A stretch of DNA of 64,000 nucleotides from assembly GCA_950097015.1 (NCBI GenBank), contig CATNEN010000032.1:62001-126000 (forward strand). Reading direction: 5' to 3'. The DNA is from Macrostomum hystrix (taxonomy: Eukaryota > Animalia > Platyhelminthes). Position 1 is the first letter of the stretch. The number at the start of each line of letters is the position of its first letter. A program made the position numbers and the translations under genes. Shown here piece by piece: positions 1 to 64,000 of the stretch. Below the pieces are notes generated by a model. It did no database searches. It was not told the origin of the DNA and saw only the letters and a list, made by a program, of their open reading frames with translations.

Positions 1-311
1 CAGACACACTCAGGCCTCCGTAAGCCCAAAACTGGGCCAGAGAAAAGCTCCAATCGCCTATGAAATCCCACCTCTATCTGGGGAAGTATGGATGAGTTTA
101 TTTTGTCCCCACCGAACACAATACGAGTATGATGTTCAACCCACTCTTTTCTTTTGTGTACCAGACTCCATATTATAATTCTGCTCCTGTCTCCTAAGTC
201 TGCAAATAACTGCCAGAACAATGAGCCCACCGCTCATTGTGTATCAGGATCAAAACTGCTTCTGCCGAATAAACTCTAATTTGATCTGTGAAAATATTCC
301 TGTAACTCGCG

Positions 312-1050
312 TCCTGCCCGTCCCACTCTCATCTCTGCCCGTCCCACTCTCATCTCTGCCCGTCCCACTCTCATCTCTGCCTGTCCCACTCTCATCTCTG
401 CCCGTCCCACTCTCATCTCTGCCCGTCCCACACTCATCTCTGCCTGTCCCACACTCATCTCTACCTGTCCCACTCTCATCTCTGCCCGTCCCACTCTCAT
501 CTCTACCTGTCCCACTCTCATCTCTGCCTGTCCCACTCTCATCTCTGCCCGTCCCACTCTCATCTCTGCCCGTCCCACACTCATCTCTGCCTGTCCCACT
601 CTCATCTCTGCCTGTCCCACTCTCATCTCTGCCCGTCCCACACTCATCTCTGCCTGTCCCACTCTCATCTCTGCCTGTCCCACTCTCATCTCTGCCCGTC
701 CCACTCTCATCTCTACCTGTCCCACTCTCATCTCTGCCTGTCCCACTCTCATCTCTGCCCGTCCCACTCTCATCTCTACCTGTCCCACTCTCATCTCTGC
801 CCGTCCCACTCTCATCTCTACCTGTCCCACTCTCATCTCTGCCTGTCCCACTCTCATCTCTACCTGTCCCACTCTCATCTCTGCCCGTCTCACTCTCATC
901 TCTACCTGTCCCACTCTCATCTCTGCCTGTCCCACTCTCATCTCTGCCCGTCTCACTCTCATCTCAGTCTGTCTCACTCTCAGTCTCATCTCATCTCAGT
1001 CTGTCTCACTCTCAGTCTCATCTCATCTCAGTCTGTCTCACTCTCATCTT
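312..1050. repeat. 21-bp minisatellite (GTCCCACTCTCATCTCTGCCC)n, about 30 copies, degenerating at the 3' end
   Basis: Unit read directly. It explains the 7-aa periodic ORFs 221..1201 and 276..989. Confidence 0.97.
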
Positions 1051-1631
1051 AGTCTGTCTTTCCTCATCAGTTTGGCCACCCTCATGCGATGTGGTGCTCT
1101 ACAGTCATCCAAATCAAATGTGTCTGAAGTGGACGCTAGCAAAGTCTCTGCTAATCAGATGGGAAAACAAAGACCAAAGAGATTTAGTCTGCGTGAAATG
1201 ACCATCAATTTCGGTCGAGTGGAATTATTATATTAGTCGTTCTGTCTGTCCAACGCTTTGTTTATAAAAGCAATTTGTTACAATAAAAGAACGTCTGCTA
1301 GTTACCTGAACTAACAGTTTAGGCTGGATTTAGCCTGAATCCTTGTAGCCCATCCTATTGCGAGTAGAATAATTTTTTGAGACCATGAGCCTCTATTCAG
1401 AGCAATTGTGTGGTTTATACTCGTAATAAAAACGAACACAGTGAAATCAAACCGATCCAGGTATATTTATTAAAAAAGACCAAACTATAACAAAAATATT
1501 ACAGTAAAAATGTATACTTATGCATAGCAGACACGACATAAATAGTAATGAATCGAAATCACAAAACATAAGCCTAAAAAAGAAATGAAAACAGAGTTCT
1601 TCTGTGCGAGCTAGACTAAAATCATTTGTAC

Positions 1632-2228
1632 ATGCACACGCGATCCAGCCAATTACCCCACCTCAGAGATGTACACGCGATCTAGCCAATCACCCCACCT
1701 CAGAGATGTACACGCGATCCAGCCAATCACCCCACCTCAGAGATGTACACGCGATCCAGCCAATCACCCCACCTCAGAGATGTACACGCGATCTAGCCAA
1801 TCACCCCACCTCAGAGATGCACACGCGATCCAGCCAATCACCCCACCTCAGAGATGTACACGCGATCCAGCCAATCACCCCACCTCAGAGATGTACACGC
1901 GATCCAGCCAATCACCCCACCTCAGAGATGTACACGCGATCCAGCCAATCACCCCACCTCAGAGATGTACACGCGATCCAGCCAATCACCCCACCTCAGA
2001 GATGTACACGCGATCCAGCCAATCACCCCACCTCAGAGATGTACACGCGATTCAGCCAATCACCCCACCTCAGAGATGTACACGCGATCCAGCCAATTAC
2101 CCCACCTCAGAGATGCACACGCGATCCAGCCAATCACCCCACCTCAGAGATGTACACGCGATTCAGCCAATCACCCCACCTCAGAGATGTACACGCGATC
2201 CAGCCAATCACCCCACCTCAGAGATGTA
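1632..2228. repeat. 37-bp minisatellite (GTACACGCGATCCAGCCAATCACCCCACCTCAGAGAT)n, about 16 copies
   Basis: CAGAGAT recurs at 1701 and 1738 (period 37). All three + frames give the same periodic peptide. Confidence 0.97.
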
Positions 2229-3147
2229 CATAACGAGCTACATCCGTCCAAATTCTAAACAAGATAAGAAGTAAACAAAGGAGACAGGTTGCTTGCGCAG
2301 GTTGAATATTTTCTAGGCTTTTAAACTTCAGGGCACTTCCAGTGCACAACCGCACGAAAGCTAGCACGGCCGCAGCCAATGCCAATCAGCACTATTTTTT
2401 AGTATCTAAGCGGTGCAATTAAAAAAAATATTTTGGCATTAAAAGAGAGCTCGGCACAATAGCCTACGAGTAGATTGACAGACAGTTTTACAGAGGCGAT
2501 TGATAAATGTCATTTTTTTATTTTAAACTAAAGTGAAACACGCGAAATCGGAATGAAAACTTAGCAATTCCTATATGATAGCTCGTATATAGTGACACCG
2601 AAAATAAACAAATTAAGTCTCATTGTCTCAAACAATTATAAAATCTGCATTGGACAAAAAACAAATTCTGGGTAAAAAACGGTATAGATAGCGAATTGTC
2701 ACCCAGATTAATTATAAGCAAGAAACACGAGACATAATATTAAAATAAAATATAGAGTTAAAAAGCATAATCATAGTGATTTCCAGTACATCTATCTAGG
2801 TAAGGCAATCAGTTATTGTGAGAGCTTCCAGTCATATCTAGATAGAATTTTATATCGCATAGTGATTTCTTAATATAAAAACATTCAAGCTACTACAAGT
2901 AGTTGAATAGTAAGCTAAAAAGCGATAAATAAATCGAATTTGACGGTGCGACATGGCATAACAGAGGGACACTGTGCGTTCGATTTTGACTCGATGACCT
3001 CATAACTGTTATAATGACCTTTACAACCTAAAATAATCCCTGATATAAGTAGTAGGTGTAACCGGTTACCAAGCCAGTTACTCGGATTCGAACTAAGGAC
3101 CTACAGGAGTAAACTTTTAATTATATACTAATATAACAACACAACTA

Positions 3148-3297
3148 CCAGCTAATGCTGGTACACATTTAACAGCTGGGTGAACTGAAGCAATGTAGAG
3201 TTAAGTGCATTGCTAAAGGACACAAATTGTTCCAGTGGAGTCGGGAATCGAACCCCCCGAACTTTAAGTCGTAAGTCCAACGCTCGAACCACAAGGC
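3148..3297 (-). mobile_element. tRNA-derived SINE family 1 (CORE-like central domain), copy A
   Basis: The reverse complement has a tRNA-like head with B box (GGTTCGATTCCC), followed by CCTTTAGCAATGCACTTAAC...CAGTTCACCCAGCTGTTAAATG, which resembles the CORE-SINE domain. It aligns by eye with copy B at 41856-42016. Confidence 0.75.
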
Positions 3298-3445
3298 GTA
3301 TTTTATTATATATTTATTTTCTATAATATTCCAAAGAAATCAAAAGCACGAACGGCAATAAAGGGAAACTAAAGTAAACTAAAGAGGGAACCTAAGCGAC
3401 AGTTAAAGCTGCTAGAAGTTAGACAATCGTCAGAGAAATTGAACA

Positions 3446-4713
3446 TCAGTCCATTTTAATGTTGGCATAGATGTACCTTACAAAGCGAAACGAGGCGGCA
3501 AACGACACGGCGCCCAGGCTCAGAAAGAACACGTAGCACAGCAGCAGGCTGTAGCCAAAGAATTGCACGGCCTGCACCGCGCCAGACATGCTGGCCCGCC
3601 AGAAATAATAGTACACAGAGTAGGCCAGCACGAATAGGGCGGCCGAGCCGCCGCTGAAGATGGACCGCCACCACCAGCGGTAGTCTTCGGCGGACAACTG
3701 GAAATAGGTTAGCGTGACGGATACGCAGGCGGTGACGCACAGGATGATGGCGTAGACCAGGCTGAGAATGCCATAGAGTGAGTAGTGCTGCCGGCCCCAC
3801 ACTGTCGCGTAGATGTAGTACAACTCGACAGACACGGCGCTGAACGATAGGAAGCCGGATGCCAGGCAGTGCAGTGGCCAGGTCTTGTACCAGGGCAGAG
3901 TCGGGATCTCTCTGGCAACGTTCTTGGTGCGGCAGGGCGCGTCCAGGCCAGCAGGCACCCGCTTGCCAAATGAGCCACCAAGAACGGTGAGAGGAAAGCC
4001 GACTAGCAGCCAGAGGCACAGCAGTAGCAGAATGGTGGACCAGGGCAAGGCCTGGGTTGTGCCGTAGGCCCAGGCCACAGAGTTAACAAGCGCCCACACT
4101 AGGAACAATGGCAAAGCGAACAGGGCGGAGGTGGTCAGAATATTGCGAACCCAGCGCTCGCCACCCAGTCGGCGAAACAGTCGGCTGGAGACGAAGCCGG
4201 CCACGCCGGAGGTCAGAGCGTACAGCAGGACGCAGGCTGAGTTGACACTGCCGTGATTGTGCACGTTGAACAATCCCAGCAGGGCCATGACTAGCAGGCC
4301 GGTTGCTATGGCCAGGAACTGAGTGCCAACACCAACCACAGCCGAATAGAAGCACTTGTGACCGGGCGGCCTGAACACGTCTGCGTGCACACACTTCCAG
4401 CCCAGATTGTCTTCGTCGGGCGCCTCTCCGGAGGCCGGCGAGCCGGTCAGAGATTCGTCTTCTAGATTGTAGCGCGCAAAGTCGCGCCTGAGAATGCGGC
4501 AGAGGATGACGCTGACGAAGGCCAATAGAAGGGCCACCAGAACTAGCGAATTGATGACGGACAGCCAGTGAATTTCCAGACTCTTGGGAAAGAATGAAGT
4601 GTCGCGAATCAGCTGGCCGCGATCCTTCGAAGCGCACGGTCGAAGTCTCCCAGGTGACGGAGTAGGTGAAACGCAGCGCCGGCACCGGCCGGTGTGATCC
4701 CGTCAAGGTCGAC
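3446..4713 (-). CDS. TM9SF1: Transmembrane 9 superfamily member 1, coding exon 2 (nine TM segments, C-terminal YANIKMD); two apparent 1-nt frameshifts near the exon start
   Basis: Motifs [44 protein letters not shown] and the C-terminal KxD/E are TM9SF hallmarks. Acceptor cgctcag|GTC at 4714/4713, with a CTGAC branch-point-like motif upstream. Confidence 0.92.
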
Positions 4714-5019
4714 CTGAGCGAATGTATTTCACGTGAATATTGTTTGTCAGGTTGCTATTCTCAGGGCACACAGGATCATGGACTAGTCTCAGAAACTCCT
4801 GAGCGTCTCTTAATTGGTCAAGAATTCGCACACCGATACATTAGTTGGCTATTGATGGACTCAATAGCATACTCAACTATTCTGTGAGTTGAGGAGTGAC
4901 TTACTCACACAACCAACTTCCTATTAGTTCCATAGTAAGTCGGGTTACAATTGACATCTTACTGAAAGTTCCTTATTGTGTTGTTACGGGCCCCTTGCTG
5001 GCATACGGGGGAAGTTCCT

Positions 5020-5380
5020 TAGTCGCGCGTGACACCCTTCCCCAGTTACTTATTCTGGCGTGACCCTCCTTCTCCCCAGTTACTTATTCTGGCGTGACCC
5101 CCCTTCCCCCAGTTACTGATTCTGGCGTGACCCTCCTTCTCCCCAGTTACTGATTCTGGCGTGACCTCCCTTCCCCTCAGTTACTTATTCTGGCGTGACC
5201 TCCCTTCCCCCAGTTACTTATTCTGGCGTGACCTCCCTTCCCCTCAGTTACTTATTCTGGTGTGACCTCCCTTCCCCCAGTTACTGATTCTGGCGTAACC
5301 CTCCTTCTCCCCAGTTACTTATTCTGGCGTGACCCTCCTTCTCCCCAGTTACTTATTCTGGTGTGACCCCCCTTCCCCCA
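5020..5380. repeat. About 31-33-bp minisatellite (CCCAGTTACTTATTCTGGCGTGACCCTCCTT..), left part, interrupted by the LTR element
   Basis: The same unit resumes at 10904 after the 3' LTR. Confidence 0.95.
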
Positions 5381-5691
5381 TGTTCGGGAGGCAGGTGGTA
5401 TGATTGGTCGCTGACTCGCTGTATGCTTATTTAAATCTACCTTATTTACAATTACTGTACGCCCGCTTCCACTCTGCGCACTCACCTTGTTTCTCTAACC
5501 CTCGTTCGCATTGTGCAGTGGCATCGTCCACCCACCCCCTCCGTTTTAACCTATTTGCACTGAATTATATAATAAACGTGTGGAGGCTCCCCCCTCCGGT
5601 TCAACTGGTTGGTTAGCGCGATTTGCCTACCGTTTTGAGCACAGCATAATTGGCTACTAGCTATCGGCCTTTTTTGGATTGCTCCAGTACA
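5381..5691 (+). repeat. 5' LTR
   Basis: TGTTCGGGAG...CTCCAGTACA. I found only one substitution relative to the 3' LTR (TTTTAAC versus TTTTAGC). Confidence 0.96.
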
Positions 5692-5697
5692 TTATTT

Positions 5698-5715
5698 TGG
5701 TAGCAGAGCGTGGTT
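5698..5715 (+). promoter_or_regulatory. Primer-binding site complementary to the 3' end of initiator tRNA-Met
   Basis: TGGTAGCAGAGCGTGGTT starts 6 nt after the LTR. TGGTAGCAGAG is the reverse complement of the conserved eukaryotic tRNAi-Met 3' end CTCTGCTACCA. Confidence 0.85.
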
Positions 5716-5757
5716 GGGCAAGGCCTAAGTTTCCACGCTGAATAAACAACAACTACT

Positions 5758-8700
5758 GTGCAACCAGAGGCCACAATGGAACACGACAACGACATTCCGC
5801 AGCAGGACGAACAAGAAGATGATCGCGCGCTGCATTTGGAGAAGCTGCGCTTTGAGAAGTCCAGAAGAAAGGCAACGCTAACTCGGTGTAAGAGCAAGCT
5901 ATCATGGCTGCTACAGAAACGCGCTTCTGACGACGAAGTGCAAGAAGCCTGTGATAACCTGTCGGATCTGCAGGAGCAAGTCAGCACCATTCAGGAACAG
6001 CTTTACGAAGGCTACGTGAGCACAAAGGACGACGAGAGGCGACAGCGTCTGCTCGACGAGATGGAGGAGATGGAGCGCGACTACCAGGCTGCGATTCAAC
6101 GCGTCGAATCTGCCAGGGGCCGTCAAGCGCAACGCGAACAAGAAGCGCCTCCTGCTGCGAGGGCAAATGCCGAAGACGCTGCTGCAAACCAAGACGAAGC
6201 AGTTGGTGAGTTAGACAGACTTTCTGTTAGCGCTGTGTCCAGCAAGGCGTCGCACCCCAAGGAGATCTCCAAGGACCTGTGGAAGATGTTAAAGCGTGTT
6301 GAAATCCCAACGTTCAGTGGGGACAAGCAGAGTTACGAGAACTGGAAGGCAGCTTTTGTGGCGTGCATTGATAGCGCCCCCGCTACGCCCGAGTTTAAAC
6401 TGCTGCAACTCAGGCAGTACCTACAAGGTGAGGCATTGAAGGTCATCGAGCACTTAGGGCACTCAGCGACGGCATATGAGGCGGCCAAGGAAAGACTTGA
6501 TAGAGAGTTCGGTGGAAAACGCCGGCAACTCGCCTTGCACTTGGAGGAGTTGGATAACTTTCCTGCTGTGCGCTACGGAAACACTAAAGATCTGAAAAGT
6601 TTTGCAAATTTGCTGGATATAGCCGTGATTAATTTAGAAGAGGCTGGAAAGGACACTGAGCTGCAAGATGGAATGCTGTATGTCAGACTGCAGAAGAAAC
6701 TGCCCGAGCAAATGGTTTCCCACTATCGGAGGTGGATCTTTGAGCAACGGAAGCAGGAAAGTGTCAGGAATCTTCGGATGTGGGTGCTGCAAGAAGCGGA
6801 ATTTCAGACCGAAGCGTTGGAAATCGTGCAGGGCGTTGCCACGCCTCACCTAGAGGGCCAGAAGTCCATCCACCGCGGAGCGCGGGATCAACGACCGAAG
6901 ACATTTCATAGCGCCGTGAGTGAGAAAAAAGGGCAGTCGAAAAGTTGTATGGTGTGCCAAGGTGACCACGAGTTGTGGTCCTGCAGCGAGTTCAAGAAGC
7001 TTCCGGTGAACAAGCGCTGGGAGGCTGCGCAGCGCTCGAAGGCCTGCTTCAGGTGCTTAGGCCAAGGCCATGTGAGCAGTAAGTGCAGGCGCAGCCGACA
7101 ATGCGGCATCGACAACTGCTCGAAATTCCATCATCGCTTGCTGCACGCTGACAAACACCAAGCCACCATCGATCTCGTCGAGCCTAGCCAAGCCAAGCGA
7201 AACCAAGCCAAGCCGTCAGACGCCAAGCCGGGCGAGGTCGCCGGGTCGAACAGTTCGAAACAAGCCGGTTCCGTGACGCTGCTGTCGGCCAGCAAGAGCG
7301 ACGTCTCACTTCGAACAGTGCCAGTAGTCCTGAGACACGGGGCGCGGAAGCTGGAGGTGAACGCGCTGCTGGATGACGCCAGCACTAGGAGCTACATCAA
7401 CGTCGGGATCGCGCAAGCGCTAGGACTGCAGGGAGCTCTCGAGAAGGTCGAGGTAGGCGTGATCAACGGTCAATCGGAGACGTTCATGACAGCCCCGATC
7501 AGCTTCACCGTGGAAAGCATGGACGGTCGTGCATCCTCTGAGCTCACCGCCTTCACTGCAGATCACGTGACGGGATCCCTCAAAGGCGTCAACTGGCGCG
7601 AGCTGGGGCAGTGGTGGCCGCATCTCCGGGACGTGCCGTTTCCCAAGCTCTGTGAACCAGCTGTCGTGGACCTGCTGATCGGAGCGGATTACCCGGATTT
7701 TCACGTGTCACTCGAAGAGGTTGTCGGACAGCCATGGGAGCCGAAAGCTCGCCTCACACCGCTGGGGTGGACGTGCATCGGTCGCACAGAGCAGACGTTA
7801 AGCTCAAAAAGGCAGAGCACCCATTTCGCCACCACGTTCTTCTGCTGCGAAACCGAGAGCAGTCAGGTGTCCAGCATCCTCAGACAGTTTTGGGAGATCG
7901 AGAACGTCGCGGATGAGAACAGCCGAAATCCATTGACGTCTGACGAGGAGAAAGCCATCAATCAAGCTAAGGCATCGTTGCAGTATAGTAATGGGCGCTA
8001 CCAGATCGGGATTCCCTGGAAGGAAAAACGTCTGTGTCCGAAAGACACTTTTCCGATGGCCTTGAAGCGGTTGAAGAACACCGAACAGCGACTGATGAAG
8101 GACATGCAAATTCGCAGACAGTATCAAGCCGTGATCGACAAGTACGTGCAGCAAGGCTATGTCCGGAAGGTTGCGCAAGCTGAGAACGAAGAACGCTGTT
8201 TTCTGCCACATTTCCCGGTGCCGCGGCCGGATAAGGCGACAACAAAAGTGCGGATTGTGTTCGACGCGTCAGCTGCCGCATTGAATGACCAGATCCTCCA
8301 GGGTCCCAAGCTGCAGCGCGACCTGGTGGAAGTTCTGCTTCGGTTCCGTCGATTTCCCATCGCGATCGCATGCGATGTCGCGGAGATGTACCTGCAAATC
8401 GAGATGGAGCCCAAGGACAGGCCGCTGCACAGTTTCCTGTGGCGGGATGCCGACGCTTCCAGGCCGCCGGATGTCTACGAGTTCAATCGAGTAGTGTTCG
8501 GAGTCACGAGCTCGCCGTTCTTAGCACAATTCGTCATCCGCTCTCATGCCGAGAAACTGAAAAGCGAGCTACCGGAGGCGGCAGAGACAGTGTTGCACTC
8601 AACATACATGGACGACAGTCTCGACTCAGCACCCAACGAGGCCGCTGCCTGCCGGTTATACGAGCAGCTCAGAGAGTTATGGAGACGCGCCGGCATGCAT

Positions 8701-9822
8701 GCGCGCAAGTGGGTGTCGAATTCAAGAGCTGTGCTCAAGCAAGTGCCGCCGGACGATCGAGCAGCTGAGGTGACCTTAGACAGCAGAGAACTCCCGAGCA
8801 CCAAGACATTAGGTGTCACTTGGCAGAGTGAGCAAGACGAATTCACGTTTAAGCAAGAATTAGATGCGTGTCAGGTGACCACCAAGAGAAGTCTGTTGAA
8901 GAAGCTGGCGAGCGTCTTTGATCCGCTTGGTTTGATTTCTCCATTTTTTGTGCAAGCAAAAATGTTGATGCAGGAGCTGTGGCAGTGTGGTCTTGATTGG
9001 GACGAAACGCTGAATGCGGACCTCTTAGCGAGAGTGAGCGATTGGTGCAGAGACCTGAAACACCTGAGTGAGATCCGACTACCGAGGGCGCTGGAGGAGG
9101 CAGAGGCAAAAAATGGCAGTCTGCACGTGTTTGTGGATGCGTCGGAGAAAGCGTACGGAGCTGTGCGCGAACTTCAGGAACTGGCCAACGCGTTGGACAC
9201 CAAGAAGCTGCAGCAACAGACAGCCTACCAGCAGATGCGATGGCACTTCAATCCTCCCGCTGCTCCGCACTTCGGCGGCGTGCATGAAATAATGATAAAG
9301 GCGGCAAAGAAGGCTATTTGGAATACGTTGAAGGAGGCGGACGTCACGGACGAGGAGCTGCTGAGTGCCGTTGCTGGAGCGGAAGCGCTGTTAAATTCGA
9401 GACCACTGACCTACCAATCGGCCCATCCGAGCGACGACGTTCCGCTGACTCCAAACCACTTCCTCATCGGTCAAGGCGGTGGGCAGTTTGCTCCGGAGGT
9501 GGACGTGGACATCGCGCGCAGCCCTTCAAAAAGATGGCGACATGTTCAGCAGCTAGTGGCGCAGGTCTGGCGGCGGTGGTTGCGCGAGTGGCTGCCGGGA
9601 CTCGCGCCGCGCAGCAAGTGGCGCCGAGAGCTTCCTGATCTACAGCCCGGAGACGTGGCGCTGCTCGTGAGTCCGGACTCGCCTCGAGGTCATTGGCCGC
9701 TGGCTCGCGTGTTGGAGGTGACTCGCGGCCCCGACGGTCACGTGAGAGTCGCCACGATCAGAGTCGGTGACCGCACAATGACGCGACCAATAACTAAGTT
9801 GTGCCCGATTTCAGCTGGCTGA
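5758..9822 (+). CDS. BEL/Pao Gag-Pol polyprotein (Gag with Zn knuckles, aspartic protease, RT, truncated RNase H fused to the integrase C-terminal half)
   Basis: Gag knuckles CMVCQGDHELWSC and CFRCLGQGHVSSKC; protease LLDDASTRSYI; RT YMDD; RNase H start LHVFVDASEKAYGAV; integrase C-half WHFNPPAAPHFGGVHE, LLNSRPL and GDVALL...WPLARV. The first ATG is at 5776. Confidence 0.93.
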   Translation: MQPEATMEHDNDIPQQDEQEDDRALHLEKLRFEKSRRKATLTRCKSKLSWLLQKRASDDEVQEACDNLSDLQEQVSTIQEQLYEGYVSTKDDERRQRLLDEMEEMERDYQAAIQRVESARGRQAQREQEAPPAARANAEDAAANQDEAVGELDRLSVSAVSSKASHPKEISKDLWKMLKRVEIPTFSGDKQSYENWKAAFVACIDSAPATPEFKLLQLRQYLQGEALKVIEHLGHSATAYEAAKERLDREFGGKRRQLALHLEELDNFPAVRYGNTKDLKSFANLLDIAVINLEEAGKDTELQDGMLYVRLQKKLPEQMVSHYRRWIFEQRKQESVRNLRMWVLQEAEFQTEALEIVQGVATPHLEGQKSIHRGARDQRPKTFHSAVSEKKGQSKSCMVCQGDHELWSCSEFKKLPVNKRWEAAQRSKACFRCLGQGHVSSKCRRSRQCGIDNCSKFHHRLLHADKHQATIDLVEPSQAKRNQAKPSDAKPGEVAGSNSSKQAGSVTLLSASKSDVSLRTVPVVLRHGARKLEVNALLDDASTRSYINVGIAQALGLQGALEKVEVGVINGQSETFMTAPISFTVESMDGRASSELTAFTADHVTGSLKGVNWRELGQWWPHLRDVPFPKLCEPAVVDLLIGADYPDFHVSLEEVVGQPWEPKARLTPLGWTCIGRTEQTLSSKRQSTHFATTFFCCETESSQVSSILRQFWEIENVADENSRNPLTSDEEKAINQAKASLQYSNGRYQIGIPWKEKRLCPKDTFPMALKRLKNTEQRLMKDMQIRRQYQAVIDKYVQQGYVRKVAQAENEERCFLPHFPVPRPDKATTKVRIVFDASAAALNDQILQGPKLQRDLVEVLLRFRRFPIAIACDVAEMYLQIEMEPKDRPLHSFLWRDADASRPPDVYEFNRVVFGVTSSPFLAQFVIRSHAEKLKSELPEAAETVLHSTYMDDSLDSAPNEAAACRLYEQLRELWRRAGMHARKWVSNSRAVLKQVPPDDRAAEVTLDSRELPSTKTLGVTWQSEQDEFTFKQELDACQVTTKRSLLKKLASVFDPLGLISPFFVQAKMLMQELWQCGLDWDETLNADLLARVSDWCRDLKHLSEIRLPRALEEAEAKNGSLHVFVDASEKAYGAVRELQELANALDTKKLQQQTAYQQMRWHFNPPAAPHFGGVHEIMIKAAKKAIWNTLKEADVTDEELLSAVAGAEALLNSRPLTYQSAHPSDDVPLTPNHFLIGQGGGQFAPEVDVDIARSPSKRWRHVQQLVAQVWRRWLREWLPGLAPRSKWRRELPDLQPGDVALLVSPDSPRGHWPLARVLEVTRGPDGHVRVATIRVGDRTMTRPITKLCPISAG

Positions 9823-10579
9823 AGTTTTTTTTGTTTGAACTGGAGTGTTAAAAATCGTTGGACTGTCATTTGAGTGCGAGATTGCAGACTATTTGAGTCG
9901 TATTATTTTTGGTTATTGTTCCGTACTTTGTGTTGTTCTTATGCTGCGGTGTTGTTTCTCATTAGAGCGTTGCAATATCGGTGTAGGGTTTATTTTTGTC
10001 ATGCATATTTAAGTAAGGTAGCGTTAAAATGCGTTTTCTAAATCGTTTTTTTGCTTTGGTCAGTTTTTTTGCTGTTTCGAATTTTTCGTTTGAAAATTTA
10101 GAGTAGGAGCGCATCATACATGTAAGCTGATTTATATGCTTGAACGTATCGCTGCGTAAGTTTTTCGTTTCAAGTGTGTCGCGTACTGGCTGGTTTAGAG
10201 TTGAGCATTGTTTACAAGGTTGGAGTAGTCTTGAGATTTAATTAAAATCCATCATTTCATTTAAGTGTCGTTTCTTTGTTGTTTTTTTTCAAGGTAACAA
10301 ATGTTGTGACTATTTGGTGACGGTATTTCATTTGTTTGCGCTAGTTTTTCAGTTGAAGTAAATCGCGTTATTAATATTTATTTGCGAATTTTTTGATCCA
10401 TATTGATTATAATCCTTTGTTCCGCGTTCCACACGCACGCATGTTCGTACTCTAAGTATTTGTGCCGGTAGGTGTTAGCATTGCTTGTCGTTAGGTTTAG
10501 TCCGTGCAGGTTGCTGTTGATTCGACATTCGTTCAATTTTTGTTTGTCATCGAATAGCTTTTTTTGCCATTGTCATGTC

Positions 10580-10592
10580 AAGGTGGGGGGAA
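10580..10592 (+). promoter_or_regulatory. Polypurine tract of the LTR element
   Basis: AAGGTGGGGGGAA lies directly before the 3' LTR TG. Confidence 0.85.
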
Positions 10593-10903
10593 TGTTCGGG
10601 AGGCAGGTGGTATGATTGGTCGCTGACTCGCTGTATGCTTATTTAAATCTACCTTATTTACAATTACTGTACGCCCGCTTCCACTCTGCGCACTCACCTT
10701 GTTTCTCTAACCCTCGTTCGCATTGTGCAGTGGCATCGTCCACCCACCCCCTCCGTTTTAGCCTATTTGCACTGAATTATATAATAAACGTGTGGAGGCT
10801 CCCCCCTCCGGTTCAACTGGTTGGTTAGCGCGATTTGCCTACCGTTTTGAGCACAGCATAATTGGCTACTAGCTATCGGCCTTTTTTGGATTGCTCCAGT
10901 ACA
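10593..10903 (+). repeat. 3' LTR
   Basis: Copy of 5381-5691, followed by the TSD CCCCA. Confidence 0.96.
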
Positions 10904-11512
10904 CCCCAGTTACTGATTATGGAGTGACCCTCCTTCTCCCCAGTTACTTATTCTGGCGTGACCCTCCTTCCCCCCAGTTACTGATTCTGGCGTAACCCTC
11001 CTTCTCCCCAGTTACTTATTCTGGCGTGACCCTCCTTCTCCCCAGTTACTTATTCTGGCGTGACCCTTCCCCCAGTTACTTATTCTGGCGTGACCTCCCT
11101 TCCCCTCAGTTACTTGTTCTGGCGTGACCCTTCCCCCAGTTACTTATTCTGGCGTGACCTCCCTTCCCATCAGTTACTTATTCTGGCGTGACCCTTCCCT
11201 CAGTTACTTATTCTGGCGTGACCTACCTTCCCCTCGGTTACTTATTCTGGTGTGACCTCCCTTCCAACCAGTTACTTATTCTGGAATCTGGCGTGACCCT
11301 CCTTCCCGCCCAGTTACTTATTCTGGCGTGACCTCCCTTCCCCTCAGTTACTTATTCTGGTGTGACCTCCCTTCCAACCAGTTACTTATTCTGGAATCTG
11401 GCGTGACCCTCCTTCCCACCAGTTACTTATTCTGGCGTGACCTCCCTTCCCACCAGTTACTTATTCTGGCGTGAGACTCCTTCCCACCGGTTTGTTATTC
11501 TGGCGTGACCCC
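10904..11512. repeat. About 31-33-bp minisatellite, right part
   Basis: Same unit as 5020-5380. Confidence 0.95.
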
Positions 11513-11578
11513 CAGTGCCTAAATTAGGAGTGAAAAAATATTAATAATCGAATCTCTATAAATGAAATTGTCAGTCAC

Positions 11579-12106
11579 CTTTCCACCAGTGGACACAGAG
11601 GCAAAAACAATCCGGTCGCCATTAAAATAGAATTTGAAATCGAAATGCGTCCACAGGTAGACCCGGTGGGTGTGGGGCACCAGGCTGGTCTCCTCCAGGT
11701 GGCCCAAGAAGCCTCGGACAGGAATATCGTCAACAACAAATTCGAAATAATACAGATCCTCCACTGCGCTAAGCAGACGCCCAATATCTGCCTCTGTTGG
11801 CGACTTGGAGCACAACAGGACATTGTTGGCTGTCTGGCGAAATTTCACATCAAACATGGACATTGCCATGCGATCTCCGTCAAGCAGCTCGCCGAGTGAC
11901 ATGGACTTGTGCACAATGGTCTGGGGACGACAAACCGGCAGCTCATAATAATGATAAGTCTCATGGGGATTGTAGTAGGGACCAACTTTGTTCACGTAGA
12001 TTGGCACTGGACTACCAGGTGTGTAGTGCCCAGCTGAGCTGGCCTGTTGGCTCATCACAAGCAACAGCAGTAGCATCAGCGACATTTGCAGCCACAGTGA
12101 GGACAT
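11579..12106 (-). CDS. TM9SF1: TM9SF1 coding exon 1 (signal peptide plus luminal domain, 176 codons)
   Basis: MSSLWLQMSLMLLLLLV signal peptide; YVNKVGPYYNPHETYHYYELPVC, LGELLDGDRM and YYFEFVVDDIP motifs typical of TM9SF1; donor AAG|gtgact at 11578; upstream acceptor ctgttacag suggests a 5'-UTR intron. Confidence 0.92.
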
Positions 12107-12797
12107 GGCAGTGCAGGAGCTGGGCTGTAACAGAAAGTAGAACCCTATTTGATAAAAATATGTGTTACTATACTTTTTCATATGCATTATAGAGCAAAGT
12201 ATTGACAATTTTCCTTTAAAAAACTACTTTGTCATATACAGGGGCTATTAAAACAATAAATAGCTATAGACAAGAATATAATTATAAAACAAGCAATAAT
12301 ACTAGGTAATAGGCCTATATCATTATTTAAATGCAAACTCTTTTTGAAAAGTCATACGCTCCTTATTAACTATTCTGTGAACCTGCAACTAATGATTTCT
12401 TACATTTTAGACCTTCTCTGGTCAGTTAGTTATGCATTTTTTAAATAGCTTATCTGCTTTTTATAACTTATAAGTGACAAAAAGGCATAGCTATACAACT
12501 AGAAATAAATATTTTCTGTGAGTTGAGATGTACTTTCTATAAGTACAGCCTGCATCACACTTAGCATTAGGCAGTATGTCTTTTATGAGCATATTTCCAA
12601 TGCACAGGCTTATTTTTCAAAAAAATATTTTACATTTTTGCACAAAATATGATAGTGTCAAAATTACTTTTATTGCTTTTGCTTGACAAGAATGCACTTT
12701 ATTGAATACTCTAATCAAATAACAAACAAACAAGATCCAACGAGCAACACTATACAGTTTTCAGAAAATATAATTATAAATCTATCGGCATCAGCGG

Positions 12798-12836
12798 GGG
12801 TTTCCGGTCTCCGGGTTTCCGGAGAGACCGGAACCC
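12798..12836. promoter_or_regulatory. GC-rich inverted repeat with clustered CCGGAA/TTCCGG (ETS-like) motifs; candidate TM9SF1 promoter
   Basis: GGGTTTCCGGTCTC...GAGACCGGAACCC sits in a GC island about 0.7 kb upstream of the start codon. The promoter role is inference only. Confidence 0.3.
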
Positions 12837-13445
12837 ATAGTCGGTGCACATCGAGGGTTCGCGATTTTAGCAAACCCTTAAGATATTTGTCGAAAGCGAA
12901 TCATCAGTGATTTTACTATCAATATATTATATAACAGTTTAGTACACTAATTTATATAGATGAACGAATAGAAGCAGGCAGTAAAAAATTTGCTGCTGTA
13001 ATTTACTATAATGAGTAATTATTACAGATTTACAGTACATAATCTTGGAAAAAATATGCAATTAAACAAGTGCGAAACCAACTTTTTGAGAATTTTTGGC
13101 TAATATTACTTATATGACTTATATTGTCAAACAAGCTATTAGAAAACAAAAAATTGTACACCCAGCACTATATTTTTTAACATGCTTTCCTGAAATGCAG
13201 CTGAAATGGCACTTCCTTAAAACGCATGCTTCGTATTTTTTAAACCCGGCAAATCTTGTCAATTTTCGTGTACAAAAGTACAAACAATGTGAAGGACAGA
13301 AGCATCAATAGCTATTATATAATATTTTTTACTGAGTTTAGTTTAGTTTACTAGCAAGTTTTGCCCCCCTTCGGGGAGCAGAAATACTTTTAATTCGTCT
13401 AGTATATACTTTTTAGCAGCTGAATTTACAGCTTTTAAAAGCTAC

Positions 13446-15305
13446 AATGAACCCCCAGTTGACAATGATCCCCCAGTTGACAATGATCCCCCAGTTGACA
13501 ATGAACCCCCAGTTGACAACGATCCCACAGTTGACAATGATCCCCCATTTGACAATGATCCCCCAGTTAACAATGATCCCACAGTTAACAATGATCCCCC
13601 AGTTGACAAAGATCCCCCAGTTCACAATGATCACCCAGATGATGATGATCCCCCAGTTGATGATGATCCCCCAGTTGACAATGAACCCCCAGTTGACAAT
13701 GAACCCCCAGTTGACAACGATCCCACAGTTGACAATGATCCCCCATTTGACAATGATCCCCCAGTTGACAATGATCCCACAGTTGACAATGATCCCCCAG
13801 TTGACAATGATCCCCCAGTTGACAATGATCCCCCAGTTAACAAAGATCCCCCAGTTCACAATGATCCCCCAGTTGATGAAGTCTCCCCATTGATGATGAT
13901 CCCCAGTTAACAATGTTCCTCCATTTGACAATGTTCCCCCAGTTGACAATGATCCCCCAGTTGATGATGATCACCCAGTTGACAATGATCCCCCAGTTGA
14001 TGATGATCCCCCAGTTGACAATGAACCCCCAGTTGACAATGAACCCCCAGTTGACAACGATCCCACAGTTGACAATGATCCCCCATTTGACAATGATCCC
14101 CCAGTTGACAATGATCCCACAGTTGACAATGATCCCCCAGTTGACAAAGATCCCCCAGTTCACAATGATCACCCAGTTGATGATGATCCCCCAGTTGATG
14201 ATGATCCCCCAGTTGAAAATGATCCCCCAGTTGACAATGATCCCCCATTTGACAATGATCCCCCAGTTGACAATGATCCCCCAGTTAACAAAGATCCCCC
14301 AGTTCACAATGATCCCCCAGTTGATGAAGTCTCCCCATTGATGATGATCCCCAGTTAACAATGTTCCTCCATTTGACAATGTTCCCCCAGTTAACAATGA
14401 TCCCCCAGTTAATGATGATTCCCCAGTTGAAAATGATCCCCCAGTTGACAATGATCCCCCAGTTGAGAATGATCCCCCAGTTGACAATGATCCCCCAGTT
14501 AACAAAGATCCCCCAGTTCACAATGATCCCCCAGTTGATGAAGTCTCCCCATTGATGATGATCCCTAGTTAACAATGTTCCTCCAGTTGACAATGTTCCC
14601 CCAGTTGACAATGATCCCCCAGTTGATGATGATCCCCCAGTTGACAATGATCCCCCAGTTGACAATGATCCCCCAGTTGACAATGATCCCCCAGTTGACA
14701 ATGATCCCGCCGGTTGACAATGATCCCACAGTTGACAATGAACCCCCAGTTGACAATGATCCCCCAGTTGATGATGATCCCCCAGTTGACAATGATCCCC
14801 CAGTTGACAATGATCCCCCAGTTGACAATGAACCCCCAGTTGACAACGATCCCCCAGTTGACAATGATCCCCCAGTTGACAATGATCCCCCAGTTGACAA
14901 TGATCCCACAGTATACAATGATCCCCCAGTTGACAAAGATCCCCCAGTTCTCAATGATCCCCCAGTTGATGATGATCCCCAGTTGATGATGATTCCCCAG
15001 TTGACAATTATCCCCCAGTTGACCATTACCCCCCACTTGACAATGATCTCTCAGTTCACAATGATCCCCCCAGTTGACAATGATCCCCCAGTTGACAATG
15101 AACCCCCAGTTGACAATGAACCCCCAGTTGACAAAGATCCCCCAGTTGACAATGATCCCCCATTTGACAATGATCCCCCAGTTGACAATGATCCCCCAGT
15201 TGACAATGATCCCCCGGTTGACATTGATCCCCCAGTCGACAATTATCCCCCAGTTTACCATGATCCCCCAGTTCACCATGATCCCCATTTTGATGATGAC
15301 TCCCC
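13446..15305. repeat. 18-bp satellite (CCCAGTTGACAATGATCC)n inside L1, about 100 copies
   Basis: Read directly; source of the LTMIPQ / VDNDPP / NWGIIV periodic ORFs. Confidence 0.97.
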
Positions 15306-15324
15306 AGTTGACGTTGATTTTTCA

Positions 15325-17775
15325 AACAGGTTAGCCAAGATTCAAACTCAGGTTTCGCCATGTTTTAAACCCTGGTGGGCTATGATTCAAACTCTCGTTT
15401 TGCCATGATTCAGACTCTGGTTGGCTATGATTCAAACTCTGGTTTAGCCATGATTCAGACGCTGGTTTAGCCATGATTCAGACGCTGGTTTAGCCATGAT
15501 TGAAACTCTGGTTTAGCCATGATTCAAACTCTGGTTTAGCCATGATTCAGACGCTGGTTTAGCCATGATTCAGACTCTAGTTTAGCCATGATTCAGACTC
15601 TGGTTTAGCCATGATTCAGACTCTAGTTTAGCCATGATTCAGACTCTGGTTTAGCCATGATTCAGACTCTAGTTTAGCCATGATTCAGACTCTGGTTTAG
15701 CCATGATTCAGACTCTATTTTAGCCATGATTCAGACTATGGTTTAGCCATGATTCAGACGCTGGTTTAGCCATGATTCAGACGCTGGTTTAGCCATGATT
15801 CAGACGCTGGTTTAGCCATGATTGAAACGCTGGTTTAGCCATGATTCAGACTCTAGTTTAGCCATGATTCAGACTCTGGTTTAGCCATGATTCAGACTCT
15901 GGTTTAGCCATGATTCAGACTCTATTTTAGCCATGATTCAGACTATGGTTTAGCCATGATTCAGACTCCAGTTTAGCCATGATTCAGACTCTGGTTTAGC
16001 CATGATTCAGACTCTGTTTAAGCCATGATTCAGACTCTGGTTTAGCCATGATTTAAATTCTGGTTAAGCCATGATTCAGACTCTGGTTTAGCCATGATTC
16101 AAACTCTGGTTAAGCCATGATTCAAACTCTGGTTTAGCCATGATTCAAACTCTGGTTTAGCCATGATTCAGACGCTGGTTTAGCCATGATTCAGACTCTA
16201 GTTTAGCTATGATTCAGACTCTGGTTTAGCCATGATTCAGACTCTAGTTTAGCCATGATTCAGACTCTGGTTTAGCCATGATTCAGACTCTGGTTTAGCC
16301 ATGATTCAGACTCTGGTTTAGCCATGATTCAGACTCTGGTTAAGCCATGATTCAGACTCTGGTTTAGCCATGATTTAAATTCTGGTTAAGCCATGATTCA
16401 GACGCTGGTTTAGCCATGATTCAGACTCTAGTTTAGCCATGATTCAGACTCTGGTTTAGCCATGATTCAGACTCTAGTTTAGCCATGATTCAGACTCTGG
16501 TTTAGCCATGATTCAGACTCTGGTTTAGCCATGATTCAGACTCTGGTTTAGCCATGATTCAGACTCTGGTTAAGCCATGATTCAGACTCTGGTTTAGCCA
16601 TGATTTAAATTCTGGTTAAGCCATGATTCAGACGCTGGTTTAGCCATGATTGAAACTCTGGTTAAGCCATGATTCAAACTCTGGTTTAGCCATGATTCAG
16701 ACGCTGGTTTAGCCATGATTCAGACTCTAGTTTAGCCATGATTCAGACTCTGGTTTAGCCATGATTCAGACTCTGGTTTAGCCATGATTCAGACTCTATT
16801 TTAGCCATGATTCAGACTATGGTTTAGCCATGATTCAGACTCCAGTTTAGCCATGATTCAGACTCTGGTTTAGCCATGATTCAGACTCTGTTTAAGCCAT
16901 GATTCAGACTCTGGTTTAGCCATGATTTAAATTCTGGTTAAGCCATGATTCAGACTCTGGTTTAGCCATGATTCAAACTCTGGTTAAGCCATGATTCAAA
17001 CTCTGGTTTAGCCATGATTCAAACTCTGGTTTAGCCATGATTCAGACGCTGGTTTAGCCATGATTCAGACTCTAGTTTAGCCATGATTCAGACTCTGGTT
17101 TAGCCATGATTCAGACTCTAGTTTAGCCATGATTCAGACTCTGGTTTAGCCATGATTCAGACTCTGGTTTAGCCATGATTCAGACTCTATTTTAGCCATG
17201 ATTCAGACTCTGGTTTAGCCATGATTCAAACTCTGGTTAAGCCATGATTCAAACTCTGGTTTAGCCATGATTCAGACTCTGGTTAAGCCATGATTCAGAC
17301 TCTGGTTTAGCCATGATTTAAATTCTGGTTAAGCCATGATTCAGACTCTGGTTTAGCCATGATTCAAACTCTGGTTAAGCCATGATTCAAACTCTGGTTT
17401 AGCCATGATTCAAACTCTGGTTTAGCCATGATTCAGACGCTGGTTTAGCCATGATTCAGACTCTGGTTTATCCATGATTCAGACTCTGGTTTAGCCATGA
17501 TTCAGACTCTGGTTTAGCCATGATTCAAACTCTGGTTAAGCCATGATTCAGACTCTGGTTTAGCCATGATTCAGACTCTGGTTTAGCCATGATTCAGACT
17601 CCAGTTTAGCCATGATTCAAACTCTGGTTAAGCCATGATTCAGACTCTGGTTTAGCCATGATTCAGACTCTGGTTTAGCCATGATTCAGACTCTGGTTTA
17701 GCCATGATTCAGACGCTGGTTTAGCCATGATTCAAGCTCTATTTTTGCCATGATTCAAATTCAGGTTTGCTATGA
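15325..17775. repeat. 23-bp satellite (CTCTGGTTTAGCCATGATTCAGA)n inside L1, about 105 copies
   Basis: CATG recurs at 15541 and 15564 (period 23). Confidence 0.97.
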
Positions 17776-18376
17776 TTTATGATATTTTATTTACGAAATG
17801 AAAAAATAAATTAAAATAATCTTCAATCACTACTGGCTGAAAATTAGTCTAAATGATTTGACGCAGTGCAGAATCGAACCCTAGCCTAGCCTAACCTATT
17901 CCTAGTGCCTACACATCGGCTATTCCGACTGTTGGTTAGTGGGTGCAAAAATCTGCCTTATAAAATGAATTCTCAAAGTTCTGGCTTTGTACAATGAAGT
18001 AAGAAAATAGAGTACACTCAGTCTCGCGGTTGGTTGTGTACATTTATTTCCAATTTGTCTCCAGAGTGCAGGCTTCAAATTCAATCAGCTAGGGGTTGTT
18101 GCGCAATTTGACGACGCAATTCTAATTCAGTGGCTGTCAGTGAAATTCTCAATAGGCCAAGATGGTTTGACCTTTGAAAAAATCATGTTTTTCGAATATT
18201 TAATCCCTTTTGCAATAAAGTTAAGCTTAATAAAAATACGTGTATAATTGTCCCCATATTTGGCATCTTTTGGTGAAGAAATGGTGAAAATCGGTTGAGC
18301 CGTTCGGGAGAAAATCAATTACAACCAACCAACCAACCAACCAACCAACCAACCATTTCATTTTTAGTATAGTGGA

Positions 18377-21300
18377 CTAGCAAGTTTTGCCCCCCTTCGG
18401 GGAGCAGAAATATTTTTAATTCGTCTATTATATACTTTTTAGCAGCTGAATTTACAGCTTTTTAATTCTACATTGATCCCCCAGTTGACAATGATCCCCC
18501 AGTTAGCAATGATCCCGCAGTCGACAATGATCCCCCAGTTGACAAAGATCCCCCAGTTCACAATGAACCCCCAGTTGACAATGATCCCCCAGTTGACAAT
18601 GATCCCCCAGTTGACAATGATCCCCCAGTTGACAATGATCCCCCAGTTGACAATGATCCCCCAGTTGACAATGATCCCCCAGTTGACAATGATCCCCCAG
18701 TTGACAATGATCCCCCAGTTAACAAAGATCCCCCAGTTCACAATGATCCCCCAGTTGATGATGACTCCCCATTGATGATGATCCCCAGTTAACAATGTTC
18801 CTCCAGTTGACAATGTTCCCCCAGTTGACAATGATCCCCCAGTTGATGATGATCACCCAGTTGACAATGATCCCCCAGTTGACAATGATCCCCCAGTTGA
18901 CAATGATTCCCCAGTTGACAATGATCCCGCCCGTTGACAATGATCCCACAGTTGACAATGAACCCCCAGTTGACAATGATCCGCCAGTTGATGATGATCC
19001 CCCAGTTGACAATGATCCCCCAGTTGACTATGATCCCCCAGTTGACAATGAACCCCAGTTGACAACGATCCCCCAGTTGACAATGATCCCCCAGTTGACA
19101 ATGATCCCGCCCGTTGACAATGATCCCACAGTTGACAATTAACCCCCAGTTGACAATGAACCCCCAGTTGACAATGAACCCCCAGTTGACAATGATCCCC
19201 CAGTTGACAATGATCCCCCCGTTGACAATGATCCCCCAGTTGACAATGAACCCCCAGTTGACAATGATCCCCCAGTTGACAATGATCCCCCAGTTGACAA
19301 TGATCCCCCAGTTGACAATGATCCCCCAGTTGACAATGATCCCCCAGTTGACAATGATCCCCCAGTTGACAATTATCCCCCAGTTTACCATGATCCCCCA
19401 GTTGACGATTATCCCCCAGTTCACCATGATCCCCATTTTGATGATGACTCCCCAGTTGACGTTGATTTTTCAAACGCTGGGTTAGCCAAGATTCAAACTC
19501 AGGTTTCGACATGTTTTAAACCCTGGTGGGCTATGATTCAAACTCTCGTTTTGCCATGATTCAGACTCTGGTTGGCTATGATTCAAACTCTGGTTTAGCC
19601 ATGATTCAAACTCTGGTTTAGCCATGATTCAAACTCTGGTTTAGCCATGATTCAAACTCTGGTTTAGCCATGATTCAAACGCTGGGTTAGCCATTATTGA
19701 AACTCGGTTTTTGCCATGATTCAAACTCTGGTTTAGCCATGATTCAAACGCCGGGTTAGCCATGATTGAAACTCTGGTTTAGCCAAGATTCAAACTCTGG
19801 TTGGCTATGATTCAAACTCTGGTTTAGCCATGATTCAAACTCTGGTTTAGCCATGATTCAAACTCTGGTTTAGCCATGATTCAGACGCTGGTTTAGCCAT
19901 GCTGATGATGATGGTTTAGCCATGATTCAGACTCTGGTTTAGCCATGATTCAAACTCTGGTGTAGCCATTATTCAAACTCTGGTTTAGCCATGATTCAAA
20001 CTCTGGTTTAGCCATGATTCAGACGCTGGTTTAGCCATGCTGATGATGATGGTTTAGCCATGATTCAAAGCCTGGTGTAGCCATGATTTAGTCTCTGGTT
20101 TAGCCATGATTCAAACTCTGGTTTAGCCATGATTCAGACGCTGGTTTAGCCATGATTCAGACGCTGGTTTAGCCATGATTTAGTCTCTGGTTTAGCCATG
20201 ATTCAAACTCTGGTTTAGCCATGATTCAAACTCTGGTTTAGCCATGATTCAGACTCTAGTTTAGCCCTGATTCAAACTCTGGTTTAGCCATGATTCAGAC
20301 GCTGGTTTAGCCATGATTCAGACTCTGGTTTAGCCATGATTCAGACGCTGGTTTAGCCATGATTTAGTCTCTGGTTTAGCCATGATTCAAACTCTGGTTT
20401 AGCCATGATTCAGACGCTGGTTTAGCCATGATTCAGACTCTGGTTTAGCCATGATTCAGACGCTGGTTTAGCCATGACTTAGTCTCTGGTTTAGCCATGA
20501 TTCAAACTCTGGTTTAGCCATGATTCAGACGCTGGTTTAGCCATGATTTAGTCTCTGGTTTAGCCCTGATTCAAACTCTGGTTTAGCCATGATTCAGACG
20601 CTGGTTTAGCCATGATTCAGACTCTGGTTTAGCCATGATTCAGACGCTGGTTTAGCCATGATTTAGTCTCTGGTTTAGCCATGATTCAAACTCTGGTTTA
20701 GCCATGATTCAGACGCTGGTTTAGCCATGATTTAGTCTCTGGTTTAGCCATGATTCAAACTCTCGTTTTGCCATGATTCAGACTCTGGTTGGCTATGATT
20801 CAAACTCTGGTTTAGCCATGATTCAAACTCTGGTTTAGCCATGATTCAAACTCTGGTTTAGCCATGATTCAAACTCTGGTTTAGCCATGATTCAAACGCT
20901 GGGTTAGCCATTATTGAAACTCGGTTTTTGCCATGATTCAAACTCTGGTTTAGCCATGATTCAAACGCCGGGTTAGCCATGATTGAAACTCTGGTTTAGC
21001 CAAGATTCAAACTCTGGTTGGCTATGATTCAAACTCTGGTTTAGCCATGATTCAAACTCTGGTTTAGCCATGATTCAAACTCTGGTTTAGCCATTATTCA
21101 GACGCTGGTTTAGCCATGCTGATGATGATGGTTTAGCCATGATTCAGACTCTGGTTTAGCCATGATTCAAACTCTGGTTTAGCCATGATTCAGACGCTGG
21201 TTTAGCCATGCTGATGATGATGGTTTAGCCATGATTCAAACTCTGGTTTAGCCATGCTGATGATGATGGTTTAGCCATGATTTAGTCTCTGGTTTAGCCA

Positions 21301-24300
21301 TGATTCAAACTCTGGTTTAGCCATGATTCAGACGCTGGTTTAGCCATGATTCAGACTCTGGTTTAGCCATGATTCAGACGCTGGTTTAGCCATGACTTAG
21401 TCTCTGGTTTAGCCATGATTCAAACTCTGGTTTAGCCATGATTCAGACGCTGGTTTAGCCATGATTTAGTCTCTGGTTTAGCCCTGATTCAAACTCTGGT
21501 TTAGCCATGATTCAGACGCTGGTTTAGCCATGATTCAGACTCTGGTTTAGCCATGATTCAGACGCTGGTTTAGCCATGATTTAGTCTCTGGTTTAGCCAT
21601 GATTCAAACTCTGGTTTAGCCATGATTCAGACGCTGGTTTAGCCATGATTTAGTCTCTGGTTTAGCCATGATTCAAACTCTCGTTTTGCCATGATTCAGA
21701 CTCTGGTTGGCTATGATTCAAACTCTGGTTTAGCCATGATTCAAACTCTGGTTTAGCCATGATTCAAACTCTGGTTTAGCCATGATTCAAACTCTGGTTT
21801 AGCCATGATTCAAACGCTGGGTTAGCCATTATTGAAACTCGGTTTTTGCCATGATTCAAACTCTGGTTTAGCCATGATTCAAACGCCGGGTTAGCCATGA
21901 TTGAAACTCTGGTTTAGCCAAGATTCAAACTCTGGTTGGCTATGATTCAAACTCTGGTTTAGCCATGATTCAAACTCTGGTTTAGCCATGATTCAAACTC
22001 TGGTTTAGCCATGATTCAGACGCTGGTTTAGCCATGCTGATGATGATGGTTTAGCCATGATTCAGACTCTGGTTTAGCCATGATTCAAACTCTGGTGTAG
22101 CCATTATTCAAACTCTGGTTTAGCCATGATTCAAACTCTGGTTTAGCCATGATTCAGACGCTGGTTTAGCCATGCTGATGATGATGGTTTAGCCATGATT
22201 CAAACTCTGGTTTAGCCATGCTGATGATGATGGTTTAGCCATGATTCAAAGCCTGGTGTAGCCATGATTTAGTCTCTGGTTTAGCCATGATTCAAACTCT
22301 GGTTTAGCCATGATTCAGACGCTGGTTTAGCCATGATTCAGACGCTGGTTTAGCCATGATTTAGTCTCTGGTTTAGCCATGATTCAAACTCTGGTTTAGC
22401 CATGATTCAAACTCTGGTTTAGCCATGATTCAGACTCTAGTTTAGCCCTGATTCAAACTCTGGTTTAGCCATGATTCAGACGCTGGTTTAGCCATGATTC
22501 AGACTCTGGTTTAGCCATGATTCAGACGCTGGTTTAGCCATGATTTAGTCTCTGGTTTAGCCATGATTCAAACTCTGGTTTAGCCATGATTCAGACGCTG
22601 GTTTAGCCATGATTCAGACTCTGGTTTAGCCATGATTCAGACGCTGGTTTAGCCATGATTTAGTCTCTGGTTTAGCCATGATTCAAACTCTGGTTTAGCC
22701 ATGATTCAGACGCTGGTTTAGCCATGATTTAGTCTCTGGTTTAGCCCTGATTCAAACTCTGGTTTAGCCATGATTCAGACGCTGGTTTAGCCATGATTCA
22801 GACTCTGGTTTAGCCATGATTCAGACGCTGGTTTAGCCATGATTTAGTCTCTGGTTTAGCCATGATTCAAACTCTGGTTTAGCCATGCTGATGATGATGG
22901 TTTAGCCATGATTCAAAGCCTGGTGTAGCCATGATTTAGTCTCTGGTTTAGCCATGATTCAAACTCTGGTTTAGCCATGATTCAGACGCTGGTTTAGCCA
23001 TGATTCAGACGCTGGTTTAGCCATGATTTAGTCTCTGGTTTAGCCATGATTCAAACTCTGGTTTAGCCATGATTCAAACTCTGGTTTAGCCATGATTCAG
23101 ACTCTAGTTTAGCCCTGATTCAAACTCTGGTTTAGCCATGATTTAGTCTCTGGTTTAGCCATGATTCAGACTCTGGTTTAGCCATGCTGATGATGATGGT
23201 TTAGCCATGATTCAAAGCCTGGTGTAGCCATGATTTAGTCTCTGGTTTAGCCATGATTCAAACTCTGGTTTAGCCATGATTCAGACGCTGGTTTAGCCAT
23301 GATTCAGACGCTGGTTTAGCCATGATTTAGTCTCTGGTTTAGCCATGATTCAAACTCTGGTTTAGCCATGATTCAGACGCTGGTTTAGCCATGATTCAGA
23401 CTCTGGTTTAGCCATGATTCAGACGCTGGTTTAGCCATGATTTAGTCTCTGGTTTAGCCATGATTCAAACTCAGGTTTAGCCATGATTCAGACGCTGGTT
23501 TAGCCATGATTCAGACGCTGGTTTAGCCATGATTTAGTCTCTGGTTTAGCCATGATTCAGACTCTGGTTTAGCCATGCTGATGATGATGGTTTAGCCATG
23601 ATTCAAAGCCTGGTGTAGCCATGATTTAGTCTCTGGTTTAGCCATGATTCAAACTCTGGTTTAGCCATGATTCAGACGCTGGTTTAGCCATGATTCAGAC
23701 GCTGGTTTAGCCATGATTTAGTCTCTGGTTTAGCCATGATTCAAACTCTGGTTTAGCCATGATTCAAACTCTGGTTTAGCCATGATTCAGACGCTGGTTT
23801 AGCCATGATTTAGTCTCTGGTTTAGCCATGATTCAAACTCTGGTTTAGCCATGATTCAGACGCTGGTTTAGCCATGATTCAGACTCTGGTTTAGCCATGA
23901 TTCAGACGCTGGTTTAGCCATGATTTAGTCTCTGGTTTAGCCATGATTCAAACTCTGGTTTAGCCATGATTCAGACGCTGGTTTAGCCATGATTTAGTCT
24001 CTGGTTTAGCCCTGATTCAAACTCTGGTTTAGCCATGATTCAGACGCTGGTTTAGCCATGATTCAGACTCTGGTTTAGCCATGATTCAGACGCTGGTTTA
24101 GCCATGATTTAGTCTCTGGTTTAGCCATGATTCAAACTCTGGTTTAGCCATGATTCAGACGCTGGTTTAGCCATGATTTAGTCTCTGGTTTAGCCATGAT
24201 TCAAACTCAGGTTTAGCCATGATTCAGACGCTGGTTTAGCCATGATTCAGACGCTGGTTTAGCCATGATTGAAACTCTGGTTTAGCCATGATTCAGACGC

Positions 24301-25536
24301 TGGTTTAGCCATGATTCAGACGCTGGTTTAGCCATGATTCAGACGCTGGTTTAGCCATGATTGAAACTCTGGTTTAGCCATGATTGAAACTCTGGTTTTG
24401 CCATGATTCAGACTCTGGTTTCGCCATGATTCAAACTCTGGTTTAGCCATGGTTCAAACTCTGGTTTAGCCATGATTCAGACTCTAGTTTAGCCATGATT
24501 CAGACTCTGGTTTAGCCATGATTCAAACTCTGGTGTAGCCATTATTCAAACTCTGGTTTAGCCATGATTCAAACTCTGGTTTAGCCATGCTGATGATGAT
24601 GGTTTAGCCATGATTCAAAGCCTGGTGTAGCCATGATTTAGTCTCTGGTTTAGCCATGATTCAAACTCTGGTTTAGCCATGATACAGACGCTGGTTTAGC
24701 CATGATTCAAACTCTGGTTTAGCCATGATTGAAACTCTGGTTTTGCCATGATTCAGACTCTGGTTTAGCCATGATTCAAACTCTGGTTTAGCCATGGTTC
24801 AAACTCTGGTTTAGCCATGATTCAGACTCTAGTTTAGCCATGATTCAGACTCTGGTTTAGCCATGATTCAGACTCTGGTTTAGCCATGATTCAAACTCTA
24901 TTTTTGCAATGATTCAAACTCAGGTGTGCTATGATTTATGATATTTTATTTACGAAATGAAAAAAATAAATTAAAATAATCTTCAATCACTACTGGCTGA
25001 AAATTAGTCTAAATGATTTGACGCAGTGCAGAATCGAACCCTAGCCTAGCCTAACCTATTCCTAGTGCCTACACATCGGCTATTCCGACTGTTGGTTAGT
25101 GGGTGCAAAAATCTGCCTTATAAAATGAATTCTCAAAGTTCTGGCTTTGTACAATGAAGTAAGAAAATAGAGTACACTCAGTCTCGCGGTTGGTTGTGTA
25201 CATTTATTTCTAATTTGTCTCCAGAGTGCAGGCTTCAAATTCAATCAGCTAGGGGTTGTTGCGCAATTTGACGATGCAATTCTAATTCAGTGGCAGTGAG
25301 TAAAATTCTCAATAGGCCAAGATGGTTTGACCTTTGAAAAAATCATGTTTTTCGAATATTTAATCCCCTTAGCAATAAAGTTAAGCTTAATAAAAATACG
25401 TGTATAATTCTCCCCATATTTAGCATCTTTTGGTGAAGAAATGGTGAAAATCGGTTGAGCCGTTCGGGAGCTAGTCGATTGCAAACATACAAGCAAGCAA
25501 GCAAGCAAGCAAGATTTTCATTTTTAGTATATTAGA
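18377..25536 (-). mobile_element. Long Helitron unit L2 (7160 bp): 18-bp array about 18470-19460, 23-bp array about 19480-24930
   Basis: Same 3' hairpin-CTAG and unique body as L1. The 5' terminus TCTAATATACT... is of the S type. Confidence 0.88.
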
Positions 25537-25864
25537 CTAGCTGCCTTCGCTACCCTCTGGGTAGCCTCCCTGTGAGTTCTTATCAGTTCGTTATCAAAAC
25601 TGGCTCTGATGCAATCATTAAAATTGGCACTGGAGCCTCACTGTGCACAAGCTGAAAACAAGAATGCATTAGAAAAGCCTATTTAAAACTGTTTTTCGAA
25701 TATTTAATCCCCTTGGCAATGGAATTAAGCTTAATAAAAATACGTGTACCGATTCCGGCCCATTTGTGATCTTTTGGTGAAGGAATTGTGAAAATCGGTT
25801 GAGCCGTTCGGGAGCTAGTCGATTGCAAACAAGCAAGCAAGATTTTCATTTTTAGTATATAAGA
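25537..25864 (-). mobile_element. Short Helitron unit S (328 bp) between L2 and L3
   Basis: 3' end (minus) GCTACCC-AGA-GGGTAGC hairpin, 8 nt, then CTAG; 5' end TCTTATATACTAAAAATG. Confidence 0.9.
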
Positions 25865-28800
25865 CTAGCAAGTTTTGCCCCCCTTCGGGGAGCAGAAAAA
25901 ATTTTTAACTCGTCCAGTATATACTTTTTAGCAGCTGTATTGTCAGCCTTTTTTGCGCTACAATGATCAGTTGACAATGATCCCCCAGTTGATAATGATC
26001 CCCCAGTTGACAATGATCCCCCAGTTGATAATGATCCCCCAGTTGACAATGATCCCCCAGTTGACAATGATCCCCCAGTTGACAATGATCCCCCAGTTGA
26101 TAATGATCACCCAGTTGACAATGATCCCCCAGTTGACAATGATCCCCCAGTTGACAATGATCCCCCAGTTGACAATGATCTCCCAGTTGACAATGATCCA
26201 CCAGTTGACAATGATCCCCCAGTTGACAATGATCCCACAGTTGACAATGATCCCCCAGTTGACAATGATCCCCCAGTTGATAATGATCACCCAGTTGACA
26301 ATGATCCTCCAGTTGACAATGATCCCCCAGTTGACAATGATCCCCCAGTTGACAATGATCTCCCAGTTGACAATGATCCACCAGTTGACAATGATCCCCC
26401 AGTTGACAATGATCACCCAGTTGAAGATGATCCCCCAGTTGACAATGATCCCACAGTTGACAATGATCCCCCAGTTGATGATGATCCCCCAGTTTACAAT
26501 GATCTCCCAGTTGACAATGATCCCCCAGTTGAAGATGATCCCCCAGTTGACAATGATCACCCAGTTCACAATGATCCCCAGTTGGCCATGATCCCCTAGT
26601 TGACAATGATCCTACAGTTGACAATGATCCCCCAGTTGACAATGATCCCCCAGTTGATAATGATCCCCCAGTTGACAATGATCCCCCAGTTGACAATGAT
26701 CCCCCAGTTGACAATGATCCCCCAGTTGATAATGATCACCCAGTTGACAATGATCCCCCAGTTGACAATGATCCCCCAGTTGACAATGATCCCCCAGTTG
26801 ACAATGATCTCCCAGTTGACAATGATCCACCAGTTGACAATGATCCCCCAGTTGACAATGATCCCACAGTTGACAATGATCCCCCAGTTGACAATGATCC
26901 CCCAGTTGATAATGATCACCCAGTTGACAATGATCCTCCAGTTGACAATGATCCCCCAGTTGACAATGATCCCCCAGTTGACAATGATCTCCCAGTTGAC
27001 AATGATCCACCAGTTGACAATGATCCCCCAGTTGACAATGATCACCCAGTTGAAGATGATCCCCCAGTTGACAATGATCCCACAGTTGACAATGATCCCC
27101 CAGTTGATGATGATCCCCCAGTTTACAATGATCTCCCAGTTGACAATGATCCCCCAGTTGAAGATGATCCCCCAGTTGACAATGATCACCCAGTTCACAA
27201 TGATCCCCAGTTGGCCATGATCCCCTAGTTGACAATGATCCTACAGTTGACAATGATCCCCCAGTTGACAATGATCCCCCAGTTGATGATGATCCCCCAG
27301 TTTACAATGATCTCCCAGTTGACAATGATCCCCCAGTTGAAGATGATCCCCCAGTTGACAATGATCACCCAGTTCACAATGATCCCCAGTTGGCCATGAT
27401 CCCCTAGTTGACAATGATCCTACAGTTGACAATGATCCCCCAGTTGACAATGATCCCCCAGTTGACATGATTACCCAGTTGACAATCATTCCCCAGTGGA
27501 CAATGATCCCCTAGTTGACAATGATCCCCCAGTTGAAAATGATACCCCAGTTGACAATGATCCCCCAGTTGACGATGATCCCCCAGTTGACAATGATCCC
27601 CCAGTTGACAATGATCCCCCAGTTGACAATGATCCCCCAGTTGACAATGATCCCCCAGTTGACAATTATCCCCCAGTTTACCATGATCCCCCAGTTGACG
27701 ATTATCCCCCAGTTCACCATGATCCCCATTTTGATGATGACTCCCCAGTTGACGTTGATTTTTCAAACACTGGGTTAGCCAAGATTCAAACTCAGGTTTC
27801 GCCATGTTTTAAACCCTGGTGGGCTATGATTCAAACTCTCGCCATGATTCAGACTCTGGTTGGCTATGATTCAAACTCTGGTTTAGCCAAGATTCAAACT
27901 CTGGTTTAGCCATGTTTTAAACCCTGGTGGGCTATGATTCAAACTCTCGTTTTGCCATGATTCAGACTCTGGTTTAGCCATGATTCAGACTCTGGTTTTG
28001 CCATGATTCAAGCTCTGGTTTAGCCATGTTTCAAACTCTGGTTTAGCCATGATTCAAACTCTGGTTTAGCCATGATTCAGACTCTGGTTTAGCCATGATT
28101 CAGACTCTGGTTTAGCCATGATTCAGACTCTGGTTTAGCCATGATTCAAACTCTGGTTTAGCCATGATTCAGACTCTGGTTTAGCCATGATTCAAACTCT
28201 GGTGTAGCCATGATTCAGACTCTGGTTTAGCCATGATTCAAACTCTGGTGTAGCCATGATTCAGACTCTGGTTTAGCCATGATTCAAACGCTGGTGTAGC
28301 CATGATTCAAACTCTGGTGTAGCCATGATTCAGACTCCGGTTTAGCCATGATTCAAACGCTGGTGTAGCCATGATTCAGACTCTGGTTTTGCCATGATTT
28401 AGACTCTATTGTTGCAATGATTCAAACTCAGATTTGCTATGATTTATGATATTTTATTTACGAAATGAAAAAAATAAATCAAAATAATCTTCAATCACTA
28501 CTGGCTGAAAATTAGTCTAAATGATTTGACGCAGTGCAGAATCGAACCCTAGCCTAGCCTATAACCTATTCCTAGTGCCTACACATCGGCTATTCCGACT
28601 GTTGGTTAGTGGGTGCAAAAATCAGCCTTATAAAATGAATTATCAAAGTTCTGGCTTTGTACAATGAAGTGAGAAAATAGAGTACACTCAGTCTCACGGT
28701 TGGTTGTGTACATTTATTTCCAATTTGTCTCCAGAGTGCAGGCTTCAAATTCAATCAGCTAGGGGTTGTTGCGCAATTTGACGATGCAATTCCAATTCAG

Positions 28801-29048
28801 TGGCAGTCAGTGAATGAAATTCTCAATAGGCCAAGATAGTTTGACCTTTGAAATGGTCAAAAAACATGTTTTTCGAATATTTAATCCCCTTAGCAATAAA
28901 GTTAAGCTTAATAAAAATACGTGTACAATTGTCCCCATATTTAGCATCTTTTGGTGAAGAAATAGTGAAAATCGGTTAAGCCGTTTTTGAGAAAATCGAT
29001 CGCGCATACATATATATATATAGATAGTTTTCATCTTTAGTTATATGA
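25865..29048 (-). mobile_element. Long Helitron unit L3 (3184 bp): 18-bp array about 25965-27740, 23-bp array about 27770-28440
   Basis: Same termini and body as L1/L2 but more diverged; 5' end TCATATAACTAAAGATGAAAA followed by (TA)n. Confidence 0.87.
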
Positions 29049-32000
29049 CTAGCTGCCTTCGCTACCCTCTGGGTAGCCTCCCTGTGAGTTCTTATCAGTA
29101 CGCGCGTGCGTTATCAAAACTGGCTCTGATGCAATCATTAAAGTTGGCACTGGAGCCTCACTGTGCACAAGCTGAAAACAAGAATGCATTAGAAAAGCCT
29201 ATTTAAAACTGTTTTTCGAATATTTAATCCCCTTGGCAATGGAATTAAGCTTAATAAAAATACGTGTACCGATTCCGGCCCATTTGTGATATTTTGGCGA
29301 AGGAATTGTGAAAATCGGTTGAGCCGTTCGGGAGCTAGTCGATTGCAAACATACAAGCAAGATTTTCATTTTTAGTATATTAGAAGACTAGCTGCCTTCG
29401 CTACCCTCTGGGTAGCCTCCCTGTGAGTTCTTATCAGTACGCGCGTGCGTTATCAAAACTGGCTCTGATGCAATCATTAAATTTGGCACTGGAGGCCTCA
29501 CTGTGCACAAGCTGTAAACAAGAATGCATTAGAAAAGCCTATTTAAAACAGTTTTTCGAATATTTAATCCCCTTGCCAATGGAATTAAGCTTAATAAAAT
29601 TACGTGTACCGATTCCGGCCCATTTGTGATCTTTTGGCGAAGGAATTTTGAAAATCGGTTGAGCCGTTCGGGAGCTAGTCGATTGCAAACAAACATACAA
29701 ACATACAAACATACAAGATTTTCATTTTTAGTATATTAGACTAGCTGCCTTCGCTACCCTCTGGGTAGCCTCACTTGAGTTCTTATCAGTGCGTTATCAA
29801 AATTGGCTCTGATGCAATCATTAAAATTGGCACTGGAGCCTCACTGTGCACAAGCTGAAAACAAGAATGCATTAGAAAAGCCTATTTAAAACTGTTTTTC
29901 GAATATTTAATCCCCTTGCCAATGGAATTAAGCTTAATAAAAATACGTGTACCGATTCCGGCCCATTTGTGATCTTTTGGCGAAGGAATTGTGAAAATCG
30001 GTTGAGCCGTTCGGGAGCTAGTCGATTGCAAACATACAAACATACAAGATTTTCATTTTTAGTATATTAGACTAGCTGCCTTCGCTACCCTCTGGGTAGC
30101 CTCACTGGAGTTCTTATCAGTTCGTTATCAAAACTGGCTCTGATGCAATCATTAAAATTGGCACTGGAGCCTCACTGTGCACAAGCTGAAAACAAGAATG
30201 CATTAGAAAAGCCTATTTAAAGCAGTTTTTCGAATATTTAATCCCCTTGGCAATGGAATTAAGCTTAATAAAAATACGTGTACCGATTCCGGCCTATTTG
30301 TGATCTTTTGGTGAAGGAATTGTTAAAATCGGTTGAGCCGTTCGGGAGCTAGTCGATTGCAAACATACAAACATACAAACATACAAACAAGATTTTCATT
30401 TTTAGTATATTAGACTAGCTGCCTTCGCTACCCTCTGGGTAGCCTCCCTGTGAGTTCTTATCAGTACGCGCGTGCGTTATCAAAACTGGCTCTGATGCAA
30501 TCATTAAAATTGGCACTGGAGGCCTCACTGTGCACAAGCTGAAAACAAGAATGCATTAGAAAAGCCTATTTAAAACAGTTTTTCGAATATTTAATCCCCT
30601 TGGCAATGGAATTAAGCTTAATAAAAATACGTGTACCGATTCCGGCCCAATTGCGATCTTTTGGCGAAGGAATTGCGAAAATCGGTTGAGCCGTTCGGGA
30701 GCTAGTCGATTGCAAACAAGCAAGCAAGATTTTCATTTTTAGTATATTAGAAGACTAGCTGCCTTCGCTACCCTCTGGGTAGCCTCCCTGTGAGTTCTTA
30801 TCAGTACGCGCGTGCGTTATCAAAACTGGCTCTGATGCAATCATTAAATTTGGCACTGGAGGCCTAACTGTGCACAAGCTGAAAACAAGAATGCATTAGA
30901 AAAGCCTATTTAAAACTGTTTTTCGAATATTTAATCCCCTTGCAAATGGAATTAAGCTTAATAAAATTACGTGTACCGATTCCGGCCCATTTGTGATCTT
31001 TTGGCGAAGGAATTGCGAAAATCGGTTGAGCCGTTCGGGAGCTAGTCGATTGCAAACAAACATACAAGCAAGATTTTCATTTTTAGTATATAAGACTAGC
31101 TGCCTTCGCTACCCTCTGGGTAGCCTCACTGGAGTTCTTATCAGTTCGTTATCAAAACTGGCTCTGATGCAATCATTAAAATTGGCACTGGAGCCTCACT
31201 GTGCACAAGCTGAAAACAAGAATGCATTAGAAAAGCCTATTTAAAACTGTTTTTCGAATATTTAATCCCCTTGGCAATGGAATTAAGCTTAAAAAAAATA
31301 CGTGTACCGATTCGGGCCCATTTGTGATCTTTTGGCGAAGGAATTGTGAAAATCGGTTGAGCCGTTCGGGAGCTAGTCGATTGCAAACATACAAACATAC
31401 AAACATACAAACAAGATTTTCATTTTTAGTATATAGAAGCAAGCAAGCAAGATTTTCATTTTTAGTATATTAGACTAGCTGCCTTCGCTACCCTCTGGGT
31501 AGCCTCCCTGTGAGTTCTTATCAGTACGCGCGTGCGTTATCAAAACTGGCTCTGATGCAATCATTAAAATTGGCACTGGAGCCTCACTGTGCACAAGCTG
31601 TAAACAAGAATGCATTAGAAAAGCCTATTTAAAACTGTTTTTCGAATATTTAATCCCCTTGGCAATGGAATTAAGCTTAATAAAATTACGTGTACCGATT
31701 CCGGCCCAATTGTGATCTTTTGGCGAAGGAATTGTGAAAATCGGTTAAGCCGTTCGGGAGCTAGTCGATTGCAAACAAGCAAGCAAGATTTTCATTTTTA
31801 GTATATAAGACTAGCTGCCTTCGCTACCCTCTGGGTAGCCTCACTGGAGTTCTTATCAGTGCGTTATCAAAACTGGCTCTGATGCAATCATAAAAATTGG
31901 CACTGGAGCCTCACTGTGCACAAGCTGAAAACAAGAATGCATTAGAAAAGCCTATTTAAAACTGTTTTTCGAATATTTAATCCCCTTGCCAATGGAATTA

Positions 32001-33819
32001 AGCTTAATAAAATTACGTGTACCGATTCCGGCCCATTTGTGATCTTTTGGCGAAGGAATTGCGAAAATCGGTTGAGCCGTTCGGGAGCTAGTCGATTGCA
32101 AACATACAAACATACAAACAAGATTTTCATTTTTAGTATATTAGACTAGCTGCCTTCGCTACCCTCTGGGTAGCCTCCCTGTGAGTTCTTATCAGTTCGT
32201 TATCAAAACTGGCTCTGATGCAATCATTAAAATTGGCACTGGAGCCTCACTGTGCACAAGCTGAAAACAAGAATGCATTAGAAAAGCCTATTTAAAACTG
32301 TTTTTCGAATATTTAATCCCCTTGGCAATGGAATTAAGCTTAATAAAAATACGTGTACCGATTCCGGCCCATTTGTGATCTTTTGGCGAAGGAATTGCGA
32401 AAATCGGTTAAGCCGTTCGGGAGCTAGTCGATTGCAAACATACAAACATACAAACAAGATTTTCATTTTTAGTATATTAGACTAGCTGCCTTCGCTACCC
32501 TCTGGGTAGCCTCACTGGAGTTCTTATCAGTGCGTTATCAAAACTGGCTCTGATGCAATCATTAAAATTGGCACTGGAGCCTCACTGTGCACAAGCTGAA
32601 AACAAGAATGCATTAGAAAAGCCTATTTAAAACTGTTTTTCGAATATTTAATCCCCTTGGCAATGGAATTAAGCTTAATAAAAATACGTGTACCGATTCC
32701 GGCCCATTTGTGATCTTTTGGCGAAGGAATTGCGAAAATCGGTTAAGCCGTTCGGGAGCTAGTCGATTGCAAACATACAAACATACAAACAAGATTTTCA
32801 TTTTTAGTATATTAGACTAGCTGCCTTCGCTACCCTCTGGGTAGCCTCACTGGAGTTCTTATCAGTGCGTTATCAAAACTGGCTCCGATGCAATCATTAA
32901 AATTGGCACTGGAGCCTCACTGCGCACAAGCTGAAAACAAGAATGCATTAGAAAAGCCTATTTAAAACTGTTTTTCGAATATTTAATCCCCTTGGCAATG
33001 GAATTAAGCTTAAAAAAAATACGTGTACCGATTCGGGCCCATTTGTGATCTTTTGGCGAAGGAATTGTGAAAATCGGTTGAGCCGTTCGGGAGCTAGTCG
33101 ATTGCAAACATACAAGCAAGATTTTCATTTTTAGTATATAAGACTAGCTGCCTTCGCTACCCTCTGGGTAGCCTCCCTGTGAGTTCTTATCAGTACGCGC
33201 GTGCGTTATCAAAACTGGCTCTGATGCAATCATTAAATTTGGCACTGGAGGCCTAACTGTGCACAAGCTGAAAACAAGAATGCATTAGAAAAGCCTATTT
33301 AAAACTGTTTTTCGAATATTTAATCCCCTTGCAAATGGAATTAAGCTTAATAAAATTACGTGTACCGATTCCGGCCCATTTGTGATCTTTTGGCGAAGGA
33401 ATTGCGAAAATCGGTTGAGCCGTTCGGGAGCTAGTCGATTGCAAACATACAAGCAAGCAAGATTTTCATTTTTAGTATAATAAGAAGACTAGCTGCCTTC
33501 GCTACCCTCTGGGTAGCCTCACTGGAGTTCTTATCAGTTCGTTATCAAAACTGGCTCTGATGCAATCATAAAAATTGGCACTGGAGCCTCACTGTGCACA
33601 AGCTGAAAACAAGAATGCATTAGAAAAGCCTATTTAAAACTGTTTTTCGAATATTTAATCCCCTTGGCAATGAAATTAAGCTTAATAAAATTACGTGTAC
33701 CGATTCCGGCCCAATTGTGATCTTTTGGCGAAGGAATTGTGAAAATCGGTTGAGCCGTTCGGGAGCTAGTCGATTGCAAACATACAAACATACAAGATTT
33801 TCTTTTTTAGTATATAAGA
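29049..33819 (-). mobile_element. Tandem array of 14 short Helitron units (about 327-353 bp each) plus a 37-bp 5'-end stub
   Basis: CTAG unit starts on the + strand at 29049, 29388, 29741, 30072, 30415, 30755, 31096, 31475, 31811, 32146, 32482, 32817, 33144 and 33489. Unit length varies mainly through the ACAT/AAGC microsatellite. Confidence 0.92.
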
Positions 33820-35454
33820 AGCCCATCTTATACTTTAGATTTTTTATTTGTTTGGTATGTATATTCGTTAGCTTTAGGGCTGCTAGGGGCCTACGGCACA
33901 CCTTATATAATAATTTTTGTACAGACTTCCTAATTTGTACTTGTATAGGCTGTCCCTGCAGTACTGTACCCACCTCCTCGATCTCCATCCCCACTTGACG
34001 CATGAACAGAAACGAGTAGATCCGCACGCATGCGAAAAACTAAGACTTTAAATAAATCTGACACTATAGTCTTTGCACAATTAGGCCTAATAATTCCAGT
34101 TATAATTGCGCTGAATGTCTTTTGATCCTTGACGACCTAGAGTAGTATTTTATATTGGGGATTATTGTTGTAATGTATTTTATGAACAATGTCATCCCAA
34201 AGTCAGTAAGGTGGCTTCAGCATGCATAGCTCAGTATCGAACACACTGTAGGCCGAATATATGTCTTATCAAGTATCAGTCAATGGTTATGTGAGGCCTA
34301 AATAAGAATGGTAGCACACTCCTGGTCTAGCTAGGACTAATACATTGGGTCTAGGCCTACCTCTTATCAATAGCCAGGCTAGCCCCTACATTTTTTATAT
34401 TACTATTAGTTATGGCTCATTTATCTAATTAATTTAGGATATAAACTATATAGGCCCTAATTGGCCTAGGTTTAAAAATTGCTAGTTTAGAATTATACTA
34501 CACTTATACTTTGACCTTTGTTTGAACATTTATAGCTGTATATGTTTCTTTGCAAATTGTACATATTTTACAACTCTGTTAAAGTTGTAACATGAACGAT
34601 ACTAGAATTACGGTATTATTATGTATTATGTATATACATAGTTATACATATGTTACTATGTATAACATAGTAACATAGAATTACTATGTTACTGTAATTC
34701 TAGTATCGAAATTATTGAAAGTATTGAAAAACCAAATTATGCCAAATTAAAAACCAAGATAGGCCTATTCAAAACATTTATAATAGGCCCATGAGCAATT
34801 AAGGTAGCCTTATTGATAAAAAATATTCCTATGTTAACTTAAGTTAATATATGAAGCAAACCAATATTTTCAGCTTAAAGCTTAAAAAATTTCACAATGC
34901 CTTACCTGAATGAAAAAAGTTAATCATTGTAGTATCTTTAGAATACACTGTATAGTTAATTTATATAATCATTATGTAGCTTAACATAAAAAATATAATA
35001 GCTAGCTTACACTCTTCAGATAACTTATCATCAAATAATATAAGTTGTTGTACTAATTTAATTCAACACTTGTATAATAATTGAAAAAATTAGGCCCCTA
35101 CTCAACTAAGTTCAATGATATGCCATTGACTCTGCCTGTAATGTAATTTATCTGGTCCTTAATCACATATGTCCATATGAAAAATGTTGTAGATGCTAGT
35201 TTGACATTGCTGCATGAGTGCAGTTGTTCAAGCTACTTTAGTCAGATTTAAGTGTATATCCATTTTTGTAAATTAAAGCTTCATTTTGCCTAAATGAGAA
35301 ATGTAACTTATCCTTTTAAGACAGTATTCAAAGACTAAATAGAAATTTATTTCATTTGCAATTTTATGTTATATTTTTTTTCCTTTAACCTCTTTTAGAA
35401 GTAATCTGTATTTGCAGTGATTTTTTAATGCCTATATATTTTTTCTTCTGACAG

Positions 35455-36167
35455 ATTTTTATGATCAACACAAATTGCCAAATTTGCCTTCTTTCCATCA
35501 GGACATCAATCAGCACCTATCTGTGCCATTCCACACCAGCTCAGATGGGCAATCTCTGGTGCTGGAGTTTGACCGGTCCACAATGAGCCTAGTCCGCGAG
35601 CTTCAGTCCATCTGCATGGCCTGCCGCGACTGTCCTGGTCGCGAATTTTTCACATTCGAAGACTTGTACACCCACCTGAGCGTCTGCAGGCGCGCCGCCC
35701 AGCAGCGCCAGCGCCAGCTGAGCCTGTCATCGTCTACAGCGCCAGTTGAAGTTTCTGCTCCAGCTGTAGTTCCGCTGCCGCTGCCGCCACCCATTAAGCA
35801 TGCCGCTCAGCGTGCGCTACCGCATCCGATGCTGCTAAATGTACATGCAGATCCAACTGAACCAGAGCATTCTGAGCCCGAGCCCACTGAGAACTTCGAT
35901 TTCAGTGCCACCTGTGACGGTGGCAGTCTCGACGTAGGCAACGACAGAAGCTTCTGGCAGCCGCGCGGTCGTCGATCCTATCAGAAGGTCGGCGGCCGAG
36001 TTCAAGACGCTCATCGGCTGAGCTTTGGCGGCGGCAGTTTCTGCAACTATCGTCAGAAGCGCGGCAGCGGTGGCGGCAATGTCGGAAAGGCCAAGATCAA
36101 ACAGGGAAATAATAGAAAAAATAATCGCTTTTCGTCAATTACCGAGCGCCTTGGCGGTTATCGTTAA
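35455..36167 (+). CDS. Probable terminal coding exon of an unidentified gene with a C2HC-type Zn-finger-like motif
   Basis: Pyrimidine-rich acceptor ttttttcttctgacag| at 35454; GC-rich open frame in AT-rich flanks; CRDCPGREFFTFEDLYTHLSVC motif; Q/P-rich low-complexity tail. Upstream exon not found. Confidence 0.55.
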
Positions 36168-36287
36168 CCTGGCCTTCTCAATAATACCAGCGCGCTCTGC
36201 TGTGAAAAAATTAACTTTATTAAGATAACGTCTTTTCTAATTCTAGCAATTTAACAAAAATGTTTTGTGAAATTCTTTGCTATCGAT

Positions 36288-36525
36288 CAGTTCTACGGAT
36301 TTTATCTTTTCAGTTCTATGGGTTTTATCCCTCAGTTCTAGTGATTTTTTCCCTTTAGTTCTTTGAGTTTTATCCCCTCAGTTCTAGTGATTTTATCCCC
36401 TCAGTTCTAGGGATTTTATCCCCTCAGTTCTAGGGATTTTATCCCTTTAGTTCTATGGGTTTTATCCCCTCAGTTCTAGGGATTTTATCCCTTTAGTTCT
36501 ATGGGTTTAATCCCCTCAGTTCCTA
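36288..36525. repeat. Degenerate 23-bp tandem repeat (TTTTATCCCCTCAGTTCTAGGGA)n
   Basis: AGTTCT recurs at 36426, 36449 and 36472. Confidence 0.9.
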
Positions 36526-39410
36526 AGGCATTCTATTATCCCCTCTGTTCTTCAGGCATTCTATTATCCCCTCTGTTCTTCAGGCATTCTATTATCCCCT
36601 CTGTTCTTCAGGCATTCTATTATCCCCTCTGTTCTTCAGGCATTCTATTATCCCCTCTGTTCTTCAGGCATTCTATTATCCCCTCTGTTCTTCAGGCATT
36701 CTATTATCCCCTCTGTTCTTCAGGCATTCTATTATCCCCTCTGTTCTTCAGGCATTCTATTATCCCCTCTGTTCTTCAGGCATTCTATTATCCCCTCTGT
36801 TCTTCAGGCATTCTATTATCCCCTCTGTTCTTCAGGCATTCTATTATCCCCTCTGTTCTTCAGGCATTCTATTATCCCCTCTGTTCTTCAGGCATTCTAT
36901 TATCCCCTCTGTTCTTCAGGCATTCTATTATCCCTTCTGTTCTTCAGGCATTCTATTATCCCCTCTGTTCTTCAGGCATTCTATTATCCCTTCTGTTCTT
37001 CAGGCATTCTATTATCCCCTCTGTTCTTCAGGCATTCTATTATCCCCTCTGTTCTTCAGGCATTCTATTATCCCCTCTGTTCTTCAGGCATTCTATTATC
37101 CTCTCTGTTCTTCAGGCATTCTATTATCCCCTCTGTTCTTCAGGCATTCTATTATCCCTTCTGTTCTTCAGGCATTCTATTATCCCCTCTGTTCTTCAGG
37201 CATTCTATTATCCTCTCTGTTCTTCAGGCATTCTATTATCCTCTCTGTTCTTCAGGCATTCTATTATCCCTTCTGTTCTTCAGGCATTCTATTATCCCCT
37301 CTGTTCTTCAGGCATTCTATTATCCCTTCTGTTCTTCAGGCATTCTATTATCCCCTCTGTTCTTCAGGCATTCTATTATCCCCTCTGTTCTTCAGGCATT
37401 CTATTATCCCCTCTGTTCTTCAGGCATTCTATTATCCCCTTTGTTCCTAAGGCATTCTATTATCCCTTCTGTTCTTCAGGCATTCTATTATCCCTTCTGT
37501 TCTTCAGGCATTCTATTATCCCCTCTGTTCTTCAGGCATTCTATTATCCCCTCTGTTCTTCAGGCATTCTATTATCCCCTCTGTTCTTCAGGCATTCTAT
37601 TATCCCCTCTGTTCTTCAGGCATTCTATTATCCCCTCTGTTCTTCAGGCATTCTATTATCCCCTCTGTTCTTCAGGCATTCTATTATCCCCTCTGTTCTT
37701 CAGGCATTCTATTATCCCCTCTGTTCTTCAGGCATTCTATTATCCCCTCTGTTCTTCAGGCATTCTATTATCCCTTCTGTTCTTCAGGCATTCTATTATC
37801 CCCTCTGTTCTTCAGGCATTCTATTATCCCTTCTGTTCTTCAGGCATTCTATTATCCCCTCTGTTCTTCAGGCATTCTATTATCCCCTCTGTTCTTCAGG
37901 CATTCTATTATCCCCTATGTTCTTCAGGCATTCTATTATCCTCTCTGTTCTTCAGGCATTCTATTATCCCCTCTGTTCTTCAGGCATTCTATTATCCCTT
38001 CTGTTCTTCAGGCATTCTATTATCCCCTCTGTTCTTCAGGCATTCTATTATCCTCTCTGTTCTTCAGGCATTCTATTATCCTCTCTGTTCTTCAGGCATT
38101 CTATTATCCTCTCTGTTCTTCAGGCATTCTATTATCCTCTCTGTTCTTCAGGCATTCTATTATCCCCTCTGTTCTTCAGGCATTCTATTATCCCCTCTGT
38201 TCTTCAGGCATTCTATTATCCCCTCTGTTCTTCAGGCATTCTATTATCCCCTCTGTTCTTCAGGCATTCTATTATCCCCTTTGTTCCTAAGGCATTCTAT
38301 TATCCCTTCTGTTCTTCAGGCATTCTATTATCCCTTCTGTTCTTCAGGCATTCTATTATCCCCTCTGTTCTTCAGGCATTCTATTATCCCCTCTGTTCTT
38401 CAGGCATTCTATTATCCCCTCTGTTCTTCAGGCATTCTATTATCCCTTCTGTTCTTCAGGCATTCTATTATCCCCTCTGTTCTTCAGGCATTCTATTATC
38501 CCCTCTGTTCTTCAGGCATTCTATTATCCCTTCTGTTCTTCAGGCATTCTATTATCCCCTCTGTTCTTCAGGCATTCTATTATCCCCTCTGTTCTTCAGG
38601 CATTCTATTATCCCCTCTGTTCTTCAGGCATTCTATTATCCCCTCTGTTCTTCAGGCATTCTATTATCCCTTCTGTTCTTCAGGCATTCTATTATCCCTT
38701 CTGTTCTTCAGGCATTCTATTATCCCCTCTGTTCTTCAGGCATTCTATTATCCTCTCTGTTCTTCAGGCATTCTATTATCCTCTCTGTTCTTCAGGCATT
38801 CTATTATCCTCTCTGTTCTTCAGGCATTCTATTATCCTCTCTGTTCTTCAGGCATTCTATTATCCCCTCTGTTCTTCATGGATTATATTATCCCCTCTGT
38901 TCTTCAGGCATTCTATTATCCCCTCTGTTCTTCAGGCATTCTATTATCCTCTCTGTTCTTCAGGCATTCTATTATCCCTTCTGTTCTTCAGGCATTCTAT
39001 TATCCTCTCTGTTCTTCAGGCATTATATTATCCCCTCTGTTCTTCAGGCATTCTATTATCCCTTCTGTTCTTCAGGCATTCTATTATCCCCTCTGTTCTT
39101 CAGGCATTCTATTATCCCCTCTGTTCTTCAGGCATTCTATTATCCCCTCTGTTCTTCAGGCATTCTATTATCCCTTCTGTTCTTCAGGCATTCTATTATC
39201 CCCTCTGTTCTTCAGGCATTCTATTATCCCCTCTGTTCTTCAGGCATTCTATTATCCCCTCTGTTCTTCAGGCATTCTATTATCCCTTCTGTTCTTCAGG
39301 CATTCTATTATCCCCTCTGTTCTTCAGGCATTCTATTATCCCTTCTGTTCTTCAGGCATTCTATTATCCCCTCTGTTCATCAGGCATTCTATTATCCTCT
39401 CGGTTCTTTA
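36526..39410. repeat. 28-bp satellite (TTCTATTATCCCCTCTGTTCTTCAGGCA)n, about 100 copies
   Basis: Read directly; the 997-aa and 656-aa ORFs repeat every 28 aa (3 units). Confidence 0.98.
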
Positions 39411-39971
39411 GAGATTCTAATGTCACCAGCACGAACTGAATGCTCACACAAAGTTATGAAATTGCGTCAATTTTTTTGTTCTCTACTTTTTTAGAACAGA
39501 AAAGCCTGCTTAGGTTTAACGAACAGAACCTGTATTTGATTTAGTTAAGCTTTATCTTTATTAATCTGTTGCATTTTCTAACACTTAGCTATTCGAAGCT
39601 ACTTTGATAGCTGATATAGGCGTATTTTGTCTCACATTTACAAGCCCGTGTTTTTGTCATATTCTGCCGGCCTGTCAGTCATTTAGCTCGCCCATCTTTA
39701 TCCAGTATCTAGTATTTCACAGACGCCAAAAGCATTTTATTAGTTAACATTGCTGCTAAAAATTGTAAGCCACAACTATCTTAGCAATAAATATTATTTT
39801 TCTATGAAACGTTTTTTGAAAAGAAAAACCCCTTTCAACAAAAACTTCTGAGATTATGTTCATGTCTTTATTCATTGTTATACTAACTTTTACAATTTTG
39901 CGGAGACACTACGTTACCTAATATACATTAGCACCGCCACTTTTTGACACAATCAAAAAGGAATGCGAAAA

Positions 39972-41128
39972 GTTAGACTGCATCTCAGACCGAATATCAT
40001 CTTGAGTTAGACTGCATCTCAGACCGAATATCATCTTGAGTTAGACTGCATCTCAAATCTGATGTCATCTTGAGTTAGACTGCATCTCAGATCGCATGTC
40101 ATCTTGAGTTAGACTGCATCTCAGACCGCATGTCATTTTGAGTTAGACTGCATCTCAGACCGAATATCATCTTGAGTTAGACTGCATCTCAGACCGAATA
40201 TCATCTTGAGTTAGACTGCATCTCAGACCGAATATCATCTTGAGTTAGACTGCATCTCAGACCGAATATCATCTTGAGTTAGACTGCATCTCAAATCTGA
40301 TGTCATGTTGAGTTAGACTGCATCTCAGATCGCATGTCATCTTGAGTTAGACTGCATCTCAGACCGCATGTCATCTTGAGTTAGACTGCATCTCAGACCG
40401 CATATCATCTTGAGTTAGACTGCATCTCAGACCGAATATCATCTTGAGTTAGACTGCATCTCAAATCTGATGTCATCTTGAGTTAGACTGCATCTCAGAT
40501 CGCATGTCATCTTGAGTTAGACTGCATCTCAGACCGCATGTCATCTTGAGTTAGACTGCATCTCAGACCGCATATCATCTTGAGTTAGACTGCATCTCAG
40601 ACCGCATATCATCTTGAGTTAGACTGCATCTCAGACCGCATATCATCTTGAGTTAGACTGCATCTCAGACCGCATGTCATCTTGAGTTAGACTGCATCTC
40701 AGACCGCATGTCATCTTGAGTTAGACTGCATCTCAGACCGCATGTCATCTTGAGTTAGACTGCATCTCAGACCGCATATCATCTTGAGTTAGACTGCATC
40801 TCAGACCGCATATCATCTTGAGTTAGACTGCATCTCAGACCGCATATCATCTTGAGTTAGACTGCATCTCAGACCGCATATCATCTTGAGTTAGACTGCA
40901 TCTCAGACCGCATATCATCTTGAGTTAGACTGCATCTCAGACCGCATGTCATCTTGAGTTAGACTGCATCTCAGACCGCATATCATCTTGAGTTAGACTG
41001 CATCTCAGACCGCATGTCATCTTGAGTTAGAGTGCATCTCAGACCGCATATCATCTTGAGTTAGACTGCATCTCAGACCGCATGTCATCTTGAGTTAGAC
41101 TGCATCTCAGACCGAATATCATCTTGAG
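39972..41128. repeat. 34-bp satellite (GAGTTAGACTGCATCTCAGACCGCATATCATCTT)n, about 34 copies
   Basis: Read directly. Confidence 0.97.
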
Positions 41129-41467
41129 TAACTCTCAATTCGGCGTCACCTCATATCTGGTTTTAGAGCACGACAAGGCGTGAGTCAGCCGTGAGTTTTC
41201 GTCCATGGTGAAGGATGAATTTACTGGTTATCTGAAAGTTAATTTGCTACACAGGTCGTGGTATCAATGCAGCACTGTCGCATTGCTAACATCCCTATAG
41301 TTTTCTAACGGATTGTGTTTATAAATAGCAGTTTTAGGCAGTTCTGTCACTCCTATTAGCATGTCACAGATAAGGCCCACGAACCGCCCGTCTTATATAG
41401 GCCAGGCCCTGTCCTACTCGGCGGCTTCTTTCATCTTCCTTCTTGGCCTCGGGACTGATATAGCGCT

Positions 41468-43203
41468 ATGCTGACTCTGTTAGTTCTTTCCGCGGTTCTG
41501 ACAGGCTGCAGTGCTGCCTGCCATCCGGATAGCGACGTACCGGCCCTCAACCTGTCGCCGACAGGTCTGCGCTGCTTGGTGGACAAAATCAATCGCGACC
41601 GGGAAGAGATGGAGTGGAACAACCAATCCGGCGGCCTCTATAATTCTAGTTGCATTGTCTCGGGCTGCATTGAGCCAGACGTCCTGCAGGCGGTCAACCA
41701 GTCCCAGTACTGCCGGGTGAAATTCAAGTCCATGCTATTTCCCAACGATGTGCCCTCCTTCCACGTGGCGATCATCTGTCTGGGTCCTGCTGGCAGGCGT
41801 GGCCAAGCCAGTGATCTGTGAGTGTCTCATTAGCCTCGATTGGGATTACACAGTTGGGGTTGTAGCCTGGTGGTAAGAGCGCCCGACTCACGACTTGAAG
41901 GCCGGGGGTTCGATCACCGACTCCTCTGGAACAATTTGTGTCCTTTAGACTTAACACTGCATTGTTTCAGTTCACTCAACTGTTAAATGGGTACCAGCAT
42001 TACTTGGTACTTGGGTGTGGCGTCCCCCCAGTCCATGGACTGAACAGCTGTACGCAGGCTTCAGATGCGCCTCGCAATTGCTGCGGCTGTGCTTAAAGTC
42101 GACCATAAGGAAAAAAATTTGCGTTCTTAAACAGAAAATGTATGCCTTTATTGATGGTTTTTGCCACGCGACACCCCGACGAGAGTCGTTGAATATCTCG
42201 ACGATGCTGATGTTTTGCCATTCTGGACGTTGTTTCATCTGATAGAGCAGAAAATTTTAACCCGTGATCTGCATTTTCATGACGATCGGTTGAATACTTT
42301 GAAAGATACAGAAAAGATGTGAGCATTTCAATGTTAATATGTTAATAGATGTTAATGGGAATTGTCTACAGACTAAAAAAACAAAGTCCATCAAAACGCA
42401 CAGGGAGAACTTTGAGTCAGAATTCCGAAGGCACCGGACTCAGAGGATGGGAAAATCAGCCAAGCTCAGCCATTTCTATTACACGTTTAAGAAAGATTTC
42501 TCCAGAGAAAAGTACCTAACAATAATCTCTAAACCAGAACAAAGGCGCACAATGTCCCGATTTCGTCTAGGAAACCACGAACTGGCCTGTGAGACATTGC
42601 GCACTGTAAGACCGAAAATCGCCTATGAAAACAGAACATGTCCAAAATGTAGAGTCGAGGTAGAGAACGAAACTCATATTCTCTTTGGATGCGATTGGTC
42701 CGTTTATGTTCCAATTAGAAACAAATTCACAGAGAAAGTAGCAGGCAACTGTTCGAAATTTCGAAAGCCTAACAGCTGATGACTAAATTGTGTATTTAAT
42801 GACATAGGAAAGCACAGAATTAACAGAAAGTTTTGTGGACTTCATCGAAAGCATACTTCAAGCTAGATAAAAAAGCCACTGCCCTGCAGAGGCATAGTTA
42901 GAATGCTTGATTATAGGTTGAGTTCTAGTTTTCTTATATTTTATCGTAACTCGCAAAAACACAATAGCTATTCTCCTTTCGGGAGCGAAGAGATTTCAGT
43001 CTCAGTTTTAATTTTCTCTTAAAATTTCAATATTTCATTTTTTGTTTTAATGCCTTTGTTAACAAATTTCAAATATTTTTATTCACCTAAAATTAATCTT
43101 ATGCATGCTACTGTTTTTCTATCGCATTTTTAAATCGAATTGTTCAGCCTTGTTACCAACATCAAATAAACAAAACATCTGCATAATATTGTTATAAAAA
43201 TAT

Positions 43204-43234
<31 letters not shown>

Positions 43235-43412
43235 AATAATAAGCAATCTCTGCGAACCAAATTTCAGAGCGCACTGCCGGCCTGCGTACAGCCACTTCAT
43301 GTCCATTCGCAGAGTCAGCCTGACCCGGGTGAAGCATGTCATTCACAAGATTGAAATGGGATGTTTCTTAGATCAGACATTTCTGGCCCCAAAATGGACT
43401 GGGAAATATTAG
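41468..43412 (+). CDS. Orphan secreted Cys-rich glycoprotein; exons 41468-41817 and 43268-43412 (164 aa predicted)
   Basis: Hydrophobic signal peptide MLTLLVLSAVLTGCSAA; four N-x-S sequons; donor CT|gtgagt at 41818; acceptor tttcag|A at 43267 keeps the frame open to TAG at 43410-43412. Exon 2 assignment is less certain than exon 1. Confidence 0.6.
41856..42016 (+). mobile_element. tRNA-derived SINE family 1, copy B (intronic)
   Basis: A box TAGCCTGGTGG, B box GGTTCGATC, CORE-like tail CAGTTCACTCAACTGTTAAATGGGTACC; homologous to 3148-3297. Confidence 0.78.
42339..42870 (+). mobile_element. 5'-truncated non-LTR retrotransposon (LINE) ORF2 C-terminal fragment
   Basis: FSREKYL...RRTMSRFRLGNHELACET...RTCPKCRVEVENETHILFGC matches the post-RT region and CX2CX8HX4C finger of L2/CR1-group ORF2. 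Stops interrupt the tail. Confidence 0.8.
43203..43241. repeat. (AAT)n microsatellite
   Basis: Read directly. Confidence 0.95.
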
Positions 43413-44038
43413 TTTACATATTTTACTCAACTCCTCGTCACAATGAACTTTTCATCGTTTGTACACATATCCATGCTTCACATAAACACTAGGCTGTTTA
43501 CTTCTATTTAGTTCAATCGATAGTTCAATATATACTGTTTTTACAAGCGTAATAAGCTAAAAACAAATAAATATTCAGGTGAAACCATTTATGTCCAACA
43601 GTTTTGAGACATACTTAATTCGGTTGTGCAACCAGCAAATATAAATTTATGCTGCATAAAACAGTAGAAATTATATTTTCTTAAATCCCGTTCAAAGTCA
43701 AGTCAAGTAAGGACAAGATTAAACAACGAACAAATAGCAGCAACAGTCAATAGGCCAGGCTAGTCTCGAATCCGTGTAAACTGCTTCTGCTGAAAAGAGT
43801 CTAATTAGTGAACAAAACGATAGAGTTAACGGTATCGAAATTCGCGTTAAATATTTATAAAACAGTTTTTTCTCTTAAACAACACACATTGTTGTGTGTA
43901 AGGGACCCGAGCAGCAGGAACGCGTGTCAAGATACCTTCCATATTTTATTAGTATAAGGTATTACGCCACATAAATATCACTATCTCGAAAGTTACATTA
44001 TGAAACTTGCTGTTAATTTTAATAGAGTTAGGCGGCGG

Positions 44039-46940
44039 TCACACCTGGGGCAGGTAGTTTTCAACCCGCTCCAGAAGCGCATCGGAGTAGCCTGGGCTGT
44101 AGTACTTGACAATCTCCTCCGGGTAGCAGTTGTTGATGGTGTTGATGTACTCCGCCAGGGCGCTGCCCGGCTCCGCCCGGATCTCCTGGATCTTCTTCAA
44201 GCCGCCGGAGGTGACAAACAGGCGGCGCGACTTCGGATTGTGCGGCAGTACCTTGCTGAACTGGGCCACGACATGCTTGAGGATGTTTGCCGGGGCCTCC
44301 TGCAGCAGCGGCTCCAGGGCTTCCAGGTGGACGCACTTTTGCAGGATGTGCTTCAGGGCCTTCTTCGACTGCGGGTGCGGTTGAAGCGACGGGTGGATTA
44401 AAGATCATTCGAAAATACTACTCATGGGCCATTCAGGCAGTAGTATAGCTTTCGGGAGGATTTAGTCGGGTCTATCCTTGAGCTAGAAAATCGCCACTGC
44501 TATTGCCTTAACTGCCTGCTCACCTTGATCTGCAGGTCCTCGCTGACATCGGGTCGCAGGTAGGCGCGCAGCAGTTTCGGCAGCACGTTGGCCTGCGCCA
44601 CAGACTTGGCGTGCTCAGGCGAATGCCGGCCGATTTGGCCCAGGGACCAGGCCGCCGCAGCCTGGATGTGGTCCTCCGACTCAGTCTGGAGCACGGCGTC
44701 CAGTGTTAGGACACCCTGCAGGTGGACGGATGAGGCGTACAGTTTCGTATTTAGGGAACTTCAAATTTAAATGAGGGTGTGAGTGGCAGTGCTGTCTAAC
44801 GCGTTTGCCTCTCGCACCAAGGTCCCTGAGCTTGATTCCGCTGCGAGGCTACATTTATATGGGGCGCAGCCGCGGAGAGAAAGCTTGGGGACTTAAAGCA
44901 ATTTTCGTCCATGGCGACCGACCCACAGGAAACAGTTAGAGCGTACACTGTCTGACAATGAAAAGTCAGGGCAGATGTACACACCTGTATGACAAGGGCG
45001 AAATATTTATGTAATCTATGAGGGATTGCTGCCATATGAAGGAAGCTCATGATGCATTTTGAAGGCCAATGTAATTAGAGATTAGGATTTTCACTGCTTG
45101 TGAAATTCTTAATTCTTAATAAGAAATGTCTTGGTGCTCATGACCCACCCTGGAAACAATGACAGCCATGGCTAGATTCTCCGAGTGCGCGGCAACGTAG
45201 CCCAGCATCATCACTCCTGGCAGGCGGACGTTGCCTCGGCTGTCGCCGACAAAATCAACGATAGCCGCGACGCCGCCAGCGTTGACAATGAGCTGCGACA
45301 GCTCGGGCGTGTGCTTGGCCACCTCGCGGATCAGGGTGGCGCAGTTTTTGCGCACGTACTCGTCCGGGTCCTTCAGGCATGTCAGCACAGCCGGGAAGAT
45401 CTCGGCTTCGACCACCATTTCAGCCAGGTCGACCTGCAAGGATCATATTGTTGGCGATTAGCGATTGTACGCCAGATTTCAGATTGAATAACAAAGAGAC
45501 AGCTGCGAAAATGACATACCGAATGCTTGGAGATCTGGGCCAGCGCTGAGAACACCTGTCGTTTGAGCTTAGCGTCAGGATTGAGCACCATCTGAGCCAG
45601 GTGGGCGATGGCTCCGGCGTCAACAACAGTCTGCGCCAGCTCCGGCGAGTGCTTGCTTATGTCGGAGAGGGCAGACGCGGCGATGCGTTTCAGGCTGAGG
45701 TCCGGCTCTTGAACGCACAGCACCAGCAGGGGAACGGCGCCGGCGTCCACCACTGCCTGCGCAAGCTCGGCGCTGTGCCTTGCGATGTAGCCCAGAGCCC
45801 AGGCGGCGCTCTCCTTCACGCCCGGATCGAACTCCTCCAGGCAGATGACCAGGGCGTCTAGGGCGCCGCAGTCAACGACGGCTTGGGCGAGCTCGGGCGA
45901 GTGCTTGGCCACGGCGCGCAGGACGAATGCGGCGGCCTTCTTGTAGAATCGCTGCTCGTATAGGATAGTTGAGAGAGAAGTAAAGGTAGATTTATGCTGC
46001 ACATAATAAACATGCTCTTTACACACGGTAAATCAGCCAACTACAACGGACATCAATGTGAACAACGGACAGTTGAATTCTGCTCACATTCTGCTCAGCA
46101 AGCGAGTAGACGAGCTGCGGCAGGATGTCACCTTTGACAACTGCCTCGGCCAAATCATCATTGTAGTTGGCCAGCCGGCCCAGAGCCAGGGCAGCGGTCT
46201 GCTGGATGGTGGGCACAATGTCCAACAGCAGAGGCCGCAGTAGGGACATTACGCCGGCATTTTGAAGCGTCTCGATGTTCTGCGGCCGCGTGGCCAGCTC
46301 GGCAACAGTCTGCACAAACTGCGTGCGGGCCTTCTGGTACTGCTCGAATACTGCAGTTGAAGTTAGCAGTTGGTTGGATCGTTTTGTAGATTAGGTTTTA
46401 AAACACATAACCATTTTGTGGAAATAAAACTAAAGCACAGTACTATAAAGAAAAACTAGTGCTCGAAAAAATATTTTTGGACTTCTTGTTTTGCTTCTTG
46501 TTTAATCCACTCTTTAACCCATTGAGTAGATACACTCAGTCAAGAATTTGGGTTTACTATGCCTGTGTCATTAAATTAATATTTATTCATAAACTAAAAC
46601 TAGTGAAACAATGGATATTTTCAAATCGATTTTAGCCATGTGTTTATTTCTATAAAAATGTATAAGACCACATGAAATATTTAGTCAAAACAGTTTTGTA
46701 CATATCAAATAAATGTAACTTTTTACTAGATGTTTCATTGCAATGGTTCAATTTAAGGCTTAAATAATGTAAATATCATCGAAATACTTCCGCAAGAATT
46801 AATTAAATTATTGATCTATCGTCTTGACGTTTCGTATTTAATCTAGACGTCAAGAATACTAATGGATTATTTTTTTAATGGGAAAATATATCAATAGATA
46901 TTTTAGCCGACATACCCTGTAGAACCTGACGTTGACTCAT
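44039..46940 (-). CDS. SPAG6: Sperm-associated antigen 6 (PF16 orthologue, armadillo-repeat axonemal central-pair protein), 508 aa; exons 46940-46916, 46350-46088, 45951-45520, 45433-45149, 44715-44524, 44368-44039
   Basis: The spliced product MSQRQVLQVFEQYQKARTQFVQTVAELATRPQNIETLQNAGVM...YYSPGYSDALLERVENYLPQV closely matches SPAG6 as I recall it. All five introns are GT-AG and the exon lengths sum to 1527 nt. Confidence 0.97.
44775..44993 (+). mobile_element. tRNA-derived SINE family 2, copy A (SPAG6 intron 4)
   Basis: tRNA-like head (GAGTGGCAG...GCTTGATTCC) and 3' hairpin; aligns with 49471-49678. Confidence 0.72.
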
Positions 46941-48636
46941 TTTTGTGGTCGGCTGATCGATCGGCTACAACAAAGATATGCCCTTGCTGTACTGAAGAAA
47001 TTGAACCAAAAAAAGATAAATATCAAACTTAAAAATTATCCACTTTAGCTAATAACCATGGAAGCTAGTTACTATGAGTAGATTTTCATGTTTCAATTAA
47101 AAATGTATTAAAACACAAATATGAATCCATGATAGGATTTATATAGCAAAATAATATTTAAGCTCATCATAAACCTTGTGTCGTTTGTTAAAACTATTAA
47201 AACCGTAAAATCGTGAAAAAAAAACAGAGGCAAATTTATACATATATATAATGATGACCAAACTTCTTTTTAGGGCCCAGTAGATTGTTAATAACTTTCG
47301 AATGCACAATTAGATACTAGGAAAATTCTGTGAATCTAAGTTTTATATTTTTCCTTGCTAAACCGACCGGAAATTTCTATTTTAAAATGTATCATACAGA
47401 ATTTACATTAGCCGAATTCTGTATGATTTTTTCTATCCATTATGTTACTGCTCTATTTACAAAGTTCATTTTGCTTTAAATTTATTTTTTGGCCCGATTG
47501 TAACTTTTAAGTCTGAGTGATTGAATAATTGTTTTCATTTAGGCTTAAATATTTTATTAAAAAATGTTACACAGCATGCTCTTTCTATACTACACAAAAC
47601 TAAACCTCTTCTAATTAAGCCTTGCCGTATGCTGTGCAGTATTTGTATCAAGAACCACTAGCATTGTTATATCAGGACGTAACACTCGTGAATCGTGGAA
47701 AATTATTTGAAGGCCCATTCAAATACATTACACGAAGAAAATTCAATGGCCCATTTTTGCTTCTACAAAGTGAACAGAGGTTAAAGCAGAGTCTCTTGAC
47801 CTATTTTAACGAGGATATGGTCCTTGCATTGTATACGTACCATTCCCGTCGAGCTAATATGAATACATCTACAATATCTACAGCTACTCTAGTAGATGTA
47901 CATTAGACGAACAAACCGGGAAATCGGTTTAAAATTTAAGATTTTAATTAAATAGACATCGCATAAGTATTCAATTATGTTTACTTCGTATAGCCTATAC
48001 ACGCACTCCTTCTCTCTTCCTCTGACCTGACATCTCCTCTATCTCATCTGTTCTGTATAGTTACGTTATGATCATACTATAAGTGCTCATCACTTAGCGA
48101 ATAAAAGAATTTAAATTACTCTACGAGCCGGGATTACGTAAATTTTTAAGTAAGCTTAGTCGTAAAAGTACGTTCACTTTAATTGCCCTCGGGTATAGAT
48201 AAATATGGTGCAAAGTGTTTTCAACCTACTTTTTATTCATGTTTTGTTGGAACTATTGTTTAGTCATGAAGTTTACTTAGTTTCTAGAACTGTCATCCGT
48301 ACTATAATAAAGTGAATTAAATACGCACAGTGAAGCTGTTTTCTAAACTTAAACTTGCTTAACTTCCGTGCGGGGTCGTCATCCTATGCCAATTGTGGCT
48401 AGTGTACAAAACTTGTTAAATAATAGGATGTACATCTGCAGGTGTACATGCGAACTATAGTCTAACTTTCCTCATGAGCCTTTAAGACTTTAACAACCTA
48501 CCAGGGTATATGAGCAAGTTATGCAGCTTGACTTTTTTGCATTTATAAAAGCCTGCTCAATGGTCTGTGCATGGTTTTGATTTTGCGGAGTTCATAGTAA
48601 ACTAAACAAATCGGCAAGAACATCCTATGCAACTAA

Positions 48637-50000
48637 ATGGTCTCCACAAACAAAACTTTACAGACTGATGGGACTGATGATCATCAAGCAACTGGCGCTT
48701 CCACAGCAGCTCCTGACGTTGATCAAAACCAGGTGTGTAATCTGATACATTGTGACCGTTGTATGTTTGTCACTGTTCATGTTTAACAACCTAATTTGCA
48801 ATGACTTTGCAACACATTTCTCGCAGACGGTACTGGACACTGACGAGTGCCGCATCTGCCGCAATTCCGTTGCTGAACTGCTGGAAGCTGAGTCTGCTCA
48901 ATGTGGCCAGGCCTGCTGCCGGCCGCTCTGCTTCCAGCTCAACCGCTTCAACGGAAAGCGGCGCCGCGAACGGCAGCCACCGCTGCATCGCCTCAGCTGC
49001 GCTTGCGCCGGCAGCGTCCGGCACGTGTGCGCCCGTTGCTATCGACTCTATTACGTTGCTAGGGGCCTGAGCGCATGCGAAATCTGCCGCCAACCCACCG
49101 GCCTGGAGGGCGGTGAAGCTCATTTAAACGAAACTGGCGGTTGCTGCAGCCGTTTGGCAACCACCGTCTGCTCAGACGAAGCCCGCCTCCTTGTCTACGC
49201 CCTCTTCCTGACCTTCGCATTCGTGTCAATCTTTGTGCTGTTCCTTGTGGCCAATTCGGCCGAAACGCCGCCAGTGACCGCCGGTGGCCCGACAACGACG
49301 CCGTCGCCAGGTTCGCAGCGTCGTCTGGAGCGTTTCGTGTTCGTGGGTGTTGCCTCCGTGAACCTGTGCGTTGCCATGGCCTACATCTGCTACAGCTACT
49401 GGAGACATCATCGCAGAACAGGTAAAGTTGTTGCTATGCCAAGTTGAATATCTCCCATTGTTTGAATTTCTGGGGGCGAGTGGCAGAGCGGTTAACTCAT
49501 TTGCCTCTCGCACGAAGGTCGTTGAGCTCGATTCCGCTCTCTCTGGGCGCAGCCGCAGAGAGAAGGCCTGCGGGCTTGTCGTGAAATTTACGCCCTCGAG
49601 GGCCAACCCCAAGGCCCAGTGAAAGTGTACACTGCCTGACGATGAGAAAGTCAGGGCAGATGTACACACCTGTGTGATCGTGTGCCTGCGTACGGTATCT
49701 GTGTGGGTGCTCAGGAGTCAGCGAAATGGGCAGAATTGCCTGCTCGCTGGCTGCGCGTCAACTGTCACGAAATGATGTGCCACTGCAATTTTTATATCAT
49801 GTTATCGTATTATCGTAACTTTCTTCATAGGCACGCCAAATCTTTCAGGTGGCTGCTGCCGACGGCATAGACAACAACCTGGCGGATACGACGATCGTCA
49901 AGCTAGCATCGTCACTTTGCCCAATGTGGCGACGATTGGAGCAGTCACTGCGCAGACCCTGCAGCAGCCGCCACCTCTGCTATTGGGCGATGCGGCCTAG
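48637..50000 (+). CDS. RING-CH (MARCH-type) E3 ubiquitin ligase-like membrane protein, 286 aa predicted; exons 48637-48732, 48827-49421, 49831-50000
   Basis: CRIC...CACAGSVRHVCARC...CEIC RINGv pattern followed by two hydrophobic helices. GT-AG splice sites keep the frame to TAG at 49998-50000. The start codon and exon 1 are less certain. Confidence 0.8.
49471..49678 (+). mobile_element. tRNA-derived SINE family 2, copy B (intron 2 of the RING-CH gene)
   Basis: A box GAGTGGCAGAGCGG, B-box-like GCTCGATTCC; homologous to 44775-44993. Confidence 0.75.
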
Positions 50001-50289
50001 TTACCTCCCAGCATTTGATTTATTTACTGATAAGTACTTCAGGTACTTCATGCCTGTTTCATTAGTCTTTAGCTATGGTAGAAATTTTAGTGCATTTTGT
50101 CGTGTCCTCAGTTTTATATTTTGCTTGCATTTCATTACTTTCATGTCTCAATTATTCTTCACTGCTGCCAAATTATCAGTAAAAAACTTTGGCCATGTTA
50201 TCAATATATATTATTTTTACCGACAGTTTAAGGGGACCGATTAAAAAAAGGTGGACTTGGTAATCACATTGATGGGCTCCCAGTTCCAG

Positions 50290-51420
50290 CAAATCAGATT
50301 TTTGCTCCAATCAGCCCCACCTGATCATATTCCAGTCAGTCCCACCTGATCCCATCCAGTCAGTCTCACCTGATCCCATCCAGTCAGTCTCACCCGATCC
50401 CATCCAGTCAGTCCCACCTGATCCCATCCAGTCAGTCTCACCCGATCCCATCCAGTCAGTCTCACCTGATCCCATCCAATCAGTCCCATCTGATCCCATC
50501 CAATCAGTCCCACCTGATCTCATGCAGTCAGCCCAATCTGATCCATCCAGTCAGTCCCACCTGATCCCATCCAATCAGTCCCACCTGATCCCATCCAATC
50601 AGTCCCACCTGATCCCATCCAGTCAGTCCCACCTGATCCCATCCAGTCAGTCCCACCTGATCCCATCCAGTCAGTCTCACCTGATCCCATCCAGTCAGTC
50701 TCACCCGATCCCATCCAGTCAGTCCCACCTGATCCCATCCAGTCAGTCTCACCCGATCCCATCCAGTCAGTCTCACCTGATCCCATCCAATCAGTCCCAT
50801 CTGATCCCATCCAATCAGTCCCACCTGATCTCATGCAGTCAGCCCAATCTGATCCATCCAGTCAGTCCCACCTGATCCCATCCAATCAGTCCCACCTGAT
50901 CCCATCCAATCAGTCCCACCTGATCCCATCCAGTCAGTCCCACCTGATCCCATCCAGTCAGTCCCACCTGATCCCATCCAATCAGTCCCACCTGATCCCA
51001 TTCGATCAGTCCCACCTGATCCATTTAATCAGTCCCCACCAGATCCCATCCAATCAGTCCCACCTGATCCCATTCGATCAGTCCCACCTGATCCATTTAA
51101 TCAGTCCCCACCAGATCCCATCCAATCAGTCCCACCTGATCTCATGCAGTCAGTCCCATCTGATCCCATTTAATCAGTCCCACCTGATCTCATGTAGTCA
51201 TCCCCACCAGATCCCATCCAATCTGTCCCACCTGATCCCATCCAATCAGTCCCACCTGATCCCATCCAATCAGTCCCACCTGATTTTATGCAGTCAGCCC
51301 TATCTGATCCCATCCAGTCAGTCCCACCAGATCCCATCCAATCAGTCCCACCTGATCCCATCCAATCAGTCCCACCTGATCCCATCCAATCAGTCCCACC
51401 TGATCCCATCCAGTCAGCTT
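50290..51420. repeat. 24-bp minisatellite (CAGTCAGTCCCACCTGATCCCATC)n with a 311-bp higher-order duplication
   Basis: 8-aa periodic ORFs; the marker TCATGCAGTCAGCCCAATCTG occurs at about 50520 and 50831. Confidence 0.96.
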
Positions 51421-51984
51421 AGCTGTAAACTATGATACTGAACCAAAATTATTTATATATATATATATAAATAGTCAGCGACGTAGGAATGACATTTAAC
51501 TTGCGCGTTTGTCAATAATTTTTTATGTATTTAATAAACGGTTTTACATGACATACAGTCTCGTAATGCATGTGGTTCGTCTTTTCGTGTCCGACACAAC
51601 TATACGTTTGACTTTTAGTGTCATTTTTGAAACAGTGAAACAGATTTTTTGTCTGCTAAATTATAATTCCCTTGTTGCCAATCCCAGTGACCAATGGTCA
51701 AGTCCTATCAAATCAGGCTATCAAGCAATGTCGCACGCTCTACTCTCGTGACTTTTTTCAAATGTACATTTCTATTTTGGTGTACATTTGGCGGGGTACA
51801 GAACAGACATTCACCAGCCATCTAACGGCCGCCGGCTAGCCGACACTTCCACTAGTCAAAAAATACTCGGCTAGCCGGGTGATTCCACGTGGACCCACGG
51901 GGGGCTAGCCTTACTGGCGGTGGCCTTGGGGGAATTGCATTCCTAACCCACGTGCATGTAGTAAGAAACTATATAAATAACTTA

Positions 51985-52915
51985 TTTCCAAACATATAGG
52001 GAAGCCATTTTTACGGCGTAGTGTAGAATAACTTCGACTAAGTAGCTCAATGAGATACATGAGATACATACATGACAAGTCCATTTTTCAAAAGAAACCA
52101 AACTAGAATCCTTGTCCCTAGAACTCAAAGAACTCGATATGGAAAACTCTTGCATAATGAATTATAGCTTTTTGGCTAGAACGGCAAGAACTATATACAA
52201 CACAGGCATATATGCATTTTAGAAATGAAATAGATGACAGATTAATAGAAAGGAGGAATGAAAAGAAAAAATGACAAAAAGTGAAAAAGTTTTATTTCGT
52301 CAATTACAAAAATCAGTAGTGGTTGGTAATCGAGCTAGGGACCTTCCGCATGCGAGGATTCAGCGCTACTCAACAATCTACACAGACTTAATACAAGTGA
52401 AGGGAAAAAATATTATTATACTGGCTGGCCATAACACTAGCCATTTCTAGACATTTCCAAACATATAGGGAAGCCATTTTTACGGCGTAGTGTAGAATAA
52501 CTTCGACTAAGTAGCTCAATGAGATACATGAGATACATACATGACAAAGCCATTTTTCAAAAGAAACCAAACTTGTCCCTAGAACTCGAAAGAACTCGAA
52601 GCAGTGGCGAACGAATTTCGTATATGGAAAACTCTTGCATAATGAATTATATCTTTTTGGCTAGAACGGCAAGAACTATAATACAACACAGGCATATTAT
52701 ATGCATTTTAGAAATGAAATAGATGACAGATCAATAGAAAGGAGGAATGAAAAGAATAAATGACAAAAGTGATAAGTTTTATTTCGTCAATTACAAAAAT
52801 CAAATGTAATTGGTAATCGAGCTAGGGACCTTCCGCATGCGAGGATTCAGCGCTACTCAACAATCTACACGGACTTGATAGAAGTGAAGGGAAAAAATGT
52901 TATTATACTGGCTGG
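51985..52915. repeat. Diverged direct tandem duplication of about 450-470 bp
   Basis: TTTCCAAACATATAGGGAAGCCATTTTTACGGCG at about 51985 and 52455; both copies run to ...TTATACTGGCTGG. Confidence 0.9.
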
Positions 52916-54312
52916 TAGAAAGCCCAACTTAAAAGTTCTTTATCGTTCTTAATCGTTCTTTCATTCTTATTTATTCTATACCGTAACAGTTGAACCTAAA
53001 ATCTGTAATTTAGAAGATACAAGAGAGAATAAGTATACAATTATAAATATAGGAATGAATAAGTAGAAGCTAGGTATGTAAGTATGCATAATTTAAAAAT
53101 TTGGCGCGTTCCGATGCACAAGATTGAGATTCTAAATAGAGGAAGAGGGACTGTGTTTCGTACATTAATAAGGTAATAGTTTGGTATCTTATCTCCCTCC
53201 CGAGTTCCGGCCAACAAATGAATTAGTAATGAATTTCGATTGCTAGGGACCATTGAAAGGTTACACGATCGATCATAACCAATTGTGAATTATTTGATAT
53301 TTTTTGTTTTCTGCAATCTAAATTCGAAATTTATTCATATACATTCTGTTTTTATTAAACGTTGCTTCATTTTGTGTTCATATGTGTTTATTTTGGTACG
53401 TCCCAATTCCTTCACGCAAACTAAACTCCCGGACGATAAAATGTTACGTAAACACGTTAAAACAAAACAAACGCTAAAAACAAAACGTAGAATTAGTAAA
53501 AAATCTCATTTTATTGCACAAAAATTAAAATTGCTTTAACAGTTTTTAGTTACAGACAAGCGCTTTATTGACTTGAAATTTAAATTTTAAATTACAGTTT
53601 TTGCGGTTGTTTTATTCCTATCCAATATTCTATCCTATTCTATTGTAGTATAACTGGGTTTGAAGGCCGCGAATTTAAACAGTTTTACTACAGCAATTTA
53701 ACGTCTTCAGTTTACACGCCGCGCCGCGCCTTACACTTACAATCGATTGCAGCGCGCTTTTCAAACTGGTGCGATTATATTTTAATTAGACAACGATTAA
53801 AATAATTTATAATTAATATTTGCATTTTTTTCAAGGGTCATAAAAGTAGAAATTAATAACATAATAATGTTATTTGCAATCGCTATAGTTACTGTATAGC
53901 AACAATTAAATATTTAGCGCAATTTTAAAAGAACATTTCCAGCCGCACTACACTATGCTATCCTAAACCGATTAGGTTACTTGTGTTAATTATCTACTGA
54001 TACTACTACTAGATAATAGATCTATTCTTAAATCTTTAATTTATTTTGAAGTCTCAGTCAAAAGCATTGCGATTTTTTTGTCGCAGCGCATTTTTATTGC
54101 AAAATAGTAAATATAAAGTTTCTAATTAATTTAGATTAAATCGTCAAATTAGCTATTTGTTAACGTAAGTATGACCGTCAGTGCTTTCTATTCACTCATA
54201 TTTTCCTTAAATATGTTGCCCGTAGTTGTATAGACAACTAATATAATTAATAATTTTTTATTAACCATGCTTCCAGGGCCTAGCTGTGTCCCATAGGAAG
54301 TGCTAATTCACA

Positions 54313-54412
54313 TGGTCCTATGCTGATAATTTCAATTTTATCTACGTGGTCCTATGCTGATAATTTCAATTTTATCCACGTGGTCCTATGCTTATAATTT
54401 CAATTTTATCCA
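54313..54412. repeat. Three copies of a 34-bp direct repeat
   Basis: TGGTCCTATGCTGATAATTTCAATTTTATC at 54313, 54347 and 54381 (the third copy has CTTATAA). Confidence 0.9.
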
Positions 54413-56089
54413 TATGAATCCATGCTCAAAATTTATGCTTATCTGCTGGTGTTTTGTTTTGCAATCAGTCCTAAAAACAGTCTGGCTGGCTGCCTACATC
54501 GATCACCCTCAAACTGCAGCCAATTAAACCTGCCACAGAAAATGAATTCCACTGAGCAATGTAGAGAGCCTGGCACTTGCTGTCACAGCTAAGACCTGTG
54601 ATTTCCTTTGGCAAATCAAAATCCCTCTGGGCTTTTAGACAGACAGACCCATCAATTGAAAAGGCAAGAATCTCATAACTTTAGTCTCCATGTAAAACGG
54701 AACAAAAAGGGAGCCTCACAGTGATATCACCTGCCAATTCTCTCTCACTAGCTGGCCTGAAGAATCAGCAACAAAAGTTTTAGTGTTGGAGCACAATGCA
54801 ATAAATCTAGGATTGCCTAGACTTTCCAGCTCACCAGACTGGAATAAACATAATCCAACAATCATATGTACAAAAACATTCAAGACACAATAGTTTTGAT
54901 GACTATAGTTGGTTGTAGTGTCTCAAACAAACTTTTCTTGTACAACACTTAAGCATGCAGATAACGCCTATGCCATATCTATCCATAGTGTGGATCATGT
55001 AGTGCAGACAAGAATTTTCCTGTGTGTATTTTCAGAAGTGGCATGCAGTGGTGTACAAATTGGTCAGTGGCCTGCATAATGCACACTACATAATTACACT
55101 GGCATGGCAATGTTGCCAATGCATTTATGCATGCAGCAAAAAACATATTCAACTTTTTTTTAAATCTATTGTATATTAACAGTATAAATAGAGAAACAAA
55201 AATTAACATTTGTCTCCACTTGATTTGTGTTGCCTATGGATGAGTTAGCTCTATGTAGCAATGTATGCAGTGCGCTGCACGTGGCCTACATCTTGAATGT
55301 GCATTGACTTCCAAATTGCAGGTACTGCTTGACTGTTTTCACCTGCCTGTGACCAGTCACTTTACAGATATTGGCATTTGAGTAACCAACATCAGAAAAC
55401 TCCTTGCAGAGCTATTGCTGCGGCTGCCTCATGGAATGGTTGGAGCAGCAAATCAAACATGTCGACACCGGTGACACCCATCTGAAGTGGTCCCAGACCC
55501 TCTGACTTGGCCACCAGCTGGAACACGTCCATGGCGGCAAGAAGGTCGCTGCTGTTAGCGGCCTGATTATGCGAACATCCGATGGGATTCCAATTGCTCT
55601 AACAGACATTTGACATTGTTCTAAAATAAGAAAATGCAATGAAATTTACAGAATTTTATCATGTAGTCTAAAAATTTACTGCAACATGCTAACAAAATAT
55701 GTGTTAAATTATATTCACCTCATTGAAATTGGAAGGAAATCCATGGAAGTAAAGACGAAAATTTTCAAAGTCGTTTCTGAAATATTTGTTTTTATACGTA
55801 GGGTGTCCCAGAAATAGCGGGAAAAATCGATGCACAGGCAAACTGGTGCAACATAGTTTATTGAAACTTACGTCACTGATATATAAACATCCAGCAGTTC
55901 TAATGCTTTTTAAATCAAGTAAATATGTCAACTCATTAAAAAGTTTTAGCTAAAATTAGAACAAGGGGTAAGGGGTAGAGTTACACCAAGTCAAGGCCAG
56001 CGGAATCGGTCACGCAGCATCGCCATTGCTGACCTACTTCTTTGACTTAGCGGCAGGGAGCCTCCATGACAGACGCAGCGAGGAGGCGG

Positions 56090-56760
56090 CCGGTGCCGCC
56101 CATATCGCTAACCCCTGGCAGCATCGCCATCGCCGTCGACTGACGACTTTTCGACGAAGTCCCCCTTAGCTCGCAGCACTTAGTCCATCGCGTGAGAAGC
56201 GCATTGATGGCATCTGCATAAGCTCGACGCGGAATTTCGTGCAGCAGAACCCGCCTGAATTCACCTTCCAAGTTGTCGCGATGGTCAAAGATGCGCCCCC
56301 GCAGGTGCTTCTTTAACTGAGGGAAAATTGCGTAGTCGCAAGGAGCTAAGTCTGGTGAGTAGGGTGGGTGCGCAAGCAGATCAAAATTGAGTTCGTTGAT
56401 ACGATCAAGCGTTTTCTTGGCCGTGTGAGGTCGAGCGTTGTCGTGCAACAGGAGGTGAGGCTTCATCGCAGCCCTGCGCTTGTTGCGGATGTCTGATTTC
56501 ATCTTAGTCAGCGTCTCCGTGTACCGGTCCGAGTTAACCGTGCTGTTAGGCCCAAGGAAGTCGATGGTCAGGGTTAGACCCAGAAGGGTCAGGTCAACCT
56601 TCTTGATCGAAGAAAAGGGTCAGCATGATCTTCTTGCAGTGCTGGTCTCGCTTCGCTTTCACAGGTGGATCTGAACCCTTCAACGCCCACACCTTGCTTT
56701 CTGCTTGGTCTCAGGGTCAAAGTGCGGTATCCAGGTTTCATTGCCGGTCACCAGATAGGG
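56090..56760 (-). pseudogene. Mariner (DD34D) transposase remnant, 5'-truncated and frameshifted
   Basis: LLHDNARPHTA and HPPYSPDLAPCDY motifs. The upstream VTGNETW (canonical TGDETW) is in a different frame. No N-terminal DNA-binding domain. Confidence 0.9.
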
Positions 56761-57529
56761 TGTATCTGGTATTCGCTCGTATTTTAAGCGAATTTTTTTG
56801 AAGTTCTGTAAATTCTGTAAATTACCGAACTAGGCTACAACAAGCAAAAACAATTACAGTTTAGCATATGATAGCTGCCTAAATTCCTGATGTACATAAA
56901 TATATATCTCGGCTCCATTAGTAAAAAAACACTAACCTGGCAGTTCAATCGCCCAACAGGCTACCTTCTGCCGCATTCATTTGAGCTGAAATTGGTAGGG
57001 ATATTATACTCAAATCGCCAGAAGTATAATATCGCCAACTTAAATACTAACGTTAGTTTCCCTTTTGATTAGTCAAGATTAGTAAACATAGAAGCACAGC
57101 CGTTAATTGGCTGCGAACTTTTAATATCTGATTCAATATTGGGAACACTTTGAACTGCAGACTTCACCTCTAAGTTGTTTAAAGTACTTATTGGTCTCAG
57201 TTGCTGCAAGCTGTTGAAACATGGCACAATGATTTCAACCGCTACAACATATTGAACAGAAACTACTTAAAAATAAATGAAAACGAAAAGTAATAAATTC
57301 CAGATCTACCTATCAATCAGACGAGCCAAGAGCTTTCACCTTCAAAGGCATTTTCCGGTAGATTATTTAACTCTTAGTCGTTATGATTATATTATTATAT
57401 ATTTTGCGGTGCCCTAAAGTAGTGGATACAAATAATAAGGATTCAAATAGTCCTGGTCAAACATGATATTTGTTGCATTATTAAACTTCATTAAATCAAA
57501 TTAAAGTAAGTACATTTTACTTATTTCAG

Positions 57530-60212
57530 ATGTACCGTTTTAAAACCCTGAAGAAAACACGCAAGGTAACTTACGTTTCTGGCCTGCGTGGACGACCAAG
57601 ATCAACAAAATACTCTGCCGGTAAAGACTGTTGGAATCAACATAGTGCTAAATCTGCAGTTCAAAACACTTCTGGCACGTCCAGTTCTGTTTTTCAAGAA
57701 GCAGATTTCGACTTTGAAAGTTCGTCCGATTGCTTTATCGAGTGGGAAAATTATGATTCATTTGTTGAAAATTGTTCACCGAGTTATCGGAAGTCATTTA
57801 TTTTGAGCCAGTGCATACGCTGCCGAGAAAACCAAGGTATTTTTCGCTGTATAACCTGTAACGTGGATCTATGTGCTGACTGCAAGGAAGTAACTCATGG
57901 AGATTTCGTTGCTCATAAATTTCTACTCTGGAATGTAAGCAAACCTACATATATTTAGTGATCTTTAGCTCATAAGTGCACTTTTTTAAACGAAACAAGA
58001 AAAAAAGATCTCAACAGCAATTTTAGCAATCTATGCCAATCAAAAATGTAAACTAAAATGTAACTTCCTCCCGCAGATCGATCTACTGATGTTTAGTGAG
58101 GAAACTTCCGGGGCAGCCATATCTTTTCCAAAACTTTACTGCTGTAATGACTGTGCGAGAGGCAAAGTATTTAATGCAGCGAGCAACGTGCAGTTAATTA
58201 ACATAACCGGAAGCGTCCAGGCAAAAGTTTTTACATGTGCAGCATGCGACACCTGTTGTGCTTTGCTGTCTCAGGGCTACTTCCCAGCAACGGCTTCATC
58301 AGATGGCGAATGTTTAACTTTTTTTTTCCTTTAGTTTCCTTTCACTTCTTGATTCAATGTGCATGGATGGACAGTTGCCTATGCATAGAGCAATTCACTC
58401 ATTCTTTAAGGGCACAGTCGTGGGACAAGGTTGCTGGAGTCCAGACTTAGCGAAGAGTGTCTACCAACGTATTCAGCGGTACGGTGTACTTTTGCGCTTT
58501 CGCGAGTTGCAAAACCATAATTCATGTTGGCCAAAAACATGCCTAAGTTGCCCAGAAAAAAACTCTAAACGCAAGACTGTTCTATGTGGTGATGGTCTCT
58601 TCGGTTGGCAGCAATTTGCAGCGTCGGGTGGAAAGCAGAAGGATTTACCAGGTGATGGTCGTATTTTGCCTGAACCTCTTATTTACGTAGATGGAAATTC
58701 TCAACAAGGTTCTACTGTCCATCATCCTGAGCCTGACAGTTGTCCTAACTGGAGAGCTGGTAGTACAACTAAAGAGACCTCGAGAGGTGCCTCACGGAAC
58801 AACGTCTATGGATTCTTTGGTCTGTTCTGCAGACACAATAGGCTTGTGACAGGGTGTAATATAAATACTCCAGGAGAGCGTCTTTGCTATCCAGAGGAAT
58901 GCCTGCTTCATTATTTAAAAACGACGCCAGTGTCAAAGCATCTACTGTTTATTTATGACGTTGGTGAGTAATCCGATTTAACATGCGTACAGTTTAAATC
59001 ATATCATTATAATTCATACTTCGTGCAAAATATTTTTAACAGTTTTCCAAAAAATATTGAAAGTGGCATAAAAAGTTTTCTTGCTCGAATATACTCGAAA
59101 TCGTTTCAATTTCAGGTTGTCGTGTCTCCAATCGGGTCAAGTCTATCGTTGCACAGTCCGGGGCTGATGTCCATAGCAGCATGTGTGCTGTTAATGCGTT
59201 TCACGTCCTTGGACATAAAACTAGCTGTCAGCTGAATTTATCCGTACGCGTTACTCCGGGAGCTGGCTTGTGTGACGGTGAGCATTCTGAACGAGCCTGG
59301 GCTGCCTTAAGACCGTATGGAAAGTTTTTTAAGTACATGCGGAATGATCGGAGGACAATGTCCATATCCCATATTTTACACAATTTCAATGCTCAACAAC
59401 TTTTAAATGCACATGTGTGGTTTGCGCAAAGGTTGAAATTGATTACAACTACCTCTACAGCAATAAAAAACGAAATTCAAGCTCTAATGCATGAAATGGC
59501 TGTCTTAAAAAATTCTGGTTGTATTGACACTCGCTTTGACGTATCGGATGAGCAGATTCTGGTCTTAGGCCAGCAATGGCATATGGAATCAATTTCGGGT
59601 CACGCCTCTCTTGAAGAAGATACGCTGGGCTCTTTAAGGTCAGTTGCCACTCAAAGAATATATTGGCTTAGAGAACTTGGTACTTCCACAGGTCAAAGTC
59701 GAACAAAAAGTTGTGCTCGTAGAGTTTTTAGTCTAACTTCGGAAATGCAGAAACTCTATTCCAAATAGATGCCACAAAACGATAGACCAACTTTTACAGA
59801 ACTTCAAAACCCTAAGCATAGCTTCTATTCCGGAATTGCTAAAAACGATTTTACAGGAAGCTTTCGTAGACGCGCCATTGACGTAAGTCATAAAAAATAG
59901 AGGCTTGATGAGGAAAAAAACTTTCTTTTTGATGAATGGCGTGATATTCAGAAGCGTATTCAAGAGCATTGTATAACTTTAGAAGGTCAACCAGGTCTAC
60001 CGGCACACTTTCACCGACTGTTTCAGATTATTTACCGGCAAATTGAAAGTGTCCCTATAGCAATGCTCTCAGTCAACCAAGACTCAATCCAAAGTTTAAC
60101 TCCCACGGTTGACAGTTTAGACAAAAATGATTCTAACGAACGACTGGACGATCTAGATAACTCATTCAATTCAGCATCAGATGATTCTGATGATGACGAG
60201 ACCGCGTGTTAA
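57530..60212 (+). pseudogene. Spliced KDZ (Kyakuja-Dileera-Zisupton) transposase gene, about 795 codons; exons 57530-57934, 58077-58963, 59116-60212; one frameshift and two in-frame TAGs
   Basis: N-terminal Cys clusters (CIRC...CITC...CADC...H; C..CD...LLSQGYFPAT), then CGDGLF, CPNWRA, GFFGLFCRH, GERLCY, YDV|GC (reconstituted across a GT-AG intron), NAFHVLGH..SCQ and GAGLCDGEHSERAW, matching the KDZ RNase H-fold signature as I recall it. Confidence 0.85.
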
Positions 60213-60297
60213 ATATATATTAGCAGCTAAGTGCATCAAACCAAAAAGTCTCATAATATTTAAGTCAAAATGCAACACTTTACTATTAAGTATCTGC

Positions 60298-61019
60298 TAT
60301 CTGACACAAAAAAATGCTGGGACTGTCAATGTGCATTCATTGCTTTGACATTTTTCCCTCTGCATAAAACTAATGCTGGGACTGTCAATGTGCATTCATT
60401 GCTTTGACATTTTTCCCTCTGCATAAAACTAATGCTGGGATTGTCAATGTGCATTCATTGCTTTGACATTTTTCCCTCTGCATAAAACTAATGCTGGGAT
60501 TGTCAATGGGCATTCATTGCTTTGACATTTTTCCCTCTGCATAAAACTAATGCTGGGATTGTCAATGGGCATTCATTGCTTTGACATTTTTCCCTCTGCA
60601 TAAAACTAATGCTGGGATTGTCACTGTGCATTCATTGCTTTGACATTTTCCCTCTGCATAAAACTAATGCTGGGATTGTCAATGTGCATTCATTGCTTTG
60701 ACATTTTTCCCTCTGCATAAAACTAATGCTGGGATTGTCAATGGGCATTCATTGCTTTGACATTTTTCCCTCTGCATAAAACTAATGCTGGGATTGTCAA
60801 TGGGCATTCATTGCTTTGACATTTTCCCTCTGCATAAAACTAATGCTGGGATTGTCAATGGGCATTCATTGCTTTGACATTTTTCCCTCTGCATAAAACT
60901 AATGCTGGGATTGTCAATGTGCATTCATTGCTTTGACATTTTCCCTCTGCATAAAACTAATGCTGGGATTGTCAATGGGCATTCATTGCTTTGACATTTC
61001 CCTCTGCATTTGTCAGATA
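60298..61019. repeat. 59-bp tandem array (about 12 copies) bracketed by inverted TA-TCTGACA ... TGTCAGA-TA; possible MITE
   Basis: Period 59 (60372, 60431, 60490); terminal inverted 9-mers at 60298-60306 and 61011-61019. Confidence 0.8.
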
Positions 61020-62544
61020 AATTTTTCTTTCACGAACGTGACGCGCCTCATCGTGGCGTGAAAGTGAACAGTGCGCGTTTCAATCTTTTGCACTGGCCAA
61101 GACGTCACTACTAGTTAGTCTAGGTGTTTTACAACCTTCTGTACTGAATATCCACGAACCAATCACTTCATATATTTTATTCTATCTATTCACATTCTTT
61201 ATACCCAGAAATTTGCTGTTATACGAGCGTAGTAGACTCCCTCTCACAAAGTTGACCTATTTTGTCTTGTTTCCGGTACGTAAATCAAGAAATCAAAGCA
61301 ATGAACGCTACTTTTAGTTTAAGATTTAGTATCATTTGCGATTCAGCTCTCAATCTGCGTGTTCTCAATATAATTTCCTGCTTTCATTCATTTTTTCCCT
61401 ATGTTCCGTGGTGCACAACTGCTGGACTGGAGAACAATCGCACTCGGCACCAAAAGATGTAGTGGCACTTTTAGGCTTAAATACAGGTAAAAGATGCTTT
61501 TAATTACTTAAATTTGTGACTTATTTATTGAATTTTATATTCAAGTTCAATTCCCACCCTGCCAGGAAATGCGAACTGGACTCGACAGTTTAGATTATTC
61601 GGAGGCAGCCTTGCAAAAACAGTGGCGAAGCCTGTCTGTCACGAGCAGAAACCGTAGCCGGCCGTCAGTGTCGGCCACCTTCGCGATGCGCGGTTTCTCA
61701 ATGTACGACGGAAGATAATTGCATATTATGCACTGTCTGCAGCTACCCATCTAGCCGACTAGCGGGCCTGCCATCCCACCAATGCAGCGCTGGAATACTG
61801 AGTACTGGTTGCTAACTGCAAAGATACATGCTTCTCACCTTAATTTGATATTATTTTGCGCATTCTCAAGTCCGTGTACTCTGTACTTACCCCCTGTTGA
61901 GCAGTTATTGCAATATGCACATTTTTCTTATTTACGAGTAGCTAGTAAATATACAAATTGTACTTCGTCTTACTGCTTGCTAATAAATAAGTAGCTTACG
62001 AAATGCGCCCGATACCATCCCGTATAAAGCCAGTCTTAAATGGCGCATATTTTGTTACACCTACTGTGAGAAGCCTACTATGAAAGTGGTTGATAGTATA
62101 TAACGACGTGTTATTCTTTGGAAATTATATGCTTAACATATCGCCATTCCAGCATTAAAATAATTTTGTGTACAATTTGTTACTTAATAAAAAATTAATC
62201 AATTTTCGATATGTACAGCAAGCAAACCGATGCCTTAAGTACCCAAGTTCAGCCGACTGTACTTTTGAAAAAACAAGAAAGTGTTTCGTGTTTAAGATTT
62301 TAACAGTAACGGCATTGAGGTCGATTGCTGGTAATGTACTGTACGTATCGAGTACAATCGTAACAAGTAGCTCTACATGTACCTCAATCTCAGCAAAAAT
62401 TAGATTAATTGGATGTCAGTATAGAAGTGGATTTCTCATCTCAATCTGATACGAATTTAACGCCAAAAGCCCCATTGTCAGAACTCTGTTTCCTGAAGTG
62501 TAAGTGTAAATTAATTGTCATGATAGTCGAATTTAAGCAGTATG

Positions 62545-64000
62545 TATTCAACTCAGTGTAACCACTGATGAATCCGTAAATGTACCCCCGCTTCAACAGT
62601 TCAGATGGTCAACTATAAGCCGTATATATTCAACTCAGTGTAACCACTGATGAATCCGTAAATGTACCCCCACTTCAACAGTTCAGATAGTCAACTATAA
62701 GCCGTATATATTCAACTCAGTGTAACCACTGATGAATCCGTAAATGTACCCTCACTTCAACAGTTCAGATAGTCAACTATAAGCAGTATATATTCAACTC
62801 AGTGTAACCACTGATGAATCCGTAAATGTACCCTCACTTCAACAGTTCAGATAGTCAACTATAAGCCGTATATATTCAACTCAGTGTAACCACTGATGAA
62901 TCCGTAAATGTACCCCCACTTCAACAGTTCAGATAGTCAACTATAAGCCGTATATATTCAACTCAGTGTAACCACTGATGAATCCGTAAATGTACCCCCA
63001 CTTCAACAGTTCAGATAGTCAACTATAAGCCGTATATATTCAACTCAGTGTAACCACTGATGAATCCGTAAATGTACCCCCACTTCAACAGTTCAGATAG
63101 TCAACTATAAGCAGTATATATTCAACTCAGTGTAACCACTGATGAATCCGTAAATGTACCCCCACTTCAACAGTTCAGATAGTCAACTATAAGCCGTATA
63201 TATTCAACTCAGTGTAACCACTGATGAATCCGTAAATGTACCCCCACTTCAACAGTTCAGATAGTCAACTATAAGCAGTATATATTCAACTCAGTGTAAC
63301 CACTGATGAATCCGTAAATGTACCCCCACTTCAACAGTTCAGATAGTCAACTATAAGCCGTATATATTCAACTCAGTGCAACCACTGATGAATCCGTAAA
63401 TGTACCCCCACTTCAACAGTTCAGATAGTCAACTATAAGCCGTATATATTCAACTCAGTGTAATCACTGATGAATCCGTAAATGTACCCCCACTTCAACA
63501 GTTCAGATAGTCAACTATAAGCCGTATATATTCAACTCAGTGTAACCACTGATGAATCCGTAAATGTACCCCCACTTCAACAGTTCAGATAGTCAACTAT
63601 AAGCAGTATATATTCAACTCAGTGTAACCACTGATGAATCCGTAAATGTACCCCCACTTCAACAGTTCAGATAGTCAACTATAAGCACTATATATTCAAC
63701 TCAGTGTAACCACTGATGAATCCGTAAATGTACCCTCACTTCAACAGTTCAGATAGTCAACTATAAGCCGTATATATTCAACTCAGTGTAACCACTGATG
63801 AATCCGTAAATGTACCCCCACTTCAACAGTTCAGATAGTCAACTATAAGCCGTATATATTCAACTCAGTGTAACCACTGATGAATCCGTAAATGTACCCT
63901 CACTTCAACAGTTCAGATAGTCAACTATAAGCAGTATATATTCAACTCAGTGTAACCACTGATGAATCCGTAAATGTACCCTCACTTCAACAGTTCAGAT
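62545..64000. repeat. 82-bp satellite, about 18 copies, running off the window end
   Basis: CAACTCAGTG at 62549 and 62631; internal hairpin TCAGTG-TAAC-CACTGA. Confidence 0.97.

What the first reader, a model, noticed from the sequence alone, without database searches (positions are those of the whole stretch)
13351..33819. 20.5-kb mixed rolling-circle concatemer of 18 non-autonomous Helitrons of two families
What looks like several unrelated satellites is one array of complete Helitron units joined precisely at CTAG|TC with no target DNA between them: L1-L2-S-L3-(S)x14, all in one orientation. Each unit has a 5' TC, a microsatellite, and a 3' hairpin 11-12 nt before CTAG. Tandem Helitrons are known, but an array that interleaves two families with different 3' ends and 0.33-7 kb sizes suggests either rolling-circle read-through concatemers or repeated targeting of new copies to the CTAG|T end of resident copies. 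No RepHel gene is present, so mobilisation must be in trans.
Basis: partly seen in the sequence, partly recalled or inferred. Interest (0 to 1): 0.8.

Follow-up and report, generated by a model that had tools for sequence, protein, structure and literature searches.

The report
Head-to-tail train of small Helitrons
What looks like several satellites is a 20.5-kb one-way chain of 18 complete, non-coding rolling-circle transposons (Helitrons) joined exactly end to start; it is a clean example of a kind of array that is already known and that this scan has met many times in the same genome.

Summary
On the minus strand, 13351-33819 is an unbroken chain of 18 units. Each starts with TC and ends with a 7-8 bp hairpin, 11-12 nt and CTAG. 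The order on the plus strand is L1-L2-S-L3-Sx14.

Contigs from two organisms show the same ends next to unrelated DNA, so the units are dispersed, high-copy mobile elements and not only a satellite.

- **Families:** calling them "two families" overstates it. S and L share a ~190-nt 5' head and differ in body and terminator. The size range of L (3.2-7.2 kb) comes from two internal minisatellites.
- **Single read-through:** one rolling-circle read-through is unlikely. The S units are a mosaic of genome-wide subtypes with almost no private mutations. Neighbours are no more alike than distant units. The three L heads differ, and one is an S/L chimera.
- **Best reading:** stepwise joining of copies at resident Helitron ends, followed by some unequal recombination. 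The route is inferred, not shown.
- **Not confirmed:** the 5' flank is T, not the canonical A. Array length was not confirmed by long reads.
- **Novelty:** tandem Helitron arrays and satellite-carrying Helitrons are published. This scan had already noted many CTAG|TC trains elsewhere in this genome.

Verdict: a real, tidy, ordinary case.

The parts
13351..33819 (-). Whole train: 18 non-autonomous Helitron-type units, head to tail, with no foreign DNA between them
   Evidence: Junction list, unit table, tandem-repeat map
29049..33819 (-). Run of 14 S units (327-379 bp). Each has a TC start, a microsatellite, a conserved core, a 7-bp hairpin with a 3-nt loop, 8 nt and CTAG
   Evidence: Units are 94-99% identical with mosaic variants
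25865..29048 (-). L3 (3184 bp). Head plus L-specific body 28445-29048, 23-mer minisatellite 27762-28444, 18-mer minisatellite 25968-27753, tail with hairpin and CTAG 25865-25967
25537..25864 (-). Single S unit (328 bp) lying between L3 and L2; both of its joints are heterotypic
   Evidence: The best-supported loose ends in other runs sit at 25864; one X3 contig has one at 25536
18377..25536 (-). L2 (7160 bp). Chimeric head (S-type for about the first 90 aligned columns, then L-type) plus body 24937-25536, 23-mer minisatellite about 19461-24936, 18-mer minisatellite 18470-19460, tail 18377-18469
13351..18376 (-). L1 (5026 bp). Head plus body 17778-18376, 23-mer minisatellite 15331 to about 17777, 18-mer minisatellite 13444-15312, tail 13351-13443 ending CTAG and followed by flank T
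33820..33830 (-). 5' outer flank. The base next to the first TC is T, not the canonical A. No target-site duplication with the 3' flank
   Evidence: Read directly
11519..12208 (-). Nearest gene: N-terminal exon of a TM9SF/EMP70 gene on the same strand as the train. The train's 3' end lies about 1.1 kb upstream of it
   Evidence: Pfam EMP70 hits on 11519-12208 and 3446-4537

Best explanation
This is a train of 18 complete non-autonomous Helitron-type transposons from one very abundant group in this animal genome.

All units share a ~190-nt 5' head: a TC terminus, a microsatellite slot and a conserved core. By analogy with characterised Helitrons, this is where a RepHel transposase supplied in trans would nick to start strand displacement. 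The group has two alternative 3' ends (S and L). Both have the same geometry: a 7-8 bp GC-rich hairpin, a 3-nt loop, and 11-12 nt to the end, finishing in CTAG. This would be the stop signal. L also carries a ~400-nt private body and two minisatellites (23-mer and 18-mer). Their expansion explains the 3.2-7.2 kb sizes.

Every joint (CTAG|TC) is the same joint that RepHel makes when it closes a Helitron circle.

The train was built in several steps, not by one read-through:
- At least four base-precise heterotypic joints link copies that were already different from each other.
- The S run mixes genome-wide subtypes.

My preferred route, at about 0.5, is that copies (single or short multimers) were added one after another exactly at the end of a resident copy. 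Unequal recombination and conversion then duplicated and reshuffled some units: U4-U6, U9-U10 versus U13-U14, and the chimeric L2 head.

Shown: the anatomy, the exact joints, abundance and dispersal, shared variants, and the lack of a neighbour effect.
Inferred: trans-mobilisation by RepHel, the order of events, and end-targeting.

The confidence figure of 0.6 blends about 0.9 for the identity (a multi-step Helitron train with one head and two tails) with about 0.5 for the stepwise end-addition route.
For: **Anatomy**
- 18 of 18 units run from TC to CTAG with a predicted 3' hairpin.
- The signature is absent elsewhere in the window.
- The array's outer ends and all heterotypic joints fall in the same phase.

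**Mobility**
- 1272 contigs of run X1 and 206 of X2 (a second organism) lie on a 1-kb probe.
- Summed word depth is about 10^5, against 60-85 for single long contigs.
- The best-supported loose ends sit at place 25864: 18 contigs in X1 and 11 in X2 with the L tail followed by diverse DNA, and 7 in X2 with the S 5' end preceded by diverse DNA.
- One X3 contig has a loose end at 25536.

**One group with two tails**
- S and L share a head at 77-83% identity over ~185-190 nt.

**Multi-step origin**
- S units differ by 3.3% on average but carry only 0-3 private substitutions each.
- 52 of 99 variable columns are shared between units.
- The 8-bp indel that splits the S units is also seen in about 13% (X1) and 18% (X2) of depth genome-wide (table 4).
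- Divergence does not rise with distance (Mantel r=0.05, p=0.33). Neighbours are not more alike than random pairs (p=0.62).
- The three L heads are 48-76% identical in the first 55 aligned columns, while the L bodies are 97-99% identical.

**Recombination**
- The L2 head is 100% and 97% S-like over about the first 90 aligned columns, then L-like.
- U4-U6 are 98-99% identical. U9-U10 pairs with U13-U14 at 98%.

**Chemistry**
- Helraiser forms circles with a precise LTS-RTS joint, and these serve as donors (PMC5876387).
Against: - The 5' outer flank is T, not A. The simple model (each new copy lands in the A|T formed by the host A and the resident's first T) is therefore not borne out at this locus, unless that base has mutated.
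- Three joints carry an extra TCT.
- There is no age gradient along the train (rho=-0.01), although power is very low.
- No empty site, no autonomous partner and no circles were examined here.
- Gene conversion with other loci could also import shared variants into an array born as a homogeneous concatemer.
- The assembly across 15 kb of minisatellite and satellite is unverified. Contigs that cross the two heterotypic joints have fewer than 31 letters on one side (table 8).
Confidence: 0.6

Rival explanations
1. Single rolling-circle read-through. One replication run on a circular or tandem donor missed the terminator repeatedly and integrated as a ready-made concatemer. Present differences arose afterwards.
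For: Exact CTAG|TC joints equal the circle joint (PMC5876387). The literature attributes tandem Helitron arrays to rolling-circle replication (PMC11934779 discussion, PMC12001565). U4-U6 are 98-99% identical and could be such a product.
Against: One donor cannot give S and L tails and three different L heads. Variation between S units is shared and mosaic, with only 16 private substitutions in 15 units. The subtype-defining indel is genome-wide and present in a second organism. If the donor was already a mixed train, the question only moves to another locus.
Confidence: 0.15
2. Ordinary satellite dynamics. A few Helitrons happened to insert next to each other. Unequal crossing-over, slippage and gene conversion then produced the 18 units.
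For: Chimeric L2 head, near-identical U4-U6, and a two-unit block repeated at an offset of 4 units. The mosaic haplotypes are of the kind unequal exchange produces. An earlier follow-up on another train of this genome judged about half its copies to be recombination products (unchecked).
Against: Recombination cannot create base-precise joints between different elements. At least four such joints link copies with different heads and microsatellite motifs. There is no neighbour effect or regular higher-order period. The founders would still need end-to-end insertion.
Confidence: 0.25
3. Assembly artefact. Repeats from several loci were collapsed or chained by the assembler into one array.
For: About 15 kb of the 20.5 kb is minisatellite or 335-bp satellite from a family with roughly 10^3-fold summed depth. 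No laid contig spans the probe, and no long read was available.
Against: Units differ enough (94-99%) to be placed individually. Joints are in phase and clean. Short contigs of independent runs X7 and X3 run across the S|L2 and L3|S joints, but with only 17 and 21 letters on one side (table 8). Similar trains were noted at many other loci of this genome (unchecked).
Confidence: 0.05
4. The units are Helentron/Helitron2-type (HINE-like) elements rather than canonical Helitrons. Such elements insert between T and T and carry subterminal inverted repeats.
For: The train sits between T and T. The L tail holds a short inverted look-alike of the 5' terminus about 50 nt from its end (read). HINE-type elements typically carry internal tandem repeats. 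Tandem arrays are reported to be more frequent for Helitron2 in Xenopus (PMC12001565).
Against: The inverted match is no better than shuffled controls; 79-486 of 500 shuffles score as well. The termini TC and CTAG, with a hairpin 11-12 nt from the end, are the canonical pattern (PMC13404089, PMC12001565). In X2 the diverse DNA next to S 5' ends has a consensus starting with the complement of A, although agreement is only 0.49.
Confidence: 0.1

Closest known systems
Tandem Helitron arrays or concatemers in plants and bats (Xiong, Dooner & Du 2016; Pritham & Feschotte 2007, as cited in PMC5876387 and PMC11934779)
   Same: Head-to-tail Helitron copies in one orientation, joined 3' end to 5' end, and taken as a footprint of rolling-circle replication.
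   Different: From memory of the 2016 abstract (not read here), the plant arrays are mostly decayed or truncated, often with many 5' ends and a single 3' end. Here all 18 units are complete. Two terminator types are mixed, and the units are not copies of one template.
Helraiser/Helibat (5' TC ... CTAG 3') and its circular intermediates (PMC5876387)
   Same: The same terminal dinucleotide and tetranucleotide and a 3' hairpin. The circle's LTS-RTS joint is the same joint seen 17 times here.
   Different: The circles are episomal monomers shown in cell culture. Here the joint is chromosomal and links different elements. There is no sequence similarity, and no transposase was tested.
Satellite-carrying non-autonomous Helitrons: Meloidogyne centromeric intermediate sequences (PMC13404089), Heli2Xen in Xenopus (PMC12001565), Helitron-2/DINE-type repeats in Drosophila virilis (PMC3833285), HSymSHlR in Hydractinia (PMC11934779)
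   Same: Short non-coding Helitron derivatives that carry micro- or minisatellites. They reach very high copy number and form or seed satellite-like arrays.
   Different: In those cases the tandem repeat is mainly internal to the element or lies beside it. Here, besides the internal minisatellites, the whole element is itself the repeat unit, with exact end-to-start joints.
Chimeric Helitrons made by end bypass (Thomas et al. 2014, PMC4224331)
   Same: One 5' end combined with different 3' ends, as in S versus L.
   Different: S and L diverge inside the element after ~190 nt, not downstream of an intact S terminator. Simple read-through of S therefore did not create L.

Membership tests
Canonical Helitron (Helitron1/HLE1), non-autonomous | 5' terminus TC | tested here: met
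   18 of 18 units. Three units have an extra TCT before the usual start.
Canonical Helitron (Helitron1/HLE1), non-autonomous | 3' terminus CTRR | tested here: met
   CTAG in 18 of 18 units.
Canonical Helitron (Helitron1/HLE1), non-autonomous | Short GC-rich hairpin about 10-12 nt from the 3' end | tested here: met
   S has a 7-bp stem and 12 nt to the end. L has an 8-bp stem with one G.T pair and 11 nt to the end. DNA folds give z = -1.9 to -2.4. The signature is absent elsewhere in the window.
Canonical Helitron (Helitron1/HLE1), non-autonomous | Insertion between A and T without target-site duplication | tested here: inconclusive
   No TSD, and the 3' flank is T. The 5' flank of the train is T, not A. 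In X2 the consensus next to S 5' ends starts with the complement of A, but agreement is only 0.49.
Canonical Helitron (Helitron1/HLE1), non-autonomous | No terminal inverted repeats | tested here: met
   Head versus reverse-complemented tail alignments score no better than shuffles.
Canonical Helitron (Helitron1/HLE1), non-autonomous | Dispersed copies with the same ends in different flanks | tested here: met
   The best-supported loose ends sit exactly at the unit boundary at 25864, with diverse continuations, in runs of two organisms.
Canonical Helitron (Helitron1/HLE1), non-autonomous | An autonomous RepHel element with matching termini in the same genome | not testable with these tools
   None in the window. 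Earlier scan notes report an intact RepHel element inside a 330-bp train elsewhere in this genome. Its sequence could not be compared here.
Helentron / Helitron2 (HINE-like) | Asymmetric or subterminal inverted repeats of the 5' end near the 3' end | tested here: not met
   The best inverted match is 6-13 nt and is equalled in 79-486 of 500 shuffles.
Helentron / Helitron2 (HINE-like) | Insertion between T and T | tested here: inconclusive
   This train lies between T and T. That is one site only, and the X2 loose-end consensus suggests A at the 5' side.
Classical satellite DNA | Array homogenised by local unequal exchange, so neighbours are more alike than distant units or a regular higher-order period is present | tested here: not met
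   Mantel r=0.05, p=0.33. Adjacent versus random pairs p=0.62. Only two local duplications are visible.

The most novel reading that the evidence does not exclude
The transposase of this Helitron group preferentially integrates new copies exactly at the terminus of a resident copy, re-using the CTAG|TC circle joint as its target. Trains would then grow unit by unit like a cassette array, and heterogeneous elements that share only the 5' head would be collected at single sites across the genome.
Probability: 0.3. Interest if true: 0.65.

Novelty: new member of a known kind. Interest (0 to 1): 0.33.

Why it matters
This is an unusually clean chromosomal record of Helitron end-to-start joining in an animal. 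The units are complete, the joints are exact, and two terminators are mixed on one shared head.

Taken together with the many similar trains noted in this genome, it could serve as material to test whether Helitrons target each other's ends, and how they seed satellite DNA. On its own, one more train adds little. Tandem Helitron arrays and satellite-carrying Helitrons are already described in plants, bats, flies, frogs, nematodes and cnidarians.

Tried and rejected
- **Helentron-type subterminal inverted repeats.** A short inverted look-alike of the 5' end in the L tail was no better than shuffled controls.
- **Age gradient along the train.** Private mutations against position gave rho=-0.01, with too few mutations to say anything.
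- **Distance-decay of similarity among S units.** None was found.
- **Solo copies within the window.** BLAST of the S unit, the L head and the L tail, plus a generic scan for hairpin-CTAG-T, found none outside the array.
- **Copies in public collections.** The conserved head core has no exact match in the metagenome or viral contigs.
- **Earlier notes by sequence.** The look-up was blank.
- **RNA genes.** The L body contains a tRNA T-arm-like motif, but ARAGORN and Rfam found nothing.
- **RepHel in the window.** There was no Helitron_like_N or PIF1 hit among the 19 ORFs of at least 110 aa scanned outside the minisatellites. Short exons would be missed.
- **Organism identity.** Not established. 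"Flatworm" is another agent's word. I ran no further search on it.
- **Papers not held in the library.** Two papers could not be read.
Full report
**What is there**

Tandem Repeats Finder shows what look like separate satellites between 13.4 and 33.8 kb:
- an 18-mer array, present three times
- a 23-mer array, present three times
- a 335-bp repeat with 14.6 copies

Reading the minus strand resolves these into one structure. A scan for CTAGT on that strand finds 18 sites between 13354 and 33492. Each site is preceded by one of two hairpin-bearing tails. All but the last are followed at once by a TC-initiated head; the last, at 13354, is followed by flank DNA.

The resulting units, in plus-strand coordinates, are:
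- L1: 13351-18376
- L2: 18377-25536
- S: 25537-25864
- L3: 25865-29048
- 14 S units filling 29049-33819

Fourteen of the 17 internal joints read CTAG|TC. Three have an extra TCT before the usual start.

The junction motif is far above chance, with 13 matches against 0.34 expected. The composite signature (perfect GC-rich hairpin, short spacer, CTAG, T) occurs 18 times in the array and nowhere else on either strand of the window.

**Anatomy of the units**

S units are 327-379 bp long. Each consists of:
- the TC terminus
- a microsatellite about 25 nt in
- a conserved core
- a 7-bp hairpin with a 3-nt loop
- 8 nt and then CTAG

L units have an 8-bp hairpin (one G.T pair) with a 3-nt loop, then 7 nt and CTAG. 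The hairpins therefore end 11-12 nt from the element's last base, which is the classical Helitron geometry.

S and L are not unrelated. Their first ~185-190 nt align at 77-83% identity, including the terminus, the microsatellite slot and a well-conserved core. After that they diverge completely. S runs about 145 nt to its terminator. L continues with a ~400-nt private body, a 23-mer minisatellite, an 18-mer minisatellite and a ~95-nt tail. Differences in minisatellite length account for the 3.2, 5.0 and 7.2 kb sizes.

There is no target-site duplication and no significant terminal or subterminal inverted repeat.

**Are the units mobile elements or just a satellite phase?**

Any 335-bp monomer may contain a CTAG, so phase alone proves little. 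Three things do.

First, the array's two outer ends fall in the same phase.

Second, the heterotypic joints (S|L3, L3|S, S|L2, L2|L1) fall in the same phase too.

Third, I laid Logan contigs of four public runs on 24937-25967, which covers the L2 head, the single S unit and the L3 tail. The results were:
- The family is very abundant. 1272 contigs of X1 lie on the probe, and 206 of X2, which is labelled as a different organism.
- Summed word depth is about 10^5, against 60-85 for individual long contigs. The tool warns that this is not a copy number.
- The best-supported loose ends lie at place 25864.
- There, the L tail is followed by diverse DNA in 18 contigs of X1 and 11 of X2.
- There, the S 5' end is preceded by diverse DNA in 7 contigs of X2.
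- One X3 contig has a loose end at place 25536.
- S|S tandem joints are also present.

**How was the train made?**

Four observations argue against a single rolling-circle read-through.
1. The three L copies have 97-99% identical bodies but clearly different heads. The heads are 48-76% identical in the first 55 aligned columns, with (TA)n, (CTTG)n and (GGTT)n microsatellites. They were therefore different copies before they were joined.
2. S units differ by 3.3% on average, yet each has only 0-3 private substitutions, 16 in all. 52 of 99 variable columns are shared between units in mosaic combinations.
3. The 8-bp indel that splits the S units into two types is also present in about 13% of depth in X1 and 18% in X2 (table 4). 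The subtypes are therefore genome-wide and older than this array.
4. Similarity does not fall with distance. The Mantel test gives r=0.05, p=0.33, and neighbours are no more alike than random pairs (p=0.62).

Local duplication and recombination did contribute:
- U4-U6 are 98-99% identical.
- The pair U9-U10 recurs as U13-U14 at 98%.
- The L2 head is S-type for about the first 90 aligned columns (100% and 97% identity to S), then L-type at 77% identity to S.

Recombination, however, cannot create base-precise joints between different elements. The joints are chemically the joint that a Helitron transposase makes when it closes a circle. Such circles are donors for further transposition (PMC5876387).

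I therefore favour stepwise addition of copies at the end of resident copies, with later recombination. I put this at about 0.5. Block transposition, or read-through of pre-formed trains, comes second. Recombination from a few founders comes third.

The weak points of the preferred route are:
- The 5' flank of the train is T, not A.
- There is no detectable age gradient, though power is low.
- There is no empty-site or polymorphism evidence at this locus.

**Context**

The train is intergenic. Its 3' end lies about 1.1 kb upstream of the N-terminal exon of a TM9SF/EMP70 gene on the same strand. The Pfam hits are on 11519-12208 and 3446-4537. The intron between those exons holds a BEL/Pao retrotransposon.

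No RepHel or PIF1 domain appears in any scanned ORF of at least 110 aa in the window. Mobilisation, if it is current, must therefore be in trans.

No RNA run was on offer, so expression is unknown.

**Comparison with what is known**

- Plant tandem concatemers are attributed to rolling-circle replication (PMC11934779, citing Xiong et al. 2016).
- Helitron-derived tandem arrays and satellite-carrying non-autonomous Helitrons are described in Xenopus (PMC12001565), Meloidogyne (PMC13404089), Drosophila virilis (PMC3833285) and Hydractinia (PMC11934779).
- Chimeric Helitrons with swapped ends are known from bats (PMC4224331).

The present case differs by degree. All units are complete, the joints are exact, and two terminators on one head are interleaved.

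This scan's own notes list many other CTAG|TC trains in the same genome. They include one with "one shared head and three alternative terminators" and one with an intact transposase-carrying element inside a 330-bp train. Those notes are unchecked leads. I used them as context, not as evidence.

**Verdict**

This is a new member of a known kind, of modest interest by itself. It would be more useful as one data point in a genome-wide test of end-targeted Helitron integration.

Noticed in passing
window 5758-9822 (+): A 1354-aa open frame of a BEL/Pao LTR retrotransposon (Peptidase_A17, RVT_1, DUF1759, DUF5641). It sits in the intron between the two TM9SF/EMP70 exons.
   Followed up: partly
window 56047-59768: A KDZ transposase in at least two exons (58357-58971 and 59181-59768), with a B-box zinc-finger ORF just upstream (57530-57958). 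A DDE_3 transposase fragment lies on the other strand at 56047-56502. The KDZ gene was already noted by the scan.
   Followed up: partly
window 36287-39500 and 10904-11511: Other long minisatellites: a 28-mer array from 36510 that produces a spurious 997-aa ORF, a 23/46-mer array at 36287-36522, and a 34-mer array at 10904-11511. None has a hairpin-CTAG-T end nearby.
   Followed up: partly
window 13413-15408, 18439-19512, 25905-27909: The 18-mer minisatellite is six codons long. It therefore yields ORFs of up to 277 aa on both strands, which are almost certainly artefacts of periodicity.
   Followed up: no
window 28520-28580 (L3 body; the same segment occurs in L1 and L2): The L-specific body contains a motif resembling a tRNA T-arm (GGTTCGATTC). 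This hints at a captured tRNA-derived or SINE-like fragment. ARAGORN and Rfam found nothing.
   Followed up: partly
run X1 contigs laid on window 25534-25864 (table 5c): Some S|S tandem joints elsewhere in the genome seem to lack the starting TC, reading CTAG followed directly by TAATATAC (summed depth 822). Others carry variant starts. The alignment at this short repeat is ambiguous.
   Followed up: no
window 45382-46026 (-): An exon encoding armadillo repeats (Pfam Arm, E = 1e-26). It belongs to the next recognisable host gene on the far side of the train.
   Followed up: no
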